Under the pieces are notes generated by a model. The model was given only the letters and a program-made list of their open reading frames with translations. It was not told where the DNA came from and did not search any database. From NCBI GenBank assembly GCA_934613415.1, contig CAKTSY010000001.1:330001-362000 (forward strand): a stretch of DNA of 32,000 nucleotides, read 5' to 3'. Each line of letters begins with the position of its first letter. Positions within the stretch are counted from its first letter, which is position 1. This stretch comes from an uncultured Opitutales bacterium (GTDB lineage: Bacteria > Verrucomicrobiota > Verrucomicrobiia > Opitutales > Intestinicryptomonadaceae). Positions 1-32,000 of this stretch are shown piece after piece. The position numbers and the translations under genes were made by a program.

Positions 1-63
1 TTCGTCTAAATACGGAGCTAACTGGTTGTATTTGTAGGGAAGTTCTATTACTTTATATTTCAT
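1..63 (-). CDS. Fe/Mn superoxide dismutase, first 21 codons only (gene runs off the window start)
   Basis: Reverse-strand ATG at 63-61 reads MKYKVIELPYKYNQLAPYLDE. LPY-x3-L-x-P is the conserved SOD N-terminus. Absent from the ORF track because it is truncated by the window edge. Confidence 0.45.
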   Translation of the reverse strand, partial: MKYKVIELPYKYNQLAPYLDE

Positions 64-142
64 CAAAAAACATATCGGAACTTTTTTATAGAACTTGACA
101 AATTTGCCGCACAAAAAAGACTAAAAAACAAAAAAATTAACT

Positions 143-424
143 ATGGCTACAAAACTTATATTGGCTTCGCTTAGGATAAAAGGCGGCAAGGAAAGCGAAT
201 TTTTCGAGCTGTTCAACCCAATTGTAGATGCAACCCGAAAAGAGACCGGCTGCATTAGGTACGACATTTTTAGGAATACGCGCAACGACAGAGAATTTAT
301 GTTTGTCGAAGAATATGTAGACGAAGCCGCCTACCAAAGCCACCGCCAAATGCCCTATATGACGCCAATGCGCCCCAAAAGAGACGCCATGGTAGAAAAA
401 TATTTGGGCATTATAGAACGCTAA
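143..424 (+). CDS. ABM-domain (antibiotic biosynthesis monooxygenase / YgiN-like quinol monooxygenase) protein
   Basis: 93-aa ORF of the size and pattern typical of ABM ferredoxin-like fold proteins (ASLRIKGGKESEF..., CIRYDIFRN...REFMFVEEYVDEAAYQSH). Confidence 0.65.
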   Translation: MATKLILASLRIKGGKESEFFELFNPIVDATRKETGCIRYDIFRNTRNDREFMFVEEYVDEAAYQSHRQMPYMTPMRPKRDAMVEKYLGIIER

Positions 425-451
425 CTTGGACTTTGCATTCCGCAATAGGCT

Positions 452-2638
452 TTAAAAAAGCTCCATCTGTTCGGGCGCACAATTTTCGGGCTTTAAGCCG
501 CCTAAAAACTCCGAATATCTTTTAATCCAATCGTTTAGCTTGTCTAAATAATAGCTTTTCGAATAGGGATAATTTTTTGCGTCGTACAATTCAACGGGGC
601 GCGCGTTTTTCCAGTCGGGCTGGCGTTTTTGCGATTCGGTTATGTAGTAGGAAACCTTTTCGCCCGTATGCGGGGGCACAGCAAGCATTAACGCCGCCTG
701 ATACGCCGCCCTTTTTGGCTTTTTATTTGTTTGCACTTCCTTTAAATAGTTAGCAAGCGAGCCCGTTAAATATTCCGACTTTGCCAAAAGCGAAATATCG
801 CACTTGCCGCTTTTAATCTTTTCGGTAAAGTCGGCTACAATGCTTTTCATATCGCCCTTTTTAGCGCCAAGCATTATCGACACAAAGTCGCTTGTAAGCA
901 TTCGCAAAAACGGCTCCATTGCCCTGCTCTTTAACGCCGAACCCTTAACGGATATTTTGCCGCTTTCGCCATCTAGCAAGGCATAGTTTTTTGCCTTGTA
1001 GCAAAACATTGCGCCAAAGCTGCCGTCGTGCTCTAAGCTTACGCCTTCGGGCAAAACATTGCGCGAAGATTCCAAAAGCTTTTCGGGATTTGCAAAATAT
1101 TCGCGGCTGGAAAGGTAAATACCGTCGGTATCTACCTCTAATATAAGGCAGCCTTTGGCTTTAAAAAGAGCAATTAAGTCGCCCAACAAACGCCTGCCAG
1201 TAGACGTAATTTTGTCTGCCAAGGCGCAGTCGCCAAAGCGCGCGCTAGAAAGCCCCAAATATCCGTAAAACGAGTTTATCAAAATCTTGTAGCTTTTTTG
1301 GCGCGCGTCGTATTCGGTTTTTAGGTCTTTGTCGGAGCTTTCTTTTGCAAGTTTTTTATATTTTAGCCTATATTGCCTAAGCTCGGCCAAGCTGGTTAAA
1401 AAAACATTCAGATAGTCGTTTGCAGGAGGCGTGTTTAGCGAAAGCAGCAAGCTTGGGTATAGCGACGCGATGTCGTAGTGCAAAACGTCCTTAAAAACGC
1501 CTTTTTCAAAAATCTCCGACATCGCCCCCGATATATAGCTTTGCTGCGCCATATCGGGCAACTTTGCCGAAGCCGAATAATATTTTTCAAGCAACAACGC
1601 CTCTACCTTTACGCCCGAACCCCTAAGCATACACTCTTGAAATGTCATCGGGAAATTTGCACACTGTGCAAAATAGGTGGGCAACAATAAATCGGCCAAA
1701 CCTTTTGTTTCGCGCAGGTCGTCTAAAAGGTATTTTCTAAAGCTTTCTTTGTCGGTGCGAAAGGCGTCTTTTATATGCGCGCCTTCTATGTAGGTTCTTT
1801 GTGTTTCTTTGCTAATGCCGAAATATAAGGCTGCGTTTTTAAGCGAATACGATTCCAACTCGCGCTTGGAAACGTCGAACATTTGCAGCAAAATGTAGGT
1901 GTCGGCAACGCTGCGCCCCGCAATGTCGAATCGGGGGAAATCGAATGTGCGCTCGGCAATGCTTACCCTGCTTTTGCGCATTTTTACAGAGCCATCGAAC
2001 CTGCCCCATAGGGGCTTTACTTTTAAAAGTTTGCACCTTTTATACAAATAGTCCAAATCGAACTTAAATATATTATGGCCTTCTATTACGTCGGGGTCGA
2101 ACTCAGCAAAGGCATCGTTTAGGTCGCTTAAAAGTTTGCGCTCGGCGTTGTCAGAAAATTCGGATAGCTCTAAAATTTTTGTCTTGCCGTTGCACGAAAT
2201 GCCTATCGCCAAAACCCTGTCTAGCGGGTTTTCGGGGTTCGAAAAGTCGCCCGTGCAGTCGGTTTCAATATCAAGCTGCATACGGCGCAACTGCGAAAAT
2301 TTCATACCCGAAAAAAACCTTGCGCAATTTTCGGTTAAAAACTGGTTTTCTAAATTCGCCAGCCTAAAAGACGAATATTTGTTGTCCTTTAAAAACGCTT
2401 CGTAGTGCCTTATGTTGTCGAAACTTGCTTGGGTGTCTAAATAGGAATTTACGGGACCTTGCAAAGGCTGCATTTTTGCGTTTTGTAGGTTAATTGCATC
2501 TTTTGCGTTTACCCACAAAAATGGGGCAAAGCCCGCTTTGCCGTAGGCGCGCGAACCGTCGGGGTTTGCCGTGCAAATTTCGGCAATGCCTTGCGGCGAA
2601 ATATAAATTCCGCACAGATTTTCGATTGGAGCGTTCAT
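452..2638 (-). CDS. polB: Family B DNA polymerase (Pol II-like) with 3'-5' exonuclease domain
   Basis: 728-aa ORF with ExoI LDIETD, ExoII NIFKFDLDYL, motif A DIASLYPS, motif B KILINSFYGYLG and motif C LEVDTDGIY. Confidence 0.9.
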   Translation of the reverse strand: MNAPIENLCGIYISPQGIAEICTANPDGSRAYGKAGFAPFLWVNAKDAINLQNAKMQPLQGPVNSYLDTQASFDNIRHYEAFLKDNKYSSFRLANLENQFLTENCARFFSGMKFSQLRRMQLDIETDCTGDFSNPENPLDRVLAIGISCNGKTKILELSEFSDNAERKLLSDLNDAFAEFDPDVIEGHNIFKFDLDYLYKRCKLLKVKPLWGRFDGSVKMRKSRVSIAERTFDFPRFDIAGRSVADTYILLQMFDVSKRELESYSLKNAALYFGISKETQRTYIEGAHIKDAFRTDKESFRKYLLDDLRETKGLADLLLPTYFAQCANFPMTFQECMLRGSGVKVEALLLEKYYSASAKLPDMAQQSYISGAMSEIFEKGVFKDVLHYDIASLYPSLLLSLNTPPANDYLNVFLTSLAELRQYRLKYKKLAKESSDKDLKTEYDARQKSYKILINSFYGYLGLSSARFGDCALADKITSTGRRLLGDLIALFKAKGCLILEVDTDGIYLSSREYFANPEKLLESSRNVLPEGVSLEHDGSFGAMFCYKAKNYALLDGESGKISVKGSALKSRAMEPFLRMLTSDFVSIMLGAKKGDMKSIVADFTEKIKSGKCDISLLAKSEYLTGSLANYLKEVQTNKKPKRAAYQAALMLAVPPHTGEKVSYYITESQKRQPDWKNARPVELYDAKNYPYSKSYYLDKLNDWIKRYSEFLGGLKPENCAPEQMELF

Positions 2639-2689
2639 TGCGAATATACTTGAAAACTAATCGGAAATTTACAAACTATTTTTACTTAG

Positions 2690-3355
2690 ATGAAAGAGCT
2701 AAACATCATATTTTTGGGTGCGCCCGGAAGCGGCAAAGGCACAAGAGCCTCCGCTATGAGCGAAATCTTGAACATTCCGCAAGTTGCAACTGGCGATATT
2801 TTCAGAGAAAACTTGAAGAACGGAACCGAACTGGGCAACAAGGCAAAAGCCTATATGGACAAAGGCGAGCTTGTACCCGACGAACTTACAGCCTCGATGG
2901 TTAAAGACCGCCTTCAAAAAGACGACTGCAAAAAAGGCTTTATACTAGACGGTTTTCCCAGAACTTTGCCGCAAGCAGACCTTCTCGAAAAAATGCTGAA
3001 GGAAATGAACAGGGCTATTACAAACGTAATTTATATAGACGTTTCGGAAGACCTTATTTTGGAAAGACTTACAGGCAGAATGATTTGCACAAAGTGCCAA
3101 ACCCCCTACCATGTAAAGTATAATCCGCCAGCGAAAGCCAATGTTTGCGACAAGTGCGGCGCGCCCCTTTATGTACGCGACGACGACAACCCCGAAACCA
3201 TTAAAAAGCGTTTGGCGGTTTTCGAAAAAACCACAAAACCTCTTGTAGACTTCTATAAGAATCAGGGCAAACTTTTCACCCTTTCGGGCGATGCCGACGT
3301 ATCGAACATAAAAGAATACGTTAAGGGCGTTTGCGCCGAATTGAAGTTTATATAA
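2690..3355 (+). CDS. adk: Adenylate kinase (zinc-binding LID type)
   Basis: P-loop GAPGSGKGT, Cys4 LID CTKC...CDKC and DGFPRT motif. Its stop overlaps the next start (TAATG). Confidence 0.95.
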   Translation: MKELNIIFLGAPGSGKGTRASAMSEILNIPQVATGDIFRENLKNGTELGNKAKAYMDKGELVPDELTASMVKDRLQKDDCKKGFILDGFPRTLPQADLLEKMLKEMNRAITNVIYIDVSEDLILERLTGRMICTKCQTPYHVKYNPPAKANVCDKCGAPLYVRDDDNPETIKKRLAVFEKTTKPLVDFYKNQGKLFTLSGDADVSNIKEYVKGVCAELKFI

Positions 3356-4158
3356 TGCGAATTCTCTTTATTGGAGACATTGTCGGCAAGCCCGGGCGCA
3401 AAATTTTGTCCGAGCTATTGCCGAGCATTATTGCCGACAACAAAATAGATTTGTGCATAGCCAACGGCGAAAATTCGGCGGGGGGCAACGGCATTACAAA
3501 AAATATGGCGCAAGAGCTTTTCCGCTACGGTATAGACGCCATAACTTTGGGCGACCATCTGTGGGACCAGCGCTGTTTGGAATCGGAAATAGACACAATA
3601 GACAACCTTTGTAGGCCCGCAAACATACCGCAGGGCAACCCCGGCAAAGAGTATGTTATTGTCGAAAAAAATTCGCTAAAAATAGGCATATTTTGCCTTT
3701 TAGGGCAAACCCTAATGAAGCTTAAGGCCGACTGCCCCTTTAAGTGTGCCGACAGAATTTGCGCCGAACTTAAAGACAAGTGCGACATTATATTTTTGGA
3801 TTTCCACGCGGAAACCAGCTCCGAAAAAATCAGTATGGGCTGGTATTTGAACGGGCGCGTACAGGCCGTTGTGGGCACGCATACGCACATTCCAACAAAC
3901 GACTGCCGCATTTTAGACCAGGGCACAGCCTTTATGACCGACGCGGGAATGACGGGTCCTTGGAAATCGTGCTTGGGAAGAGCTGTAGACCCTATACTTA
4001 AAAAGTTTTTAGACGGCCGCCCCCGCAATTTTATTATGGCAGAAGAAGACCCTCGCATTTGCGCCTGCATAATAGATATAGACGAATCTACCAAAAAGGC
4101 GGTTAAAATTGCGCCTTTTGTAACGCCTGCGTTCGAAAACGGGCAAGCTGCAGAATAA
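3355..4158 (+). CDS. ymdB: YmdB-like metallophosphoesterase (2',3'-cyclic-nucleotide phosphodiesterase family)
   Basis: MRILFIGDIVGKPGR, ANGENSAGGNG, GDH and GTHTHIPT motifs. ATG 3355 (TAATG coupling to adk) is preferred over the track's TTG at 3331. Confidence 0.85.
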   Translation: MRILFIGDIVGKPGRKILSELLPSIIADNKIDLCIANGENSAGGNGITKNMAQELFRYGIDAITLGDHLWDQRCLESEIDTIDNLCRPANIPQGNPGKEYVIVEKNSLKIGIFCLLGQTLMKLKADCPFKCADRICAELKDKCDIIFLDFHAETSSEKISMGWYLNGRVQAVVGTHTHIPTNDCRILDQGTAFMTDAGMTGPWKSCLGRAVDPILKKFLDGRPRNFIMAEEDPRICACIIDIDESTKKAVKIAPFVTPAFENGQAAE

Positions 4159-4182
4159 AATTTTTAGCCGCAAATAAAAAGC

Positions 4183-4218
4183 AAAAATGCCGCACTTTTT
4201 TTAGTGCGGCATTTTTTT
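4183..4218. terminator. Bidirectional intrinsic terminator between ymdB and gpsA
   Basis: 13-bp stem AAAAATGCCGCAC (4183-4195) / GTGCGGCATTTTT (4204-4216) with an 8-nt loop. A-run on one side and T-run on the other, sitting between convergent genes. Confidence 0.8.
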
Positions 4219-4248
4219 GCGGTCGTTTAAAATTTGCCGCTTGGCACA

Positions 4249-5241
4249 CTATGCGCCAAGCATTCTTTTTAGGCAGTCTTCGCGCGAAATTTTGCCTTCC
4301 GATAACATGCAAAGGCTGCCCATTATGCGAAGCTCTACGCCGTAAACCGACTCGAACATTTTGCAGATTTGTATGGTTTCGAGCCCGGCGCACACACGGC
4401 CGTTAAGCATTTTCACGGCTTCGGCGGCACTATAGCCCATACCCATTCTTTCGCCCGTAGAGCGGTTGCGCGAATCGGGGCTCATGCAGGTTGTAAGCAC
4501 ATCGCCCAATATGGCCGATTCTTTTATGAAAGATTCGCTCCATGCGCCGAGGGCGGCGGCGGCTCTGTAAATTTCCTGAAAGCCCCTCGCCATAATTATG
4601 GCCTTTGTGTTTGCGCCAAGCTTCATACCGTCGCAAAAACCGGCGGCCAAGGCAACAATGTTCTTTAATGCCGCACCAATTTCCACACCCACAACATCGT
4701 TTGAAGGACGCACATTAAACGTGTTTGTCGAAAATACCGCAGCCGCATCTTTTGCGTCGGAAAAATCGCTCAGGGCAATAACGGCTTCTGCATAGCTGCC
4801 GCGCGCAACTTCAAACGCAATGTTCGGGCCCATTATCGAGCCGAAGGAATGCCCCTTTGTAAGCTTTTCCTTTAAAATTTGCGAGGGGCGTTTCCATGTG
4901 CCTATTTCTATGCCCTTGCCTGCATTTATGTGAATTGAACCCTCTTTAATGTAGGGCGAAAATTCTTCGGCAACTTTCGACAAAAATTGAATGGGAACCC
5001 CCCAAACGACAATGTCGGCGTCTTTTAAAGCTTCGGCGGCGTTGCCCGTAAAGGCCACATTTTGCGGAATTTTAATGTCGGGCAAAAAGCGTTCGTTGCA
5101 ACGCCTTTCGTTTACCGAGGCTACAACTTCGGGCTCTCTAGCCCAAACCGAAACGTTTTTCAGGTTTTTAGACAGTATTATGGAAAGCGACGTTCCCCAA
5201 GCCCCCGCGCCTATAACCGCGGCTTTTTCAAAAGTTTTCAT
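4249..5241 (-). CDS. gpsA: NAD(P)H-dependent glycerol-3-phosphate dehydrogenase
   Basis: Rossmann VIGAGAWGTSLS and GPNIAFEVARG. Typical 330-aa length. Confidence 0.93.
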   Translation of the reverse strand: MKTFEKAAVIGAGAWGTSLSIILSKNLKNVSVWAREPEVVASVNERRCNERFLPDIKIPQNVAFTGNAAEALKDADIVVWGVPIQFLSKVAEEFSPYIKEGSIHINAGKGIEIGTWKRPSQILKEKLTKGHSFGSIMGPNIAFEVARGSYAEAVIALSDFSDAKDAAAVFSTNTFNVRPSNDVVGVEIGAALKNIVALAAGFCDGMKLGANTKAIIMARGFQEIYRAAAALGAWSESFIKESAILGDVLTTCMSPDSRNRSTGERMGMGYSAAEAVKMLNGRVCAGLETIQICKMFESVYGVELRIMGSLCMLSEGKISREDCLKRMLGA

Positions 5242-5250
5242 TTTAATGTA

Positions 5251-5355
5251 TTAGCAGTGTGTTAGTGTGTAGTATAAAAAATACGACAATATCGCCATAT
5301 AGACAAACCACATAACGATATGCGCCTTTTTTACCTCTTTTCTGAATATTTTCAT
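5251..5355 (-). CDS. Possible 34-aa single-pass membrane peptide (below the ORF-track size cutoff)
   Basis: ATG at 5355, stop at 5251: MKIFRKEVKKAHIVMWFVYMAILSYFLYYTLTHC. It fills the SDR-gpsA gap, 17 nt after the SDR stop and 9 nt before the gpsA ATG. No homology evidence. Confidence 0.3.
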   Translation of the reverse strand: MKIFRKEVKKAHIVMWFVYMAILSYFLYYTLTHC

Positions 5356-5372
5356 AAAAAAATTTACGGCGT

Positions 5373-6185
5373 CTACTTTATACGAATTTTCGACAATATC
5401 AAACCCGAAATTTTCAATATAATGGCTCTGGGCATTTTAGAGGCCAAAAATGCGCCCAAACGGTTTATAAAACCTACAATGTAAAAACTTTTGCCGCAAG
5501 CAAAGGCCTTTAGCGTTTGTTGGGCAACCTCCTTTGCGGTATGCCCGTATGAATTCGGCAACGGCCTTTCGCTAAAGCCAGCGTTTTTGTAGAAATTTGT
5601 GGCAGTTGGCCCCGGGCATATGCACAAAACTTCTACATTTTTGCCCCTAAGCTCGTAGCTAAGCGACTGCGAAAAGCTGCTTACATATGCTTTTGTTGCG
5701 GCATATACCGACAAATACGGGCACGGCTGAAAGGAGGCTGTGCTTGCAATGTTTATAATTGCCCCGCCCTTTTCCTTTAAAACAGGCAAAAATTTGCCGC
5801 ACATATAGGTTAACGCCCTAACGTTTAGGTCTATCATTTCGGCATTGCGCGCCGCATTCGGGGCGGGAAATTCTCCGTATGCGCCGAAGCCCGAATTGTT
5901 TATCAACAAAATTTTTTTGCCTTTTTTTAGTTTTTTAAAAACGTTTTCTTCTAAATATGAGAAAGTTGCGTCTATTTCGCAAATATTCGTTAAATTTGTG
6001 GGAACATTTATAAGGGTTTTGTTGTCGAAAAAAATATCCGATTTAGTACGAGAAATGTTGCAAATAAAAAAGTTTTCATCTACCATTTCGGCTATGGATT
6101 CAACGAGAGCCTTGCCAATTCCAGAACTTGCGCCGGTAATTACGGCGGCTCCGTATTGTTGTAGTTTTTGTTTAAGCGAATTCAT
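5373..6185 (-). CDS. Short-chain dehydrogenase/reductase (SDR) family oxidoreductase
   Basis: VITGASSGIGKAL cofactor motif, NNSG and catalytic YAATK (YxxxK). Confidence 0.9.
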   Translation of the reverse strand: MNSLKQKLQQYGAAVITGASSGIGKALVESIAEMVDENFFICNISRTKSDIFFDNKTLINVPTNLTNICEIDATFSYLEENVFKKLKKGKKILLINNSGFGAYGEFPAPNAARNAEMIDLNVRALTYMCGKFLPVLKEKGGAIINIASTASFQPCPYLSVYAATKAYVSSFSQSLSYELRGKNVEVLCICPGPTATNFYKNAGFSERPLPNSYGHTAKEVAQQTLKAFACGKSFYIVGFINRLGAFLASKMPRAIILKISGLILSKIRIK

Positions 6186-6238
6186 AATAAACCAATTTTT
6201 TAAAATTTCACCTGCAAATAATAATAGAAAGGGAATAA

Positions 6239-6604
6239 ATGAACAATAACGAAATCATAATCTCGGGCAATAATCTTGAACTCACGCAAGCATTGAAAGA
6301 CGACGTGATAAACAAGATGTCCAAGATATTCACTCACGAAGACAAAATCATCAGACTGAGGATAGATCTCGAGTATAGCCCGAACAAACGCAAAGAGAAC
6401 GAATTTATAGCCAAGGGGCGCATAGAAATAAACGGCCCCGATATGATAGTGAGCGCGCAGTCGAACGATATGTATAAGTCTATAGACGAGCTGGCGGTTA
6501 TGCTTGCCCGCAAAATCCGCCGCCGCCACAGACTAAGCCGCATTAAGCGCGACACCGTACAAAACATCGACATTCCCGCCGCCATCCCCAAATCGGCAAA
6601 GTAA
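6239..6604 (+). CDS. hpf: Ribosome hibernation promoting factor / RaiA family (short form with basic tail)
   Basis: IISGNNLELTQALKDDVINKMSKI...IAKGRIEINGPDMIVSAQSNDMYKSIDELAVMLARKIRR resembles the S30AE/HPF fold. SD-like AAAGGGA lies 4 nt upstream. Confidence 0.85.
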   Translation: MNNNEIIISGNNLELTQALKDDVINKMSKIFTHEDKIIRLRIDLEYSPNKRKENEFIAKGRIEINGPDMIVSAQSNDMYKSIDELAVMLARKIRRRHRLSRIKRDTVQNIDIPAAIPKSAK

Positions 6605-6632
6605 AATCATCTAAAAAAACCTGTAAAAAAAC

Positions 6633-6667
6633 AAAAACCTTTCGGAATACGAAAGGTTTTTTTGTTT
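6633..6667. terminator. Bidirectional intrinsic terminator shared by hpf (+) and the AT-rich cassette operon (-)
   Basis: 12-bp stem AAAAACCTTTCG (6633-6644) / CGAAAGGTTTTT (6650-6661) with a 5-nt loop. T-runs follow on both strands. Confidence 0.8.
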
Positions 6668-6735
6668 GATGGGAGGGGGACATAATTCTATGGAAAATAT
6701 ATAAACACACATCCTCGCATGCCAAATGTATCGTA

Positions 6736-8493
6736 TTAGATATCTATTCTAATAGTCTCTTCATCTCTATTTTGAAGCAAGATGAATTTATTTTCATCAG
6801 AACAATCTACTGTACCCCTATAGAAACGACTTGCATCCTTTATAATTGGATATTCCTTCTTATATTTAGAGTATCCGTCATTGCTGATAACTGCAGAATT
6901 TTCTTTCGTACTCGCCTTTTCCAAAACTAATATATCGGCCCGAAATGGAGCCTGAGAATAATGCCTTTTATCTTTTATCATTTCTTCATATAAATTTTTA
7001 TCATCTTCAGATTTTAATATGTGAGGACTTTGGATATCAAAAAAAACTTTATAGTCTAAGTCATGTTCTTGCAGGTAATCTACTATCTTTTGTATATAGA
7101 ATAGAGTCGGAATTTTATCCCCATTCCAATACATCATATTTGTACCATCCAAAATAAATAAACTTCTTTTCTTTATGTTTCTTTGCGCCGATAAGGATTT
7201 AGTTGCATTCTTAACCTTAGCAGGTTGACTGTCATCCACTGAATGCCGCCCAAAGTTGTTTGTATCAACTATTGGAAAAATATCCGCATCGTCTGATATA
7301 GGCCGCCAACGACTCTGCTTATCAATTGGCGCTATACGAGGCTTAGGAGGCATTGGAGGGATTGAAATTGGAGAGGAATTTTGCTTCGAAGAAGATTTAT
7401 CTACAGATTTAAGCTCAACCGCTTGATTATCATTCCCAGTCGACGGACATAATTCATTTTCAGCAACAACAGGAACAACGTCAACATCGTCTGCTACGCT
7501 ATGCAAATTTCTCTGCCCATCAATTGGTGATATACGACGTTTAGATGGGAAAACATACTTGGGAGTTGGTACTGTAACAGAAATATTCTTCTTATCATTA
7601 TCCTTTTCGTTAATTTTTGGTTCAGATAATGGTTTATGAATTATTTCATCCAAAAAACCAGGAACTTCGCGTTCTTCGATATTTTTTTGCCGATATAAAG
7701 GCTTAATAGTAGATTTAGAAGGAATAGGCAAAACACCATCTGCAGACTCATATTCTAACTCGATGCCAACGTCATTTTCATGCTTATTTGTATAATAATC
7801 TTTGATAATTTCCTGTGCCGACGAAAGATTCGCCACGCTAAATGAGTCCTGCAAAATGTTTTTTACAGATTCACGTTTTACCCTAGAAACAAAAGTATTA
7901 GGGGCTTCATTGTAATCTTCTATAATCTTTTCACAAACGCTTGCTGAAACAAAATTCCATTTCTTATCCGTAAAATAATTTTTATGTATATAATTAAAAA
8001 AACTATTCGTATTTACATGGTTTTCTGGAAGTTTCAAAAGTTTTGTTTGTATATCTCGAATATAAATATAGGATACAAACTCATCTGAGTATTTATAACA
8101 TATTCTATATTTTTTAGCCCATTCGTCGTATTTTCCGAAAATAAAGCGTGATTTTTCGCTATCAAATCTTCCGTTTTCTTTTTCTTCCATTTCTGCAATA
8201 TCTGGATTATCTTTGAGAAATGCACAATAATATACTCTCGGAGAAATGGCGCATCCTTTCATTATATCTATTGTAGTAAAAAAATCCCTGCAATACCTTG
8301 AGCCATACACCGTTTTATAAGCGTATATTAATCTATGACACATAAATGAATCTGGCGCATTAGAAAACAAGGATAATTCTTTAAAGTTAAAGAAGGGAAG
8401 ACCACTCCTTCCAGTTAATATTTCTACCATTCTCTCATAGTCCCCCCCTGGGACGAGATCTATTACTCTATTTACATAAACATTGTATATCAT
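6736..8493 (-). CDS. 585-aa protein: unknown N-terminal domain, repeat-containing linker, C-terminal Zc3h12a/NYN-like (PIN-fold) ribonuclease domain
   Basis: C-terminal ~130 aa (nt 6769-7164) carry SLFILDGTNMMYW, YKVFFD, RADILVLEKA and AVISNDGYSKY, matching the DGSN / SND acidic signature of Zc3h12a-type NYN RNases. The ATG lies 9 nt after the upstream stop. Confidence 0.75.
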   Translation of the reverse strand: MIYNVYVNRVIDLVPGGDYERMVEILTGRSGLPFFNFKELSLFSNAPDSFMCHRLIYAYKTVYGSRYCRDFFTTIDIMKGCAISPRVYYCAFLKDNPDIAEMEEKENGRFDSEKSRFIFGKYDEWAKKYRICYKYSDEFVSYIYIRDIQTKLLKLPENHVNTNSFFNYIHKNYFTDKKWNFVSASVCEKIIEDYNEAPNTFVSRVKRESVKNILQDSFSVANLSSAQEIIKDYYTNKHENDVGIELEYESADGVLPIPSKSTIKPLYRQKNIEEREVPGFLDEIIHKPLSEPKINEKDNDKKNISVTVPTPKYVFPSKRRISPIDGQRNLHSVADDVDVVPVVAENELCPSTGNDNQAVELKSVDKSSSKQNSSPISIPPMPPKPRIAPIDKQSRWRPISDDADIFPIVDTNNFGRHSVDDSQPAKVKNATKSLSAQRNIKKRSLFILDGTNMMYWNGDKIPTLFYIQKIVDYLQEHDLDYKVFFDIQSPHILKSEDDKNLYEEMIKDKRHYSQAPFRADILVLEKASTKENSAVISNDGYSKYKKEYPIIKDASRFYRGTVDCSDENKFILLQNRDEETIRIDI

Positions 8494-8502
8494 AACAAAA
8501 AA

Positions 8503-9039
8503 TTATATAACTTTATTGTACTCACGATAAAAAGATGATACAAAATTATCATCTATAAAATCCGGCTTGGGAATCAGTAGCATTGGTTGCGATGTATCTT
8601 CTTTTTTCGCAGAATCACTATACGTTTTATATGAACCGTGCTCACATGTACCCCGACAGCTCCCTTCGCAATCCCCATAACAACCGTGTTCACAATCTCC
8701 TTTGCAACTTCCCTCACAAGAACTATAGCAACCATTCCGACAACTACCCCGACAACTCCCTTCGCAATCTCCTTTGCAAGTACCATTACAAGAGCTATAA
8801 CAACCATTAAGGCAATTACCTTTGCATGTTTGGTAGCAACTAGAATAGCATCCCATACTGCAACTGCCATGGCAACTACTGCTACAGTGCCCTCTACAAC
8901 TTCCAAAACATTCGCCGGAACAACTTCCATAGCAATATCTGTTCTCAAATGGTTTCACAATATAAGAGCGAGTTTCAAGATTCTCGTATTTCTCAATGTA
9001 AGAAATAAGCTTTAAATCATCTTCTGTTAAATCTATCAT
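8503..9039 (-). CDS. 178-aa cysteine-periodic protein (25 x CX3C), presumed substrate of the adjacent radical SAM/SPASM enzyme
   Basis: Longest ORF filling the whole gap between the rSAM and NYN genes. Its ATG (9039) lies 1 nt after the rSAM stop (9041-9043). Cys occurs at residues 36, 40, 44 ... 132 with no register break. Confidence 0.85.
   Translation of the reverse strand: MIDLTEDDLKLISYIEKYENLETRSYIVKPFENRYCYGSCSGECFGSCRGHCSSSCHGSCSMGCYSSCYQTCKGNCLNGCYSSCNGTCKGDCEGSCRGSCRNGCYSSCEGSCKGDCEHGCYGDCEGSCRGTCEHGSYKTYSDSAKKEDTSQPMLLIPKPDFIDDNFVSSFYREYNKVI
8644..8934 (-). repeat. Coding 12-nt (4-codon) periodic array: 25 Cys codons at exact i,i+4 spacing with a 16-residue super-repeat
   Basis: YGSC SGEC FGSC RGHC SSSC HGSC SMGC YSSC YQTC KGNC LNGC YSSC NGTC KGDC EGSC RGSC RNGC YSSC EGSC KGDC EHGC YGDC EGSC RGTC. 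DNA near-duplicate 8651-8676 vs 8747-8772 (24/26 identical, 96 nt apart). Confidence 0.95.
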
Positions 9040-9040
9040 A

Positions 9041-10150
9041 TTATTTTACTTGGTTAAAAATTTGCTTGTTTAATTTTTTTATATTTTTTACACCGCATAT
9101 TTCTTCTGCAGACAGCTGTTTTCCTTGCATAATTTTTCTCTTTACCAATTCAATATGTAAGTATGCAACTACTTCCATTTGTATTTTAAACAATCTACAA
9201 GAGCATTTGTCTCGTTTGGAAATGTCTCCTCTATCTTTAAAATTAAATCCGTAGCATGTCGGGCATATATCAACGTACGAACATGATAGACATTCTTCGG
9301 AAGTAAAACTCGCGTTTTTTAATTCCCTTTTAACTGATTCAGGCATTTTGCGCCCCAATACAACCGAAGTGAACATATGACATGGATACGATGCCCCATC
9401 TACATCGTAGGCAATCATGTTCTTTCCACTACCACAATACTTCCTGTGCTCATGCATACAATCAACGTAAATCAATTTATTATCAAATAAATTGCATATG
9501 CTTATATCGGGATTTTGTATATAAAAATTCGATATTTTAAGCAACTCGCTTCTGAAGCACAAATAATCCTCTTCACTCCAATATTGCCCAAAAGAACATG
9601 TTGCTATGAATTCATAGCCGTTTTTGTGCAAAGAAATTATGTCTTCCGACAAACTCTTTACCGAATATGGAGATATAGTTACCTTCAAAGGTTGAAATGG
9701 ATATAAATTGAAAAAATAATCTATATCAATGACATCGTTTTTTGTTCTATTAACTTCCTGTGAAAACTTGCCATCATAGCTAATACCAACGACAAATATA
9801 GATTTGTTCTCTTCTAAATATTCTTTTATTTCGTTGTTTATGAGAGTCGCGTTTGTGGTGGCAAAAAATATATACGGAACATTTGGATTTTTACCAACAA
9901 CGTAGCTTATAATCTTTTTTATTAAATCAAACGAGCAAAAAGGTTCTCCCCCCATAAAATCAAATTCAATTTCGTCAAAATCTTTAGAATTTTCTACAAA
10001 CTTGAATTCATCATCAATAATACGTTTTGCTGTATCAAAATCCATTTCGCGATTGGATTTGAATTTTTCATAACAATAGCAACAGTTAAGATTACACTTG
10101 TGAGTTATAACCAGTGTGCAAATGCGTCTTCTTGTGTTTCCTTTTTCCAT
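9041..10150 (-). CDS. Radical SAM enzyme with C-terminal SPASM (auxiliary 4Fe-4S) domain, anSME/QhpD-like architecture
   Basis: C19-x3-C23-x2-C26 (CNLNCCYC) and GGEP SAM motif. SPASM-type C239-x12-G-x4-C257, C287-x2-C-x5-C-x2-C299 and C316/C318. Confidence 0.92.
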   Translation of the reverse strand: MEKGNTRRRICTLVITHKCNLNCCYCYEKFKSNREMDFDTAKRIIDDEFKFVENSKDFDEIEFDFMGGEPFCSFDLIKKIISYVVGKNPNVPYIFFATTNATLINNEIKEYLEENKSIFVVGISYDGKFSQEVNRTKNDVIDIDYFFNLYPFQPLKVTISPYSVKSLSEDIISLHKNGYEFIATCSFGQYWSEEDYLCFRSELLKISNFYIQNPDISICNLFDNKLIYVDCMHEHRKYCGSGKNMIAYDVDGASYPCHMFTSVVLGRKMPESVKRELKNASFTSEECLSCSYVDICPTCYGFNFKDRGDISKRDKCSCRLFKIQMEVVAYLHIELVKRKIMQGKQLSAEEICGVKNIKKLNKQIFNQVK

Positions 10151-10424
10151 ATATGAGAACTATTCCTAAAAAATAAGCTACCTATAAAAGGCTAGCATTT
10201 GTTTATACAGATATAAACACCCATGAAATATAGAGGGAATCTATACCCCCCAGTATTTCATGATCTCAAAATTAAAACGCACTTATGAAAATATTCGGGT
10301 AAGGATTATCGTACAATAAGTACGCTCCAAAACCTAAATGCTTTCATCGGCAACACATATTACCGCTTTGTTTCATTAAAAAACAATAAAACGATAATAA
10401 CTCAAATTCGATACAGAACTCTAA

Positions 10425-10688
10425 CTAAAACTTTAACGTTTGAAAATCACTATAGCCATTATTTAGCCACTCACCTTCATAACATATTCTTAAAGAAGAC
10501 TTATGGTTAAAGTTGTATATCGCAGTACCTACAATGTTTTTTATACACTCCTCTTGTTTGTCTTTCCCTTCAGAGAATGTAGCATTTCTCCTTATTGCGC
10601 CACTCAAAAATCCCTGAAATTCTTTAATTCCTTCTTCTCTTTTTTCCTTTTTTGTTAATTCTTTCATTCGTAATTTGTATTTTTCCAT
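10425..10688 (-). CDS. Hypothetical 87-aa protein (no recognisable domain), first ORF downstream of the palindrome-bracketed segment
   Basis: AT-rich ORF on the same strand as the cassette with a lysine/glutamate-rich N-terminus. No motif recognised. Confidence 0.45.
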   Translation of the reverse strand: MEKYKLRMKELTKKEKREEGIKEFQGFLSGAIRRNATFSEGKDKQEECIKNIVGTAIYNFNHKSSLRICYEGEWLNNGYSDFQTLKF

Positions 10689-10722
10689 TTATAAGAACGG
10701 CTTATAAACTATGTCTGCGAGT

Positions 10723-10741
10723 ATGGTATTTAGAATACCAT
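10723..10741. repeat. 19-bp palindromic site, copy 1 (ATGGTATTTAGAATACCAT)
   Basis: 8-3-8 palindrome. Exact reverse complement of the copy at 10890-10908. Confidence 0.9.
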
Positions 10742-10838
10742 ATGCTGCAAAATTTATGCAATACCCTGATAATCAGACAAAAATATTTATTGGGATATTG
10801 ATTCTTTAAAAGACTATCCTTGAAATAGAAATCCTTGA

Positions 10839-10891
10839 ATTGTCAACAAACCAAACGGTACAAAAGTTTTTTGGATTTTGTTGTTGACAAT
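10839..10891. repeat. Nested 11-bp inverted repeat ATTGTCAACAA / TTGTTGACAAT with 31-nt spacer
   Basis: Arms at 10839-10849 and 10881-10891. The right arm abuts/overlaps 19-bp site copy 2. Contains a TTGACA hexamer (10884-10889). Confidence 0.8.
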
Positions 10892-10908
10892 GGTATTCTA
10901 AATACCAT
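10890..10908. repeat. 19-bp palindromic site, copy 2 (ATGGTATTCTAAATACCAT), inverted relative to copy 1
   Basis: Exact reverse complement of 10723-10741. Includes the recombinase ATG at 10907. Confidence 0.9.
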
Positions 10909-11905
10909 GAACAATGAATTGATATCGGCGAGAGCTCTTTTAAGGGGCAAAAACATTAGCGTGTTAGATGCAGCTAGGCTTATTTGCAATATTGCAGATT
11001 TTATGCCAAAAAAATCTAAACTTACTACCCTTCAGTTTTGCGCCAAAGTAATTGAAATTGGCAAAAATAACTTTAGGCAAAACAAAATGCCTATCGCCAA
11101 AGGCTTTGATATTTATTTGCAGACTAAGCAAGATTTGCGCAAAGCTTCGTTTAGCGACATTAAATATTTGGGCAATAAGTTGTTAAAACTTAAGCCAGAA
11201 TTTGCAAAACGCAATTTCTCGGAGTTTAGTGTATCGGAATGCGAAGAGTGGCTAAGCTGCACGTTTAGCACCCCAAGCCAATACAACAAAGGGCGCGCTA
11301 TGTTGCATGCCTTTTTTGAATTTGCTCTTCGCTACGAGTGGTGTGATAAAAATCCCATTAAACAAATTTTAAGAAAAAAGGTAATAGAAAAAGAAATTTT
11401 GCCGCTAAAGCTACGCGAAATTAAAAGAATTATAGCCAATGCTAAAAAGGAGAATAACGGCATATATTTGCCTGCCGTAGCCCTATTGGTCTTTGCGGGA
11501 ATACGCCCGCGCGAAGTTAGGCGTTTAACTTGGCAAGATATTGATTTGCAGGAAAACACAATAACGGTACGCTCGCTGTGTTCTAAAACAGGCGGGGTGC
11601 GCCAAGTAGAAATTATGCCGCAACTAAAGCGAATTTTGCTAAGCTATAACCCGCAACTCCAGCAAAAAATATGCCCTGTAAACTGGCAGCGGCGTTGGCA
11701 AAAAATACGCAACAATTCGGGCTTTAGCGGTTGCTGGGTTCAGGACGTTTTGCGCCATACTTTTGCCAGCTTTTTTGCCAAACGTTTTAAAGATTTGCCG
11801 CGGTTGCAGCTAAATATGGGCCATAGCAACCAAATGCTCCTGCGAAGCCGCTACATAAACATGCGCAACATCTCCCGCCTAGAAGCCGAAATGTTTTTCA
11901 ACTAA
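10907..11905 (+). CDS. Tyrosine recombinase / phage-integrase family protein
   Basis: AGIRPREVRRLTWQDIDL (Arg box), VLRHTFASFF (box II), MGHSN and a terminal RSRYINM tyrosine. ATG 10907 is chosen; the track's TTG at 10835 would add 24 aa and cannot be excluded. Confidence 0.85.
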   Translation: MNNELISARALLRGKNISVLDAARLICNIADFMPKKSKLTTLQFCAKVIEIGKNNFRQNKMPIAKGFDIYLQTKQDLRKASFSDIKYLGNKLLKLKPEFAKRNFSEFSVSECEEWLSCTFSTPSQYNKGRAMLHAFFEFALRYEWCDKNPIKQILRKKVIEKEILPLKLREIKRIIANAKKENNGIYLPAVALLVFAGIRPREVRRLTWQDIDLQENTITVRSLCSKTGGVRQVEIMPQLKRILLSYNPQLQQKICPVNWQRRWQKIRNNSGFSGCWVQDVLRHTFASFFAKRFKDLPRLQLNMGHSNQMLLRSRYINMRNISRLEAEMFFN

Positions 11906-11921
11906 AAACCGCCTTTGTTTT

Positions 11922-12740
11922 TTACTTAAAGTCTAGCGATTTTATTAGTTTAAAGTTTTCGCGAAGGCGGTAGGCGTGGTTGGAACATACGCGGTCTGCA
12001 CCCATTTTGGCAGCATATGCTAAGTCGTCTAGGTTTTCTACCTGCCAAAATCCCACTTTAAAGCCCTCGTCGTGCAGGCGTTTAACGTAGGCTGCGTCTA
12101 TTTTGCGATAGTTGCCTATGGCAATTTCGGAAGCCTCGGCATGCTTTGCGCGGCGAACCAAGTTGTTTATTGTGTCGGTTTTCGGATTATAGCTTATTAT
12201 AAGCTGCGTTTTATATTCGGGATATTTCTGTTTAAAATCCCTAATTACGGCGGGGTCGAAACACGTTATTAAAATGTTCCAATAATCAAGCCCTGCCTCT
12301 ATGCGTGCGGCTTCTACCTTGTCGGCAAAATCTTTGCCGTAGTGCTTTATTTCAAGCTCGAAACGCCTGTTTTTGGGTATTACCTCAAGCACGTCTTTTA
12401 ATGTTGGCAATTTGCAGTTTGCGTATTTTTTGTCGTATGCCGAAGGGTTTACCAAACGCGCATTTTTAATTTCTTCGTTGGTAAGCAATTCGGGGCTTTT
12501 GTCTATACCCCAAAATTGCTTAAGCTCTTTTTGGGTGTGCACGCAAACAAAGGTGCCCTCTTTTGTAAGCCAAAAGTCGGTTTCTATCATTTCGCTGCCC
12601 ATATCGTAGGCAAGTTTCATTGCCTCTACCGTATTTTGCGGGGCAAAATCGGTTTCGCCCCTGTGCGAATGTACGCGAATTTGCGCAAACGAAACTAACG
12701 TTGCAAACACTGCAAAAGCTGCAAAACAAAACTTTTTCAT
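11922..12740 (-). CDS. Glycerophosphodiester phosphodiesterase (GDPD family), secreted
   Basis: Signal peptide MKKFCFAAFAVFATLVSFAQ, then HRGETDFAPQNTVEAM...EMIETDFWLTKEGTFVCVH, the GDPD catalytic signature. Confidence 0.85.
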   Translation of the reverse strand: MKKFCFAAFAVFATLVSFAQIRVHSHRGETDFAPQNTVEAMKLAYDMGSEMIETDFWLTKEGTFVCVHTQKELKQFWGIDKSPELLTNEEIKNARLVNPSAYDKKYANCKLPTLKDVLEVIPKNRRFELEIKHYGKDFADKVEAARIEAGLDYWNILITCFDPAVIRDFKQKYPEYKTQLIISYNPKTDTINNLVRRAKHAEASEIAIGNYRKIDAAYVKRLHDEGFKVGFWQVENLDDLAYAAKMGADRVCSNHAYRLRENFKLIKSLDFK

Positions 12741-12820
12741 ATGGCCATAGTGTATCGTATTACCAAAAATTCTGTCAAAAACTTTTTAGGCAACAAAACT
12801 AAAAACATTGCGGCACTTTG

Positions 12821-14926
12821 CTACTTTTTAAGCAAAACGCCAAGCTCGAACAGGAATTTTTCGAAAGATGCCACGCCGTCTTTTATATTAAAGACACTCT
12901 GCGAAAGCTCGTTTATAACGCCTATGGTTTGAGCCGCCTCTTCGGTTTGCGAAATTGTGCTGCGCGATATTTCGCCAAAGCGCGCATCTTGCAAGGCAAT
13001 GCGCTCGGTTATAAGGTTTATTCTGTCTATAATAAGGTCTAGCGCGTATACGGATTTATCTATTAAAAGCAAAAACTCGCGCATATCTGCCGCCGACGCC
13101 GAAATTTTGCCGCTCATTTGCGACAGCAAAACTTCGGTAAAATCTGCCGTTTGCTGCGTTTTTTCGGAAAATCCCGTTGCGCTAAATTCGTCTTTAACGT
13201 TTAAGGCCCCTGCATATAGTTTGGCGTTTGAAGCCAGCATTTTTATGCCGCTGCCCGACTCCGACAAATATTTTAATTGGTAGTCGAGGTTGTCCAGAAT
13301 TTCCCTCGCCAACGCGAACCTAGACGCCAAACCTGCCCCCAAGTCTTTTAGGCGTGTCGCGCGTTCTTTAAAAAGCCTAAGGTTGTCGGCGTGTGCCCTT
13401 GCAAATTTAAGAGCCTCTTTCGAGCGCAAGTTAAACTCGCCGCTGCTGATTTTTAGGGTTTCCGACAATTCGTAGATATTGTCGGCATACTTTACCGATT
13501 TTGCAGTTTCCCTACACTGTTCTTGCGAAAGCGAATTTAAATGCGTTGTATTTTTAGACATTTCCGAATACGCCTTTTCGAGCAAAGCCGTGCCGTTTTG
13601 ATATGCGCTATCCAACGCCTGTGCCGATTTACCTATGTCGCGCAAAGACTGTATTATACCCGAAAACTCGGCTATAGACGATTTAAACAATTGCAAATCT
13701 TCGCCTTTTTTTGCCTTAAGCATACGGTTTATTTTGCCGACGTTACGCGCCAGATACGACGAAAACACGCAGGCAATTATAACGCCCAACACCAGCGCGC
13801 CGAAGAATACCGCGGCAATATACCACTTGTTTAGCGAAATAATTTCGGCAATTTCGGCGCGGCTTGGAACGATTTCGCCCCTAAAGCCCGTTATGCCCAA
13901 AATCCACCCCCACGGCTTAAAGCATACATAGCAAACTATCATTCTGGAGGGTTTTCCGTGGTAGTCGTGGTTATAGACCTTTGCCGATTCTTCGCCGGTG
14001 CCCAACATTATTGCATTTTTGGCAAATTCCTCCGAATTTTTTCGGCGTATTGAATTTGTGTCGTCTGAAATAAATGTGCCCAACAATTTCGGATTTTTTG
14101 CCAGTTTATATCTAAATTTTCCGCCGCCGGTGTCTTCTATAATCCAGCTATAGCCGCGGCTGCCGAATTTTTTTGCGGCAAAGGTTGCGCAAAGTTTGTT
14201 CATTACATCGTCTTTAATATAGCAGGCAATTGCCCCTATTGTTTTAGAGTTTGCCCCGCCAAAAGACGACACAATAGGCACATAGTAGGCATACACATAG
14301 CCGTTGTTATGGCGTATAAGCTCGCCTGCAACATCTTTTGAAATTAGCGAAGTAATAACGGCGTTTTCCTCGTCGCGCCCGCTAATTATCCTAAAAATTC
14401 CCTTTTCGGGCGAATAGTCGTCGGCCGGCACGCTTACGGCATTCATCATATCGCCGTCTTCGTTTGTGCGCACAAAAATTGCCATACCGCAGTTTTTCGA
14501 AACGCAATATTGGCGCAAAAGTTTCTTTATTTGCGCCGTATTCGAAATTTCGCTATTTCCGAATTTCAGCACGGGGCCGTTGTTGTCGGTGTAATATTTA
14601 TCGCCAAAAATATAGTCTTGCCCAGTCTCGGAATATATGCCCGCAAAGCCGTCGGCCATAAGGGCGTTTTTCAGGTTTTCGGCGCGCAAACTTGCCGCCT
14701 GCGAAATTTGCAAATGGCTAATTTCGCAAAGCTTTAGCATATTAGAAGTATCTTTAGAAAGCGCATTTACCGCATATTCTTCAACCTTGGCGTCTACGGC
14801 GTCTACAACAAAGCCCTCTAAATACGACACAAAAAGCAACACCGCCAGCACCGAAAAAAGCGATATGCCGAACGCGAAATACAAAAATGCCCTTTTTATG
14901 CCCATATAAAAATTAAAAAAGCCCAT
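12821..14926 (-). CDS. Membrane sensor: N-terminal TM, periplasmic Cache-like domain, second TM, long cytoplasmic coiled coil with only remnant MCP-like motifs
   Basis: TM1 FAFGISLFSVLAVLLFVSY. Cache-like end KPWGWILGITGFRGEI before TM2 WYIAAVFFGALVLGVIIACVF. C-terminal ~300 aa are heptad-like with IKMLASNAKLYAGAL and IALQDARFGE, weak echoes of the MCP tip. Confidence 0.5.
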   Translation of the reverse strand: MGFFNFYMGIKRAFLYFAFGISLFSVLAVLLFVSYLEGFVVDAVDAKVEEYAVNALSKDTSNMLKLCEISHLQISQAASLRAENLKNALMADGFAGIYSETGQDYIFGDKYYTDNNGPVLKFGNSEISNTAQIKKLLRQYCVSKNCGMAIFVRTNEDGDMMNAVSVPADDYSPEKGIFRIISGRDEENAVITSLISKDVAGELIRHNNGYVYAYYVPIVSSFGGANSKTIGAIACYIKDDVMNKLCATFAAKKFGSRGYSWIIEDTGGGKFRYKLAKNPKLLGTFISDDTNSIRRKNSEEFAKNAIMLGTGEESAKVYNHDYHGKPSRMIVCYVCFKPWGWILGITGFRGEIVPSRAEIAEIISLNKWYIAAVFFGALVLGVIIACVFSSYLARNVGKINRMLKAKKGEDLQLFKSSIAEFSGIIQSLRDIGKSAQALDSAYQNGTALLEKAYSEMSKNTTHLNSLSQEQCRETAKSVKYADNIYELSETLKISSGEFNLRSKEALKFARAHADNLRLFKERATRLKDLGAGLASRFALAREILDNLDYQLKYLSESGSGIKMLASNAKLYAGALNVKDEFSATGFSEKTQQTADFTEVLLSQMSGKISASAADMREFLLLIDKSVYALDLIIDRINLITERIALQDARFGEISRSTISQTEEAAQTIGVINELSQSVFNIKDGVASFEKFLFELGVLLKK

Positions 14927-14947
14927 TAAAAATAATGGGCAATTTTT

Positions 14948-15445
14948 TTAAATCTTGCCTTGCAACAATTCGTAAAGCTTGCGCTGAAATACGGGAATAT
15001 CTGCGTCGGGCGGCCTATAGTCGGGAACGGGCCCGCCCAAAGTCAGCCTGCCGGAATTGTCTAAGCCCCACTCCGCGCTTACGCCGTCGCTAAAGCGAAC
15101 CGTGCCGCTTGCCATAAAGCCAGGGCGTTGAATTTGGCTTAAAGAAACTTCAACTTCGCCCGAAGATTGCCCTTCGCCCTGCGGGGTGCTGTCGGTACTT
15201 TCAGCCTTGGGGGTTTCTGGAACTTTAGAAATATCCAAGCCGTCGTCGCCCGAAAGATTTTCGTCTTTCTTGGGTTCTGGGGCCGATTTCAATTCCAAAT
15301 CCAAATCGTCTAGCAGAAATCTTGTTTCCATAAAAGTCATCGAAATGGAAAACTTTTCCGCCAAAAGTTTTTGTATGTCGGATATAGACGCGCCATTGTT
15401 TAGCGCGTCTTTTACTGCCAAAATTTGCTCTTGAGTTAATTGCAT
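14948..15445 (-). CDS. Hypothetical 165-aa protein (helical N-domain, acidic S/E/P linker, C-terminal beta-like domain)
   Basis: ORF spaced 4 nt after the last pseudopilin gene and 21 nt before the sensor gene. No motif recognised. Confidence 0.6.
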   Translation of the reverse strand: MQLTQEQILAVKDALNNGASISDIQKLLAEKFSISMTFMETRFLLDDLDLELKSAPEPKKDENLSGDDGLDISKVPETPKAESTDSTPQGEGQSSGEVEVSLSQIQRPGFMASGTVRFSDGVSAEWGLDNSGRLTLGGPVPDYRPPDADIPVFQRKLYELLQGKI

Positions 15446-15449
15446 AAAA

Positions 15450-16529
15450 TTAAAGTCTTTCGCTCATAAAAGTTATGCGGCGAACAACCGTAACACTGTT
15501 TTGAACTACAATTTCCCTAAACTGGTCGGACGAAAGCATATTGCGCTCCATCCTCGCCTTCATTTCCTTTGCGCCCTGATCGGTAAGAACTGTAATCGAA
15601 ACATCGGCATATACAATAGAGCCGTTTTCAACCTGTTCTGGCATAACGTCGTAAGTATACGAACCTCTGGCATTCTTGCGGCGAAGAGGCGAATCTACCA
15701 AAATCTTTTCGGCAACGGTAAACTTTGTTCCGGGAGCAATTTCGGCGTACGACTTCGGCTCTTGGCCTGCCGCGCGCTTGTCTTCGTCGTAATACATAAC
15801 GGTAAAGCCAACCCTAAAATCTACAACGTTTTGCGCCAAAAAGTTTTCGGGCGAAAGCGTCCAAGTTTTAAGCACTGCCGACTTGCGCTGCCCGTCTTCG
15901 TCTAACAAATTGCAGTTTTGCGTAAACCAGAAATTTGCCAAAGCATCTTCCGCCGAATTTTCGTCTGAACCCTGAACATCGGGGCCTAGAACGTCGTCGA
16001 AAGTCGCCTGCGAATCTATAACCGCCCTATACATTCCGTAGAAGGCATTGTATTGGCGTATATTGTCGCTTTGGTTTGCCGACGATTGCAAAAAGGGGCT
16101 TTTTAACGCCAGTTTATAGCGCATTGCGCAAACGGAACCTGGAATCGGTTTTCTTTCGTAGGCATTTGCACTGTATTGGTCTTTTGTGTATCTTGGGCGC
16201 GCAACGGGCGAAGCAAAAAACATAATGTCGGGCGGAATCATAGGCACTGTGGCATCTGGATTTGTGCCCGTAAGCTGGCCTACGGTGTCGGTATAGACAA
16301 CCTCAAACCACGCCCCGCCGTCTTTTTTCATTATTGCGCTTTCAAGGTCGTCTTGCAGCATGCGCATAAGAACGTTTGCCTGAAAGTTTGCGCGAACCTC
16401 GCCGCTGGTTCTATTCCATGTGGTAAGAACCTTGCTTGCCAAGCCCAATACCACAACAAACACAACCGTCATAATCGAGGCTGCCGCCATTATTTCTATA
16501 AGAGTAAAAGCTTTTCTTTTTTTCGACAT
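15450..16529 (-). CDS. Large prepilin-type N-terminal cleavage/methylation domain protein (pseudopilin, GspK position)
   Basis: MSKKRKAFTLIEIMAAASIMTVVF. 359 aa, last and largest of five tandem pseudopilin genes. Confidence 0.8.
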   Translation of the reverse strand: MSKKRKAFTLIEIMAAASIMTVVFVVVLGLASKVLTTWNRTSGEVRANFQANVLMRMLQDDLESAIMKKDGGAWFEVVYTDTVGQLTGTNPDATVPMIPPDIMFFASPVARPRYTKDQYSANAYERKPIPGSVCAMRYKLALKSPFLQSSANQSDNIRQYNAFYGMYRAVIDSQATFDDVLGPDVQGSDENSAEDALANFWFTQNCNLLDEDGQRKSAVLKTWTLSPENFLAQNVVDFRVGFTVMYYDEDKRAAGQEPKSYAEIAPGTKFTVAEKILVDSPLRRKNARGSYTYDVMPEQVENGSIVYADVSITVLTDQGAKEMKARMERNMLSSDQFREIVVQNSVTVVRRITFMSERL

Positions 16530-16533
16530 AGCA

Positions 16534-17199
16534 CTACCTTAATTTCATTATTGTCGATTCTGCAACTCTGCGCTGGTCGTTCTGCGCCTCGGTTGCCGAT
16601 TTGTCGAGAATATCGGTTCGCGGGTCTATCATAATTTCGCACCTAATTGGCAAATAGGCTTCGGCATAGTTTTCTACAAGGGGCAAATTCGAACCCACTT
16701 GATAGCCGGAGGCCGCCGTATCTATGTTGGCTGCGTCTATAAACCTGCCTTCAAGCATTTCGCCGTTAACGGTTAAAACAACGCGGTAAATGTCGCCTGC
16801 AACCCTGTTGCGAAGCTCGTCGTTATCGGGCGGAGTGTTGGGAGTGCGCCCAGTGTCTTCCGAAGAACACATAACCATGGCCGTGTTGTCGAGGTCTTCG
16901 GGGTTGGTATATTCGTCCCAAAAATAGATAACGTAGGGGTTTGTGGGGTGCTCAACCCAAGAGTATACGTCTTCAAAGGTTTTGCTCTTTAAATAGGCTT
17001 CTACATTCTGCACAAGCGAAAGCGCTTTCGACTGCCTTTTAATTTGGGTTACCGATGCCGTTATTGCGCCGAGCAAGCCAACCAAAGCCGTTAGCGAAAC
17101 GGCAATAACGCCAACCGCCAACATAACTTCGACAAGCGTAAACGCCTTTTTTGCCTTGCCGCCAAGCTTTTGTTTAAAAGATTTTACAATGCTATACAT
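16534..17199 (-). CDS. Prepilin-type N-terminal cleavage/methylation domain protein (pseudopilin)
   Basis: GGKAKKAFTLVEVMLAVGVIAVSL after a ~15-aa basic leader. Confidence 0.8.
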   Translation of the reverse strand: MYSIVKSFKQKLGGKAKKAFTLVEVMLAVGVIAVSLTALVGLLGAITASVTQIKRQSKALSLVQNVEAYLKSKTFEDVYSWVEHPTNPYVIYFWDEYTNPEDLDNTAMVMCSSEDTGRTPNTPPDNDELRNRVAGDIYRVVLTVNGEMLEGRFIDAANIDTAASGYQVGSNLPLVENYAEAYLPIRCEIMIDPRTDILDKSATEAQNDQRRVAESTIMKLR

Positions 17200-17214
17200 A
17201 TCTAAAAAATTTAG

Positions 17215-17916
17215 CTATTTTTTTACTGTTGCCGTTTCCATTTCAAGATAGTCCGAAAAACCCACACAGTTGCCGAACCTGCGAATAACAAAGCCAAGCT
17301 GTTCGTTGGGGTTTTCTACTATAAGCAAATTTTTCGGTCCAAGCTCGCCCATTGCAACCGCAACCAAAGCCGAGGGATTTTCCGAAAAGCCTTCGGGGGC
17401 AAATTCGTAGCAATACCAGTCGCCATTGCCTTCCGACATAGACTGCGCCCTTTTGCTAAGCTCAGAAATGCCAACTATTGTGGGAGCACCGCTTGCGCCG
17501 GAATTGAATGTGCTTTTTATAACGTCGCCAACCTGATAGTTTTGGTTAACCGTGCAAAAGCTTTGAAAATCGCTTTCGGGAGGAACAAAGAAAACGCCCT
17601 TTGGCAAAATAGATTCGCTAATGGCTATCCAGCCTTTCGATTCGCCGTTTTCGTCCATATCTTCGTATACAACGCCGATATGGCGCAACATTCTTTCGTA
17701 GTCGCGCCCTTTGAATATAAGAACGCGAACCCTTGCCTGCTTTGCCTGTGCGGCACTTTTTGCTTCGTAGAAAGTAGACATTAAAATTTGTTGCGCCGAC
17801 TGCGCCAACTGCGTAGACCCCCCCATTTTTATTTTAGAAAAGCCAACCGCCATCGCCGCAATAATGGCGATAACAACAAGCAATTCTATAAGGGTAAAAG
17901 CGTTTCTGTTTTTCAT
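17215..17916 (-). CDS. Prepilin-type N-terminal cleavage/methylation domain protein (pseudopilin)
   Basis: MKNRNAFTLIELLVVIAIIAAM. Confidence 0.85.
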   Translation of the reverse strand: MKNRNAFTLIELLVVIAIIAAMAVGFSKIKMGGSTQLAQSAQQILMSTFYEAKSAAQAKQARVRVLIFKGRDYERMLRHIGVVYEDMDENGESKGWIAISESILPKGVFFVPPESDFQSFCTVNQNYQVGDVIKSTFNSGASGAPTIVGISELSKRAQSMSEGNGDWYCYEFAPEGFSENPSALVAVAMGELGPKNLLIVENPNEQLGFVIRRFGNCVGFSDYLEMETATVKK

Positions 17917-17919
17917 ATA

Positions 17920-18549
17920 TTACCAGCTGTATACGTTTTCGGAGCTGAAGTTTGCCCCGGGTTTGTTCGAGTCTTTTTCCAAAGTAAACATAAGCACCTT
18001 AGCCCTTACGCCCATAGACGAATTGGGAACTTGCTCTCTTACCTCTTCGCTTGTAAGACCGTCGGAAACGCTGGGCAAGCCCAGCTTTATAAAGCCGTTG
18101 CTGTCGCCGTCTACGCAAACGTAGATATTGGGGTTGCCGAATGCGTCTACCAACTTCCATTGGGTGGAACCTTCGGGTTGAATAAGGTTGTCGTTGTTAA
18201 AGTCTATAAAGCGCGCCGCCTTGCGGTTGTAGGAACGCTTGTCGGCAACCGATAGCTTCATACCGTCGGGGTTAACGCCGGTAAGGGTTTTTACCATATA
18301 TTCGGCATTGTTACCGTCGTCTAGATTGATTCTGTCTTTTTGGGTTAAAAATTCGGGGAAAAACCCGTATTCGCTTTGGTATTGCTCGAGAGCCGTGCTC
18401 ATTGCAACAAGGAAATTCCTTGTTTTCATAATAGATGTTCTTTTTTGTGCCGTGCTCATTGCGGGCATAAGCACCGACACCAAAACGCCGATAATGCCTA
18501 CAACGATTAGAAGTTCAACCAAAGTAAACGCTTTTTTGTTTTTGTTCAT
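17920..18549 (-). CDS. Prepilin-type N-terminal cleavage/methylation domain protein (pseudopilin)
   Basis: MNKNKKAFTLVELLIVVGIIGVL from ATG 18549. The track's start at 18603 is a TTG adding 18 aa. Confidence 0.8.
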   Translation of the reverse strand: MNKNKKAFTLVELLIVVGIIGVLVSVLMPAMSTAQKRTSIMKTRNFLVAMSTALEQYQSEYGFFPEFLTQKDRINLDDGNNAEYMVKTLTGVNPDGMKLSVADKRSYNRKAARFIDFNNDNLIQPEGSTQWKLVDAFGNPNIYVCVDGDSNGFIKLGLPSVSDGLTSEEVREQVPNSSMGVRAKVLMFTLEKDSNKPGANFSSENVYSW

Positions 18550-18617
18550 TTTTTGTATATAGGGTAATGTGTTTTTTGTTGTTTTAAAATTCTTACGAAG
18601 CAAACGTGCTTTTATAA

Positions 18618-19256
18618 TTAGTCTATGCCTCTTATAAGGTTGTCTTCGTTGCCGTTTTGGTTGCGATAGGCTTCAACATCGCGCAAAACGCCGTCCATAT
18701 ACATAGAGCCGAAGGGGAATGCCTTATTGTCGGGACCTTTGCAAAGCAGAATGTAGTTCGGGCTAAGCCATGCCGATTCTGCGCCTACAACCAAAGATGT
18801 GTCGTATATATAAACATAGGGTTCGCCCCACGGGTCTGCAAAGAAAACGCCCGATTTTTCCGGATCTACAATGCCGTCGTCGTTGCCCTGAACGCTACCC
18901 AAATTCATTTTGCTGGCGTCTATAAAGGGCCTACGGGGAGAGTCGTCGGGCATTGTAAGGAAGGTTATCTGCCCGTTTTTGGCGGTCATATACATTTTAC
19001 CAACCAAGCATTGATACAAACGCGCCGCCGAGTATTTTTCTTCGCCAGCGCACGAAATTCTGGGGTAGTCGCCGTAAACCGAGCGGAACTGCTCTAAAGC
19101 GTCGGCAATAAGCTCCATATCCGCCTTGGCGCGCGCCTTGCCTTGCGCGTCGGTCGAAGAGCCTAGCATTTGCGTTGTAATGCCCATCAGCATTATAATA
19201 ATGCCGACAACAATCATAATTTCTATTAGGGTAAAAGCCGAACGTTTCGATTTCAT
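18618..19256 (-). CDS. GspG-like major pseudopilin (type II secretion / type IV pilin-like), enlarged
   Basis: MKSKRSAFTLIEIMIVVGIIIML followed by GKARAKADMELIADALEQFRSVYGDYP, resembling the GspG helix. First gene of the operon. Confidence 0.75.
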   Translation of the reverse strand: MKSKRSAFTLIEIMIVVGIIIMLMGITTQMLGSSTDAQGKARAKADMELIADALEQFRSVYGDYPRISCAGEEKYSAARLYQCLVGKMYMTAKNGQITFLTMPDDSPRRPFIDASKMNLGSVQGNDDGIVDPEKSGVFFADPWGEPYVYIYDTSLVVGAESAWLSPNYILLCKGPDNKAFPFGSMYMDGVLRDVEAYRNQNGNEDNLIRGID

Positions 19257-19354
19257 TTAATGTATAAGTTGAAAATACTTTTAATCTGAATAGTTTGCAG
19301 GCTAAACGGCAAAATGTCAACATTCAAAGGCAAAAAGAAAGATGAAAATTAAAA

Positions 19355-19384
19355 TTGACTAACAGCCCTTTTTGCATCTATTGT
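19355..19384 (+). promoter_or_regulatory. Candidate sigma70-type promoter for tatA
   Basis: TTGACT (19355-19360) - 18 nt - TATTGT (19379-19384). Confidence 0.35.
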
Positions 19385-19393
19385 GGCGGGATT

Positions 19394-19633
19394 ATGATGA
19401 ACAATATTATAGCTTTTGGTATGCCAAGCGGGCCCGAACTGCTCGTTATTCTTTTAATAATACTCCTCCTTTTCGGTGCAAAAAGGCTGCCCGAATTGGC
19501 AAAGGGATTGGGCAAGTCTATTAAAGAGTTTAAAAAGGCTACAAGCGAAGCCGAAGAAACCTTTAAAGAGGCTATGAAAGACGAAGAACCCAAAAAGCCC
19601 GAACAGCCCAAAAACGAAGAAAAAAAAGACTAG
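19394..19633 (+). CDS. tatA: Twin-arginine translocase subunit TatA/E
   Basis: [37 protein letters not shown] is the TatA TM-hinge-amphipathic helix signature. The start is ambiguous (ATG 19394 or 19421; the track's 19355 is TTG). Confidence 0.88.
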
Positions 19634-19656
19634 GCTTTTGATAAAAGCACACAAAG

Positions 19657-19698
19657 AACCGCGAAAAGCAATATATGCCCGCGGTTTTTTCTTTTTTT
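19657..19698 (+). terminator. Intrinsic terminator after tatA
   Basis: AACCGCG (19657-19663) / CGCGGTT (19680-19686) followed by TTTTTTCTTTTTTT. Confidence 0.6.
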
Positions 19699-19809
19699 AG
19701 CCGCCCTTTATTTTAACATTTTTGTGTTGCTAAAAAGCCTTTATATGGCGTATCTTTTCTTTTTTAACATACAGCTACTACGACTTATTACCACAATATA
19801 TATAACGGA

Positions 19810-20721
19810 ATGAAAAAACTGTTGGCGTTTATTTTTATATCGGCTTTATGCGCCTTTGCAAATGCGCAGGAAGGCCGCTTGGCTTTGTTCGACGGCACTA
19901 GCGGCTACAATTTTAAGTCGTGGTACGAAATAAACCCGTCGTGTTGGGACATAACCGAAAACTTCAACTTCGACGAAGCTTTTGGAGTAGATAAAGAACG
20001 CTTTACCTCTTTGGGGGTAGAATATAGATCGGCAACAATATACAAGGGCAAAAAGGCTTCGGGCAACGCCGTGGCCGCCGTTTTTGAAGACCGCGGCCCC
20101 CTGTTTGCGGGCGAAGGCTACAACGTTATAACCGGCGTTTTGCCCGACAACCAACACTACACAAAAAGCCTTTGCGTTTTAAGCGGCTGGGTATACAATA
20201 TTTCAAAGTATGTAGATTTCGACATAGGTGGCACGCTATATTTTACCGAAGATGCCATTAACGCCGATTCTCGCATAGCAATAGACGGCGGCGAAAGATT
20301 TTCGGGAGACATATATGTGGGCTTTATAGGCAACCATTTTTTAAGGCCATTTGTTTACGGCTTTTACAATTTTAGCTTTTACCAATATGGCGTTATGGCG
20401 GGCTTTGCCCCCTCTTATAATTTAGAAAAGCTTACCGCCATAAAAAATCTTTCTTTAGACATAAAAGTATACGCCTCGTACGCGAAAGCCGAAAGGTTTT
20501 CCGCCGAAAGCACGGTTGGCGGCAAGTATTGGGAAAATTCGTACGGCTACATTCAAGCCTACGGCGGACTAAGCTGGGTTTTAAACAAGCACATAAAATT
20601 TAGCGGCGGCGTAGGCTATGCCGTTAATAACGACGGTCAGGGTTGCCGCGGCCCGTTGGGCGAAGACTTTGGCCCCGATATGAACGTATACGGCACGTTT
20701 TCGATTTCATACATTTTTTAA
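19810..20721 (+). CDS. Putative outer-membrane beta-barrel protein
   Basis: Signal peptide MKKLLAFIFISALCAFANAQ, alternating aromatic/hydrophobic strands and a C-terminal ...FSISYIF ending in Phe. Confidence 0.5.
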   Translation: MKKLLAFIFISALCAFANAQEGRLALFDGTSGYNFKSWYEINPSCWDITENFNFDEAFGVDKERFTSLGVEYRSATIYKGKKASGNAVAAVFEDRGPLFAGEGYNVITGVLPDNQHYTKSLCVLSGWVYNISKYVDFDIGGTLYFTEDAINADSRIAIDGGERFSGDIYVGFIGNHFLRPFVYGFYNFSFYQYGVMAGFAPSYNLEKLTAIKNLSLDIKVYASYAKAERFSAESTVGGKYWENSYGYIQAYGGLSWVLNKHIKFSGGVGYAVNNDGQGCRGPLGEDFGPDMNVYGTFSISYIF

Positions 20722-20741
20722 AATAGCGAAGGAATAACAAA

Positions 20742-22568
20742 ATGGATAGCGAATTAGCAAAGATTAGACACAGCGCCTCGCACATATTGGCGACGGCGGT
20801 TTTAAGACTGTTCCCCGAAGCAAAGTTGGACATCGGGCCCGCAACCGAAACCGGCTTTTACTACGACTTTGATTTGGACCATAAGTTTACGGCTCAAGAT
20901 TTGGAAAAAATCGAAGCCGAAATGAAAAAGATTGTAAACGAAAACCAGCACTTCGAAAAATTCACCCTTTCGAGAGCCGACGCCGAAAAGAAAATAAAGG
21001 AATTGGGCCAAGCCGAATACAAACTGGGCCGCCTAGCCGACATTCCCGAAGGCGAAGAAATTTCGTTCTACAAAAACGGCGATTTTTGCGACTTGTGCTG
21101 CGGCGAACACGTTAAGTATTCAAAGCAGGTAAAGGCGTTTAAACTTTTGTCGGTTGCCGGCGCCTACCACAGGGGCGACGAAAACAACAAACAGCTTCAG
21201 CGCATATACGGAACTGCATTTGCATCTAAAGACGAGCTTGAAAAATACCTAAATCAGCTTGAAGAAGCCAAGATGCGCGACCACCGCAAACTGGGCAAGG
21301 AAATGAACCTTTTCCTTATAGACGACAAGGTTGGCCAAGGCCTTATTTTGTGGAAGCCCAAGGGCGCAATGATTAGACAGTCGTTGCAAAACTTTATTTT
21401 GGAACTTTTGAACAAGCAGGGCTACCAGCAGGTATTTACGCCCGTAATCGGCAAATTGGGTCTGTTCCGCACAAGCGGGCACTTCCCCTACTACAAAGAC
21501 TCGCAGTTTGTGCCGATTATCGAAAGAGACGACCTGCGCGAAATGGCGGCAAAGCACGAAGACATTGCCAACTACGAAACGAAGCTTGAATCCGGCGAAG
21601 TAGACGGCTATTTGCTTAAGCCCATGAGCTGCCCGTTCCACGTTCAAATTTACAAGAGCGACCCGCACTCGTATAGAGACTTGCCCGTTCGCCTTGCAGA
21701 ATTCGGCAATGTTTACCGCTGGGAACAGTCGGGCGAGCTTAATGGTATGACTCGCGTTCGCGGCTTTACCCAAGACGACGCGCACATTTTCTGCACGCCC
21801 GAACAGCTCGACGCCGAAATTCAGGGCTGCCTTGACTTGGTAAAAACGGTGTTCGCAACAATAGGTATGAAGGAATACCGCGTAAGAATTTCCTTAAGAG
21901 ACCCGAAAAGCGACAAGTATGTGGGCTCCGACGAAAACTGGAACAAGAGCGAAAACGCAATACGCCAAGCGGCAAAATCTTTGGGCGTTCCCTTCTCGGA
22001 AGAATTGGGCGAAGCCGCTTTCTACGGCCCGAAAATCGACTTTGTAGTTAAAGACGTAATCGGCAGAGAATGGCAGCTTGGAACTGTTCAGGTAGACTAC
22101 AACCTGCCCGAACGTTTCGACATTAACTATATTGGCTCGGACAACAAGCCCCACCGCCCGATTATGATTCACCGCGCCCCCTTCGGCTCGCTAGAAAGAT
22201 TTACGGGCGTGCTTATAGAGCACTTCGGCGGCAAGTTCCCCACATGGTTGGCACCCGACCAAGTACGCATTTTAACCCTTAACGACGAAGTTATTCCCTT
22301 TGCCGACAAGGTTTTTGCGGCTTTGAAAGACGCGGGAGTACGCGTTTCGATAGACGTTTCGGGCGACAAGCTCGGCGGCAAAATACGCAGAGCGGAAACC
22401 GAAAAAGTTTCGCATATGTTCGTAATAGGCAAAAAGGAAGCCGAAGCCGAACTGGTATCGGTTCGTTCGCGTCTGCACAAGAGCTTCGACGGCCAGCACA
22501 ACTACAAAGACGCCGTACAAATGATTGTAGACGACATCAAACAAAGAACCCTTCCCGATTCGTTCTAA
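20742..22568 (+). CDS. thrS: Threonine--tRNA ligase lacking the N-terminal TGS domain
   Basis: Begins at the editing/second-additional domain (IRHSASHILATAVLRLFPEAKLDIGPATETGFYYDFDL). Also has RDHRKLGKEMNLF, class II motifs and an anticodon-binding C-terminus. Confidence 0.93.
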   Translation: MDSELAKIRHSASHILATAVLRLFPEAKLDIGPATETGFYYDFDLDHKFTAQDLEKIEAEMKKIVNENQHFEKFTLSRADAEKKIKELGQAEYKLGRLADIPEGEEISFYKNGDFCDLCCGEHVKYSKQVKAFKLLSVAGAYHRGDENNKQLQRIYGTAFASKDELEKYLNQLEEAKMRDHRKLGKEMNLFLIDDKVGQGLILWKPKGAMIRQSLQNFILELLNKQGYQQVFTPVIGKLGLFRTSGHFPYYKDSQFVPIIERDDLREMAAKHEDIANYETKLESGEVDGYLLKPMSCPFHVQIYKSDPHSYRDLPVRLAEFGNVYRWEQSGELNGMTRVRGFTQDDAHIFCTPEQLDAEIQGCLDLVKTVFATIGMKEYRVRISLRDPKSDKYVGSDENWNKSENAIRQAAKSLGVPFSEELGEAAFYGPKIDFVVKDVIGREWQLGTVQVDYNLPERFDINYIGSDNKPHRPIMIHRAPFGSLERFTGVLIEHFGGKFPTWLAPDQVRILTLNDEVIPFADKVFAALKDAGVRVSIDVSGDKLGGKIRRAETEKVSHMFVIGKKEAEAELVSVRSRLHKSFDGQHNYKDAVQMIVDDIKQRTLPDSF

Positions 22569-22590
22569 TAAATTCAAAAAAAGGAATTAT

Positions 22591-23487
22591 ATGAACTTTA
22601 ATATGCCAAAAGAAGCTCTTATGAGCGTAGACAACCTGCCCTTCAAAAAAGTGTCGAAGGGCAAGGTAAGAGAAAACTTCGACTTGGGCGACGAGCTGTT
22701 GATAGTTGCTACCGACAGAATTTCGGCGTTCGACTTTATTATGCCAAACGGCGTGCCAGGCAAAGGCGTTTTGCTTACGCAAATTTCGCTTTGGTGGTTC
22801 GAGCAAACAAAGTCGATAATGCAAAACCACTTGGTTGAAAACCACAGCCAAAGAATTAAAGAGCTTTTAAAAGACTATCCCGAGCTTATAGACAGATCTA
22901 TGATAGTTAAAAAGCTAAACCCCATGCCGATTGAAGCAATCGCAAGGGGCTATTTGGCAGGCAGCGGCTGGAAGGAATATAAAACAACGGGCAAACTTTT
23001 TGAATTTACACTGCCTGCCAATATGCAGGAAAGCCAGAAGCTGCCCGAAGTTTTGTTTACCCCCACAACCAAGGCGCAGGAAGGCCACGATATGCCCATA
23101 ACAAACGCAGAATGCGCAAAGCTTTTGGGGCAAGACCTATTTAACAACATAAAAGAATCTTGCATAAAGCTTTATAAATTCGGGCACGAACAGGCGGCAA
23201 AGTGCGGCATAATTTTGGCCGACACAAAATTCGAGTTCGGCACCGACAAAGACGGCAATCTCTTCCTTATAGACGAAGTTTTAACGCCCGACTCTTCCAG
23301 ATATTGGCCGGCCGACAAATACGAAATAGGCAGGGCGCAGGCTTCGTACGATAAGCAGTATGTGCGCGACTATCTCGAAAAAGACTTAAAGTGGAACAAG
23401 CAGCCGCCCGTTCCCGCGCTGCCCGAAAACGTAATCGAAAACACAATAAAGTGCTATTCGAGCGCGTTGGAAAAGTTGATGAAATAA
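22591..23487 (+). CDS. purC: Phosphoribosylaminoimidazole-succinocarboxamide (SAICAR) synthase
   Basis: GKVRENFDLGDELLIVATDRISAFDFIM, LADTKFEFG and DEVLTPDSSRYW. Confidence 0.93.
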   Translation: MNFNMPKEALMSVDNLPFKKVSKGKVRENFDLGDELLIVATDRISAFDFIMPNGVPGKGVLLTQISLWWFEQTKSIMQNHLVENHSQRIKELLKDYPELIDRSMIVKKLNPMPIEAIARGYLAGSGWKEYKTTGKLFEFTLPANMQESQKLPEVLFTPTTKAQEGHDMPITNAECAKLLGQDLFNNIKESCIKLYKFGHEQAAKCGIILADTKFEFGTDKDGNLFLIDEVLTPDSSRYWPADKYEIGRAQASYDKQYVRDYLEKDLKWNKQPPVPALPENVIENTIKCYSSALEKLMK

Positions 23488-23506
23488 GCTTTTTAATTTG
23501 CATTTT

Positions 23507-23537
23507 AGCCCGCAAAATTTTTGCGGGCTTTTTTTTA
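23507..23537 (+). terminator. Intrinsic terminator after purC
   Basis: AGCCCGCA (23507-23514) / TGCGGGCT (23522-23529) followed by an 8-T run. Confidence 0.85.
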
Positions 23538-23604
23538 CAAAAATAATTTTCCACAAAAAATTTTGTTGACCGAAATGCCCCTTGCGCAAAAATTCCGTTT
23601 TGCT

Positions 23605-23808
23605 ATGCAAAGAATTGCACTTCTTATAATTGCCGCCCTGTTGCTAAATGCCTGCGCCGAAAGCGAAGAATTTTCGCAAACTTCGCAAAATAAAAACTGG
23701 ATATACGACAATTCGTCGATATCCGAAAAAGACAACGCCCAATCGCAAAAAAGCGAAAACTCGGCAAGCGAATTTTTCGACAAACTGCAGTTTTGGCTAG
23801 GCGACTAA
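23605..23808 (+). CDS. Small lipoprotein (67 aa)
   Basis: MQRIALLIIAALLLNAC has a lipobox LNAC. ATG 23605 is preferred over the track's upstream start, which overlaps the purC terminator. Confidence 0.55.
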   Translation: MQRIALLIIAALLLNACAESEEFSQTSQNKNWIYDNSSISEKDNAQSQKSENSASEFFDKLQFWLGD

Positions 23809-23858
23809 CCCAAAAATTTTGCCGCAAAAAATCCGCCTAAAAAGGCTGCAAAACGCAT

Positions 23859-24425
23859 TTATTTTTTTATGAGATTGTAGAAAATATCTACATCTTCAAC
23901 AATACGCTTGCATACATATTCGTTCGACGGCGTTTCGCTAATATAGCTTGTTCTGCCGAATATGGCAAGGAGCGTTGCCCCCACAAAACTTTCGGAAATA
24001 TCCTTTATTTCGCCGCGCAAAACTGCGTTGTGTATTACCATTCTGGCACTTGCAAAGCCCGCAAAAAGCAGCTGTTTAAAATTTTCGTCGGCCTGCATAT
24101 AGGCGGAATACAGCGTGTTGTATTTTAAAATTTCAACGGGCGAGCCGTCTATATCAACAATCTTCGACAGCGCAAATTTTGCATAGTCTAAATATTGGCT
24201 AAGCGACATATTTTCGTAGTCTAGCTTTTCCAGGTAGCGCGTGTAGAAATATTGCGTGCAAGCCTGCAAAAACAAGTCCGACTTAGACGAAAAATAGCGA
24301 TACATCAGACCTCTGGAAATTCCCAAAGCCTGTTGTATATCGCTAACCAAAACCCTGTCGTAGCCTTTTTCTAAAAGCAGCAAAAAGGTGGTTTTTAAAA
24401 TCTTTTCCTTTGTAGTTGCAGACAT
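23859..24425 (-). CDS. TetR/AcrR family transcriptional regulator
   Basis: N-terminal HTH KEKILKTTFLLLLEKGYDRVLVSDIQQALGISRGLMYRYFSSKSDLF. Confidence 0.9.
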   Translation of the reverse strand: MSATTKEKILKTTFLLLLEKGYDRVLVSDIQQALGISRGLMYRYFSSKSDLFLQACTQYFYTRYLEKLDYENMSLSQYLDYAKFALSKIVDIDGSPVEILKYNTLYSAYMQADENFKQLLFAGFASARMVIHNAVLRGEIKDISESFVGATLLAIFGRTSYISETPSNEYVCKRIVEDVDIFYNLIKK

Positions 24426-24534
24426 TGTCTGCTTAAACTCGCATATTTTACCGGGCTTTTCAAGCCGTATATTGCAATTTTTGCTTTTTTACTAAACGGG
24501 CAATTTTTGCCTTTGATTTTAATCGCCAAGAAAA

Positions 24535-24584
24535 AATGAATTTTTGTTCATTTTATACCTTGACAAAATGAACAAACGTTCATT
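24535..24584. promoter_or_regulatory. Two 18-bp palindromic operators (AATGAAY-N4-GTTCATT), presumed TetR binding sites
   Basis: AATGAATTTTTGTTCATT (24535-24552) and AATGAACAAACGTTCATT (24567-24584), centres 32 bp apart, flanking and overlapping a TTGACA -35 hexamer. They lie 110-160 bp upstream of the divergent tetR gene. Confidence 0.7.
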
Positions 24585-24589
24585 TTAAT
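24560..24589 (+). promoter_or_regulatory. Candidate sigma70-type promoter overlapped by the operators
   Basis: TTGACA (24560-24565) - 18 nt - TTTAAT (24584-24589). Confidence 0.45.
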
Positions 24590-24595
24590 TGTGGC

Positions 24596-24690
24596 AGTTA
24601 ATTTTTGAAATCCCGATTTTAATTTCAAAAAGTCTTATGGTTAGCAAAAAAGCCTCCGCTTTACTATTATGGGCGGGGGCTTATTTTTTT
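24596..24690 (+). ncRNA. Candidate ~95-nt operator-controlled short transcript (sRNA or small-peptide mRNA)
   Basis: Predicted TSS just after the -10 hexamer. AU-rich 10-bp hairpin 24602-24611/24622-24631, then a strong terminator at 24650-24690. Also contains the 5' part of a 25-aa hydrophobic ORF (24637-24714). Confidence 0.25.
24650..24690. terminator. Strong orphan intrinsic terminator (usable on both strands)
   Basis: AAGCCTCCGC (24650-24659) / GCGGGGGCTT (24673-24682), one G-U pair, 13-nt loop. Followed by ATTTTTTT and preceded by an A-run. Confidence 0.75.
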
Positions 24691-24920
24691 ATTATTATAA
24701 ATGCAATAATTTGATTATATACAAGTTGCGTTTTTGTTAAGGAATTTTTCCGTTGCAAAAATCTTGTTTTTTGCCAAAACTTTAGGCTTTTTCTGCCATC
24801 TAGCAAACTGTGCCGATTTCCATCGTACATTTTCGGCAAATTTCGGCGTTTATGCGGCAAACAATATGCAATAAAATACTTGCGATTTTCCGCAATATTT
24901 GAGACTGTATCAGCTTTGAT

Positions 24921-25967
24921 ATGGAAGATAAAATCAACGCAATTATTGCCGAACTTGAAAACGGTTTAAAAAATGCCTCAAGTGCGGCGCAAATTTCACA
25001 AATATCGGCTGCAATAACTGGGCCAAACGGCTCGCTTACAGCCCTTATGAAGTTAATCCCTACTTTGGATAAAAGCGAAAGGCCCCTTGCAGGCAAACTT
25101 ATAAACAAGGCAAAAGTTGCCGCCGAAAGCGCAATTTCGGCAGCCTATGCAAAGGCCGAAAGCCTGCAAATGGCAAAAAGCTTGGGTACAGAGCGCGACG
25201 TTTCGCTGCCTACGCCCGACTTTAAAATGGGTACAATACACCCGCTTACACAAACTGTAAGGCGCATTTGCGACATATTCAAAAAAATAGGCTTTACAGT
25301 GGCGCAAGCCTGCGAAATAGACACCGAATGGTTCTGCTTTGACGCACTTAACACGCCTGCCGACCACCCTGCAAGAGACGCGCAAGATACCTTGTTTATG
25401 CCAAAAGACACAAAGTTTTTAAACGTAAACAAGCACGCAAACGAAATGTATTTGCTGCGCAGCCACACTTCTACCGTGCAAATCAGAACAATGCTTAAAG
25501 AGGGTGCCCCCGTAAGGATTGTAGCCCCTGGCCGCGCCTTTCGCAGAGACACGGTAGACGCAACGCACTCGGCAAACTTCCATCAAATAGAGTGTCTGTA
25601 TATCGACAAAGACGTGCGTTTGACCGACTTGAAAGCCGTGCTCGACTATATGTTTAAAGAGCTTTTCGGCGACAAGGCAAAAACAAGACTGCGCCCAAGC
25701 TTTTTCCCGTTTACAGAGCCTAGCTTTGAAGTAGACTTTATGAGTCCGGACATGGGCAAGCTTAGCAATAGGTGGATAGAAATTATGGGCTGCGGAATGG
25801 TAGACCCAAATGTTCTTAAAAACGTTGGCATAGACCCCGAAGTTTACAGCGGCTACGCATTCGGATTGGGTGTTGAACGCGTTGCAATGCTTACCCACTC
25901 GATAGACGACATTCGCCACTTCTATGCGAACGACCTTCGCTTCCTAAAACAATTTCCACGCAAATAA
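24921..25967 (+). CDS. pheS: Phenylalanine--tRNA ligase alpha subunit
   Basis: HPLTQTVRRICDIF, ADHPARDAQDTLF, LRSHTSTVQIR and FRRD...FHQIE class II motifs. Confidence 0.95.
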   Translation: MEDKINAIIAELENGLKNASSAAQISQISAAITGPNGSLTALMKLIPTLDKSERPLAGKLINKAKVAAESAISAAYAKAESLQMAKSLGTERDVSLPTPDFKMGTIHPLTQTVRRICDIFKKIGFTVAQACEIDTEWFCFDALNTPADHPARDAQDTLFMPKDTKFLNVNKHANEMYLLRSHTSTVQIRTMLKEGAPVRIVAPGRAFRRDTVDATHSANFHQIECLYIDKDVRLTDLKAVLDYMFKELFGDKAKTRLRPSFFPFTEPSFEVDFMSPDMGKLSNRWIEIMGCGMVDPNVLKNVGIDPEVYSGYAFGLGVERVAMLTHSIDDIRHFYANDLRFLKQFPRK

Positions 25968-25971
25968 GGCA

Positions 25972-28404
25972 ATGAATATAAGTTTAAAATGGTTGAACGA
26001 CTACATTGATTTAAGCGGCGTAAAACCCGAAGAAATCGAAAACGTACTTCCCATGTTGGGGCTTGAAATCGAAAGCGTAAAAACGCTCGGGTTAAAGCAG
26101 CTCGACAACGTTGTTGTAGGCGAAATTTTAAGCCGCGACCCGCACCCAAATGCCGACAAGTTGGGCGTTTGCAAGGTTTTGGTAGACCCTAACAAAGACC
26201 CAATTCAGATTGTCTGCGGCGCTCACAACTATGTTGTAGGCGACAGAGTTCCCGTTGCCTTGATAGGCGCAAAACTCCCCTGCGAAGACGGCTCTGTTTT
26301 CGAAATTAAGGCATCTAAACTTAGGGGTATAGACTCTTTTGGTATGATGTGCTCGGCAAGAGAGCTGGGCTTGGGGCAAGACCACAGCGGCCTGCTAATT
26401 CTTACAATGCGCCCCGAAGTTGGAACCCCCATAAACGACGTGTTTAAAGATTCCGACACGATGTACGAAATAGAGCTTACAGCCAACAGGGGCGATTGCT
26501 TAAGCCACATAGGCGTTGCGCGCGAATTGGCTGCAAAGTTCAATTTAAAGGTTAAAACCCCGCAATTAAAAGCGGTTGAATATTCCGACAAGCCACAAAG
26601 CGAGCTTTTAAAAAGCATAGAGCTTAAAACCGAAAACTGCCCGCTGTATACCGCGGCGGTTGTAAGGAATGTAAAGATTGCCCCCAGCCCCGACTGGCTT
26701 AAAAGAGACTTGGAAGCCGTAGGCTTGCGCCCCATAAACAACGTTGTAGACATTACCAACTTTGTTATGATGGAATACGGCCAGCCTTTGCACGCTTTCG
26801 ACGCCAACGACATTACAACAAAAAGCATTGTTGTAAGAACGGCTAAAGACGGCGAAAAGATTAAAACTTTAGACGGCAAAGAACACACCCTTTGCGCAAA
26901 CAACACCCTTATTTGCAACGGCGAAACGCCTGTGGCTTTGGCGGGCGTTATGGGCGGCGAAAATTCGGAAGTTAAAGATACTACCTGCGATGTAATTTTG
27001 GAAAGCGCATACTTTAACCCCGGCAATGTAAGGGCAACTTCGCGCAAGCTGGCAATTAGCACCGACGCCGCCTACCGCTATGCCAGAGATGTAGACCCAA
27101 AAGGCGTTTTCGACGCCTCGGCAAGAGCCGTAGAGCTTTTAGAGCAAATTGCAGGCGGCAAAAAAGAAGGAGCTACCTACGTTGCAGGCAAAGCCCCCCG
27201 CGGCGACCGCACAATAGAAATTTCGCTTGCCTACATTTGCGACAAGCTTGGCTTTAAAGTAAGCGGTCAAGACGTTGTAAAGGTATTCGAATCGCTGGGC
27301 TTTTCGGTAGAGCAAAACGGCGAAAGCTACAAGGTTTTGGTTCCCTCGTTTAGAAGCGATGTAGACCGCCCCATAGACTTGGTTGAAGAATTTATAAGAA
27401 TTTTCGGTTCCGACAAAATTCCTGAAACAAGGGTTATGGTTGCAGCCACCCACCGCGACGACGACAAAACATTTGTTTTCGAGCGCAAAGTTTCGGACTT
27501 TTTGGCAGACTGGGGCTTTAACGAATGCCAGCACTACACTTTAAGAGATTCTAAACTTACAGCAAAGCTTCACGGCGACTTGAACATAGACGCCCTTAAG
27601 CTAGACAACCCCCTTACAAGCGACCAAGACTGCATTCGCCCCTCGCTTATAGACGGCTTGCTAGACGCAGTTCGCCTAAACTTGGACGCGCAAAATTCCT
27701 TTAAGGGATTGTTCGAAGTAGGCAAAGTTTTTAGAACTGAAAAAGACGGCCTAATAGAGCTTATGTCGGTTGCGTTTGTGTTCCCCGCCGTAGACGAAAG
27801 AAGGCTATGGGCAAAGAGACAAAACCCCGACTTTTTCACCGCCAAAAAACTGGTTTGCGACATATTCTCTATTTTGGGCATCGACAGGTTTTCGTTCGAC
27901 GTTAACGAAAGCGAATTCTTCCAAAAGGGCTTTGCAGCCCGCGGCGGCTTTATAGGCCGCGAAGGCTACGCTTTTGAATGCGGCGCGCTTAACTTGGCAA
28001 TGTTACGCGAAAACGGCATAAACATTCCCGTATACGCTGGCGAAGTTATTCTAAAAAGCGATGTATGCTCGCGCAAAAAGCATATAGAAAAGTTCAAGAG
28101 CTTTAGCCTTTTCCCGCTTTCTACACGAGACGTTGCCGTTATTGTAGACCAAAGCGAAAAGGCAAGCGACTTGTCGTTTGAAATCTTGAAAATTGCACAG
28201 GCAAAAGCCAAGGGGCTTTGCGACGTTGAAAGCGTTGATATTTTCGACGAATACCAAGGCAAAGGGCTTCCCGAAAACAAGAAAAGCTTGGCGTTTTCGA
28301 TTGCAATGCGCTCGGCCGAAAAAACACTTAAGGCAGAGGAAGTCGCCAAAGTGTTCGACGCCGTTTGCGCCGAATTGGCAAAGAAATACCAACTTAGAGC
28401 CTAA
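25972..28404 (+). CDS. pheT: Phenylalanine--tRNA ligase beta subunit
   Basis: MNISLKWLNDYIDL start, tRNA-binding domain VGEILSRDPHPNADKLGVCKV, B3/4, B5 and FDX-ACB C-terminal domain. Starts 4 nt after pheS. Confidence 0.95.
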   Translation: MNISLKWLNDYIDLSGVKPEEIENVLPMLGLEIESVKTLGLKQLDNVVVGEILSRDPHPNADKLGVCKVLVDPNKDPIQIVCGAHNYVVGDRVPVALIGAKLPCEDGSVFEIKASKLRGIDSFGMMCSARELGLGQDHSGLLILTMRPEVGTPINDVFKDSDTMYEIELTANRGDCLSHIGVARELAAKFNLKVKTPQLKAVEYSDKPQSELLKSIELKTENCPLYTAAVVRNVKIAPSPDWLKRDLEAVGLRPINNVVDITNFVMMEYGQPLHAFDANDITTKSIVVRTAKDGEKIKTLDGKEHTLCANNTLICNGETPVALAGVMGGENSEVKDTTCDVILESAYFNPGNVRATSRKLAISTDAAYRYARDVDPKGVFDASARAVELLEQIAGGKKEGATYVAGKAPRGDRTIEISLAYICDKLGFKVSGQDVVKVFESLGFSVEQNGESYKVLVPSFRSDVDRPIDLVEEFIRIFGSDKIPETRVMVAATHRDDDKTFVFERKVSDFLADWGFNECQHYTLRDSKLTAKLHGDLNIDALKLDNPLTSDQDCIRPSLIDGLLDAVRLNLDAQNSFKGLFEVGKVFRTEKDGLIELMSVAFVFPAVDERRLWAKRQNPDFFTAKKLVCDIFSILGIDRFSFDVNESEFFQKGFAARGGFIGREGYAFECGALNLAMLRENGINIPVYAGEVILKSDVCSRKKHIEKFKSFSLFPLSTRDVAVIVDQSEKASDLSFEILKIAQAKAKGLCDVESVDIFDEYQGKGLPENKKSLAFSIAMRSAEKTLKAEEVAKVFDAVCAELAKKYQLRA

Positions 28405-28410
28405 CAAAAT

Positions 28411-29634
28411 ATGCTGCAGAAATTGAAAGATATGGCGGCCGATAAAGAGATGGGCTTTTTAGACCATCTCGAGGAAATGCGCTGGGTTATAATAAAAAGC
28501 CTTATTGCGCTTTTCGTTTGCTGTATGGGCACTTTCTTTTTCTTTTCGTATGTAAACGATTTTCTGCTTGGGCCCCTGCACTCGGCCGAAGCTATGCTAG
28601 GGCAGAAAATCCCAATAAGAATGGCAAACTTTACAAGCCCCATATTTATCATACTATATATGGTAATACTTTCGGGCTTTGCGCTGGCAATTCCGTTTAC
28701 GGCGTATTTTGTGGCTTCGTTTATAGCGCCTGCCCTTACAAAATCCGAAAAAAAGGTTTTAATACCCGGCATTTTGTCGGCAATTTTGCTGTTCTTTATA
28801 GGGGCGGCTATGACCTATTATTTGATTTTGCCGCTGGGGCTATACTTTTCCACAAATATTTCAGCCCAATACCTACAAACCGAAATGTTTGTAGACGCCC
28901 AATCGTATTACGGGCTTGTTTGCATGGCAATTTTGGGCATAGGGCTTTCGTTCGAAGTTCCGCTTTTGCAGGTAATACTTATCTACTTGGGCGTGCTTAA
29001 GGTACAAGTTCTAAAAAAATGCCGCCGCTGGGTTATTGTAATTTTGTTTACAATTGCGGCAATAATCACCCCGCCCGACGTTGTTACGCAAATAGTTTTG
29101 GCGGTTCCCCTTTGGCTTTTGTTCGAGCTTGCGTTAATTGTAGGTTCGACCCTTCGCAAAAAGAAAGAAGCCGCCGAATTAAAGGAAGAGCAGCTTGAAA
29201 AAGAACAGGAAGAGCGCGAACGCCAAGAAGAATTAAGGCAAAAAGAACTTCGCAAACAAAAGGCGTTGGAAAGCGGCGAACCGCTTGAGGACGAAAGCGA
29301 AGAATCCGGCAACCCATCAGAACAAAACAACGAACAAGAAGGCGAAATTGCCGACGAAAATTCCGATAATACAAACCAGGAATTAACCGACTACGGCGAC
29401 GGCGACCGCGGCAACTACAACGATTACTACGGCGACCGCGCCTACGATTCGGAAAATTACGATGACTATGCCGAGTCTTACAACTACCGCGGCTACGACG
29501 AAGAGTACGACGCCCTGCAGCAAGACCAGCCCGAAGAGAAATCCGCACTGTTCCCCGATTGGGATTTAAACGAACCAAACCTATTCCCCGACTTTTCATC
29601 TGCAAACGATGCAACAAATACTTCGAACAATTAG
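28411..29634 (+). CDS. tatC: Twin-arginine translocase subunit TatC with ~160-aa acidic, Tyr/Asp/Asn-rich C-terminal extension
   Basis: FLDHLEEMRWVIIKSLIALFV, six hydrophobic segments and ITPPDVVTQ. After LRKKKE (about nt 29158) comes a charged coiled-coil-like stretch, then DYGDGDRGNYNDYYGDRAYDSENYDDYAESYNYRGYDEEYD. Confidence 0.88.
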   Translation: MLQKLKDMAADKEMGFLDHLEEMRWVIIKSLIALFVCCMGTFFFFSYVNDFLLGPLHSAEAMLGQKIPIRMANFTSPIFIILYMVILSGFALAIPFTAYFVASFIAPALTKSEKKVLIPGILSAILLFFIGAAMTYYLILPLGLYFSTNISAQYLQTEMFVDAQSYYGLVCMAILGIGLSFEVPLLQVILIYLGVLKVQVLKKCRRWVIVILFTIAAIITPPDVVTQIVLAVPLWLLFELALIVGSTLRKKKEAAELKEEQLEKEQEERERQEELRQKELRKQKALESGEPLEDESEESGNPSEQNNEQEGEIADENSDNTNQELTDYGDGDRGNYNDYYGDRAYDSENYDDYAESYNYRGYDEEYDALQQDQPEEKSALFPDWDLNEPNLFPDFSSANDATNTSNN

Positions 29635-31441
29635 CAAAACGCTGCTGACCCCGCTTTTTGCGGCAATGCTGCTATGCGCTTGTTCGCCGTCGGTAAAGGT
29701 TGTGCGCAACCAATATAAGTTGCCAAAAGACGCCCTTATAAGCCAGGCAAATGCGGGCAAATACGGCGGCATTTTTGTTTTGCCAATTTTCGGCGAGCCT
29801 AAAACTTTTAACCCGCTTACCATAACCGACGCATATTCCGCCTTTGCCGTGGGCTGCACAACGGGCAGACTTGTAGACTACGACCCTATTGCCGACAAGA
29901 TTGTGCCGGCCCTTGCAAAATCGTGGAGCGTTTTGCCCGACAACAAAACCTACATATTCCGCCTAAGAGAAGGCGTAAAGTTTAGCGACGGCGCGCCCTT
30001 TTCGGCAGACGACGTAATTTTTACGCTCGACTGCATTTTTGCCCCCAAGCTAGACAAAAACGGCAAGGCGGAAAAAGACCAAAAAACAGGCAAACCGCTT
30101 CTTAGGTACCCTACCCGAAACGCGGGGCAATACACAATAGGCGGCGAATATGTTAAATATAAAAAGATAGACGACTACACCGTTGAATTTAAAACCAACA
30201 CGGTTTACGCCCCCTTTATAAACGACATAAGCTATCTTGAAATTCTGCCAAAGCACAAGCTGTTTAAAGCCTTTGAAGACGGAACTCTTACCCTAAGCTG
30301 GACAAGCCAAACTGCAATAGAAACCCCTTCCGAAATTGTGGGTTTGGGCGCATTTAAAATATATTCATACCGCCCAGGCGAAAGGCTTGTTTTAGAGCCC
30401 AACCCGCACTACTGGAAAGCCGACAAAAAACTGCAACGCCTGCCCTACATAGACTTTTTGATATTTAAATTTGTTTCCGACGCAAACACGGCAACGGTGC
30501 TGTTTGCAACAGGGCAAAGCGACGCTGCAAACGTTTCGGCAAACGACTATGTTTGGGTAAAAAACTTTGCAAGCACCTACAACTTCGACATCTACGAGCG
30601 CGGCCCCGATTCTGGCATTCAGTTTTTGTGCTTCAACCAAAATATGCGGGCTGCCTTAAAAGAAAATTCCGCGCTAAAAAGCTACAAAGTAAACTGGTTT
30701 TGCAACAAGCTGTTCCGTCAGGCTGTTTTGTATGCCATAAACAGGCGCGACCTTATAAACGGCACATTTTTTGGCAGGGCAAAGGAGATAGACTCGGTTA
30801 TAGGGCAGACAAACAAAAAGTGGCACAACCCAAATCTTAAAAAATACAACTACAACCCCAAATTGGCAAAGGAACTTTTGCTTAAAGCGGGCTTTATATA
30901 TAAAGACAACGAGCTTTTCGACAAACAGGGGCACCGCGTAGAGTTTTCGCTTATGATTTCGGACGGCTCTTTAAGCGCAATGAACACCGCCACAACCATA
31001 ATGGAAAACCTAAAGGCTGTTGGCATTGCCGTAAAACTTACCGCAATGGACTTTTCGGCAATGATTTCGAAAATAAACGATTCTTGCGATTTTGAAGCCG
31101 TAATGCTGGGCTTTACGGGCGGCGGAGACCCTTCGGGGGGAAAGGCCATATACCGTTCCGACGGTTTTTTGCATATATGGAACCCGCGCCAAGACAAACC
31201 TCAAACCGAGTGGGAAAGGCAGATAGACGCTTTAATGGACCAGCAGGAAAGCGAAATGGATTTGCAAAAACGCCGCAACATAGTCTTTAAGATGCAGGAA
31301 ATTTTTACCGAGCAGCTGCCCCTTATATATCTAACAACCCCGTTCTCGTATTCGGGCGTAAAAAAGAAGTGGAAAAACATATCCGTTCCCCAAAGCGAAA
31401 GTATTTTGTGGAATTTAGACGAGCTTTACCAAGATGATTAG
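29609..31441 (+). CDS. ABC transporter substrate-binding lipoprotein, family 5 (peptide/nickel, OppA/DppA-like)
   Basis: Lipoprotein signal ...AAMLLCAC. Typical family-5 segments (LVDYDP...PALAKSW, FRLREGVKFSDGAPFSADDV, LEPNPHYW). Overlaps the tatC tail by 26 nt. Confidence 0.85.
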   Translation: MQQILRTISKTLLTPLFAAMLLCACSPSVKVVRNQYKLPKDALISQANAGKYGGIFVLPIFGEPKTFNPLTITDAYSAFAVGCTTGRLVDYDPIADKIVPALAKSWSVLPDNKTYIFRLREGVKFSDGAPFSADDVIFTLDCIFAPKLDKNGKAEKDQKTGKPLLRYPTRNAGQYTIGGEYVKYKKIDDYTVEFKTNTVYAPFINDISYLEILPKHKLFKAFEDGTLTLSWTSQTAIETPSEIVGLGAFKIYSYRPGERLVLEPNPHYWKADKKLQRLPYIDFLIFKFVSDANTATVLFATGQSDAANVSANDYVWVKNFASTYNFDIYERGPDSGIQFLCFNQNMRAALKENSALKSYKVNWFCNKLFRQAVLYAINRRDLINGTFFGRAKEIDSVIGQTNKKWHNPNLKKYNYNPKLAKELLLKAGFIYKDNELFDKQGHRVEFSLMISDGSLSAMNTATTIMENLKAVGIAVKLTAMDFSAMISKINDSCDFEAVMLGFTGGGDPSGGKAIYRSDGFLHIWNPRQDKPQTEWERQIDALMDQQESEMDLQKRRNIVFKMQEIFTEQLPLIYLTTPFSYSGVKKKWKNISVPQSESILWNLDELYQDD

Positions 31442-32000
31442 GTACGTTTTAAGACGCTTTCTTTCGATTATACCAATGCTTTTGGCGACAAGTGCACTGG
31501 TGTTTTTGCTTATGTATATTGCCCCTGGCGACTTCTTAAGCGAAGCGAGAAACTCGAAGGAAATTAGCCCCGAAATTGTAAGGCAAGAGGAAATTCGCCT
31601 GGGGCTAGACAAGCCGTGGTATGTGCAATATGCAAGGTGGCTAAACGGGGTGTCTCCCGTAAAAAGCAACCTATTTTTGCCCGAAAGCGAAAAAGAACAA
31701 CATTCTATTGTATATTTCGGCAAGCCCGATTTCGGATATTCGTGGAGCTACAAAATTCCCGTTAGCAATCTGTTGTGGCAAAGAATACCCGCAACATTGG
31801 CGTTGGCATTCGCCTCGCTTTTTGCAACATATTTAATTGCCATACCGCTAGGGGCATTGGCTGCAATGTATAAAAACTCGCTATTCGACAAAATTACGGG
31901 AGTATTGTCGTATATATGTCTTAGCGTGCCCTACTTTTTTCTTGCGCTGCTTGCGGTGCTTGCCGCCGCTCTTACTGGCTGGCTGCCAACGGGCGGGCAA
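31434..32000 (+). CDS. ABC transporter permease, OppB/DppB-like (5' part; runs off the window end)
   Basis: My own translation from ATG 31434 (overlapping the SBP stop, ATGATTAG): MIRYVLRRFLSIIPMLLATSALVFLLMYIAPGDFL...GKPDFGYSWSYKIPVSNLLWQRIPATLALAF. Open to position 32000, so absent from the ORF track. Confidence 0.85.
   Translation, partial: MIRYVLRRFLSIIPMLLATSALVFLLMYIAPGDFLSEARNSKEISPEIVRQEEIRLGLDKPWYVQYARWLNGVSPVKSNLFLPESEKEQHSIVYFGKPDFGYSWSYKIPVSNLLWQRIPATLALAFASLFATYLIAIPLGALAAMYKNSLFDKITGVLSYICLSVPYFFLALLAVLAAALTGWLPTGGQ

Follow-up and report, generated by a model that had tools for sequence, protein, structure and literature searches.

A strain-variable slot in a human-gut Opitutales-like bacterium probably carries two separable modules, a radical SAM/CX3C-repeat pair and an NYN nuclease gene

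Introduction

We asked whether three genes packed almost end to end on the minus strand of the window (the whole stretch of DNA analysed, 32,000 nucleotides) constitute one system. In order they encode a radical SAM (rSAM)/SPASM enzyme, a CX3C-repeat protein and a 585-aa NYN domain protein, hereafter gene 3. A first-pass annotation had put them forward as an unrecognised three-gene system in which a Cys-rich scaffold gates the RNase or is tied to it. Its three ORFs are present at 9041-10150 (rSAM), 8503-9039 (Cys-repeat) and 6736-8493 (gene 3), and the tight, operon-like packing that it described can be read directly from the junctions, TAA-T-ATG (1-nt spacer) and TAA-ttttttgtt-ATG (9-nt spacer). 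Spacers this short suggest co-expression of the trio, possibly with translational coupling, and so count against a reading of the locus as two modules.

Results

A radical SAM/SPASM enzyme precedes a protein with 25 regularly spaced cysteines

The first two genes comprise the following features.

9041-10150, minus strand: radical SAM/SPASM peptide maturase, 369 aa (Pfam, NCBIfam, TIGR04085, conserved Cys)
8503-9039, minus strand: CX3C-repeat precursor or substrate protein, 178 aa (TIGR04114, periodicity, phrog_6085)
8935-9039, minus strand: leader-like residues 1-35 of the CX3C protein (leader comparison)
8635-8934, minus strand: CX3C core, residues 36-135, 25 Cys at i,i+4 (periodicity)
8506-8634, minus strand: Cys-free tail of the CX3C protein, 43 aa

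The enzyme matches the Pfam families Fer4_12 (40.4 bits) and Radical_SAM (30.0 bits; cutoff 29.5). Its CX3CX2C motif (C19/C23/C26) and GGEP motif (67-70) are invariant or nearly so across 40 homologues, in which seven C-terminal cysteines (C239, C257, C287, C290, C296, C299 and C318) are conserved as well. The SPASM-type C-terminus that had been proposed is borne out by a fragment above the TIGR04085 threshold (30.8 bits; cutoff 27). Automated gene callers start the protein at M36 (334 aa), whereby the CX3CX2C motif is lost. The best NCBIfam matches are PapB (123.9 bits; cutoff 340) and TIGR04115 (109.8 bits; cutoff 350), and all of the top-scoring relatives are Cys-peptide thioether maturases: PapB, CXXX-repeat, SCIFF, CcpM and QhpD. 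At least 299 homologues were found at E<1e-10, and the whole clade scores 117-157 against TIGR04115. These scores place the enzyme in a large clade, without a model of its own, whose sisters are the TIGR04115 (CXXX-repeat) and PapB (ranthipeptide) maturases.

The periodicity of the second protein is as exact as first described, with 25 Cys at residues 36, 40 and so on to 132 and a constant gap of 4; when the 178-aa protein was shuffled 10,000 times, runs of this kind reached 6 at most. The protein scores above the cutoff of TIGR04114 (43.1 bits; cutoff 20), the NCBIfam 'Cys-rich repeat' that is the target of the CXXX-repeat rSAM family, and it is also matched by phrog_6085 (E=1.7e-7). Repeats of 48 and 72 nt occur within its gene, and gene callers place a wrong-frame 118-aa ORF there. 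About 22 contigs carry both ORFs of the pair in intact, identical form, and the cassette is ~100% identical between strain copies.

Gene 3 joins an orphan domain to a Zc3h12a-type NYN domain

Gene 3 can be divided into three parts.

7789-8493, minus strand: N-terminal domain, residues 1-235, mostly helical, orphan (HMMER, AF2)
7186-7788, minus strand: linker, residues 236-436, predicted disordered (pLDDT about 30)
6736-7185, minus strand: C-terminal Zc3h12a-type NYN (PIN-like) RNase domain, residues 437-585 and stop (profiles, AF2, Foldseek)

The N-terminal domain has a sole relative, a 421-aa allele (P0002) of 31% identity. An exhaustive HMMER search of 1.84 billion representatives returned nothing for residues 1-410 beyond P0001 and P0002, and the domain has no match in Pfam, NCBIfam, PADLOC or PHROG. 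Within it, AF2 reaches a pLDDT of 65-90 at residues 90-220 only. The linker (~200 aa; shorter in the 421-aa allele) has a high content of Pro, Lys, Ser and Asp, and a ~30-aa motif occurs in it twice (..KRRISPIDGQ..DDVDVVPVV.. and ..KPRIAPIDKQ..DDADIFPIV..).

The NYN call was upheld by several routes. Gene 3 alone falls below the Pfam threshold for PF11977 (17.4 bits; cutoff 23; E=0.0037), and the assignment is reached transitively, 43 of its 49 remote homologues matching the family. A profile of the domain matches KHNYN, ZC3H12A, ZC3H12B and ZC3H12C in the PDB (E=6e-7 to 5e-6), and its AF2 model (pLDDT >90) resembles ZC3H12C, MCPIP1 and KHNYN in Foldseek. The acidic residues singled out at first, D449 and D539, are family-invariant, as are N452, D486 and D520. 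Gene 3, a lineage-restricted protein, is predicted to be an Mg2+-dependent endoribonuclease.

The three genes lie in a strain-variable cargo slot

Comparison of strains placed the genes in a slot between HPF and GDPD.

6633-6661: bidirectional terminator-like hairpin between HPF and gene 3, left-hand cargo edge
6668-10719: strain-variable cargo slot (low-GC islet), HPF to GDPD, holding orf87, rSAM, CX3C and gene 3
7236-10211: segment replaced in haplotype L001-L003 (rSAM, CX3C and gene 3 up to codon ~419)
10425-10688, minus strand: 87-aa ORF (orf87), head of the cargo, kept with the cassette in strain copies
10723-10741: perfect 19-nt palindrome ATGGTATTTAGAATACCAT, right-hand cargo edge
10835-11905, plus strand: tyrosine recombinase, divergent from the cargo genes (PF00589, 51.6 bits; phrog_1 integrase, E=6e-32)
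10890-10908: the same 19-nt palindrome, second copy, at the recombinase gene's 5' end

The first-pass annotation had described an AT-rich islet beside a tyrosine recombinase, free of protease, exporter and immunity genes, and each of these points stands: GC is 0.31-0.37 against 0.42-0.48 in the flanks, PF00589 matches the recombinase, and none of the three gene types occurs in the islet. Gene callers start the recombinase about 72 nt later (332 aa). We considered whether it is an integron integrase and rejected this (TIGR02249, 29.4 bits against a cutoff of 265). The remaining cargo gene, orf87, has no family match in Pfam, NCBIfam, PADLOC or PHROG.

Strains of this species carry at least five haplotypes of the slot, with alternative cargoes and sharp boundaries. 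On the left side homology between haplotypes ends at 6607-6668, and on the right it resumes at 10719-10726, or at 10883 in the more diverged L098 and L100. The palindrome occurs twice only in the window, and neither attC-like repeats nor flanking direct repeats were found at the slot. One haplotype lacks the recombinase altogether; one carries Eleos-like (LeoA/LeoBC-like) dynamins. Such a hotspot, with such cargo in one haplotype, makes the accessory or conflict context suggested at the outset plausible.

The trio is found together nowhere else

Among 160 rSAM homologues, 80 of them bacterial and 80 viral, none has an NYN or gene-3-like ORF within 8 kb, and no rSAM or CX3C ORF was found around 13 NYN relatives, those 13 loci being the whole of the reverse test; searched from either side, co-occurrence is 0 of 173 loci. 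Furthermore, in three independent metagenomes the 421-aa allele of gene 3 occupies the same slot without the pair; a 55-aa membrane ORF takes the position of the rSAM and CX3C genes, and the flanks are 96-97% identical. These contigs (L001-L003) end 188 nt upstream, so the absence of the pair applies to the slot and not to whole genomes, and since gene 3 is known in two alleles only, the argument that it occurs without the pair has a single alternative allele behind it. The individual domain calls stand, an undescribed three-gene system is not supported, and two modules lying side by side are the most likely arrangement. Comparison across genomes lends no support to either form of the proposed link between Cys scaffold and RNase, which may nonetheless exist in this lineage.

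We nonetheless weighed the possibility that the trio, perhaps with orf87, is a lineage-specific conflict or defence unit, in which the cross-linked CX3C protein would serve the NYN RNase as partner, inhibitor or sensor scaffold through the orphan N-terminal domain, with gating of a toxin-antitoxin-like or abortive-infection-like kind. Beyond the tight packing, the rSAM and CX3C genes are swapped between haplotypes in one block with the gene-3 N-terminal domain, as a matching of this domain to the CX3C product would lead one to expect, which argues against two modules. Consistent with such a unit, too, are the use of the slot as a cargo hotspot with LeoA/LeoBC-like dynamins in another strain, the occurrence of rSAM/CX3C pairs elsewhere among toxin-antitoxin (TA) genes, and the placement of distant NYN relatives within integrative elements. 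Against it stand the lack of co-occurrence, the allele found without the pair, and the pair's frequent occurrence elsewhere as a self-contained two-gene cassette; moreover, a check for known defence systems was negative, no PADLOC model matching gene 3, the CX3C protein or the NYN relatives. A function specific to the trio is possible, and we regard a unit of this kind as unlikely.

The rSAM/CX3C pair recurs in bacteria and phages

The pair is not an unnamed one but of a kind already catalogued in NCBIfam (TIGR04114/TIGR04115, 'CXXX-repeat target family'). CX3C-type small ORFs adjoin members of the rSAM clade on the same strand in 19 of 34 bacterial loci, where the precursors often have conserved leaders and come in one to three tandem paralogous copies. 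The neighbours of such pairs vary (TA genes, HTH regulators, Lcl_C). To our knowledge there is no experimental chemistry for any CX3C-repeat substrate.

Both proteins have PHROG matches. Of 80 viral loci, 50 have ORFs with CX3C runs beside the rSAM gene, and many of the encoded proteins resemble the 178-aa one in length (100-290 aa); on one phage contig (L122) the rSAM gene and two phrog_6085 CX3C proteins sit between an endolysin and a tail-fibre gene. Together with the low GC and the adjoining integrase, these loci would fit a pair of phage or mobile-element origin, a captured remnant whose cross-linked repeat product is structural, such as part of a virion or fibre, and has no RNase-related role. 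However, the rSAM enzymes nearest to that of the window (44-49% identity) are encoded on contigs of bacterial type, alongside short RiPP-like precursors, whereas viral relatives are mostly only ~25% identical; the islet holds no other phage genes, and a remnant fits poorly with two ORFs intact and identical in so many contigs. We consider this origin decidedly unlikely. Very improbable is a metallothionein-like protein that binds metal or Fe-S while the rSAM enzyme acts on something else: metal chelation would be expected of 25 Cys set between Gly/Ser-rich spacers, but the clade recurrently adjoins CX3C ORFs whose conserved leaders and hypervariable cores are a RiPP signature, and the definition of TIGR04114 is that of a repeat targeted by rSAM enzymes.

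Relation to known systems

The nearest counterpart is the CXXX-repeat radical SAM system, reportedly defined in silico by Haft and Basu in 2011 (TIGR04114 target, TIGR04115 maturase, TIGR04117 Syntrophobacter paralogs, TIGR04119 second maturase). Common to both is an RRE-less rSAM/SPASM enzyme adjoining a protein with every fourth residue Cys; the pair in the window differs in an enzyme score far under the TIGR04115 cutoff, in having no separate TIGR04119-type gene in the islet, and in its long substrate with a 43-aa tail. SCIFF/CteB, QhpD/QhpC and CcpM likewise pair an rSAM/SPASM enzyme with a Cys-rich substrate, but their scores (85, 70 and 93 bits) are far under the cutoffs, their substrate patterns differ, and SCIFF/CteB, QhpD and CcpM carry an N-terminal RRE extension that the window enzyme lacks (matches begin at about model position 86-99). 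PapB of the PapB/PapA (freyrasin) ranthipeptide system, the best NCBIfam relative although its cutoff is not reached, aligns over residues 12-311 of the window enzyme and is, like it, a small RRE-less rSAM/SPASM protein; PapB acts on repeated C-X3-acceptor motifs, as the window enzyme would. PapB forms Cys-to-Asp/Glu thioethers at CXXXD/E (PMC10739248). In the window core the i+4 residue is always Cys, never Asp or Glu, so the acceptor would have to differ from that of PapB.

Gene 3 shares its fold and core acidic residues with Zc3h12a/MCPIP1 (Regnase-1), KHNYN, N4BP1 and bacterial PF11977 proteins, the last described as of 'Unknown function in bacteria' (PMC5499597). It differs in lacking a zinc finger or KH domain and in having the orphan domain and long disordered linker, and at the positions equivalent to MCPIP1 D226 and D248 it is non-acidic (I521, K543). 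The slot itself resembles recombinase-adjacent defence or accessory hotspots and, by loose analogy, integrons, with alternative cargoes between fixed flanks, a divergent tyrosine recombinase and a palindromic boundary site; it differs in its recombinase, which is not an integron integrase, in the lack of attC-like repeats and flanking direct repeats, and in the haplotype without a recombinase.

Discussion

On balance we think it fairly likely that the islet is cargo of a variable HPF-GDPD slot in the chromosome of this uncultured bacterium and comprises two separable modules, rSAM/CX3C and NYN. The two are co-oriented and probably co-transcribed in this strain, and they would function independently.

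The first module would be a two-gene RiPP-type cassette, an RRE-less rSAM/SPASM maturase with a CX3C substrate consisting of an N-terminal leader-like helix followed by the 25-fold core. In the cross-link chemistry that we infer, the rSAM cluster would cleave SAM, the 5'-deoxyadenosyl radical would take hydrogen from residues of the CX3C core, and SPASM auxiliary clusters would hold the Cys thiolates. Repeated intramolecular thioether cross-links, ranthionine- or sactionine-like, might thereby give the core the form of a rigid ladder built from small rings. Since the islet holds neither protease nor exporter and the substrate has a 43-aa tail, the product is probably still the size of a protein; it may remain intracellular, or act like the protein-sized CX3C proteins of phages. 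The second module would link an orphan helical N-terminal domain through a disordered linker to the Zc3h12a-type NYN domain, and the specificity or regulation of this putative RNase would reside in the N-terminal domain.

Three closely packed genes on a low-GC islet

The first-pass annotation of the window, made from the sequence alone, had proposed that an rSAM/SPASM enzyme, a Cys-periodic protein and a NYN RNase protein form an undescribed three-gene system. Our ORF calls placed the three genes at exactly the positions it had reported.

Cassette genes (window coordinates)
9041-10150, minus strand: gene 1, rSAM/SPASM enzyme, 369 aa, ORF call
8503-9039, minus strand: gene 2, CX3C-repeat protein, 178 aa, ORF call
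6736-8493, minus strand: gene 3, NYN protein, 585 aa, ORF call

The packing is as tight as described, with genes 1 and 2 joined as TAA-T-ATG (a 1-nt spacer) and genes 2 and 3 as TAA-ttttttgtt-ATG. The islet that carries them has a GC content of 0.31-0.37, against 0.42-0.48 in its flanks, and the adjoining gene matches PF00589, in agreement with its annotation as a tyrosine recombinase. We consider it fairly probable that two modules are packed here in one transcription unit, module A being the pair of genes 1 and 2, and module B being gene 3. A promoter scan carried no information, yielding 19 sites against 21 expected. On the minus strand at window 10231-10252, a G-rich hairpin (GGGGGGTATAGATTCCCTC) precedes a T-rich tract, about 80 nt upstream of the rSAM start and just inside a 188-nt segment common to an alternative haplotype (breakpoint 10211). 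This hairpin could be a terminator or attenuator between orf87, an 87-aa ORF, and the rSAM operon.

An rSAM/SPASM enzyme from an unmodelled clade

The rSAM assignment of gene 1 held: the CX3CX2C motif lies at C19/C23/C26, and in Pfam the protein matches Fer4_12 (40.4, cutoff 22) and Radical_SAM PF04055 (30.0, cutoff 29.5). Across 40 aligned homologues these three cysteines and the GGEP motif are conserved, and seven C-terminal cysteines are invariant (C239, C257, C287, C290, C296, C299 and C318). The latter are the SPASM-type set that had been pointed out, and a fragment of residues 225-335 is enough to pass the SPASM model TIGR04085 (30.8 bits against a cutoff of 27); the Pfam SPASM model PF13186 found no match in gene 1.

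The best NCBIfam matches of gene 1 are PapB (NF047865, 123.9 bits, cutoff 340) and then TIGR04115 (109.8 bits, cutoff 350), neither of which reaches its cutoff, followed by the SCIFF, CcpM and QhpD maturases, which are thioether-forming by NCBIfam annotation. Because gene 1 aligns to PapB and TIGR04115 from the first residues of both models, it is without the SCIFF-type N-terminal RRE extension. Its relatives also score only ~117-157 bits (116.8-157.4) against TIGR04115 and PapB, so the clade is a sister group without a dedicated model, and gene 1 a member of that group rather than a TIGR04115 equivalog. At least 299 homologues were found at E<1e-10, spread over Bacteroidales, Treponema, Lentisphaerae, Kiritimatiellales, Clostridia and other groups. 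We rejected viperin/pVip identity since the scores (pVip, 46.5 bits in PADLOC; NCBIfam viperin, 46.8 against 180) were far below cutoffs and only the generic rSAM core was covered.

Automated annotation of public assemblies places the rSAM start at M36 (334 aa), by which the CX3CX2C motif is lost, and puts a 118-aa ORF in another frame in place of the CX3C gene (loci L004-L009, L097 and L102). As gene callers systematically truncate the enzyme and mis-frame the substrate, such proteins are missing or mis-annotated and the family is under-represented in databases.

A 25-fold CX3C protein of a catalogued kind

Gene 2 does contain 25 cysteines at exact i,i+4 spacing, at residues 36, 40 and onward to 132 with all intervals equal to 4; the longest such run in 10,000 shuffles of the 178-aa protein was 6. 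Within the core, X2 is mostly Gly (15/25) and X3 mostly Ser (11/25), and the N-terminal 35 residues align loosely to the precursor leaders of relatives. Gene 2 passes TIGR04114, 'Cys-rich repeat' (43.1 bits, cutoff 20), which NCBIfam defines as what the CXXX-repeat rSAM family targets. Genes 1 and 2 therefore make up a pair of a catalogued kind, not of an unrecognised one.

Compared with the CXXX-repeat system, the cassette has the target repeat and the adjacency of target and maturase, but its enzyme falls short of the TIGR04115 maturase model and the islet holds no separate TIGR04119 maturase gene, that model reaching just 14.3 bits (cutoff 150), within the C-terminus of the rSAM. The ranthipeptide maturases of the PapB family form non-alpha thioether cross-links. 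PapB itself joins Cys to Asp or Glu by thioethers at CXXXD/E (PMC10739248). Its substrates have C-X3-Asp/Glu motifs, whereas the i+4 position in the gene 2 core is always Cys and Asp/Glu occur at X1 or X3 only, so a PapB-type i+4 Asp/Glu cannot be the acceptor in gene 2.

The DNA of the CX3C core (window 8628-8868) contains degenerate repeats of 62-78% identity at 48-nt and 72-nt spacing, both multiples of the 12-nt CX3 unit; such a pattern would fit a core that grew by duplicating internally. Strain copies of the cassette are 99.8-100% identical, which leaves dN/dS uninformative about selection.

The rSAM/CX3C pair recurs in bacteria and phages

When a strict criterion is applied, an adjacent small ORF with a CX3C-type core lies on the same strand at 19 of 34 related bacterial loci. 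The closest relatives carry one to three tandem precursors that join a conserved leader (NVNYDVELLNSVVSSGSVSYES) to variable cores of 7-17 Cys, and the largest core, in a Treponema MAG, has 39 Cys. This is classic RiPP organisation. At locus L091 (3543-4363), three tandem paralogous precursors stand immediately upstream of an rSAM 49% identical to the window's. Their leaders (NVNYDVELLNSVVSSGSVSYES) are nearly identical, their cores have 7, 9 and 16 Cys, and a YafQ-type toxin gene adjoins. Neighbours beyond the pair are not conserved; they include toxin-antitoxin genes, HTH regulators, Lcl_C proteins and an ABC ATPase, and no protease or exporter recurs beside the pairs elsewhere.

Module A would be a RiPP-type maturase/substrate pair of the CXXX-repeat kind. 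Judged by analogy with all the characterised relatives among the top scorers, its enzyme probably introduces multiple thioether cross-links into the 25-repeat core. The lack of a protease or exporter, together with a 43-aa tail and a protein-like size, suggests that the product is not a small secreted peptide.

In viral sequence, a CX3C-run ORF lies near the rSAM relative at 50 of 80 IMG/VR loci. Many of these ORFs span 100-290 aa, with as many as 21 Cys in a run, and some are fused to globular domains.

Examples of viral CX3C ORFs, by contig
L122: 6829-7152 and 5949-6809
L109: 9555-9947
L121: 6661-7515

The window's rSAM and CX3C proteins match phrog_1802 and phrog_6085. On the phage contig L122 an endolysin gene lies on one side of the genes and a tail-fibre gene on the other; the two CX3C proteins there match phrog_6085, a family of unknown function. 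CX3C proteins cross-linked by rSAM enzymes may have a structural or conflict-related role in phages.

Several large viral contigs (IMGVR 3300045988_*; L128-L134, L138 and L140) have very few long ORFs under genetic code 11, as in L128 with 7 ORFs of at least 90 aa in 10.5 kb, and their CX3C ORF has a single stop between '...GGCSSC' and 'GGCEGSC...'. These features suggest stop-codon reassignment in the phages concerned.

Gene 3 is a near-orphan NYN protein

Searches of Pfam, NCBIfam, PADLOC and PHROGs with full-length gene 3 found no match. Among 5.8 billion proteins, a word-indexed search returned only gene 3 itself and one 421-aa relative, and an exhaustive HMMER scan of 1.84 billion representatives gave 98 matches, all of which, these two aside, are confined to residues ~412-574. 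Among the NYN relatives, 43 of 49 match PF11977 (RNase_Zc3h12a); the isolated gene 3 domain scores 17.4 bits (E=0.0037), below the gathering threshold of 23. A phmmer search of the NYN domain against the PDB found nothing, and a trimmed NYN profile recovered KHNYN (5.8e-7), ZC3H12B (1.5e-6) and ZC3H12A (2.8e-6), with ZC3H12C also within E=6e-7 to 5e-6 and PRORP matched weakly. With an 11-sequence alignment, AF2 modelled residues 445-560 at pLDDT >90 and the N-terminal domain only partly; the single-sequence model of the NYN domain, at pLDDT 50, was too poor for use. Foldseek matched the NYN model to ZC3H12C (8e-5) and MCPIP1 (1.4e-4) at a target TM of about 0.6, and also to ZC3H12B and KHNYN, and returned no match attributable to the N-terminal domain. 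D449, N452, D486, D520 and D539 are invariant in the 97 sequences of the NYN alignment. The relatives' PF11977 matches, the PDB profile search, the fold and the invariant residues bear out the original NYN call for the C-terminus, though the isolated domain stays below the Pfam threshold.

The catalytic acidic residues of MCPIP1 are D141, D225, D226, D244 and D248, and the function of PF11977 members in bacteria is unknown (PMC5499597). Gene 3 has I521 in place of D226 and K543 in place of D248, and from its residues the domain is likely, but not certain, to be fully catalytically competent. Residues 1-235 form an orphan, mostly helical domain, and residues 236-436 are predicted to be disordered in the AF2 model. 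This linker (window 7186-7788) holds two copies of a ~30-aa motif, K[RP]RI[SA]PID.Q...DD.D..P.V, at residues ~316-346 and ~383-413; the 421-aa allele has one degenerate copy only. Gene 3 is a new, near-orphan member of bacterial PF11977. Module B would be a predicted NYN endoribonuclease whose fast-diverging N-terminal domain presumably sets specificity or regulation.

Of the 49 bacterial Zc3h12a-like relatives, 14 have N-terminal VWA domains and two have cold-shock domains (among proteins P0123-P0218). The same relatives matched no PADLOC system except for the CSD models.

A strain-variable cargo slot between HPF and GDPD

Looking up the HPF protein (loci L097-L104 and L001-L003) showed that the interval from HPF to GDPD holds at least five cargo haplotypes in one gut Opitutales-like species, with all slot contigs coming from human gut metagenomes, Hadza samples among them. 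The window's GpsA belongs to a 90% cluster in which the named member is from an 'Opitutales bacterium' MAG.

Cargo haplotypes of the HPF-GDPD slot
Haplotype 1: all three genes, orf87 and recombinase (the window; about 22 contigs)
Haplotype 2: 421-aa NYN allele
Haplotype 3: unrelated 227-aa protein and recombinase
Haplotype 4 (L099): HSP70-like protein, two dynamin-like proteins, C39-like peptidase and 206-aa protein, without recombinase
Haplotype 5: pentapeptide-repeat protein

The dynamin-like proteins of haplotype 4 match PADLOC LeoBC (76 bits) and LeoA (58 bits). The 227-aa protein of haplotype 3 was compared with gene 3 as a possible truncated form and proved unrelated.

Homology of the haplotypes to the window stops at 6607-6668, the HPF terminator hairpin, and in three of them picks up again at 10719-10726, precisely where a perfect 19-nt palindrome lies.

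Copies of the palindrome ATGGTATT-N3-AATACCAT, bracketing the recombinase 5' end
10723-10741: first copy, right-hand boundary of the variable cargo
10890-10908: second copy

These are its only two copies in the window, one on either side of the recombinase start, and the palindrome may be a recombinase or regulator site. A generic repeat search at the islet found no other flanking repeats, candidate att-like direct repeats were short chance-level matches only, and no tRNA gene is present. An integron was rejected (integrase model TIGR02249, 29.4 bits against a cutoff of 265).

An accessory or conflict context had been read from this neighbourhood. It is reasonable insofar as cargo is exchanged at the slot, but such a context does not make the cargo one system. 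Searched against PADLOC-DB v2 for a catalogued defence system, gene 3, the CX3C protein and orf87 had no match and the rSAM only the weak one to pVip.

The three genes do not travel together

No gene-3-like or NYN ORF was present within 8 kb of the rSAM relative at 80 bacterial loci, nor at 80 viral loci. Approached from the other side, 13 loci around NYN relatives contained no rSAM relative and no CX3C ORF (a tighter NYN alignment subset gave only 10 metagenome loci); these loci lie in integrative elements with integrase, PadR, primase and AAA_25 genes. In the species itself, the 421-aa gene 3 allele adjoins the same HPF gene on contigs L001-L003, which come from three different gut metagenomes. 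At the DNA level these contigs align to the window with 96-97% identity over 10398-10211 and again from position 7236 downward. The 2975 nt of the window that lie between, with the rSAM, the CX3C gene and the initial ~419 codons of gene 3, give way there to 1208 nt coding for a 55-aa membrane ORF and for a divergent gene 3 N-terminus. The two gene 3 proteins share 31% identity in their N-termini and about 99% in their C-terminal 160 aa. The three genes are not conserved as one system, and the proposal of a new three-gene (defence) system finds no recurrence from the rSAM side, from the NYN side or within the species. The open-access literature we searched held no description of the trio.

The best argument for a functional trio specific to this lineage is that the gene 3 N-domain is swapped together with the rSAM/CX3C pair between haplotypes; the complete lack of recurrence is the best argument against it, and we regard such a trio as unlikely. 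We give still less credence to a conflict module in which the rSAM would cross-link the 25-fold CX3C protein to make a scaffold, gene 3 would recognise this scaffold through its orphan N-terminal domain, and the scaffold's state, whether made, degraded or hijacked during infection, would switch the NYN RNase on or off. If this were true, the joint replacement of the rSAM, the CX3C gene and the gene 3 N-domain would reflect co-adapted partners.

Implications

What is new about the pair is the sister clade of its enzyme and the unusual length of its substrate, its kind being already defined in silico. The pairing is catalogued, and we found no chemical characterisation of CX3C repeats in the open-access literature. 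In this uncultured gut Verrucomicrobiota lineage, the HPF-GDPD slot is a clean case of a cargo hotspot beside a recombinase, and gene 3 enlarges the set of bacterial Zc3h12a-like RNases. The gene 1 clade is large, unmodelled and abundant in gut bacteria and, unexpectedly, in phages, and the phage pairing is arguably the more interesting of the leads. A protein cross-linked into 25 rings would be a biopolymer of an unusual type; the rSAM/CX3C pair is a tractable two-gene target for heterologous expression.

Follow-up and report, generated by a model that had tools for sequence, protein, structure and literature searches.

The CXXX-repeat radical SAM target system was reportedly defined in silico by Haft and Basu in 2011. 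A literature search carried out in the current study found no description or experimental study of any CXXX system, the targets having previously been catalogued in silico only. Target proteins are covered by the model TIGR04114 (tSAM_targ_Cxxx), which is also in Pfam as PF27846 ('tSAM_targ_Cxxx_rpt'), and the enzymes by TIGR04115 (rSAM_Cxxx_rpt); a third, accessory component, the 'CXXX repeat peptide modification system protein', is covered by TIGR04116. The locus described here lies within a window of 32,000 nt (the whole stretch of DNA that was analysed; see Table 1), and shares with this system the presence of Cys at every fourth residue, Gly-rich spacers and an adjoining radical SAM (rSAM)/SPASM maturase. 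It differs in that the canonical targets examined have an N-terminal domain about 110 aa long and a phage-like or tail-fibre setting, compared to a leader of about 35 aa in the clade of the 369-aa rSAM enzyme found here. The partner enzyme is also different, its identity to a true TIGR04115 member (which scores 456 bits) being only 25%.

Several other maturase systems offer points of comparison. QhpD is an rSAM/SPASM enzyme that puts several Cys thioethers into a protein-sized substrate, QhpC (the small subunit of quinohemoprotein amine dehydrogenase), which is kept in a protein assembly; QhpC lacks a repeat array, and the CXXX locus lacks dehydrogenase genes. SCIFF precursors are about 45 aa in length and have six Cys in another motif, while the present target has 178 aa and 25 Cys, and its enzyme is below the cutoff of the SCIFF maturase model (TIGR03974: 85.4 bits vs 425). 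CteB, the maturase of the SCIFF peptide CteA, is nevertheless the best solved-structure match of the 369-aa enzyme (PDB 5wgg, E = 1e-19), and the SPASM cysteine patterns of the two can be aligned. The alignment extends over CteB residues 97 – 448 only, as the N-terminal RRE domain is absent from the 369-aa enzyme. In sactipeptides, a Cys-bearing half is linked to the C-alpha of a Cys-free acceptor half (hairpin), and the maturase has an RRE. Here the comparison points both ways: an acceptor half free of Cys is absent from precursors of the CXXX clade (tail of median 6 aa) and an RRE from the 369-aa enzyme, while a tolerance for Gly at each spacer position would fit a C-alpha linkage. The best-scoring curated family is PapB, which acts on PapA (freyrasin, a ranthipeptide, the class with thioethers from Cys S to a non-alpha carbon) and is likewise a short rSAM/SPASM enzyme with no long N-terminal extension. 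PapB is a single enzyme dealing with many tandem Cys-containing repeats of one precursor (cf. PMC9413430), PapA having six CX3D motifs. The 178-aa protein has 25 units, and the CX3D rule of PapB is inapplicable to it because the residue at +4 after each core Cys is always Cys.

Table 1. Features of the CXXX locus and its surroundings (positions in the window)
Feature	Position (nt)	Strand	Remarks
Bidirectional terminator-like hairpin	6633..6661	.	closes operon; 12-bp stem, T-runs on both strands
Low-GC island holding whole module	6700..11250	.	30-38% GC vs 43-50% in flanks
585-aa protein	6736..8493	-	co-oriented; starts 9 nt after CXXX gene
Strain-variable cassette	7237..10210	.	rSAM, CXXX gene, N-terminal two thirds of 585-aa gene
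CXXX-repeat target protein, 178 aa + stop	8503..9039	-	TIGR04114 match; frame supported by strain substitutions
C-terminal tail, residues 133-178	8506..8643	-	Cys-free
Core, residues 36-132	8644..8934	-	25 Cys, strict 4-residue period
Leader region, residues 1-35	8935..9039	-	acidic, amphipathic, Cys-free
Radical SAM/SPASM peptide maturase, 369 aa	9041..10150	-	Pfam Radical_SAM, Fer4_12
87-aa ORF upstream of rSAM	10425..10688	-	gene status uncertain; no homologues
Tyrosine recombinase, phage-integrase family	10835..11905	+	divergent from operon; PF00589, phrog_1

A long-form CXXX-repeat target protein

The 178-aa ORF represents a genuine gene, encoding a long-form member of the CXXX-repeat radical SAM target family. 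It passes TIGR04114 with 43.1 bits (cutoff 20, E = 3e-11), and the only other NCBIfam matches at E ≤ 1 are TIGR04117, a Syntrophobotulus-type CXXX paralog family that is not passed (22.4 bits vs cutoff 50), and TIGR04333. The ACGX-repeat family, which the earlier note had used for comparison, gave no match at this threshold. The same note suggested a different motif class, a view that is not supported, as the protein fits a curated model: the repeat type is already catalogued, and the 25-repeat form with a 46-aa tail is an unusual variant of it. A known precursor family with the same gene neighbours was therefore found only in part, as TIGR04114 matches the protein but the neighbouring rSAM/SPASM enzyme fails the paired model TIGR04115 (109.8 bits vs cutoff 350).

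Translation places Cys at residues 36, 40 and so on to 132, all 24 intervals being of four residues, just as had been described from the first reading. A chance origin of this periodicity is excluded. The longest period-4 Cys run obtained in 100,000 shuffles of the protein was 7, and a six-frame scan of the window gave no such run longer than 3 outside the array. Cys accounts for 26% of core residues (TGT 13, TGC 12). Gly occupies +2 in 15 of the 24 units (62%, vs 59% in related precursors of the enzyme clade, where spacer composition is alike), Tyr is the leading residue at +1 (6/24), and position +3 is mostly Ser, Thr or Gly, with D/E in four units. The proposed 16-residue super-repeat occurs exactly at residues 61 – 76, 77 – 92 and 101 – 116, but is weak as a global super-period: lag-4-unit identity is 0.33, compared with 0.237 ± 0.045 when the units are shuffled (p ~0.03, with no correction for the 12 lags). 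By eye, the tail is without a hydrophobic stretch of membrane-helix length. A single-sequence AF2 model shows a helical hairpin, which at pLDDT 52 is unreliable and too poor for a fold search.

That the period is maintained at the protein level, and does not stem from a recent DNA expansion, agrees with the absence of any tandem array in the core DNA according to TRF, and with the age and divergence of the repeats that are present. The latter are more numerous than the one 26-nt near-duplicate first reported, and include 69 nt at 78% identity (nt 8680 – 8748 vs 8752 – 8820) and 56 nt at 77% (nt 8628 – 8683 vs 8724 – 8779); copies spaced 48 nt apart are 62 – 63% identical.

A different frame, nt 8574 – 8948, had been named in the earlier note as one that might be translated instead. 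If this +1 shadow ORF (118 – 124 aa, Val/Ala-rich) were the true gene, the Cys period would be a by-product, and it is indeed the frame called on most of the 21 contigs that carry the locus, despite identical DNA. The strain substitutions count against it. All three of those seen in strain L003 fall at third codon positions of the CXXX frame, where they are silent, and all three are non-synonymous in the shadow frame. Moreover, the shadow ORF sits entirely within the repeat and has no family matches, and equivalent shadow ORFs lie over unrelated CXXX genes, while it is the CXXX frame that is conserved across phyla. It is thus extremely unlikely that the shadow ORF is the gene, and nt 8503 – 9039 can be taken as the genuine coding frame; it begins 1 nt past the rSAM stop codon and ends 9 nt ahead of the 585-aa gene. 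Annotations of such loci should be treated with caution, as gene callers systematically prefer the Val/Ala-rich shadow frame and also shorten the rSAM start (334 aa in the public call of the present enzyme, the full ORF starting at nt 10150), and the CXXX family is therefore mostly missing from protein databases. A protein search with the 178-aa sequence gave six weak matches, limited to the repeat region, while DNA-level inspection of enzyme neighbourhoods produced precursors by the dozen. An exhaustive search of representatives gave 525 matches, which cover the Cys core only and are uninformative for orthology.

The adjoining enzyme and its pairing with CXXX peptides

The 369-aa rSAM carries a CX3CX2C motif (C19/C23/C26) and a SPASM region with seven Cys that are invariant across its clade. 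Its best NCBIfam match is PapB (NF047865, 123.9 bits, below the cutoff of 340), and QhpD (TIGR03906) is also not passed (70 bits vs 453). Ten relatives within the clade fail TIGR04115 as well, and the enzyme belongs to an uncurated sister clade, no curated model being passed. With scores under all curated cutoffs, transfer of function to the enzyme is weak. PADLOC gave only weak viperin-type (pVip) matches in the window, directed at the generic rSAM core.

Homologues of the enzyme (32 – 49% identity) were recovered from 80 loci, and 58 of these have a CXXX ORF on the same strand, no more than 2.3 kb away and with four or more CXXX units in succession. The loci come from Verrucomicrobiota, Lentisphaerota, Bacteroidota, Bacillota and other groups. 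Since canonical TIGR04115 enzymes also adjoin CXXX proteins, the link between such arrays and rSAM enzymes recurs in two distant clades. The view that the 178-aa protein is the substrate of the adjoining rSAM/SPASM enzyme is upheld, and rated almost certain. This second enzyme clade pairing with CXXX peptides is large, with hundreds of uncurated homologues in several phyla, mostly of gut and rumen bacteria. A metagenome scan using an alignment of the closest subclade mostly recovered more distant enzymes (32 – 36% identity), and CXXX ORFs were seen in only 11 of 82 loci of the metagenome and viral sets combined. A scan of viral contigs with the clade alignment gave two loci only, so the clade is not typically phage-borne.

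Precursors of the clade have a leader of about 35 aa (median 35 before the first Cys) and 4 – 18 repeats; their medians are 65 aa and 6.5 Cys, with a tail of median 6 aa and at most 20. TIGR04114 is passed by 5 of the 8 that were tested. The 178-aa protein has a leader of equal length, but with its 25 repeats and tail of 46 aa it is far larger than these precursors, as originally claimed. The claim does not extend to all known relatives, as its size is not unique: canonical CXXX proteins of 204 – 451 aa occur, and locus L091 encodes a homologue of 209 aa with 37 Cys (45% identity over 133 aa, E = 9e-30), next to an rSAM that is 48% identical to the 369-aa enzyme. The start of the tail is kept between the two (CEHGSYKTYSD in the 178-aa protein, CENGLYKGYSD in the 209-aa protein). 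L091 also has a 143-aa CXXX protein with a C-terminal membrane helix, and phage tail-fibre-like proteins (L179) contain related arrays that can reach hundreds of residues. Aligned by eye, the 178-aa leader fits the family pattern D-L-x-x-L...Y, but an HMM built from 58 family leaders gave it no score among 574 six-frame segments. The likeness is therefore limited to equal length and a similar pattern, and homology of the leaders is not claimed.

Probable chemistry and fate of the product

The best overall explanation, to which we give somewhat better than even chances, is that the protein is a long-form CXXX target that undergoes leader-guided Cys cross-linking by the adjoining maturase. The CXXX gene would share a transcript with the rSAM gene upstream of it, and translation of the two is probably coupled. 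The maturase may recognise the 35-residue leader, which in an enzyme that has no RRE domain would have to occur directly, and may then move along the array, the Cys thiols being donors for radical-mediated intramolecular cross-links. These would most probably be thioethers like those formed by PapB and CteB, the nearest characterised relatives, and the resulting small protein would be rigid and dense in cross-links. By analogy with such enzymes, leader-guided, Cys-based thioether cross-linking appears the most likely mechanism, and it is consistent with the nature of the best curated matches of the rSAM (PapB, SCIFF maturase, QhpD), all of which are thioether formers. All three spacer positions tolerate Gly, so that a link placed identically in each unit would need the C-alpha (sactionine-like); alternatively, only some units may be linked. 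The absence of a conserved acceptor residue from the CXXX spacers counts against the proposed cross-linking.

Other rSAM chemistries have been considered, such as Cys oxidation of the anaerobic sulfatase maturase type, epimerisation, methylation, or C-C cross-linking that starts at position +1 with its many Tyr residues. The failure of the enzyme at every curated thioether-maturase cutoff would allow for these, as would its size and RRE-less layout, which are common to several SPASM enzymes, and the lead taken by Tyr at +1 in this protein. Across the family, however, Tyr occupies +1 in only 8% of units and the invariant feature is Cys, and the nearest characterised relatives by score are those that form thioethers, which makes such chemistry improbable. 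Similarly unlikely is that the array is a metal- or Fe-S-binding Cys ladder (metallothionein-like, or a redox buffer), with the rSAM modifying a few sites or serving elsewhere. A core so rich in Cys, with variable Gly/Ser-rich spacers, does suit a ligand array better than an acceptor code, and array length across CXXX proteins, from 4 to more than 140 units, is as expected of a modular binding repeat. Against this, the arrays repeatedly adjoin enzymes of the peptide-maturase rSAM/SPASM type in the two distant clades, the precursors are built of a leader of fixed length and a core, and the island holds no metal-handling genes.

The fate of the product raises a further alternative, that of a conventional RiPP, secreted as a bacteriocin or signal, from which the leader is removed and the cross-linked core exported. 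In Akkermansia relatives the precursor is accompanied by a further rSAM as well as by an ABC exporter and a Clp-type protease, and an ABC ATPase gene lies downstream of the rSAM in L090 and L091. This reading is very doubtful for the present locus, as the island has no exporter or peptidase gene, in contrast to the Akkermansia relatives, cores of 97 – 143 aa are far larger than those of typical RiPPs, and the long forms have tails, with even a membrane helix in one case (see above). The preferred product of cross-linking, given an island that is without exporter or leader peptidase, is expected to be a cell-associated protein and not a released small antibiotic, and it may work with the downstream 585-aa NYN-like protein.

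In its strongest form, with about one cross-link for each of the 25 CXXX units, cross-linking would give a protein-sized poly-thioether 'ladder', an architecture not yet described; we regard this as rather unlikely. Taken with the related arrays in phage tail-fibre-like proteins and with the integrase-borne, strain-variable nature of the present island, such a ladder would represent a rigid, protease-proof structural or conflict module, as opposed to a diffusible antibiotic. At this locus it might serve as a gate for, or a partner of, the NYN-like nuclease encoded downstream. A protein covalently laddered at each unit would be of interest to peptide and protein engineering. The locus provides a tractable substrate, a 25-repeat protein encoded 1 nt after its enzyme, and the chemistry is therefore directly accessible by co-expression and mass spectrometry.

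Neighbouring genes and strain variation

Downstream, the 585-aa protein consists of a helical N-domain and a Pro-rich linker, followed by about 160 C-terminal residues that are weakly NYN/Zc3h12a-RNase-like. The last 166 aa match PF11977 (E = 0.0044), but weakly, the 17.2 bits falling short of the gathering score (23). Taken whole, the protein has no match in Pfam, NCBIfam, PADLOC or PHROG, no homologues beyond its species and no relative in the PDB; an AF2 model from a two-sequence alignment was unusable (pLDDT 36). An accessory CXXX modification protein was sought among the neighbours, and neither the 585-aa protein nor the 87-aa ORF has an NCBIfam match at E ≤ 1. The 87-aa ORF is followed by a hairpin at nt 10231 – 10252. 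Rfam and tRNA scans of the window gave nothing.

The cassette that carries the rSAM, the CXXX gene and most of the 585-aa gene is swapped for about 1.2 kb in other strains. Sequences L086 and L088 match the window at 96 – 97% over nt 10398 – 10211 and nt 7236 – 5432, with no match in between. They border a replacement that reaches into the 585-aa gene, of which there is a 421-aa allele with an N-domain only 31% identical and a C-terminal region that is essentially identical. An invertible promoter at the divergent integrase was considered and rejected, as no convincing inverted repeats flank the intergenic region (nt 10150 – 10835). Homologues of the recombinase (33 – 37% identity) are found in the same divergent position by rSAM homologues in Akkermansia (L010, L011, L045 and L055). 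The source host of the window is a gut Opitutales bacterium, and the island is integrase-flanked.

Cysteine array, reading frame and family assignment

The 25 cysteines of the 178-aa CXXX-repeat protein lie between residues 36 and 132 (nt 8644–8934), and in the translation all 24 intervals are exactly 4 residues, as the earlier note had claimed. Chance does not account for such an array: 100,000 shuffles of the protein gave period-4 Cys runs of at most 7, and elsewhere in the six-frame translation of the window no run exceeds 3. Gly is found at +2 in 15 of the 24 units, while +3 is Ser, Gly, Thr or Asp. The 16-residue unit described in the same note recurs exactly at residues 61–76, 77–92 and 101–116, but a 16-residue super-period across the whole array is marginal (lag-4-unit identity 0.33 vs 0.237 ± 0.045, p ~0.03 uncorrected). 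Cys codons are indeed mixed (13 TGT, 12 TGC). TRF reported no tandem array in the DNA of the core, and a gap-free repeat search recovered old, diverged copies of 69 nt (78%) and 56 nt (77%), with further copies at 48-nt spacing (62–63%). The array therefore grew via ancient 16-residue duplications and is now kept at the protein level; the latter had been proposed before, but the accompanying statement that only one 26-nt near-duplicate exists does not hold, given the 69-nt and 56-nt copies.

At least 21 public contigs from gut metagenomes carry the DNA of this locus. For most of these the gene caller picked a Val/Ala-rich +1-frame ORF of 118 aa (e.g. contigs L084 and L085) despite identical DNA, and the exact 178-aa sequence is absent from a collection of 15 billion proteins, though the ORF was called on three contigs. 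The CXXX frame is favoured over this shadow frame, which had been raised as the possible translated one, because the substitutions of strain L003 at ORF nt 150, 177 and 192 are all synonymous in the CXXX frame (3/3) and non-synonymous in the other, because the 178-aa ORF starts 1 nt past the stop of the radical SAM (rSAM) gene and ends 9 nt ahead of the next gene, because no shadow ORF has a family match, and because the Cys frame is conserved across phyla, similar shadow ORFs having been miscalled across unrelated CXXX genes in L091 and on the viral contig L179. The 178-aa ORF is thus a real gene, and gene callers systematically prefer the Val/Ala-rich frame at CXXX-repeat genes, which explains why a protein-level homologue search was nearly empty. 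Public annotations usually start the rSAM protein at Met36 (~10045; P0007, 334 aa, 18 contigs), so that it loses the CX3CX2C motif; the correct ORF is the one of 369 aa.

The protein is a member of a catalogued repeat class. It scores 43.1 bits (cutoff 20) against the NCBIfam repeat model TIGR04114 (tSAM_targ_Cxxx), and 22 bits, below the cutoff of 50, against TIGR04117. The current Pfam entry for the same repeat, PF27846 (tSAM_targ_Cxxx_rpt), is known here from precomputed labels on related proteins, as a direct Pfam search with the 178-aa protein gave no match. Since the class was already catalogued, the motif does not form a class of its own as had been supposed, nor did the NCBIfam search return a family resembling ACGX, with which it had been compared. 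What stands of the first interpretation is an unusually long protein that is almost certainly an rSAM substrate. A literature search found no experimental paper on the class.

Coordinates of features in the window and at comparison loci (L numbers)
Feature	Location	Strand	Remark
CXXX-repeat protein, 178 aa	8503–9039	-	ORF translation
Radical SAM/SPASM protein, 369 aa	9041–10150	-	Pfam Radical_SAM, Fer4_12
87-aa ORF upstream of rSAM	10425–10688	-	no homologue, no family match
Tyrosine recombinase, divergent from operon	10835–11905	+	flanks operon
Bidirectional terminator closing operon	6633–6661		
Shadow-frame calls over CXXX genes	window 8574–8948; L084 2564–2920; L085 1822–2178; L091 774–1727; L179 6257–7354	window -	public gene calls
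CXXX-type array + rSAM loci	L179 5986–8968; L177 3099–5047		
Bacteroidales ~115-aa lipoprotein	L028, L030, L033 7150–7509; L048 7457–7798; L060 1672–2028; L076 7242–7580		

The maturase clade and its precursors

The 369-aa enzyme carries CX3CX2C at C19/C23/C26 and, in its SPASM region, 7 cysteines conserved without exception in 30 relatives. Among solved structures it is closest to the thioether synthase CteB (5wgg, E = 1e-19); since the alignment is confined to CteB residues 97–448, the enzyme has no RRE domain. The best curated models were PapB (124 bits, cutoff 340) and TIGR04115 (110 bits, cutoff 350), followed by the nif11, CcpM, SCIFF and QhpD maturases, all far under cutoff, as was also the case for 10 relatives. 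A bona fide TIGR04115 enzyme (L177, 456 bits) shares only 25% identity with it. These scores place the enzyme in a probable sister clade, as yet uncurated, of the PapB and TIGR04115 families.

The database holds 299 homologues at E ≤ 1e-10, and a genome scan gave 80 loci (32–48% identity) in Akkermansia and other Verrucomicrobiota, Lentisphaerota/Victivallales, Kiritimatiellales, Selenomonadaceae, Bacteroidales, Heliobacterium, Sporomusa and others. A small CXXX ORF (same strand, not more than 2.3 kb away, at least 4 consecutive units) accompanies the enzyme in 58 of the 80, and 5 of 8 clade precursors tested pass TIGR04114. The CXXX gene of the window is tightly coupled to its rSAM/SPASM maturase, an enzyme type associated with such precursors clade-wide. 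Remoter enzymes (32–36% identity) mostly have no CXXX neighbours: of 82 loci from metagenomes and viruses, just 11 have them.

Precursors at the 58 loci have medians of 65 aa, 6.5 Cys (maximum 20), 35 residues ahead of the first Cys and a 6-residue tail. Their spacers have Gly at +2 in 59%, and Ser (34%), Thr (16%) or Gly (15%) at +3, with which the window protein agrees; it shares the 35-residue leader length and core composition of the family. By-eye alignment fits its leader to the family pattern D-L-x-x-L...Y, and a leader HMM gives it no score. With 25 repeats and a 46-aa tail it is an outlier, and the claim that its 178 aa lie well above the usual precursor size is confirmed by these medians. 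The long form is not unique: the enzyme P0013 of L091, 48% identical to the window rSAM, is adjoined by two long CXXX proteins of ~143 and ~209 aa, the latter with 37 Cys and a 133-aa stretch 45% identical to the window protein (E = 9e-30), a match that extends into the tail (...GTCE(H/N)G(S/L)YK(T/G)YSD...). At its C-terminus the ~143-aa protein (L091 548–1099) has a hydrophobic segment resembling a membrane helix, CCVVFMLITAGLIAAVSGVIVYL, which hints that some long forms may be tail-anchored.

In Bacteroidales loci a ~115-aa lipoprotein with a weak DUF7895 match lies between rSAM and precursor, and DnaJ-like CxxCxGxG zinc-finger repeats were recognised in it by eye. Akkermansia L010 (7550–10986) has a second rSAM paralogue, a fused ABC exporter and a Clp-family protease 3' of the precursor; unlike such Akkermansia clusters, the window island lacks all three.

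Larger arrays and possible chemistry

In the canonical CXXX system, P0006 (204 aa) carries its CXXX array behind a ~110-aa N-terminal domain, and the P0006 gene overlaps by 4 nt the end of the gene for a 445-aa TIGR04115 enzyme. A 451-aa relative, of which ~340 residues form a Cys-rich CXXX-type array, is encoded amid tail-fibre-like genes on the IMG/VR viral contig L179 (IMGVR_UViG_3300033463_000610), followed by a 94-aa ORF and a 435-aa TIGR04115-type rSAM (58% identity to the L177 enzyme). This contig suggests that phages use rSAM-matured Cys arrays as structural modules. In an exhaustive representative search, arrays reached 142 consecutive CXXX units and proteins 1,800 aa; together with the short precursors, this indicates that CXXX arrays are both domains of big proteins and short leader-core peptides. 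They are associated with two distant rSAM clades.

By analogy with CteB, the rSAM would bind the leader and the Cys thiolates would be the donors of radical cross-links. One ligand of auxiliary cluster I in CteB is a substrate Cys, and the 7 invariant SPASM-region cysteines of the window enzyme are compatible with such a mechanism. PapB acts on six tandem motifs, and the window enzyme might likewise work repeatedly along the array. The CX3D rule of PapB is impossible here, and a classical sactipeptide hairpin would lack its Cys-free acceptor half. Gly is tolerated at +1, +2 and +3 across the precursor family, so that a cross-link at a fixed position in each unit would need a C-alpha target. 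Alternatively, the array may bind metal or Fe-S without cross-links, or the rSAM may carry out other chemistry. The repeat kind itself is known, though uncharacterised; new here are a long-form CXXX target, an uncurated maturase clade as its partner, and a strain-variable, integrase-flanked island.

A strain-variable island

The operon lies in a low-GC island (~6700–11250; 30–38% G+C vs 43–50% in the flanks), set between housekeeping genes (adk, ymdB, gpsA, an SDR and a hibernation-factor gene, then genes for GDPD and a Cache sensor). Housekeeping proteins encoded in the window cluster at ≥90% identity with proteins labelled as from an 'Opitutales bacterium' MAG. Also amid the housekeeping genes, nt 452–2638 (minus strand) encode a 728-aa family-B DNA polymerase. 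Homologues of the recombinase (33–37% identity) are likewise divergent upstream of rSAM homologues in Akkermansia L010 (4687–5688), L011, L045 and L055. A search of the intergenic region beside the window recombinase gave no inverted repeats that would suggest an invertible promoter. Between the 87-aa ORF and the rSAM start is a G-rich hairpin with a T-tract (10231–10252); the ORF itself may encode a small regulator or represent a non-coding leader instead.

Downstream of the CXXX gene, the full 585-aa protein has no match in Pfam, NCBIfam, PADLOC or PHROGs, and no homologues were found outside its own species. Its C-terminal 166 aa (6736–7236, minus strand) weakly match the Zc3h12a-like NYN RNases (E = 0.0044, 17.2 bits, gathering score 23). 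A protein narrowly above the Pfam NYN threshold (24.6 vs 24.2 bits) follows a 47%-identical rSAM in L093 (2477–3244); it does not align with the 585-aa protein and is unrelated to it. An NYN protein follows the rSAM in L094 also, with HTH and ORF6N genes nearby in these loci. NYN proteins may recur beside the rSAM-CXXX cassette, and such neighbours hint at a mobile or conflict setting, any functional link being conjectural.

In other strains (L086, L087 and L088), with flanks 96–97% identical, nt 7237–10210 of the window (the rSAM and CXXX genes together with the part of the 585-aa gene that encodes its N-terminal two thirds) are replaced by ~1.2 kb encoding a 55-aa hydrophobic ORF and a 421-aa allele, the N-domain of which is 31% identical and the C-terminal region essentially identical. 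This replacement identifies the rSAM-CXXX pair as an accessory, strain-variable cassette.

Follow-up and report, generated by a model that had tools for sequence, protein, structure and literature searches.

Phase-variable switches determine the surface and accessory functions shown by gut bacteria; they are well studied in Bacteroides, and their study is beginning in Akkermansia. In Bacteroides, the entire promoter lies within the invertible segment. The fimS element of Escherichia coli, which is 314 bp long and bounded by 9-bp repeats, also has the full promoter inside, is acted on by two recombinases and needs both IHF and Lrp. Promoters can also be assembled from separate parts, as at the circle junctions of IS911 and IS30, where an outward-facing -35 element at the end of the insertion sequence and a resident -10 element form a hybrid promoter; these junctions are products of transposition or circle formation and involve no reversible site-specific inversion.

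Invertible promoters with an adjacent Tsr-type tyrosine recombinase are attributed to Bacteroides in the citation of Weinacht et al. 2004 given by PMC11602134. In Akkermansia muciniphila, about 30 invertons have one motif in common, which PMC13343947 quotes from Jiang et al. 2019 as CGGATT..AATCCG. In PMC11892184, where the term "inverton group 138" is used, the invertons of this species are exemplified by a 16-bp inverted repeat and a 158-bp segment and are enriched in PEP-CTERM cargo, and no recombinase is linked to the A. muciniphila invertons in either PMC13343947 or PMC11892184. The highest number of intergenic invertons per genome was reported for Verrucomicrobia, a figure that comes from Akkermansia only (10.1101/2023.03.11.532203). 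A literature search for invertons in Opitutales or Puniceicoccaceae returned nothing relevant.

Here we describe a locus from an uncultured gut bacterium of the Opitutales, contained in a stretch of 32,000 nucleotides that was analysed as a whole and is called the window in what follows. We consider it likely, with a probability of roughly 0.8, that the region is a site-specific inversion switch (inverton) run by the tyrosine recombinase encoded directly to its right; the switch probably controls the neighbouring gene cassette. The support comes from the recombination sites themselves, from an architecture found throughout the recombinase family, from the covariation of the site centres, and from the occurrence of both orientations at matching loci.

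Recombination sites and probable invertible segment

The left site, on the cargo side (ATGGTATTTAGAATACCAT, 10723-10741), reads ATG-GTATT-TAG-AATAC-CAT and contains the family core at 10726-10738. The right site (ATGGTATTCTAAATACCAT, 10890-10908) reads ATG-GTATT-CTA-AATAC-CAT, with its core at 10893-10905, and overlaps the start codon of the recombinase, the last two bases of the site being the first two of the ATG (10907-10909). A sequence-only reading of this DNA had proposed two exact 19-bp copies in inverted orientation, 148 bp apart, the right one containing the ATG; both its coordinates and the complementarity were reproduced by an inverted-repeat search of the window, which returned 19-nt arms with 100% complementarity and 148 nt between them. 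The pair is specific in the window: the pattern ATGGTATTNNNAATACCAT, allowing at most three mismatches, finds just these two sites in the 32 kb, with 0.13 matches expected, and the family core GTATTNNNAATAC is present in exactly two copies, with 0.03 expected and at least two found in 0/100 shuffles. Each site is an 8-3-8 palindrome, the opposite-facing TAG and CTA at the centres being its sole asymmetric part, and so within the window the distinction between "inverted" and "direct" is carried only by TAG versus CTA.

The segment between the sites (10742-10889) is 148 bp long, AT-rich and without an ORF of its own, and lies in what we call the R orientation, the common one, in which a TTGACA hexamer stands beside the recombinase. 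Nested in this region is an 11-bp inverted repeat (ATTGTCAACAA at 10839-10849 and TTGTTGACAAT at 10881-10891), which abuts the right site and has the TTGACA in its right arm; this repeat, already pointed out from the letters alone, was found again in the repeat search, and it is also present in the related locus L004. An Rfam search of 10100-11100 gave no match, and a known RNA element in that interval was excluded on this basis.

The recombinase and its family

The gene to the right of the segment (10907-11905, plus strand) encodes a tyrosine recombinase of 332 aa (PF00589, E = 1.1e-13), the presumed invertase. The 1413 relatives retrieved by a protein search are mostly 331-332 aa in length, in support of translation starting from the ATG at 10907. 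Variation within the family falls mainly on third codon positions, the values for the three positions being 0.29/0.23/0.55 over codons 2-21 and 0.29/0.20/0.54 over codons 2-60, which indicates that the N-terminus is translated and that the real start codon lies within the right site. Across 16 aligned family members, residues R200, K227, R283, H306 and Y316 do not vary. The first His of the HxxR box, present in most tyrosine recombinases, is presumably replaced by Asp in the family, as judged from our own alignment to E. coli XerD, and Asp at this position is also found in copies whose switches have flipped.

The enzyme matches XerA alone, and weakly, in a PDB search, and its NCBIfam scores lie far below the cutoffs for XerC (48.8 vs 335), XerD (35 vs 330) and XerA (59.8 vs 220), as does the score for the integron-integrase model TIGR02249 (29.6 bits, cutoff 265). 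The PDB and NCBIfam searches gave no match to a characterised invertase and placed the protein just as a distant Xer-like tyrosine recombinase. Matches to genomes show that the family is multi-copy in gut Opitutales (Verrucomicrobiota), with four copies in CAKUIA01, a Hadza MAG, and two apiece in Marseille-Q1082, UMGS885, SIG75 and Intestinicryptomonas porci. Isolates that carry family members include I. porci Cla-KB-P66 and Puniceicoccaceae Marseille-Q1082. Homologues at a greater distance (37-38% identity) are carried by Akkermansia. A role in dimer resolution of the Xer/dif type was considered and rejected on the basis of the Xer scores, the presence of several copies per genome and the paired inverted sites.

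Site architecture in related loci

Ninety-seven related loci were gathered from genomes and metagenomes, each with a core pair found. In all of them GTATT-NNN-AATAC occurs twice, 140-176 bp apart, and in 97/97 a single base separates the right core from the recombinase ATG. The earlier division of each copy into 6-bp inverted arms around a 7-bp centre was right in taking these for core-type sites of the recombinase; the unit is better drawn as GTATT-NNN-AATAC with S-A-T flanks, which is what relatives conserve.

The central trinucleotide exists in 18 variants, and the two copies are reverse-complementary to each other in 96 of the 97 loci, so that the TAG/CTA asymmetry of the window is not a product of chance. 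Such covariation means identical crossover regions in opposite orientation, as inversion by a tyrosine recombinase needs, and neither chance nor a simple operator function can account for it. The latter had been offered by the sequence-only reading as its alternative, with the palindromes as operators of a dimeric repressor at divergent promoters; in a broader form of this explanation, a DNA-binding dimer, perhaps the recombinase itself in a purely repressing role, would bind there with no rearrangement. The 8-3-8 symmetry of each site suits such a role, and binding at the right site, which overlaps the start of the recombinase gene, would affect expression. However, operators leave the covariation of the centres unexplained, and equally the segments reversed between matching flanks and the inner arms that travel with the segment, both described below; we therefore hold this explanation to be extremely improbable. 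Autoregulation by binding could nevertheless take place alongside inversion.

Several copies of the switch can be found in one genome, and the 3-bp centre could act as an address that keeps such paralogous switches from recombining with each other. Between loci whose centres coincide (L004/L005 and L008/L009), an exchange of switch modules or cargo would be possible.

Segment orientation in related loci and in the window

In three cases, loci with matching flanks contain the segment in opposite orientations, at 89-98% identity, the comparison being in every case between assemblies of different samples and not between reads of one population. In the first, the 188-bp switch of L119 is 97.3-98.4% identical in reverse to those of L090 and L109, with flanks at 89-97%; L119 and L090 represent one locus in different samples, where the flanks are 93-94% identical and the switch, at 98.4%, matches only in reverse. 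In the second, L066 matches L063 and L007 in reverse over 190-194 bp at 97.4-98.4%, and L063 in particular over 190 bp at 98.4%, between flanks that are 90-94% identical. The third involves L003, L006 and L001: L003 and L006 have the recombinase-side flank in common, and the switch is reversed in L003. Comparison of L001 with L003 further shows that the bases just inside the cores (TAT / TTC) are swapped in side and strand, and that those outside (ATC / GAT) are fixed. The inner half-arms thus move with the segment and the outer ones stay, which places the crossover inside the 13-bp core. With recombination inside the cores and with TAG and CTA facing in opposite directions, the 148-bp segment of the window would flip and leave the sites unchanged.

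A census of orientations gave 92 loci arranged as in the window, five in the opposite arrangement (L003, L014, L020, L066 and L119) and one ambiguous case. The arms of L066 carry point mutations, owing to which it was missed by the core pattern and was identified by eye and with BLAST. The geometry for inversion and the phase-variable switch that had been proposed from the window alone are thus backed by reversed segments between matching flanks and by centre covariation in homologous loci.

The available contigs carrying the exact window recombinase, together with its 90-93% relatives, were fetched in order to seek a flipped copy of the window segment itself, whose left junction would read ...GCGAGTATGGTATTTAGAATACCATTGTCAACAAC... 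after inversion. The complete copies of this segment type (the window, L004, L135-L138 and L140) are all in one orientation, and the partial copy in L139 likewise; four of the 17 contigs with the exact window recombinase are included in this comparison. The search for the opposite orientation in related assemblies, suggested in the earlier reading as a check, was therefore successful for relatives and gave none for the segment type of the window. The contig of L139 starts inside the left site, an observation that is suggestive and is not evidence of a flip. An exact search for the junction of TTGACA and site, common to both orientations, in a metagenome collection that includes human gut assemblies with family relatives gave no match.

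This uniformity may be taken as a sign that the switch has ceased to flip in the window strain, its activity being too low or a host factor missing, and the existence of L002, a variant at the orthologous locus with a single site left after a deletion, indicates that such switches do decay. Against this, the 19-bp inverted copies of the window are exact, and the ORF of the recombinase is uninterrupted and fully conserved (100%) over 17 contigs. Furthermore, consensus assemblies give the majority state, and with a family ratio of about 18:1 (92:5) some seven copies are expected usually to be alike, so that the single orientation of the window copies is not evidence against activity. We consider loss of function quite unlikely, and infer that the window copy still flips.

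Predicted promoter elements

A standard promoter and terminator scan of 10600-11000 in the present orientation detected neither a canonical promoter nor a terminator. The weak hexamers noted earlier on the minus strand (TTGTCT-N18-TAAATT) are indeed present, but the likelier promoter element is one that had been overlooked, a perfect TTGACA at 10884-10889 on the plus strand. This -35-like hexamer faces outwards, 3 bp inside the right core, and is preceded by phased A/T tracts (~10862-10880). In 77 non-redundant segments oriented alike, TTGACA is near-invariant at positions -9 to -4 from one core and constitutes the most conserved element of the segment, with an information content of 1.25-2.0 bits per position and the minimum at the final A. 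UP-element-like phased A and T tracts precede it in the family segments as well.

In the present orientation, TTGACA points at the recombinase start codon, beyond which no usable -10 element appears to be available, and the cassette on the left would be without a good promoter. The situation would be changed by inversion. A fixed -10-like hexamer, CATACT, lies on the cargo side (10720-10725, minus strand), and flipping the segment in silico places TTGACA 16 bp upstream of it (TTGACA-16-CATACT, 10/12 matches). This would complete a sigma-70-type promoter in which the recombination site forms the spacer. The proposed -10 accounts for 4/6 matches and overlaps a recombinase-binding arm. In such a split design, the flipping segment would bring just an UP element and a -35, the -10 staying beside the cargo, and the recombinase start codon would occupy the outer arm opposite the cargo side.

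The same pattern is recognisable in the family. After flipping in silico, 45/78 loci have a canonical sigma-70-type promoter directed at the cargo, 31 of them using TTGACA, against 4/78 in the unflipped state; a sigma-70-type consensus was used for this scoring and may not reflect the promoter preferences of Opitutales. A -10-like hexamer at the right spacing (16-18 bp) is found on the cargo flank in 33/78 loci, where the background at other offsets is 18% (p = 6e-7), and on the recombinase flank in 0/78, the position there reading S-A-T-G-R-A. The consensus of the cargo flank in the family is T(0.53) A(0.75) T(0.73) A(0.69) n T(0.41), and T at the first flank position has a frequency of 0.53 on the cargo side versus 0.00-0.04 in the other three arms. 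Since the "ATA" part of the signal is partly due to the palindromic recombinase-binding arm, these data argue with moderate, not strong, force for a split promoter and an OFF state. From these sequence patterns we infer that the common orientation, that of the window included, would be cargo-OFF and the rare one cargo-ON, and that the promoter would be split across the crossover site with the recombination site as its spacer. Combined with the addressing by centres suggested above and with a recombinase mRNA that may be leaderless and start from a -10 in the core, this split promoter makes up a joint reading, a possibly distinct design of inverton, that we put forward tentatively, judging it to fall somewhat short of even odds.

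Weaker elements are present at both ends of the segment. TTGCAT (10756-10761, minus strand) is a weak -35-like element 18 bp from a TATTCT in the left core, and the two make up a candidate weak outward promoter; its position corresponds to a family-conserved T at -22/-23 (T = 0.95 at -22), and the element fails strict promoter criteria. The TTGACA end also has a conserved TT at -23/-22, and thus both segment ends show a conserved TT(G) about 18 bp before a TATTnn of the core. The composition of the centres is biased in such a way that the core reads TATTnT outward, and a promoter that uses the core as its -10 passes strict criteria in 16/78 loci in the common orientation versus 3/78 in the other. 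On the recombinase side of the window, a candidate weak promoter (10871-10899, plus strand) consists of TTGGAT (10871-10876), a 17-bp spacer and a TATTCT inside the core (10894-10899). The recombinase would probably be made at a low level from this weak promoter. We further speculate, from the position of this putative -10, that the transcript is leaderless, with a predicted start at or near the A of the ATG.

These elements also bear on a switch of opposite polarity and more conventional layout, in which a full promoter near the left end of the segment would drive the cassette in the present state and TTGACA would serve the recombinase or something else. Candidate hexamers for it exist in the window (TTGTCT-N18-TAAATT and TTGCAT-18-TATTCT), the T at -22 is highly conserved at the end without TTGACA, and the orientation that is commoner in assemblies (92 vs 5) could equally be the ON state. 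Its elements, however, fail standard promoter criteria in the window, and the numbers of loci with a canonical promoter toward the cargo before and after flipping, as given above, point the other way. Moreover, TTGACA meets a usable -10 at 16-18 bp on the recombinase side in none of the 78 loci, and a transcript from it toward the recombinase would begin downstream of the real ATG. Opposite polarity is for these reasons unlikely.

Cargo and its turnover

The cargo under presumed control of the switch (6736-10688) consists of four genes on the minus strand. An 87-aa ORF (10425-10688) is followed by the gene for a radical-SAM/SPASM maturase, of CXXX-repeat/PapB type (9041-10150); the other two encode a Cys-rich CXXX-repeat protein of 178 aa (8503-9039) and a protein of 585 aa without a family match (6736-8493). 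The genes form a low-GC island (0.32-0.38 vs 0.42-0.50 elsewhere), flanked by an S30AE (ribosome-hibernation-factor) gene and by the recombinase. A radical-SAM cassette with a Cys-rich CXXX-repeat peptide, as opposed to a surface protein, is unusual cargo for an inverton, and suggests phase variation in the making of a modified peptide or protein.

The cargo varies at nearly every locus. Frequent kinds elsewhere are PEP-CTERM pentapeptide-repeat proteins, autotransporters, lipoproteins and small P-loop proteins, of which the first two are typical of phase variation. The chromosomal locus orthologous to the window is L005, whose flanks match 1614-6607 and 10883-17904; its segment is different, and so is its cargo, a 227-aa lipoprotein-like gene. 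L002 corresponds to L005 minus the segment and one site. L004, a different locus of the MAG that contains L005, shares with the window just 10722-11904, that is, site, segment, site and recombinase.

This diversity raises the question of whether the sites serve for attachment or cassette exchange in an integron-like or mobile module, the cargo being captured or swapped at the left site. The variety of cargo, its low-GC island and the similarity to L004, which starts exactly at the left site and stops at the recombinase stop, would all agree with this. A third site and direct repeats were sought in the cargo and at its far end, and none was found; the only feature returned was a terminator hairpin after the S30AE gene. 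With no second site or direct repeat there, turnover looks like ordinary replacement between conserved flanks, as homologous recombination would produce, and not like cassette capture. The sites are, besides, inverted and not direct, the integron-integrase score is far under its cutoff, and the rearrangement that is seen is the inversion of a short segment. Exchange at the sites is accordingly highly unlikely. An integron as such was rejected on the IntI score and on the absence of additional cores from the cargo and its far end.

Discussion

The locus adds a large undescribed family of recombinases with their switches from uncultured gut Opitutales, with more than 1,400 proteins and multiple members in a genome. 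The sites of the family follow a rule simple enough for automatic annotation, two occurrences of GTATT-NNN-AATAC of which the second is one base away from an ATG, and sites that differ only in a 3-bp centre would be useful for studies of recombinase specificity or as orthogonal genetic switches. If the split promoter is true, it would represent an economical route to a tight OFF state.

Among known systems, Xer/dif and the integron integrases resemble the present one in having a tyrosine recombinase and a core of two inverted binding arms around a short centre, but the window family is multi-copy per genome, with paired inverted sites beside the gene and no attC. The junction promoters of insertion sequences offer a mechanistic analogy only, a mobile -35 being placed at a suitable spacing from an independent -10.

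The fimS element with FimB/FimE is closer, since there, too, tyrosine recombinase genes lie beside a short invertible promoter element that sets an adjacent operon ON or OFF; in both, the recombinase gene adjoins the switch, and orientation can therefore feed back on its expression. In contrast to fimS, the window switch has one recombinase, palindromic sites of 13-19 bp and a start codon within a site. The Tsr-type promoters of Bacteroides and other gut invertons likewise combine a local tyrosine recombinase, short inverted repeats and a promoter-bearing segment of 150-300 bp with the control of surface proteins. Kinship between the Tsr-type recombinases and the window enzyme is demonstrable only at the level of PF00589. 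Unlike in Bacteroides, the -35 of the window family abuts the core and the -10 apparently lies outside.

The closest likeness is to the invertons of Akkermansia, which are also found in gut Verrucomicrobiota and have short xxATT...AATxx repeats, a segment of about 150-160 bp and PEP-CTERM-enriched cargo. The Akkermansia homologues of the recombinase carry CCATT-NNN-AATGG pairs with the same geometry as in the window family. The core described here, GTATT-NNN-AATAC, has only the inner ATT...AAT in common with the published Akkermansia motif and does not match it, and every switch of the Opitutales family comes with a recombinase gene of its own, which starts inside the right repeat. The window switch is thus an undescribed case of a known kind, an inverton with a dedicated tyrosine recombinase, whose nearest described counterparts are the invertons of Akkermansia.

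Cargo island and its probable far boundary

The minus-strand genes to the left of the switch, which are presumed to be its cargo, occupy a low-GC island (window 6608–10721; GC 0.32–0.38). The island encodes a maturase of the radical-SAM/SPASM CXXX-repeat type and a 178-aa protein in which C-x-x-x repeats make up most of the sequence; a further product, of 585 aa, gave no family match. Such a RiPP-like maturase cassette is an unusual cargo for an inverton. At the orthologous chromosomal locus of the MAG CAKUIA01 (L005), a single 227-aa lipoprotein-like gene stands in place of the entire 6608–10721 block. Between the radical-SAM gene and the 87-aa ORF there are 274 bp without any ORF (window 10151–10424), where a second promoter, a gene for a small peptide or a regulatory RNA might be located; an Rfam search of window 10100–11100 returned no match. 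A strong hairpin, aaaaaacaaaaacctttcggaatacgaaaggtttttttgttt, with A and T runs on its flanks, is located between the end of the cargo and the S30AE gene (window 6620–6665) and is probably a bidirectional terminator marking the far limit of the variable region.

Variation of the switch among related loci

Several of the invertible segments (for example those of the related recombinase loci L007 and L012) contain an internal AAATAC-n7-GTATTT element, composed of the two half-sites of the core in swapped order, about 25–45 bp upstream of the TTGACA hexamer. Other segments present a TTCAAAA...TTTTGAA hairpin at the equivalent position. Either element may act as an accessory binding site, or it may belong to the UP region.

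Of the five loci in the rare orientation, two show point mutations in the core arms: L066 (895–1084), with the arms ATATT and CTATT, and L119 (2987–2999), with GTACT. Both switches could be stuck in what is presumed to be the ON state. A different lesion is seen in L002, which represents the same chromosomal locus as L005: a single site with the centre CTA is left (1717–1735), and the invertible segment and the other site are gone when compared with L005 (5806–6003). The loss fits a deletion between 8-bp direct repeats (ATGGTATT), present at this locus because the sites are palindromic, or a rare mis-aligned recombination. L002 is a natural promoter-less, “locked” variant.

Many members of the recombinase family are carried by contigs of 1.1–1.6 kb. 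One of them, the 1.5-kb metagenome contig L139, encodes a recombinase 92% identical to that of the window, and its position 1 lies exactly in the left site's centre (ttagaataccat...). A sample in which both orientations coexist would be expected to give assemblies broken at the repeats.

Paralogous switches of one genome can have the same centre and near-identical recombinases, as in the pairs L004/L005 and L008/L009, each from one MAG; L008 and L009 also have the segment in common. The window shares with L004 the block 10722–11904, which starts exactly at the left site and ends exactly at the recombinase stop. Different loci may undergo recombination or gene conversion with one another.

The recombinase and its Akkermansia homologues

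Residues 280–283 of the recombinase (window 11744–11755) are D-V-L-R, a motif that is invariant, including its Asp, in the 16 of 16 family members aligned. In an alignment to E. coli XerD this corresponds to the H-x-x-R position of most tyrosine recombinases, and because the family has D-V-L-R there, the first catalytic His appears to be replaced by Asp.

Recombinase homologues with 37–38% identity are found in Akkermansia (L025, about 5800–6000; L027, about 5800–5960). Their loci contain two core copies with reverse-complementary centres, spaced about 130–157 bp apart, the recombinase-proximal one adjoining a TTGC-type hexamer, with the ATG a few bases further on. The layout is the same as that of the Opitutales switch, whereas the core is CCATT-NNN-AATGG rather than GTATT-NNN-AATAC.
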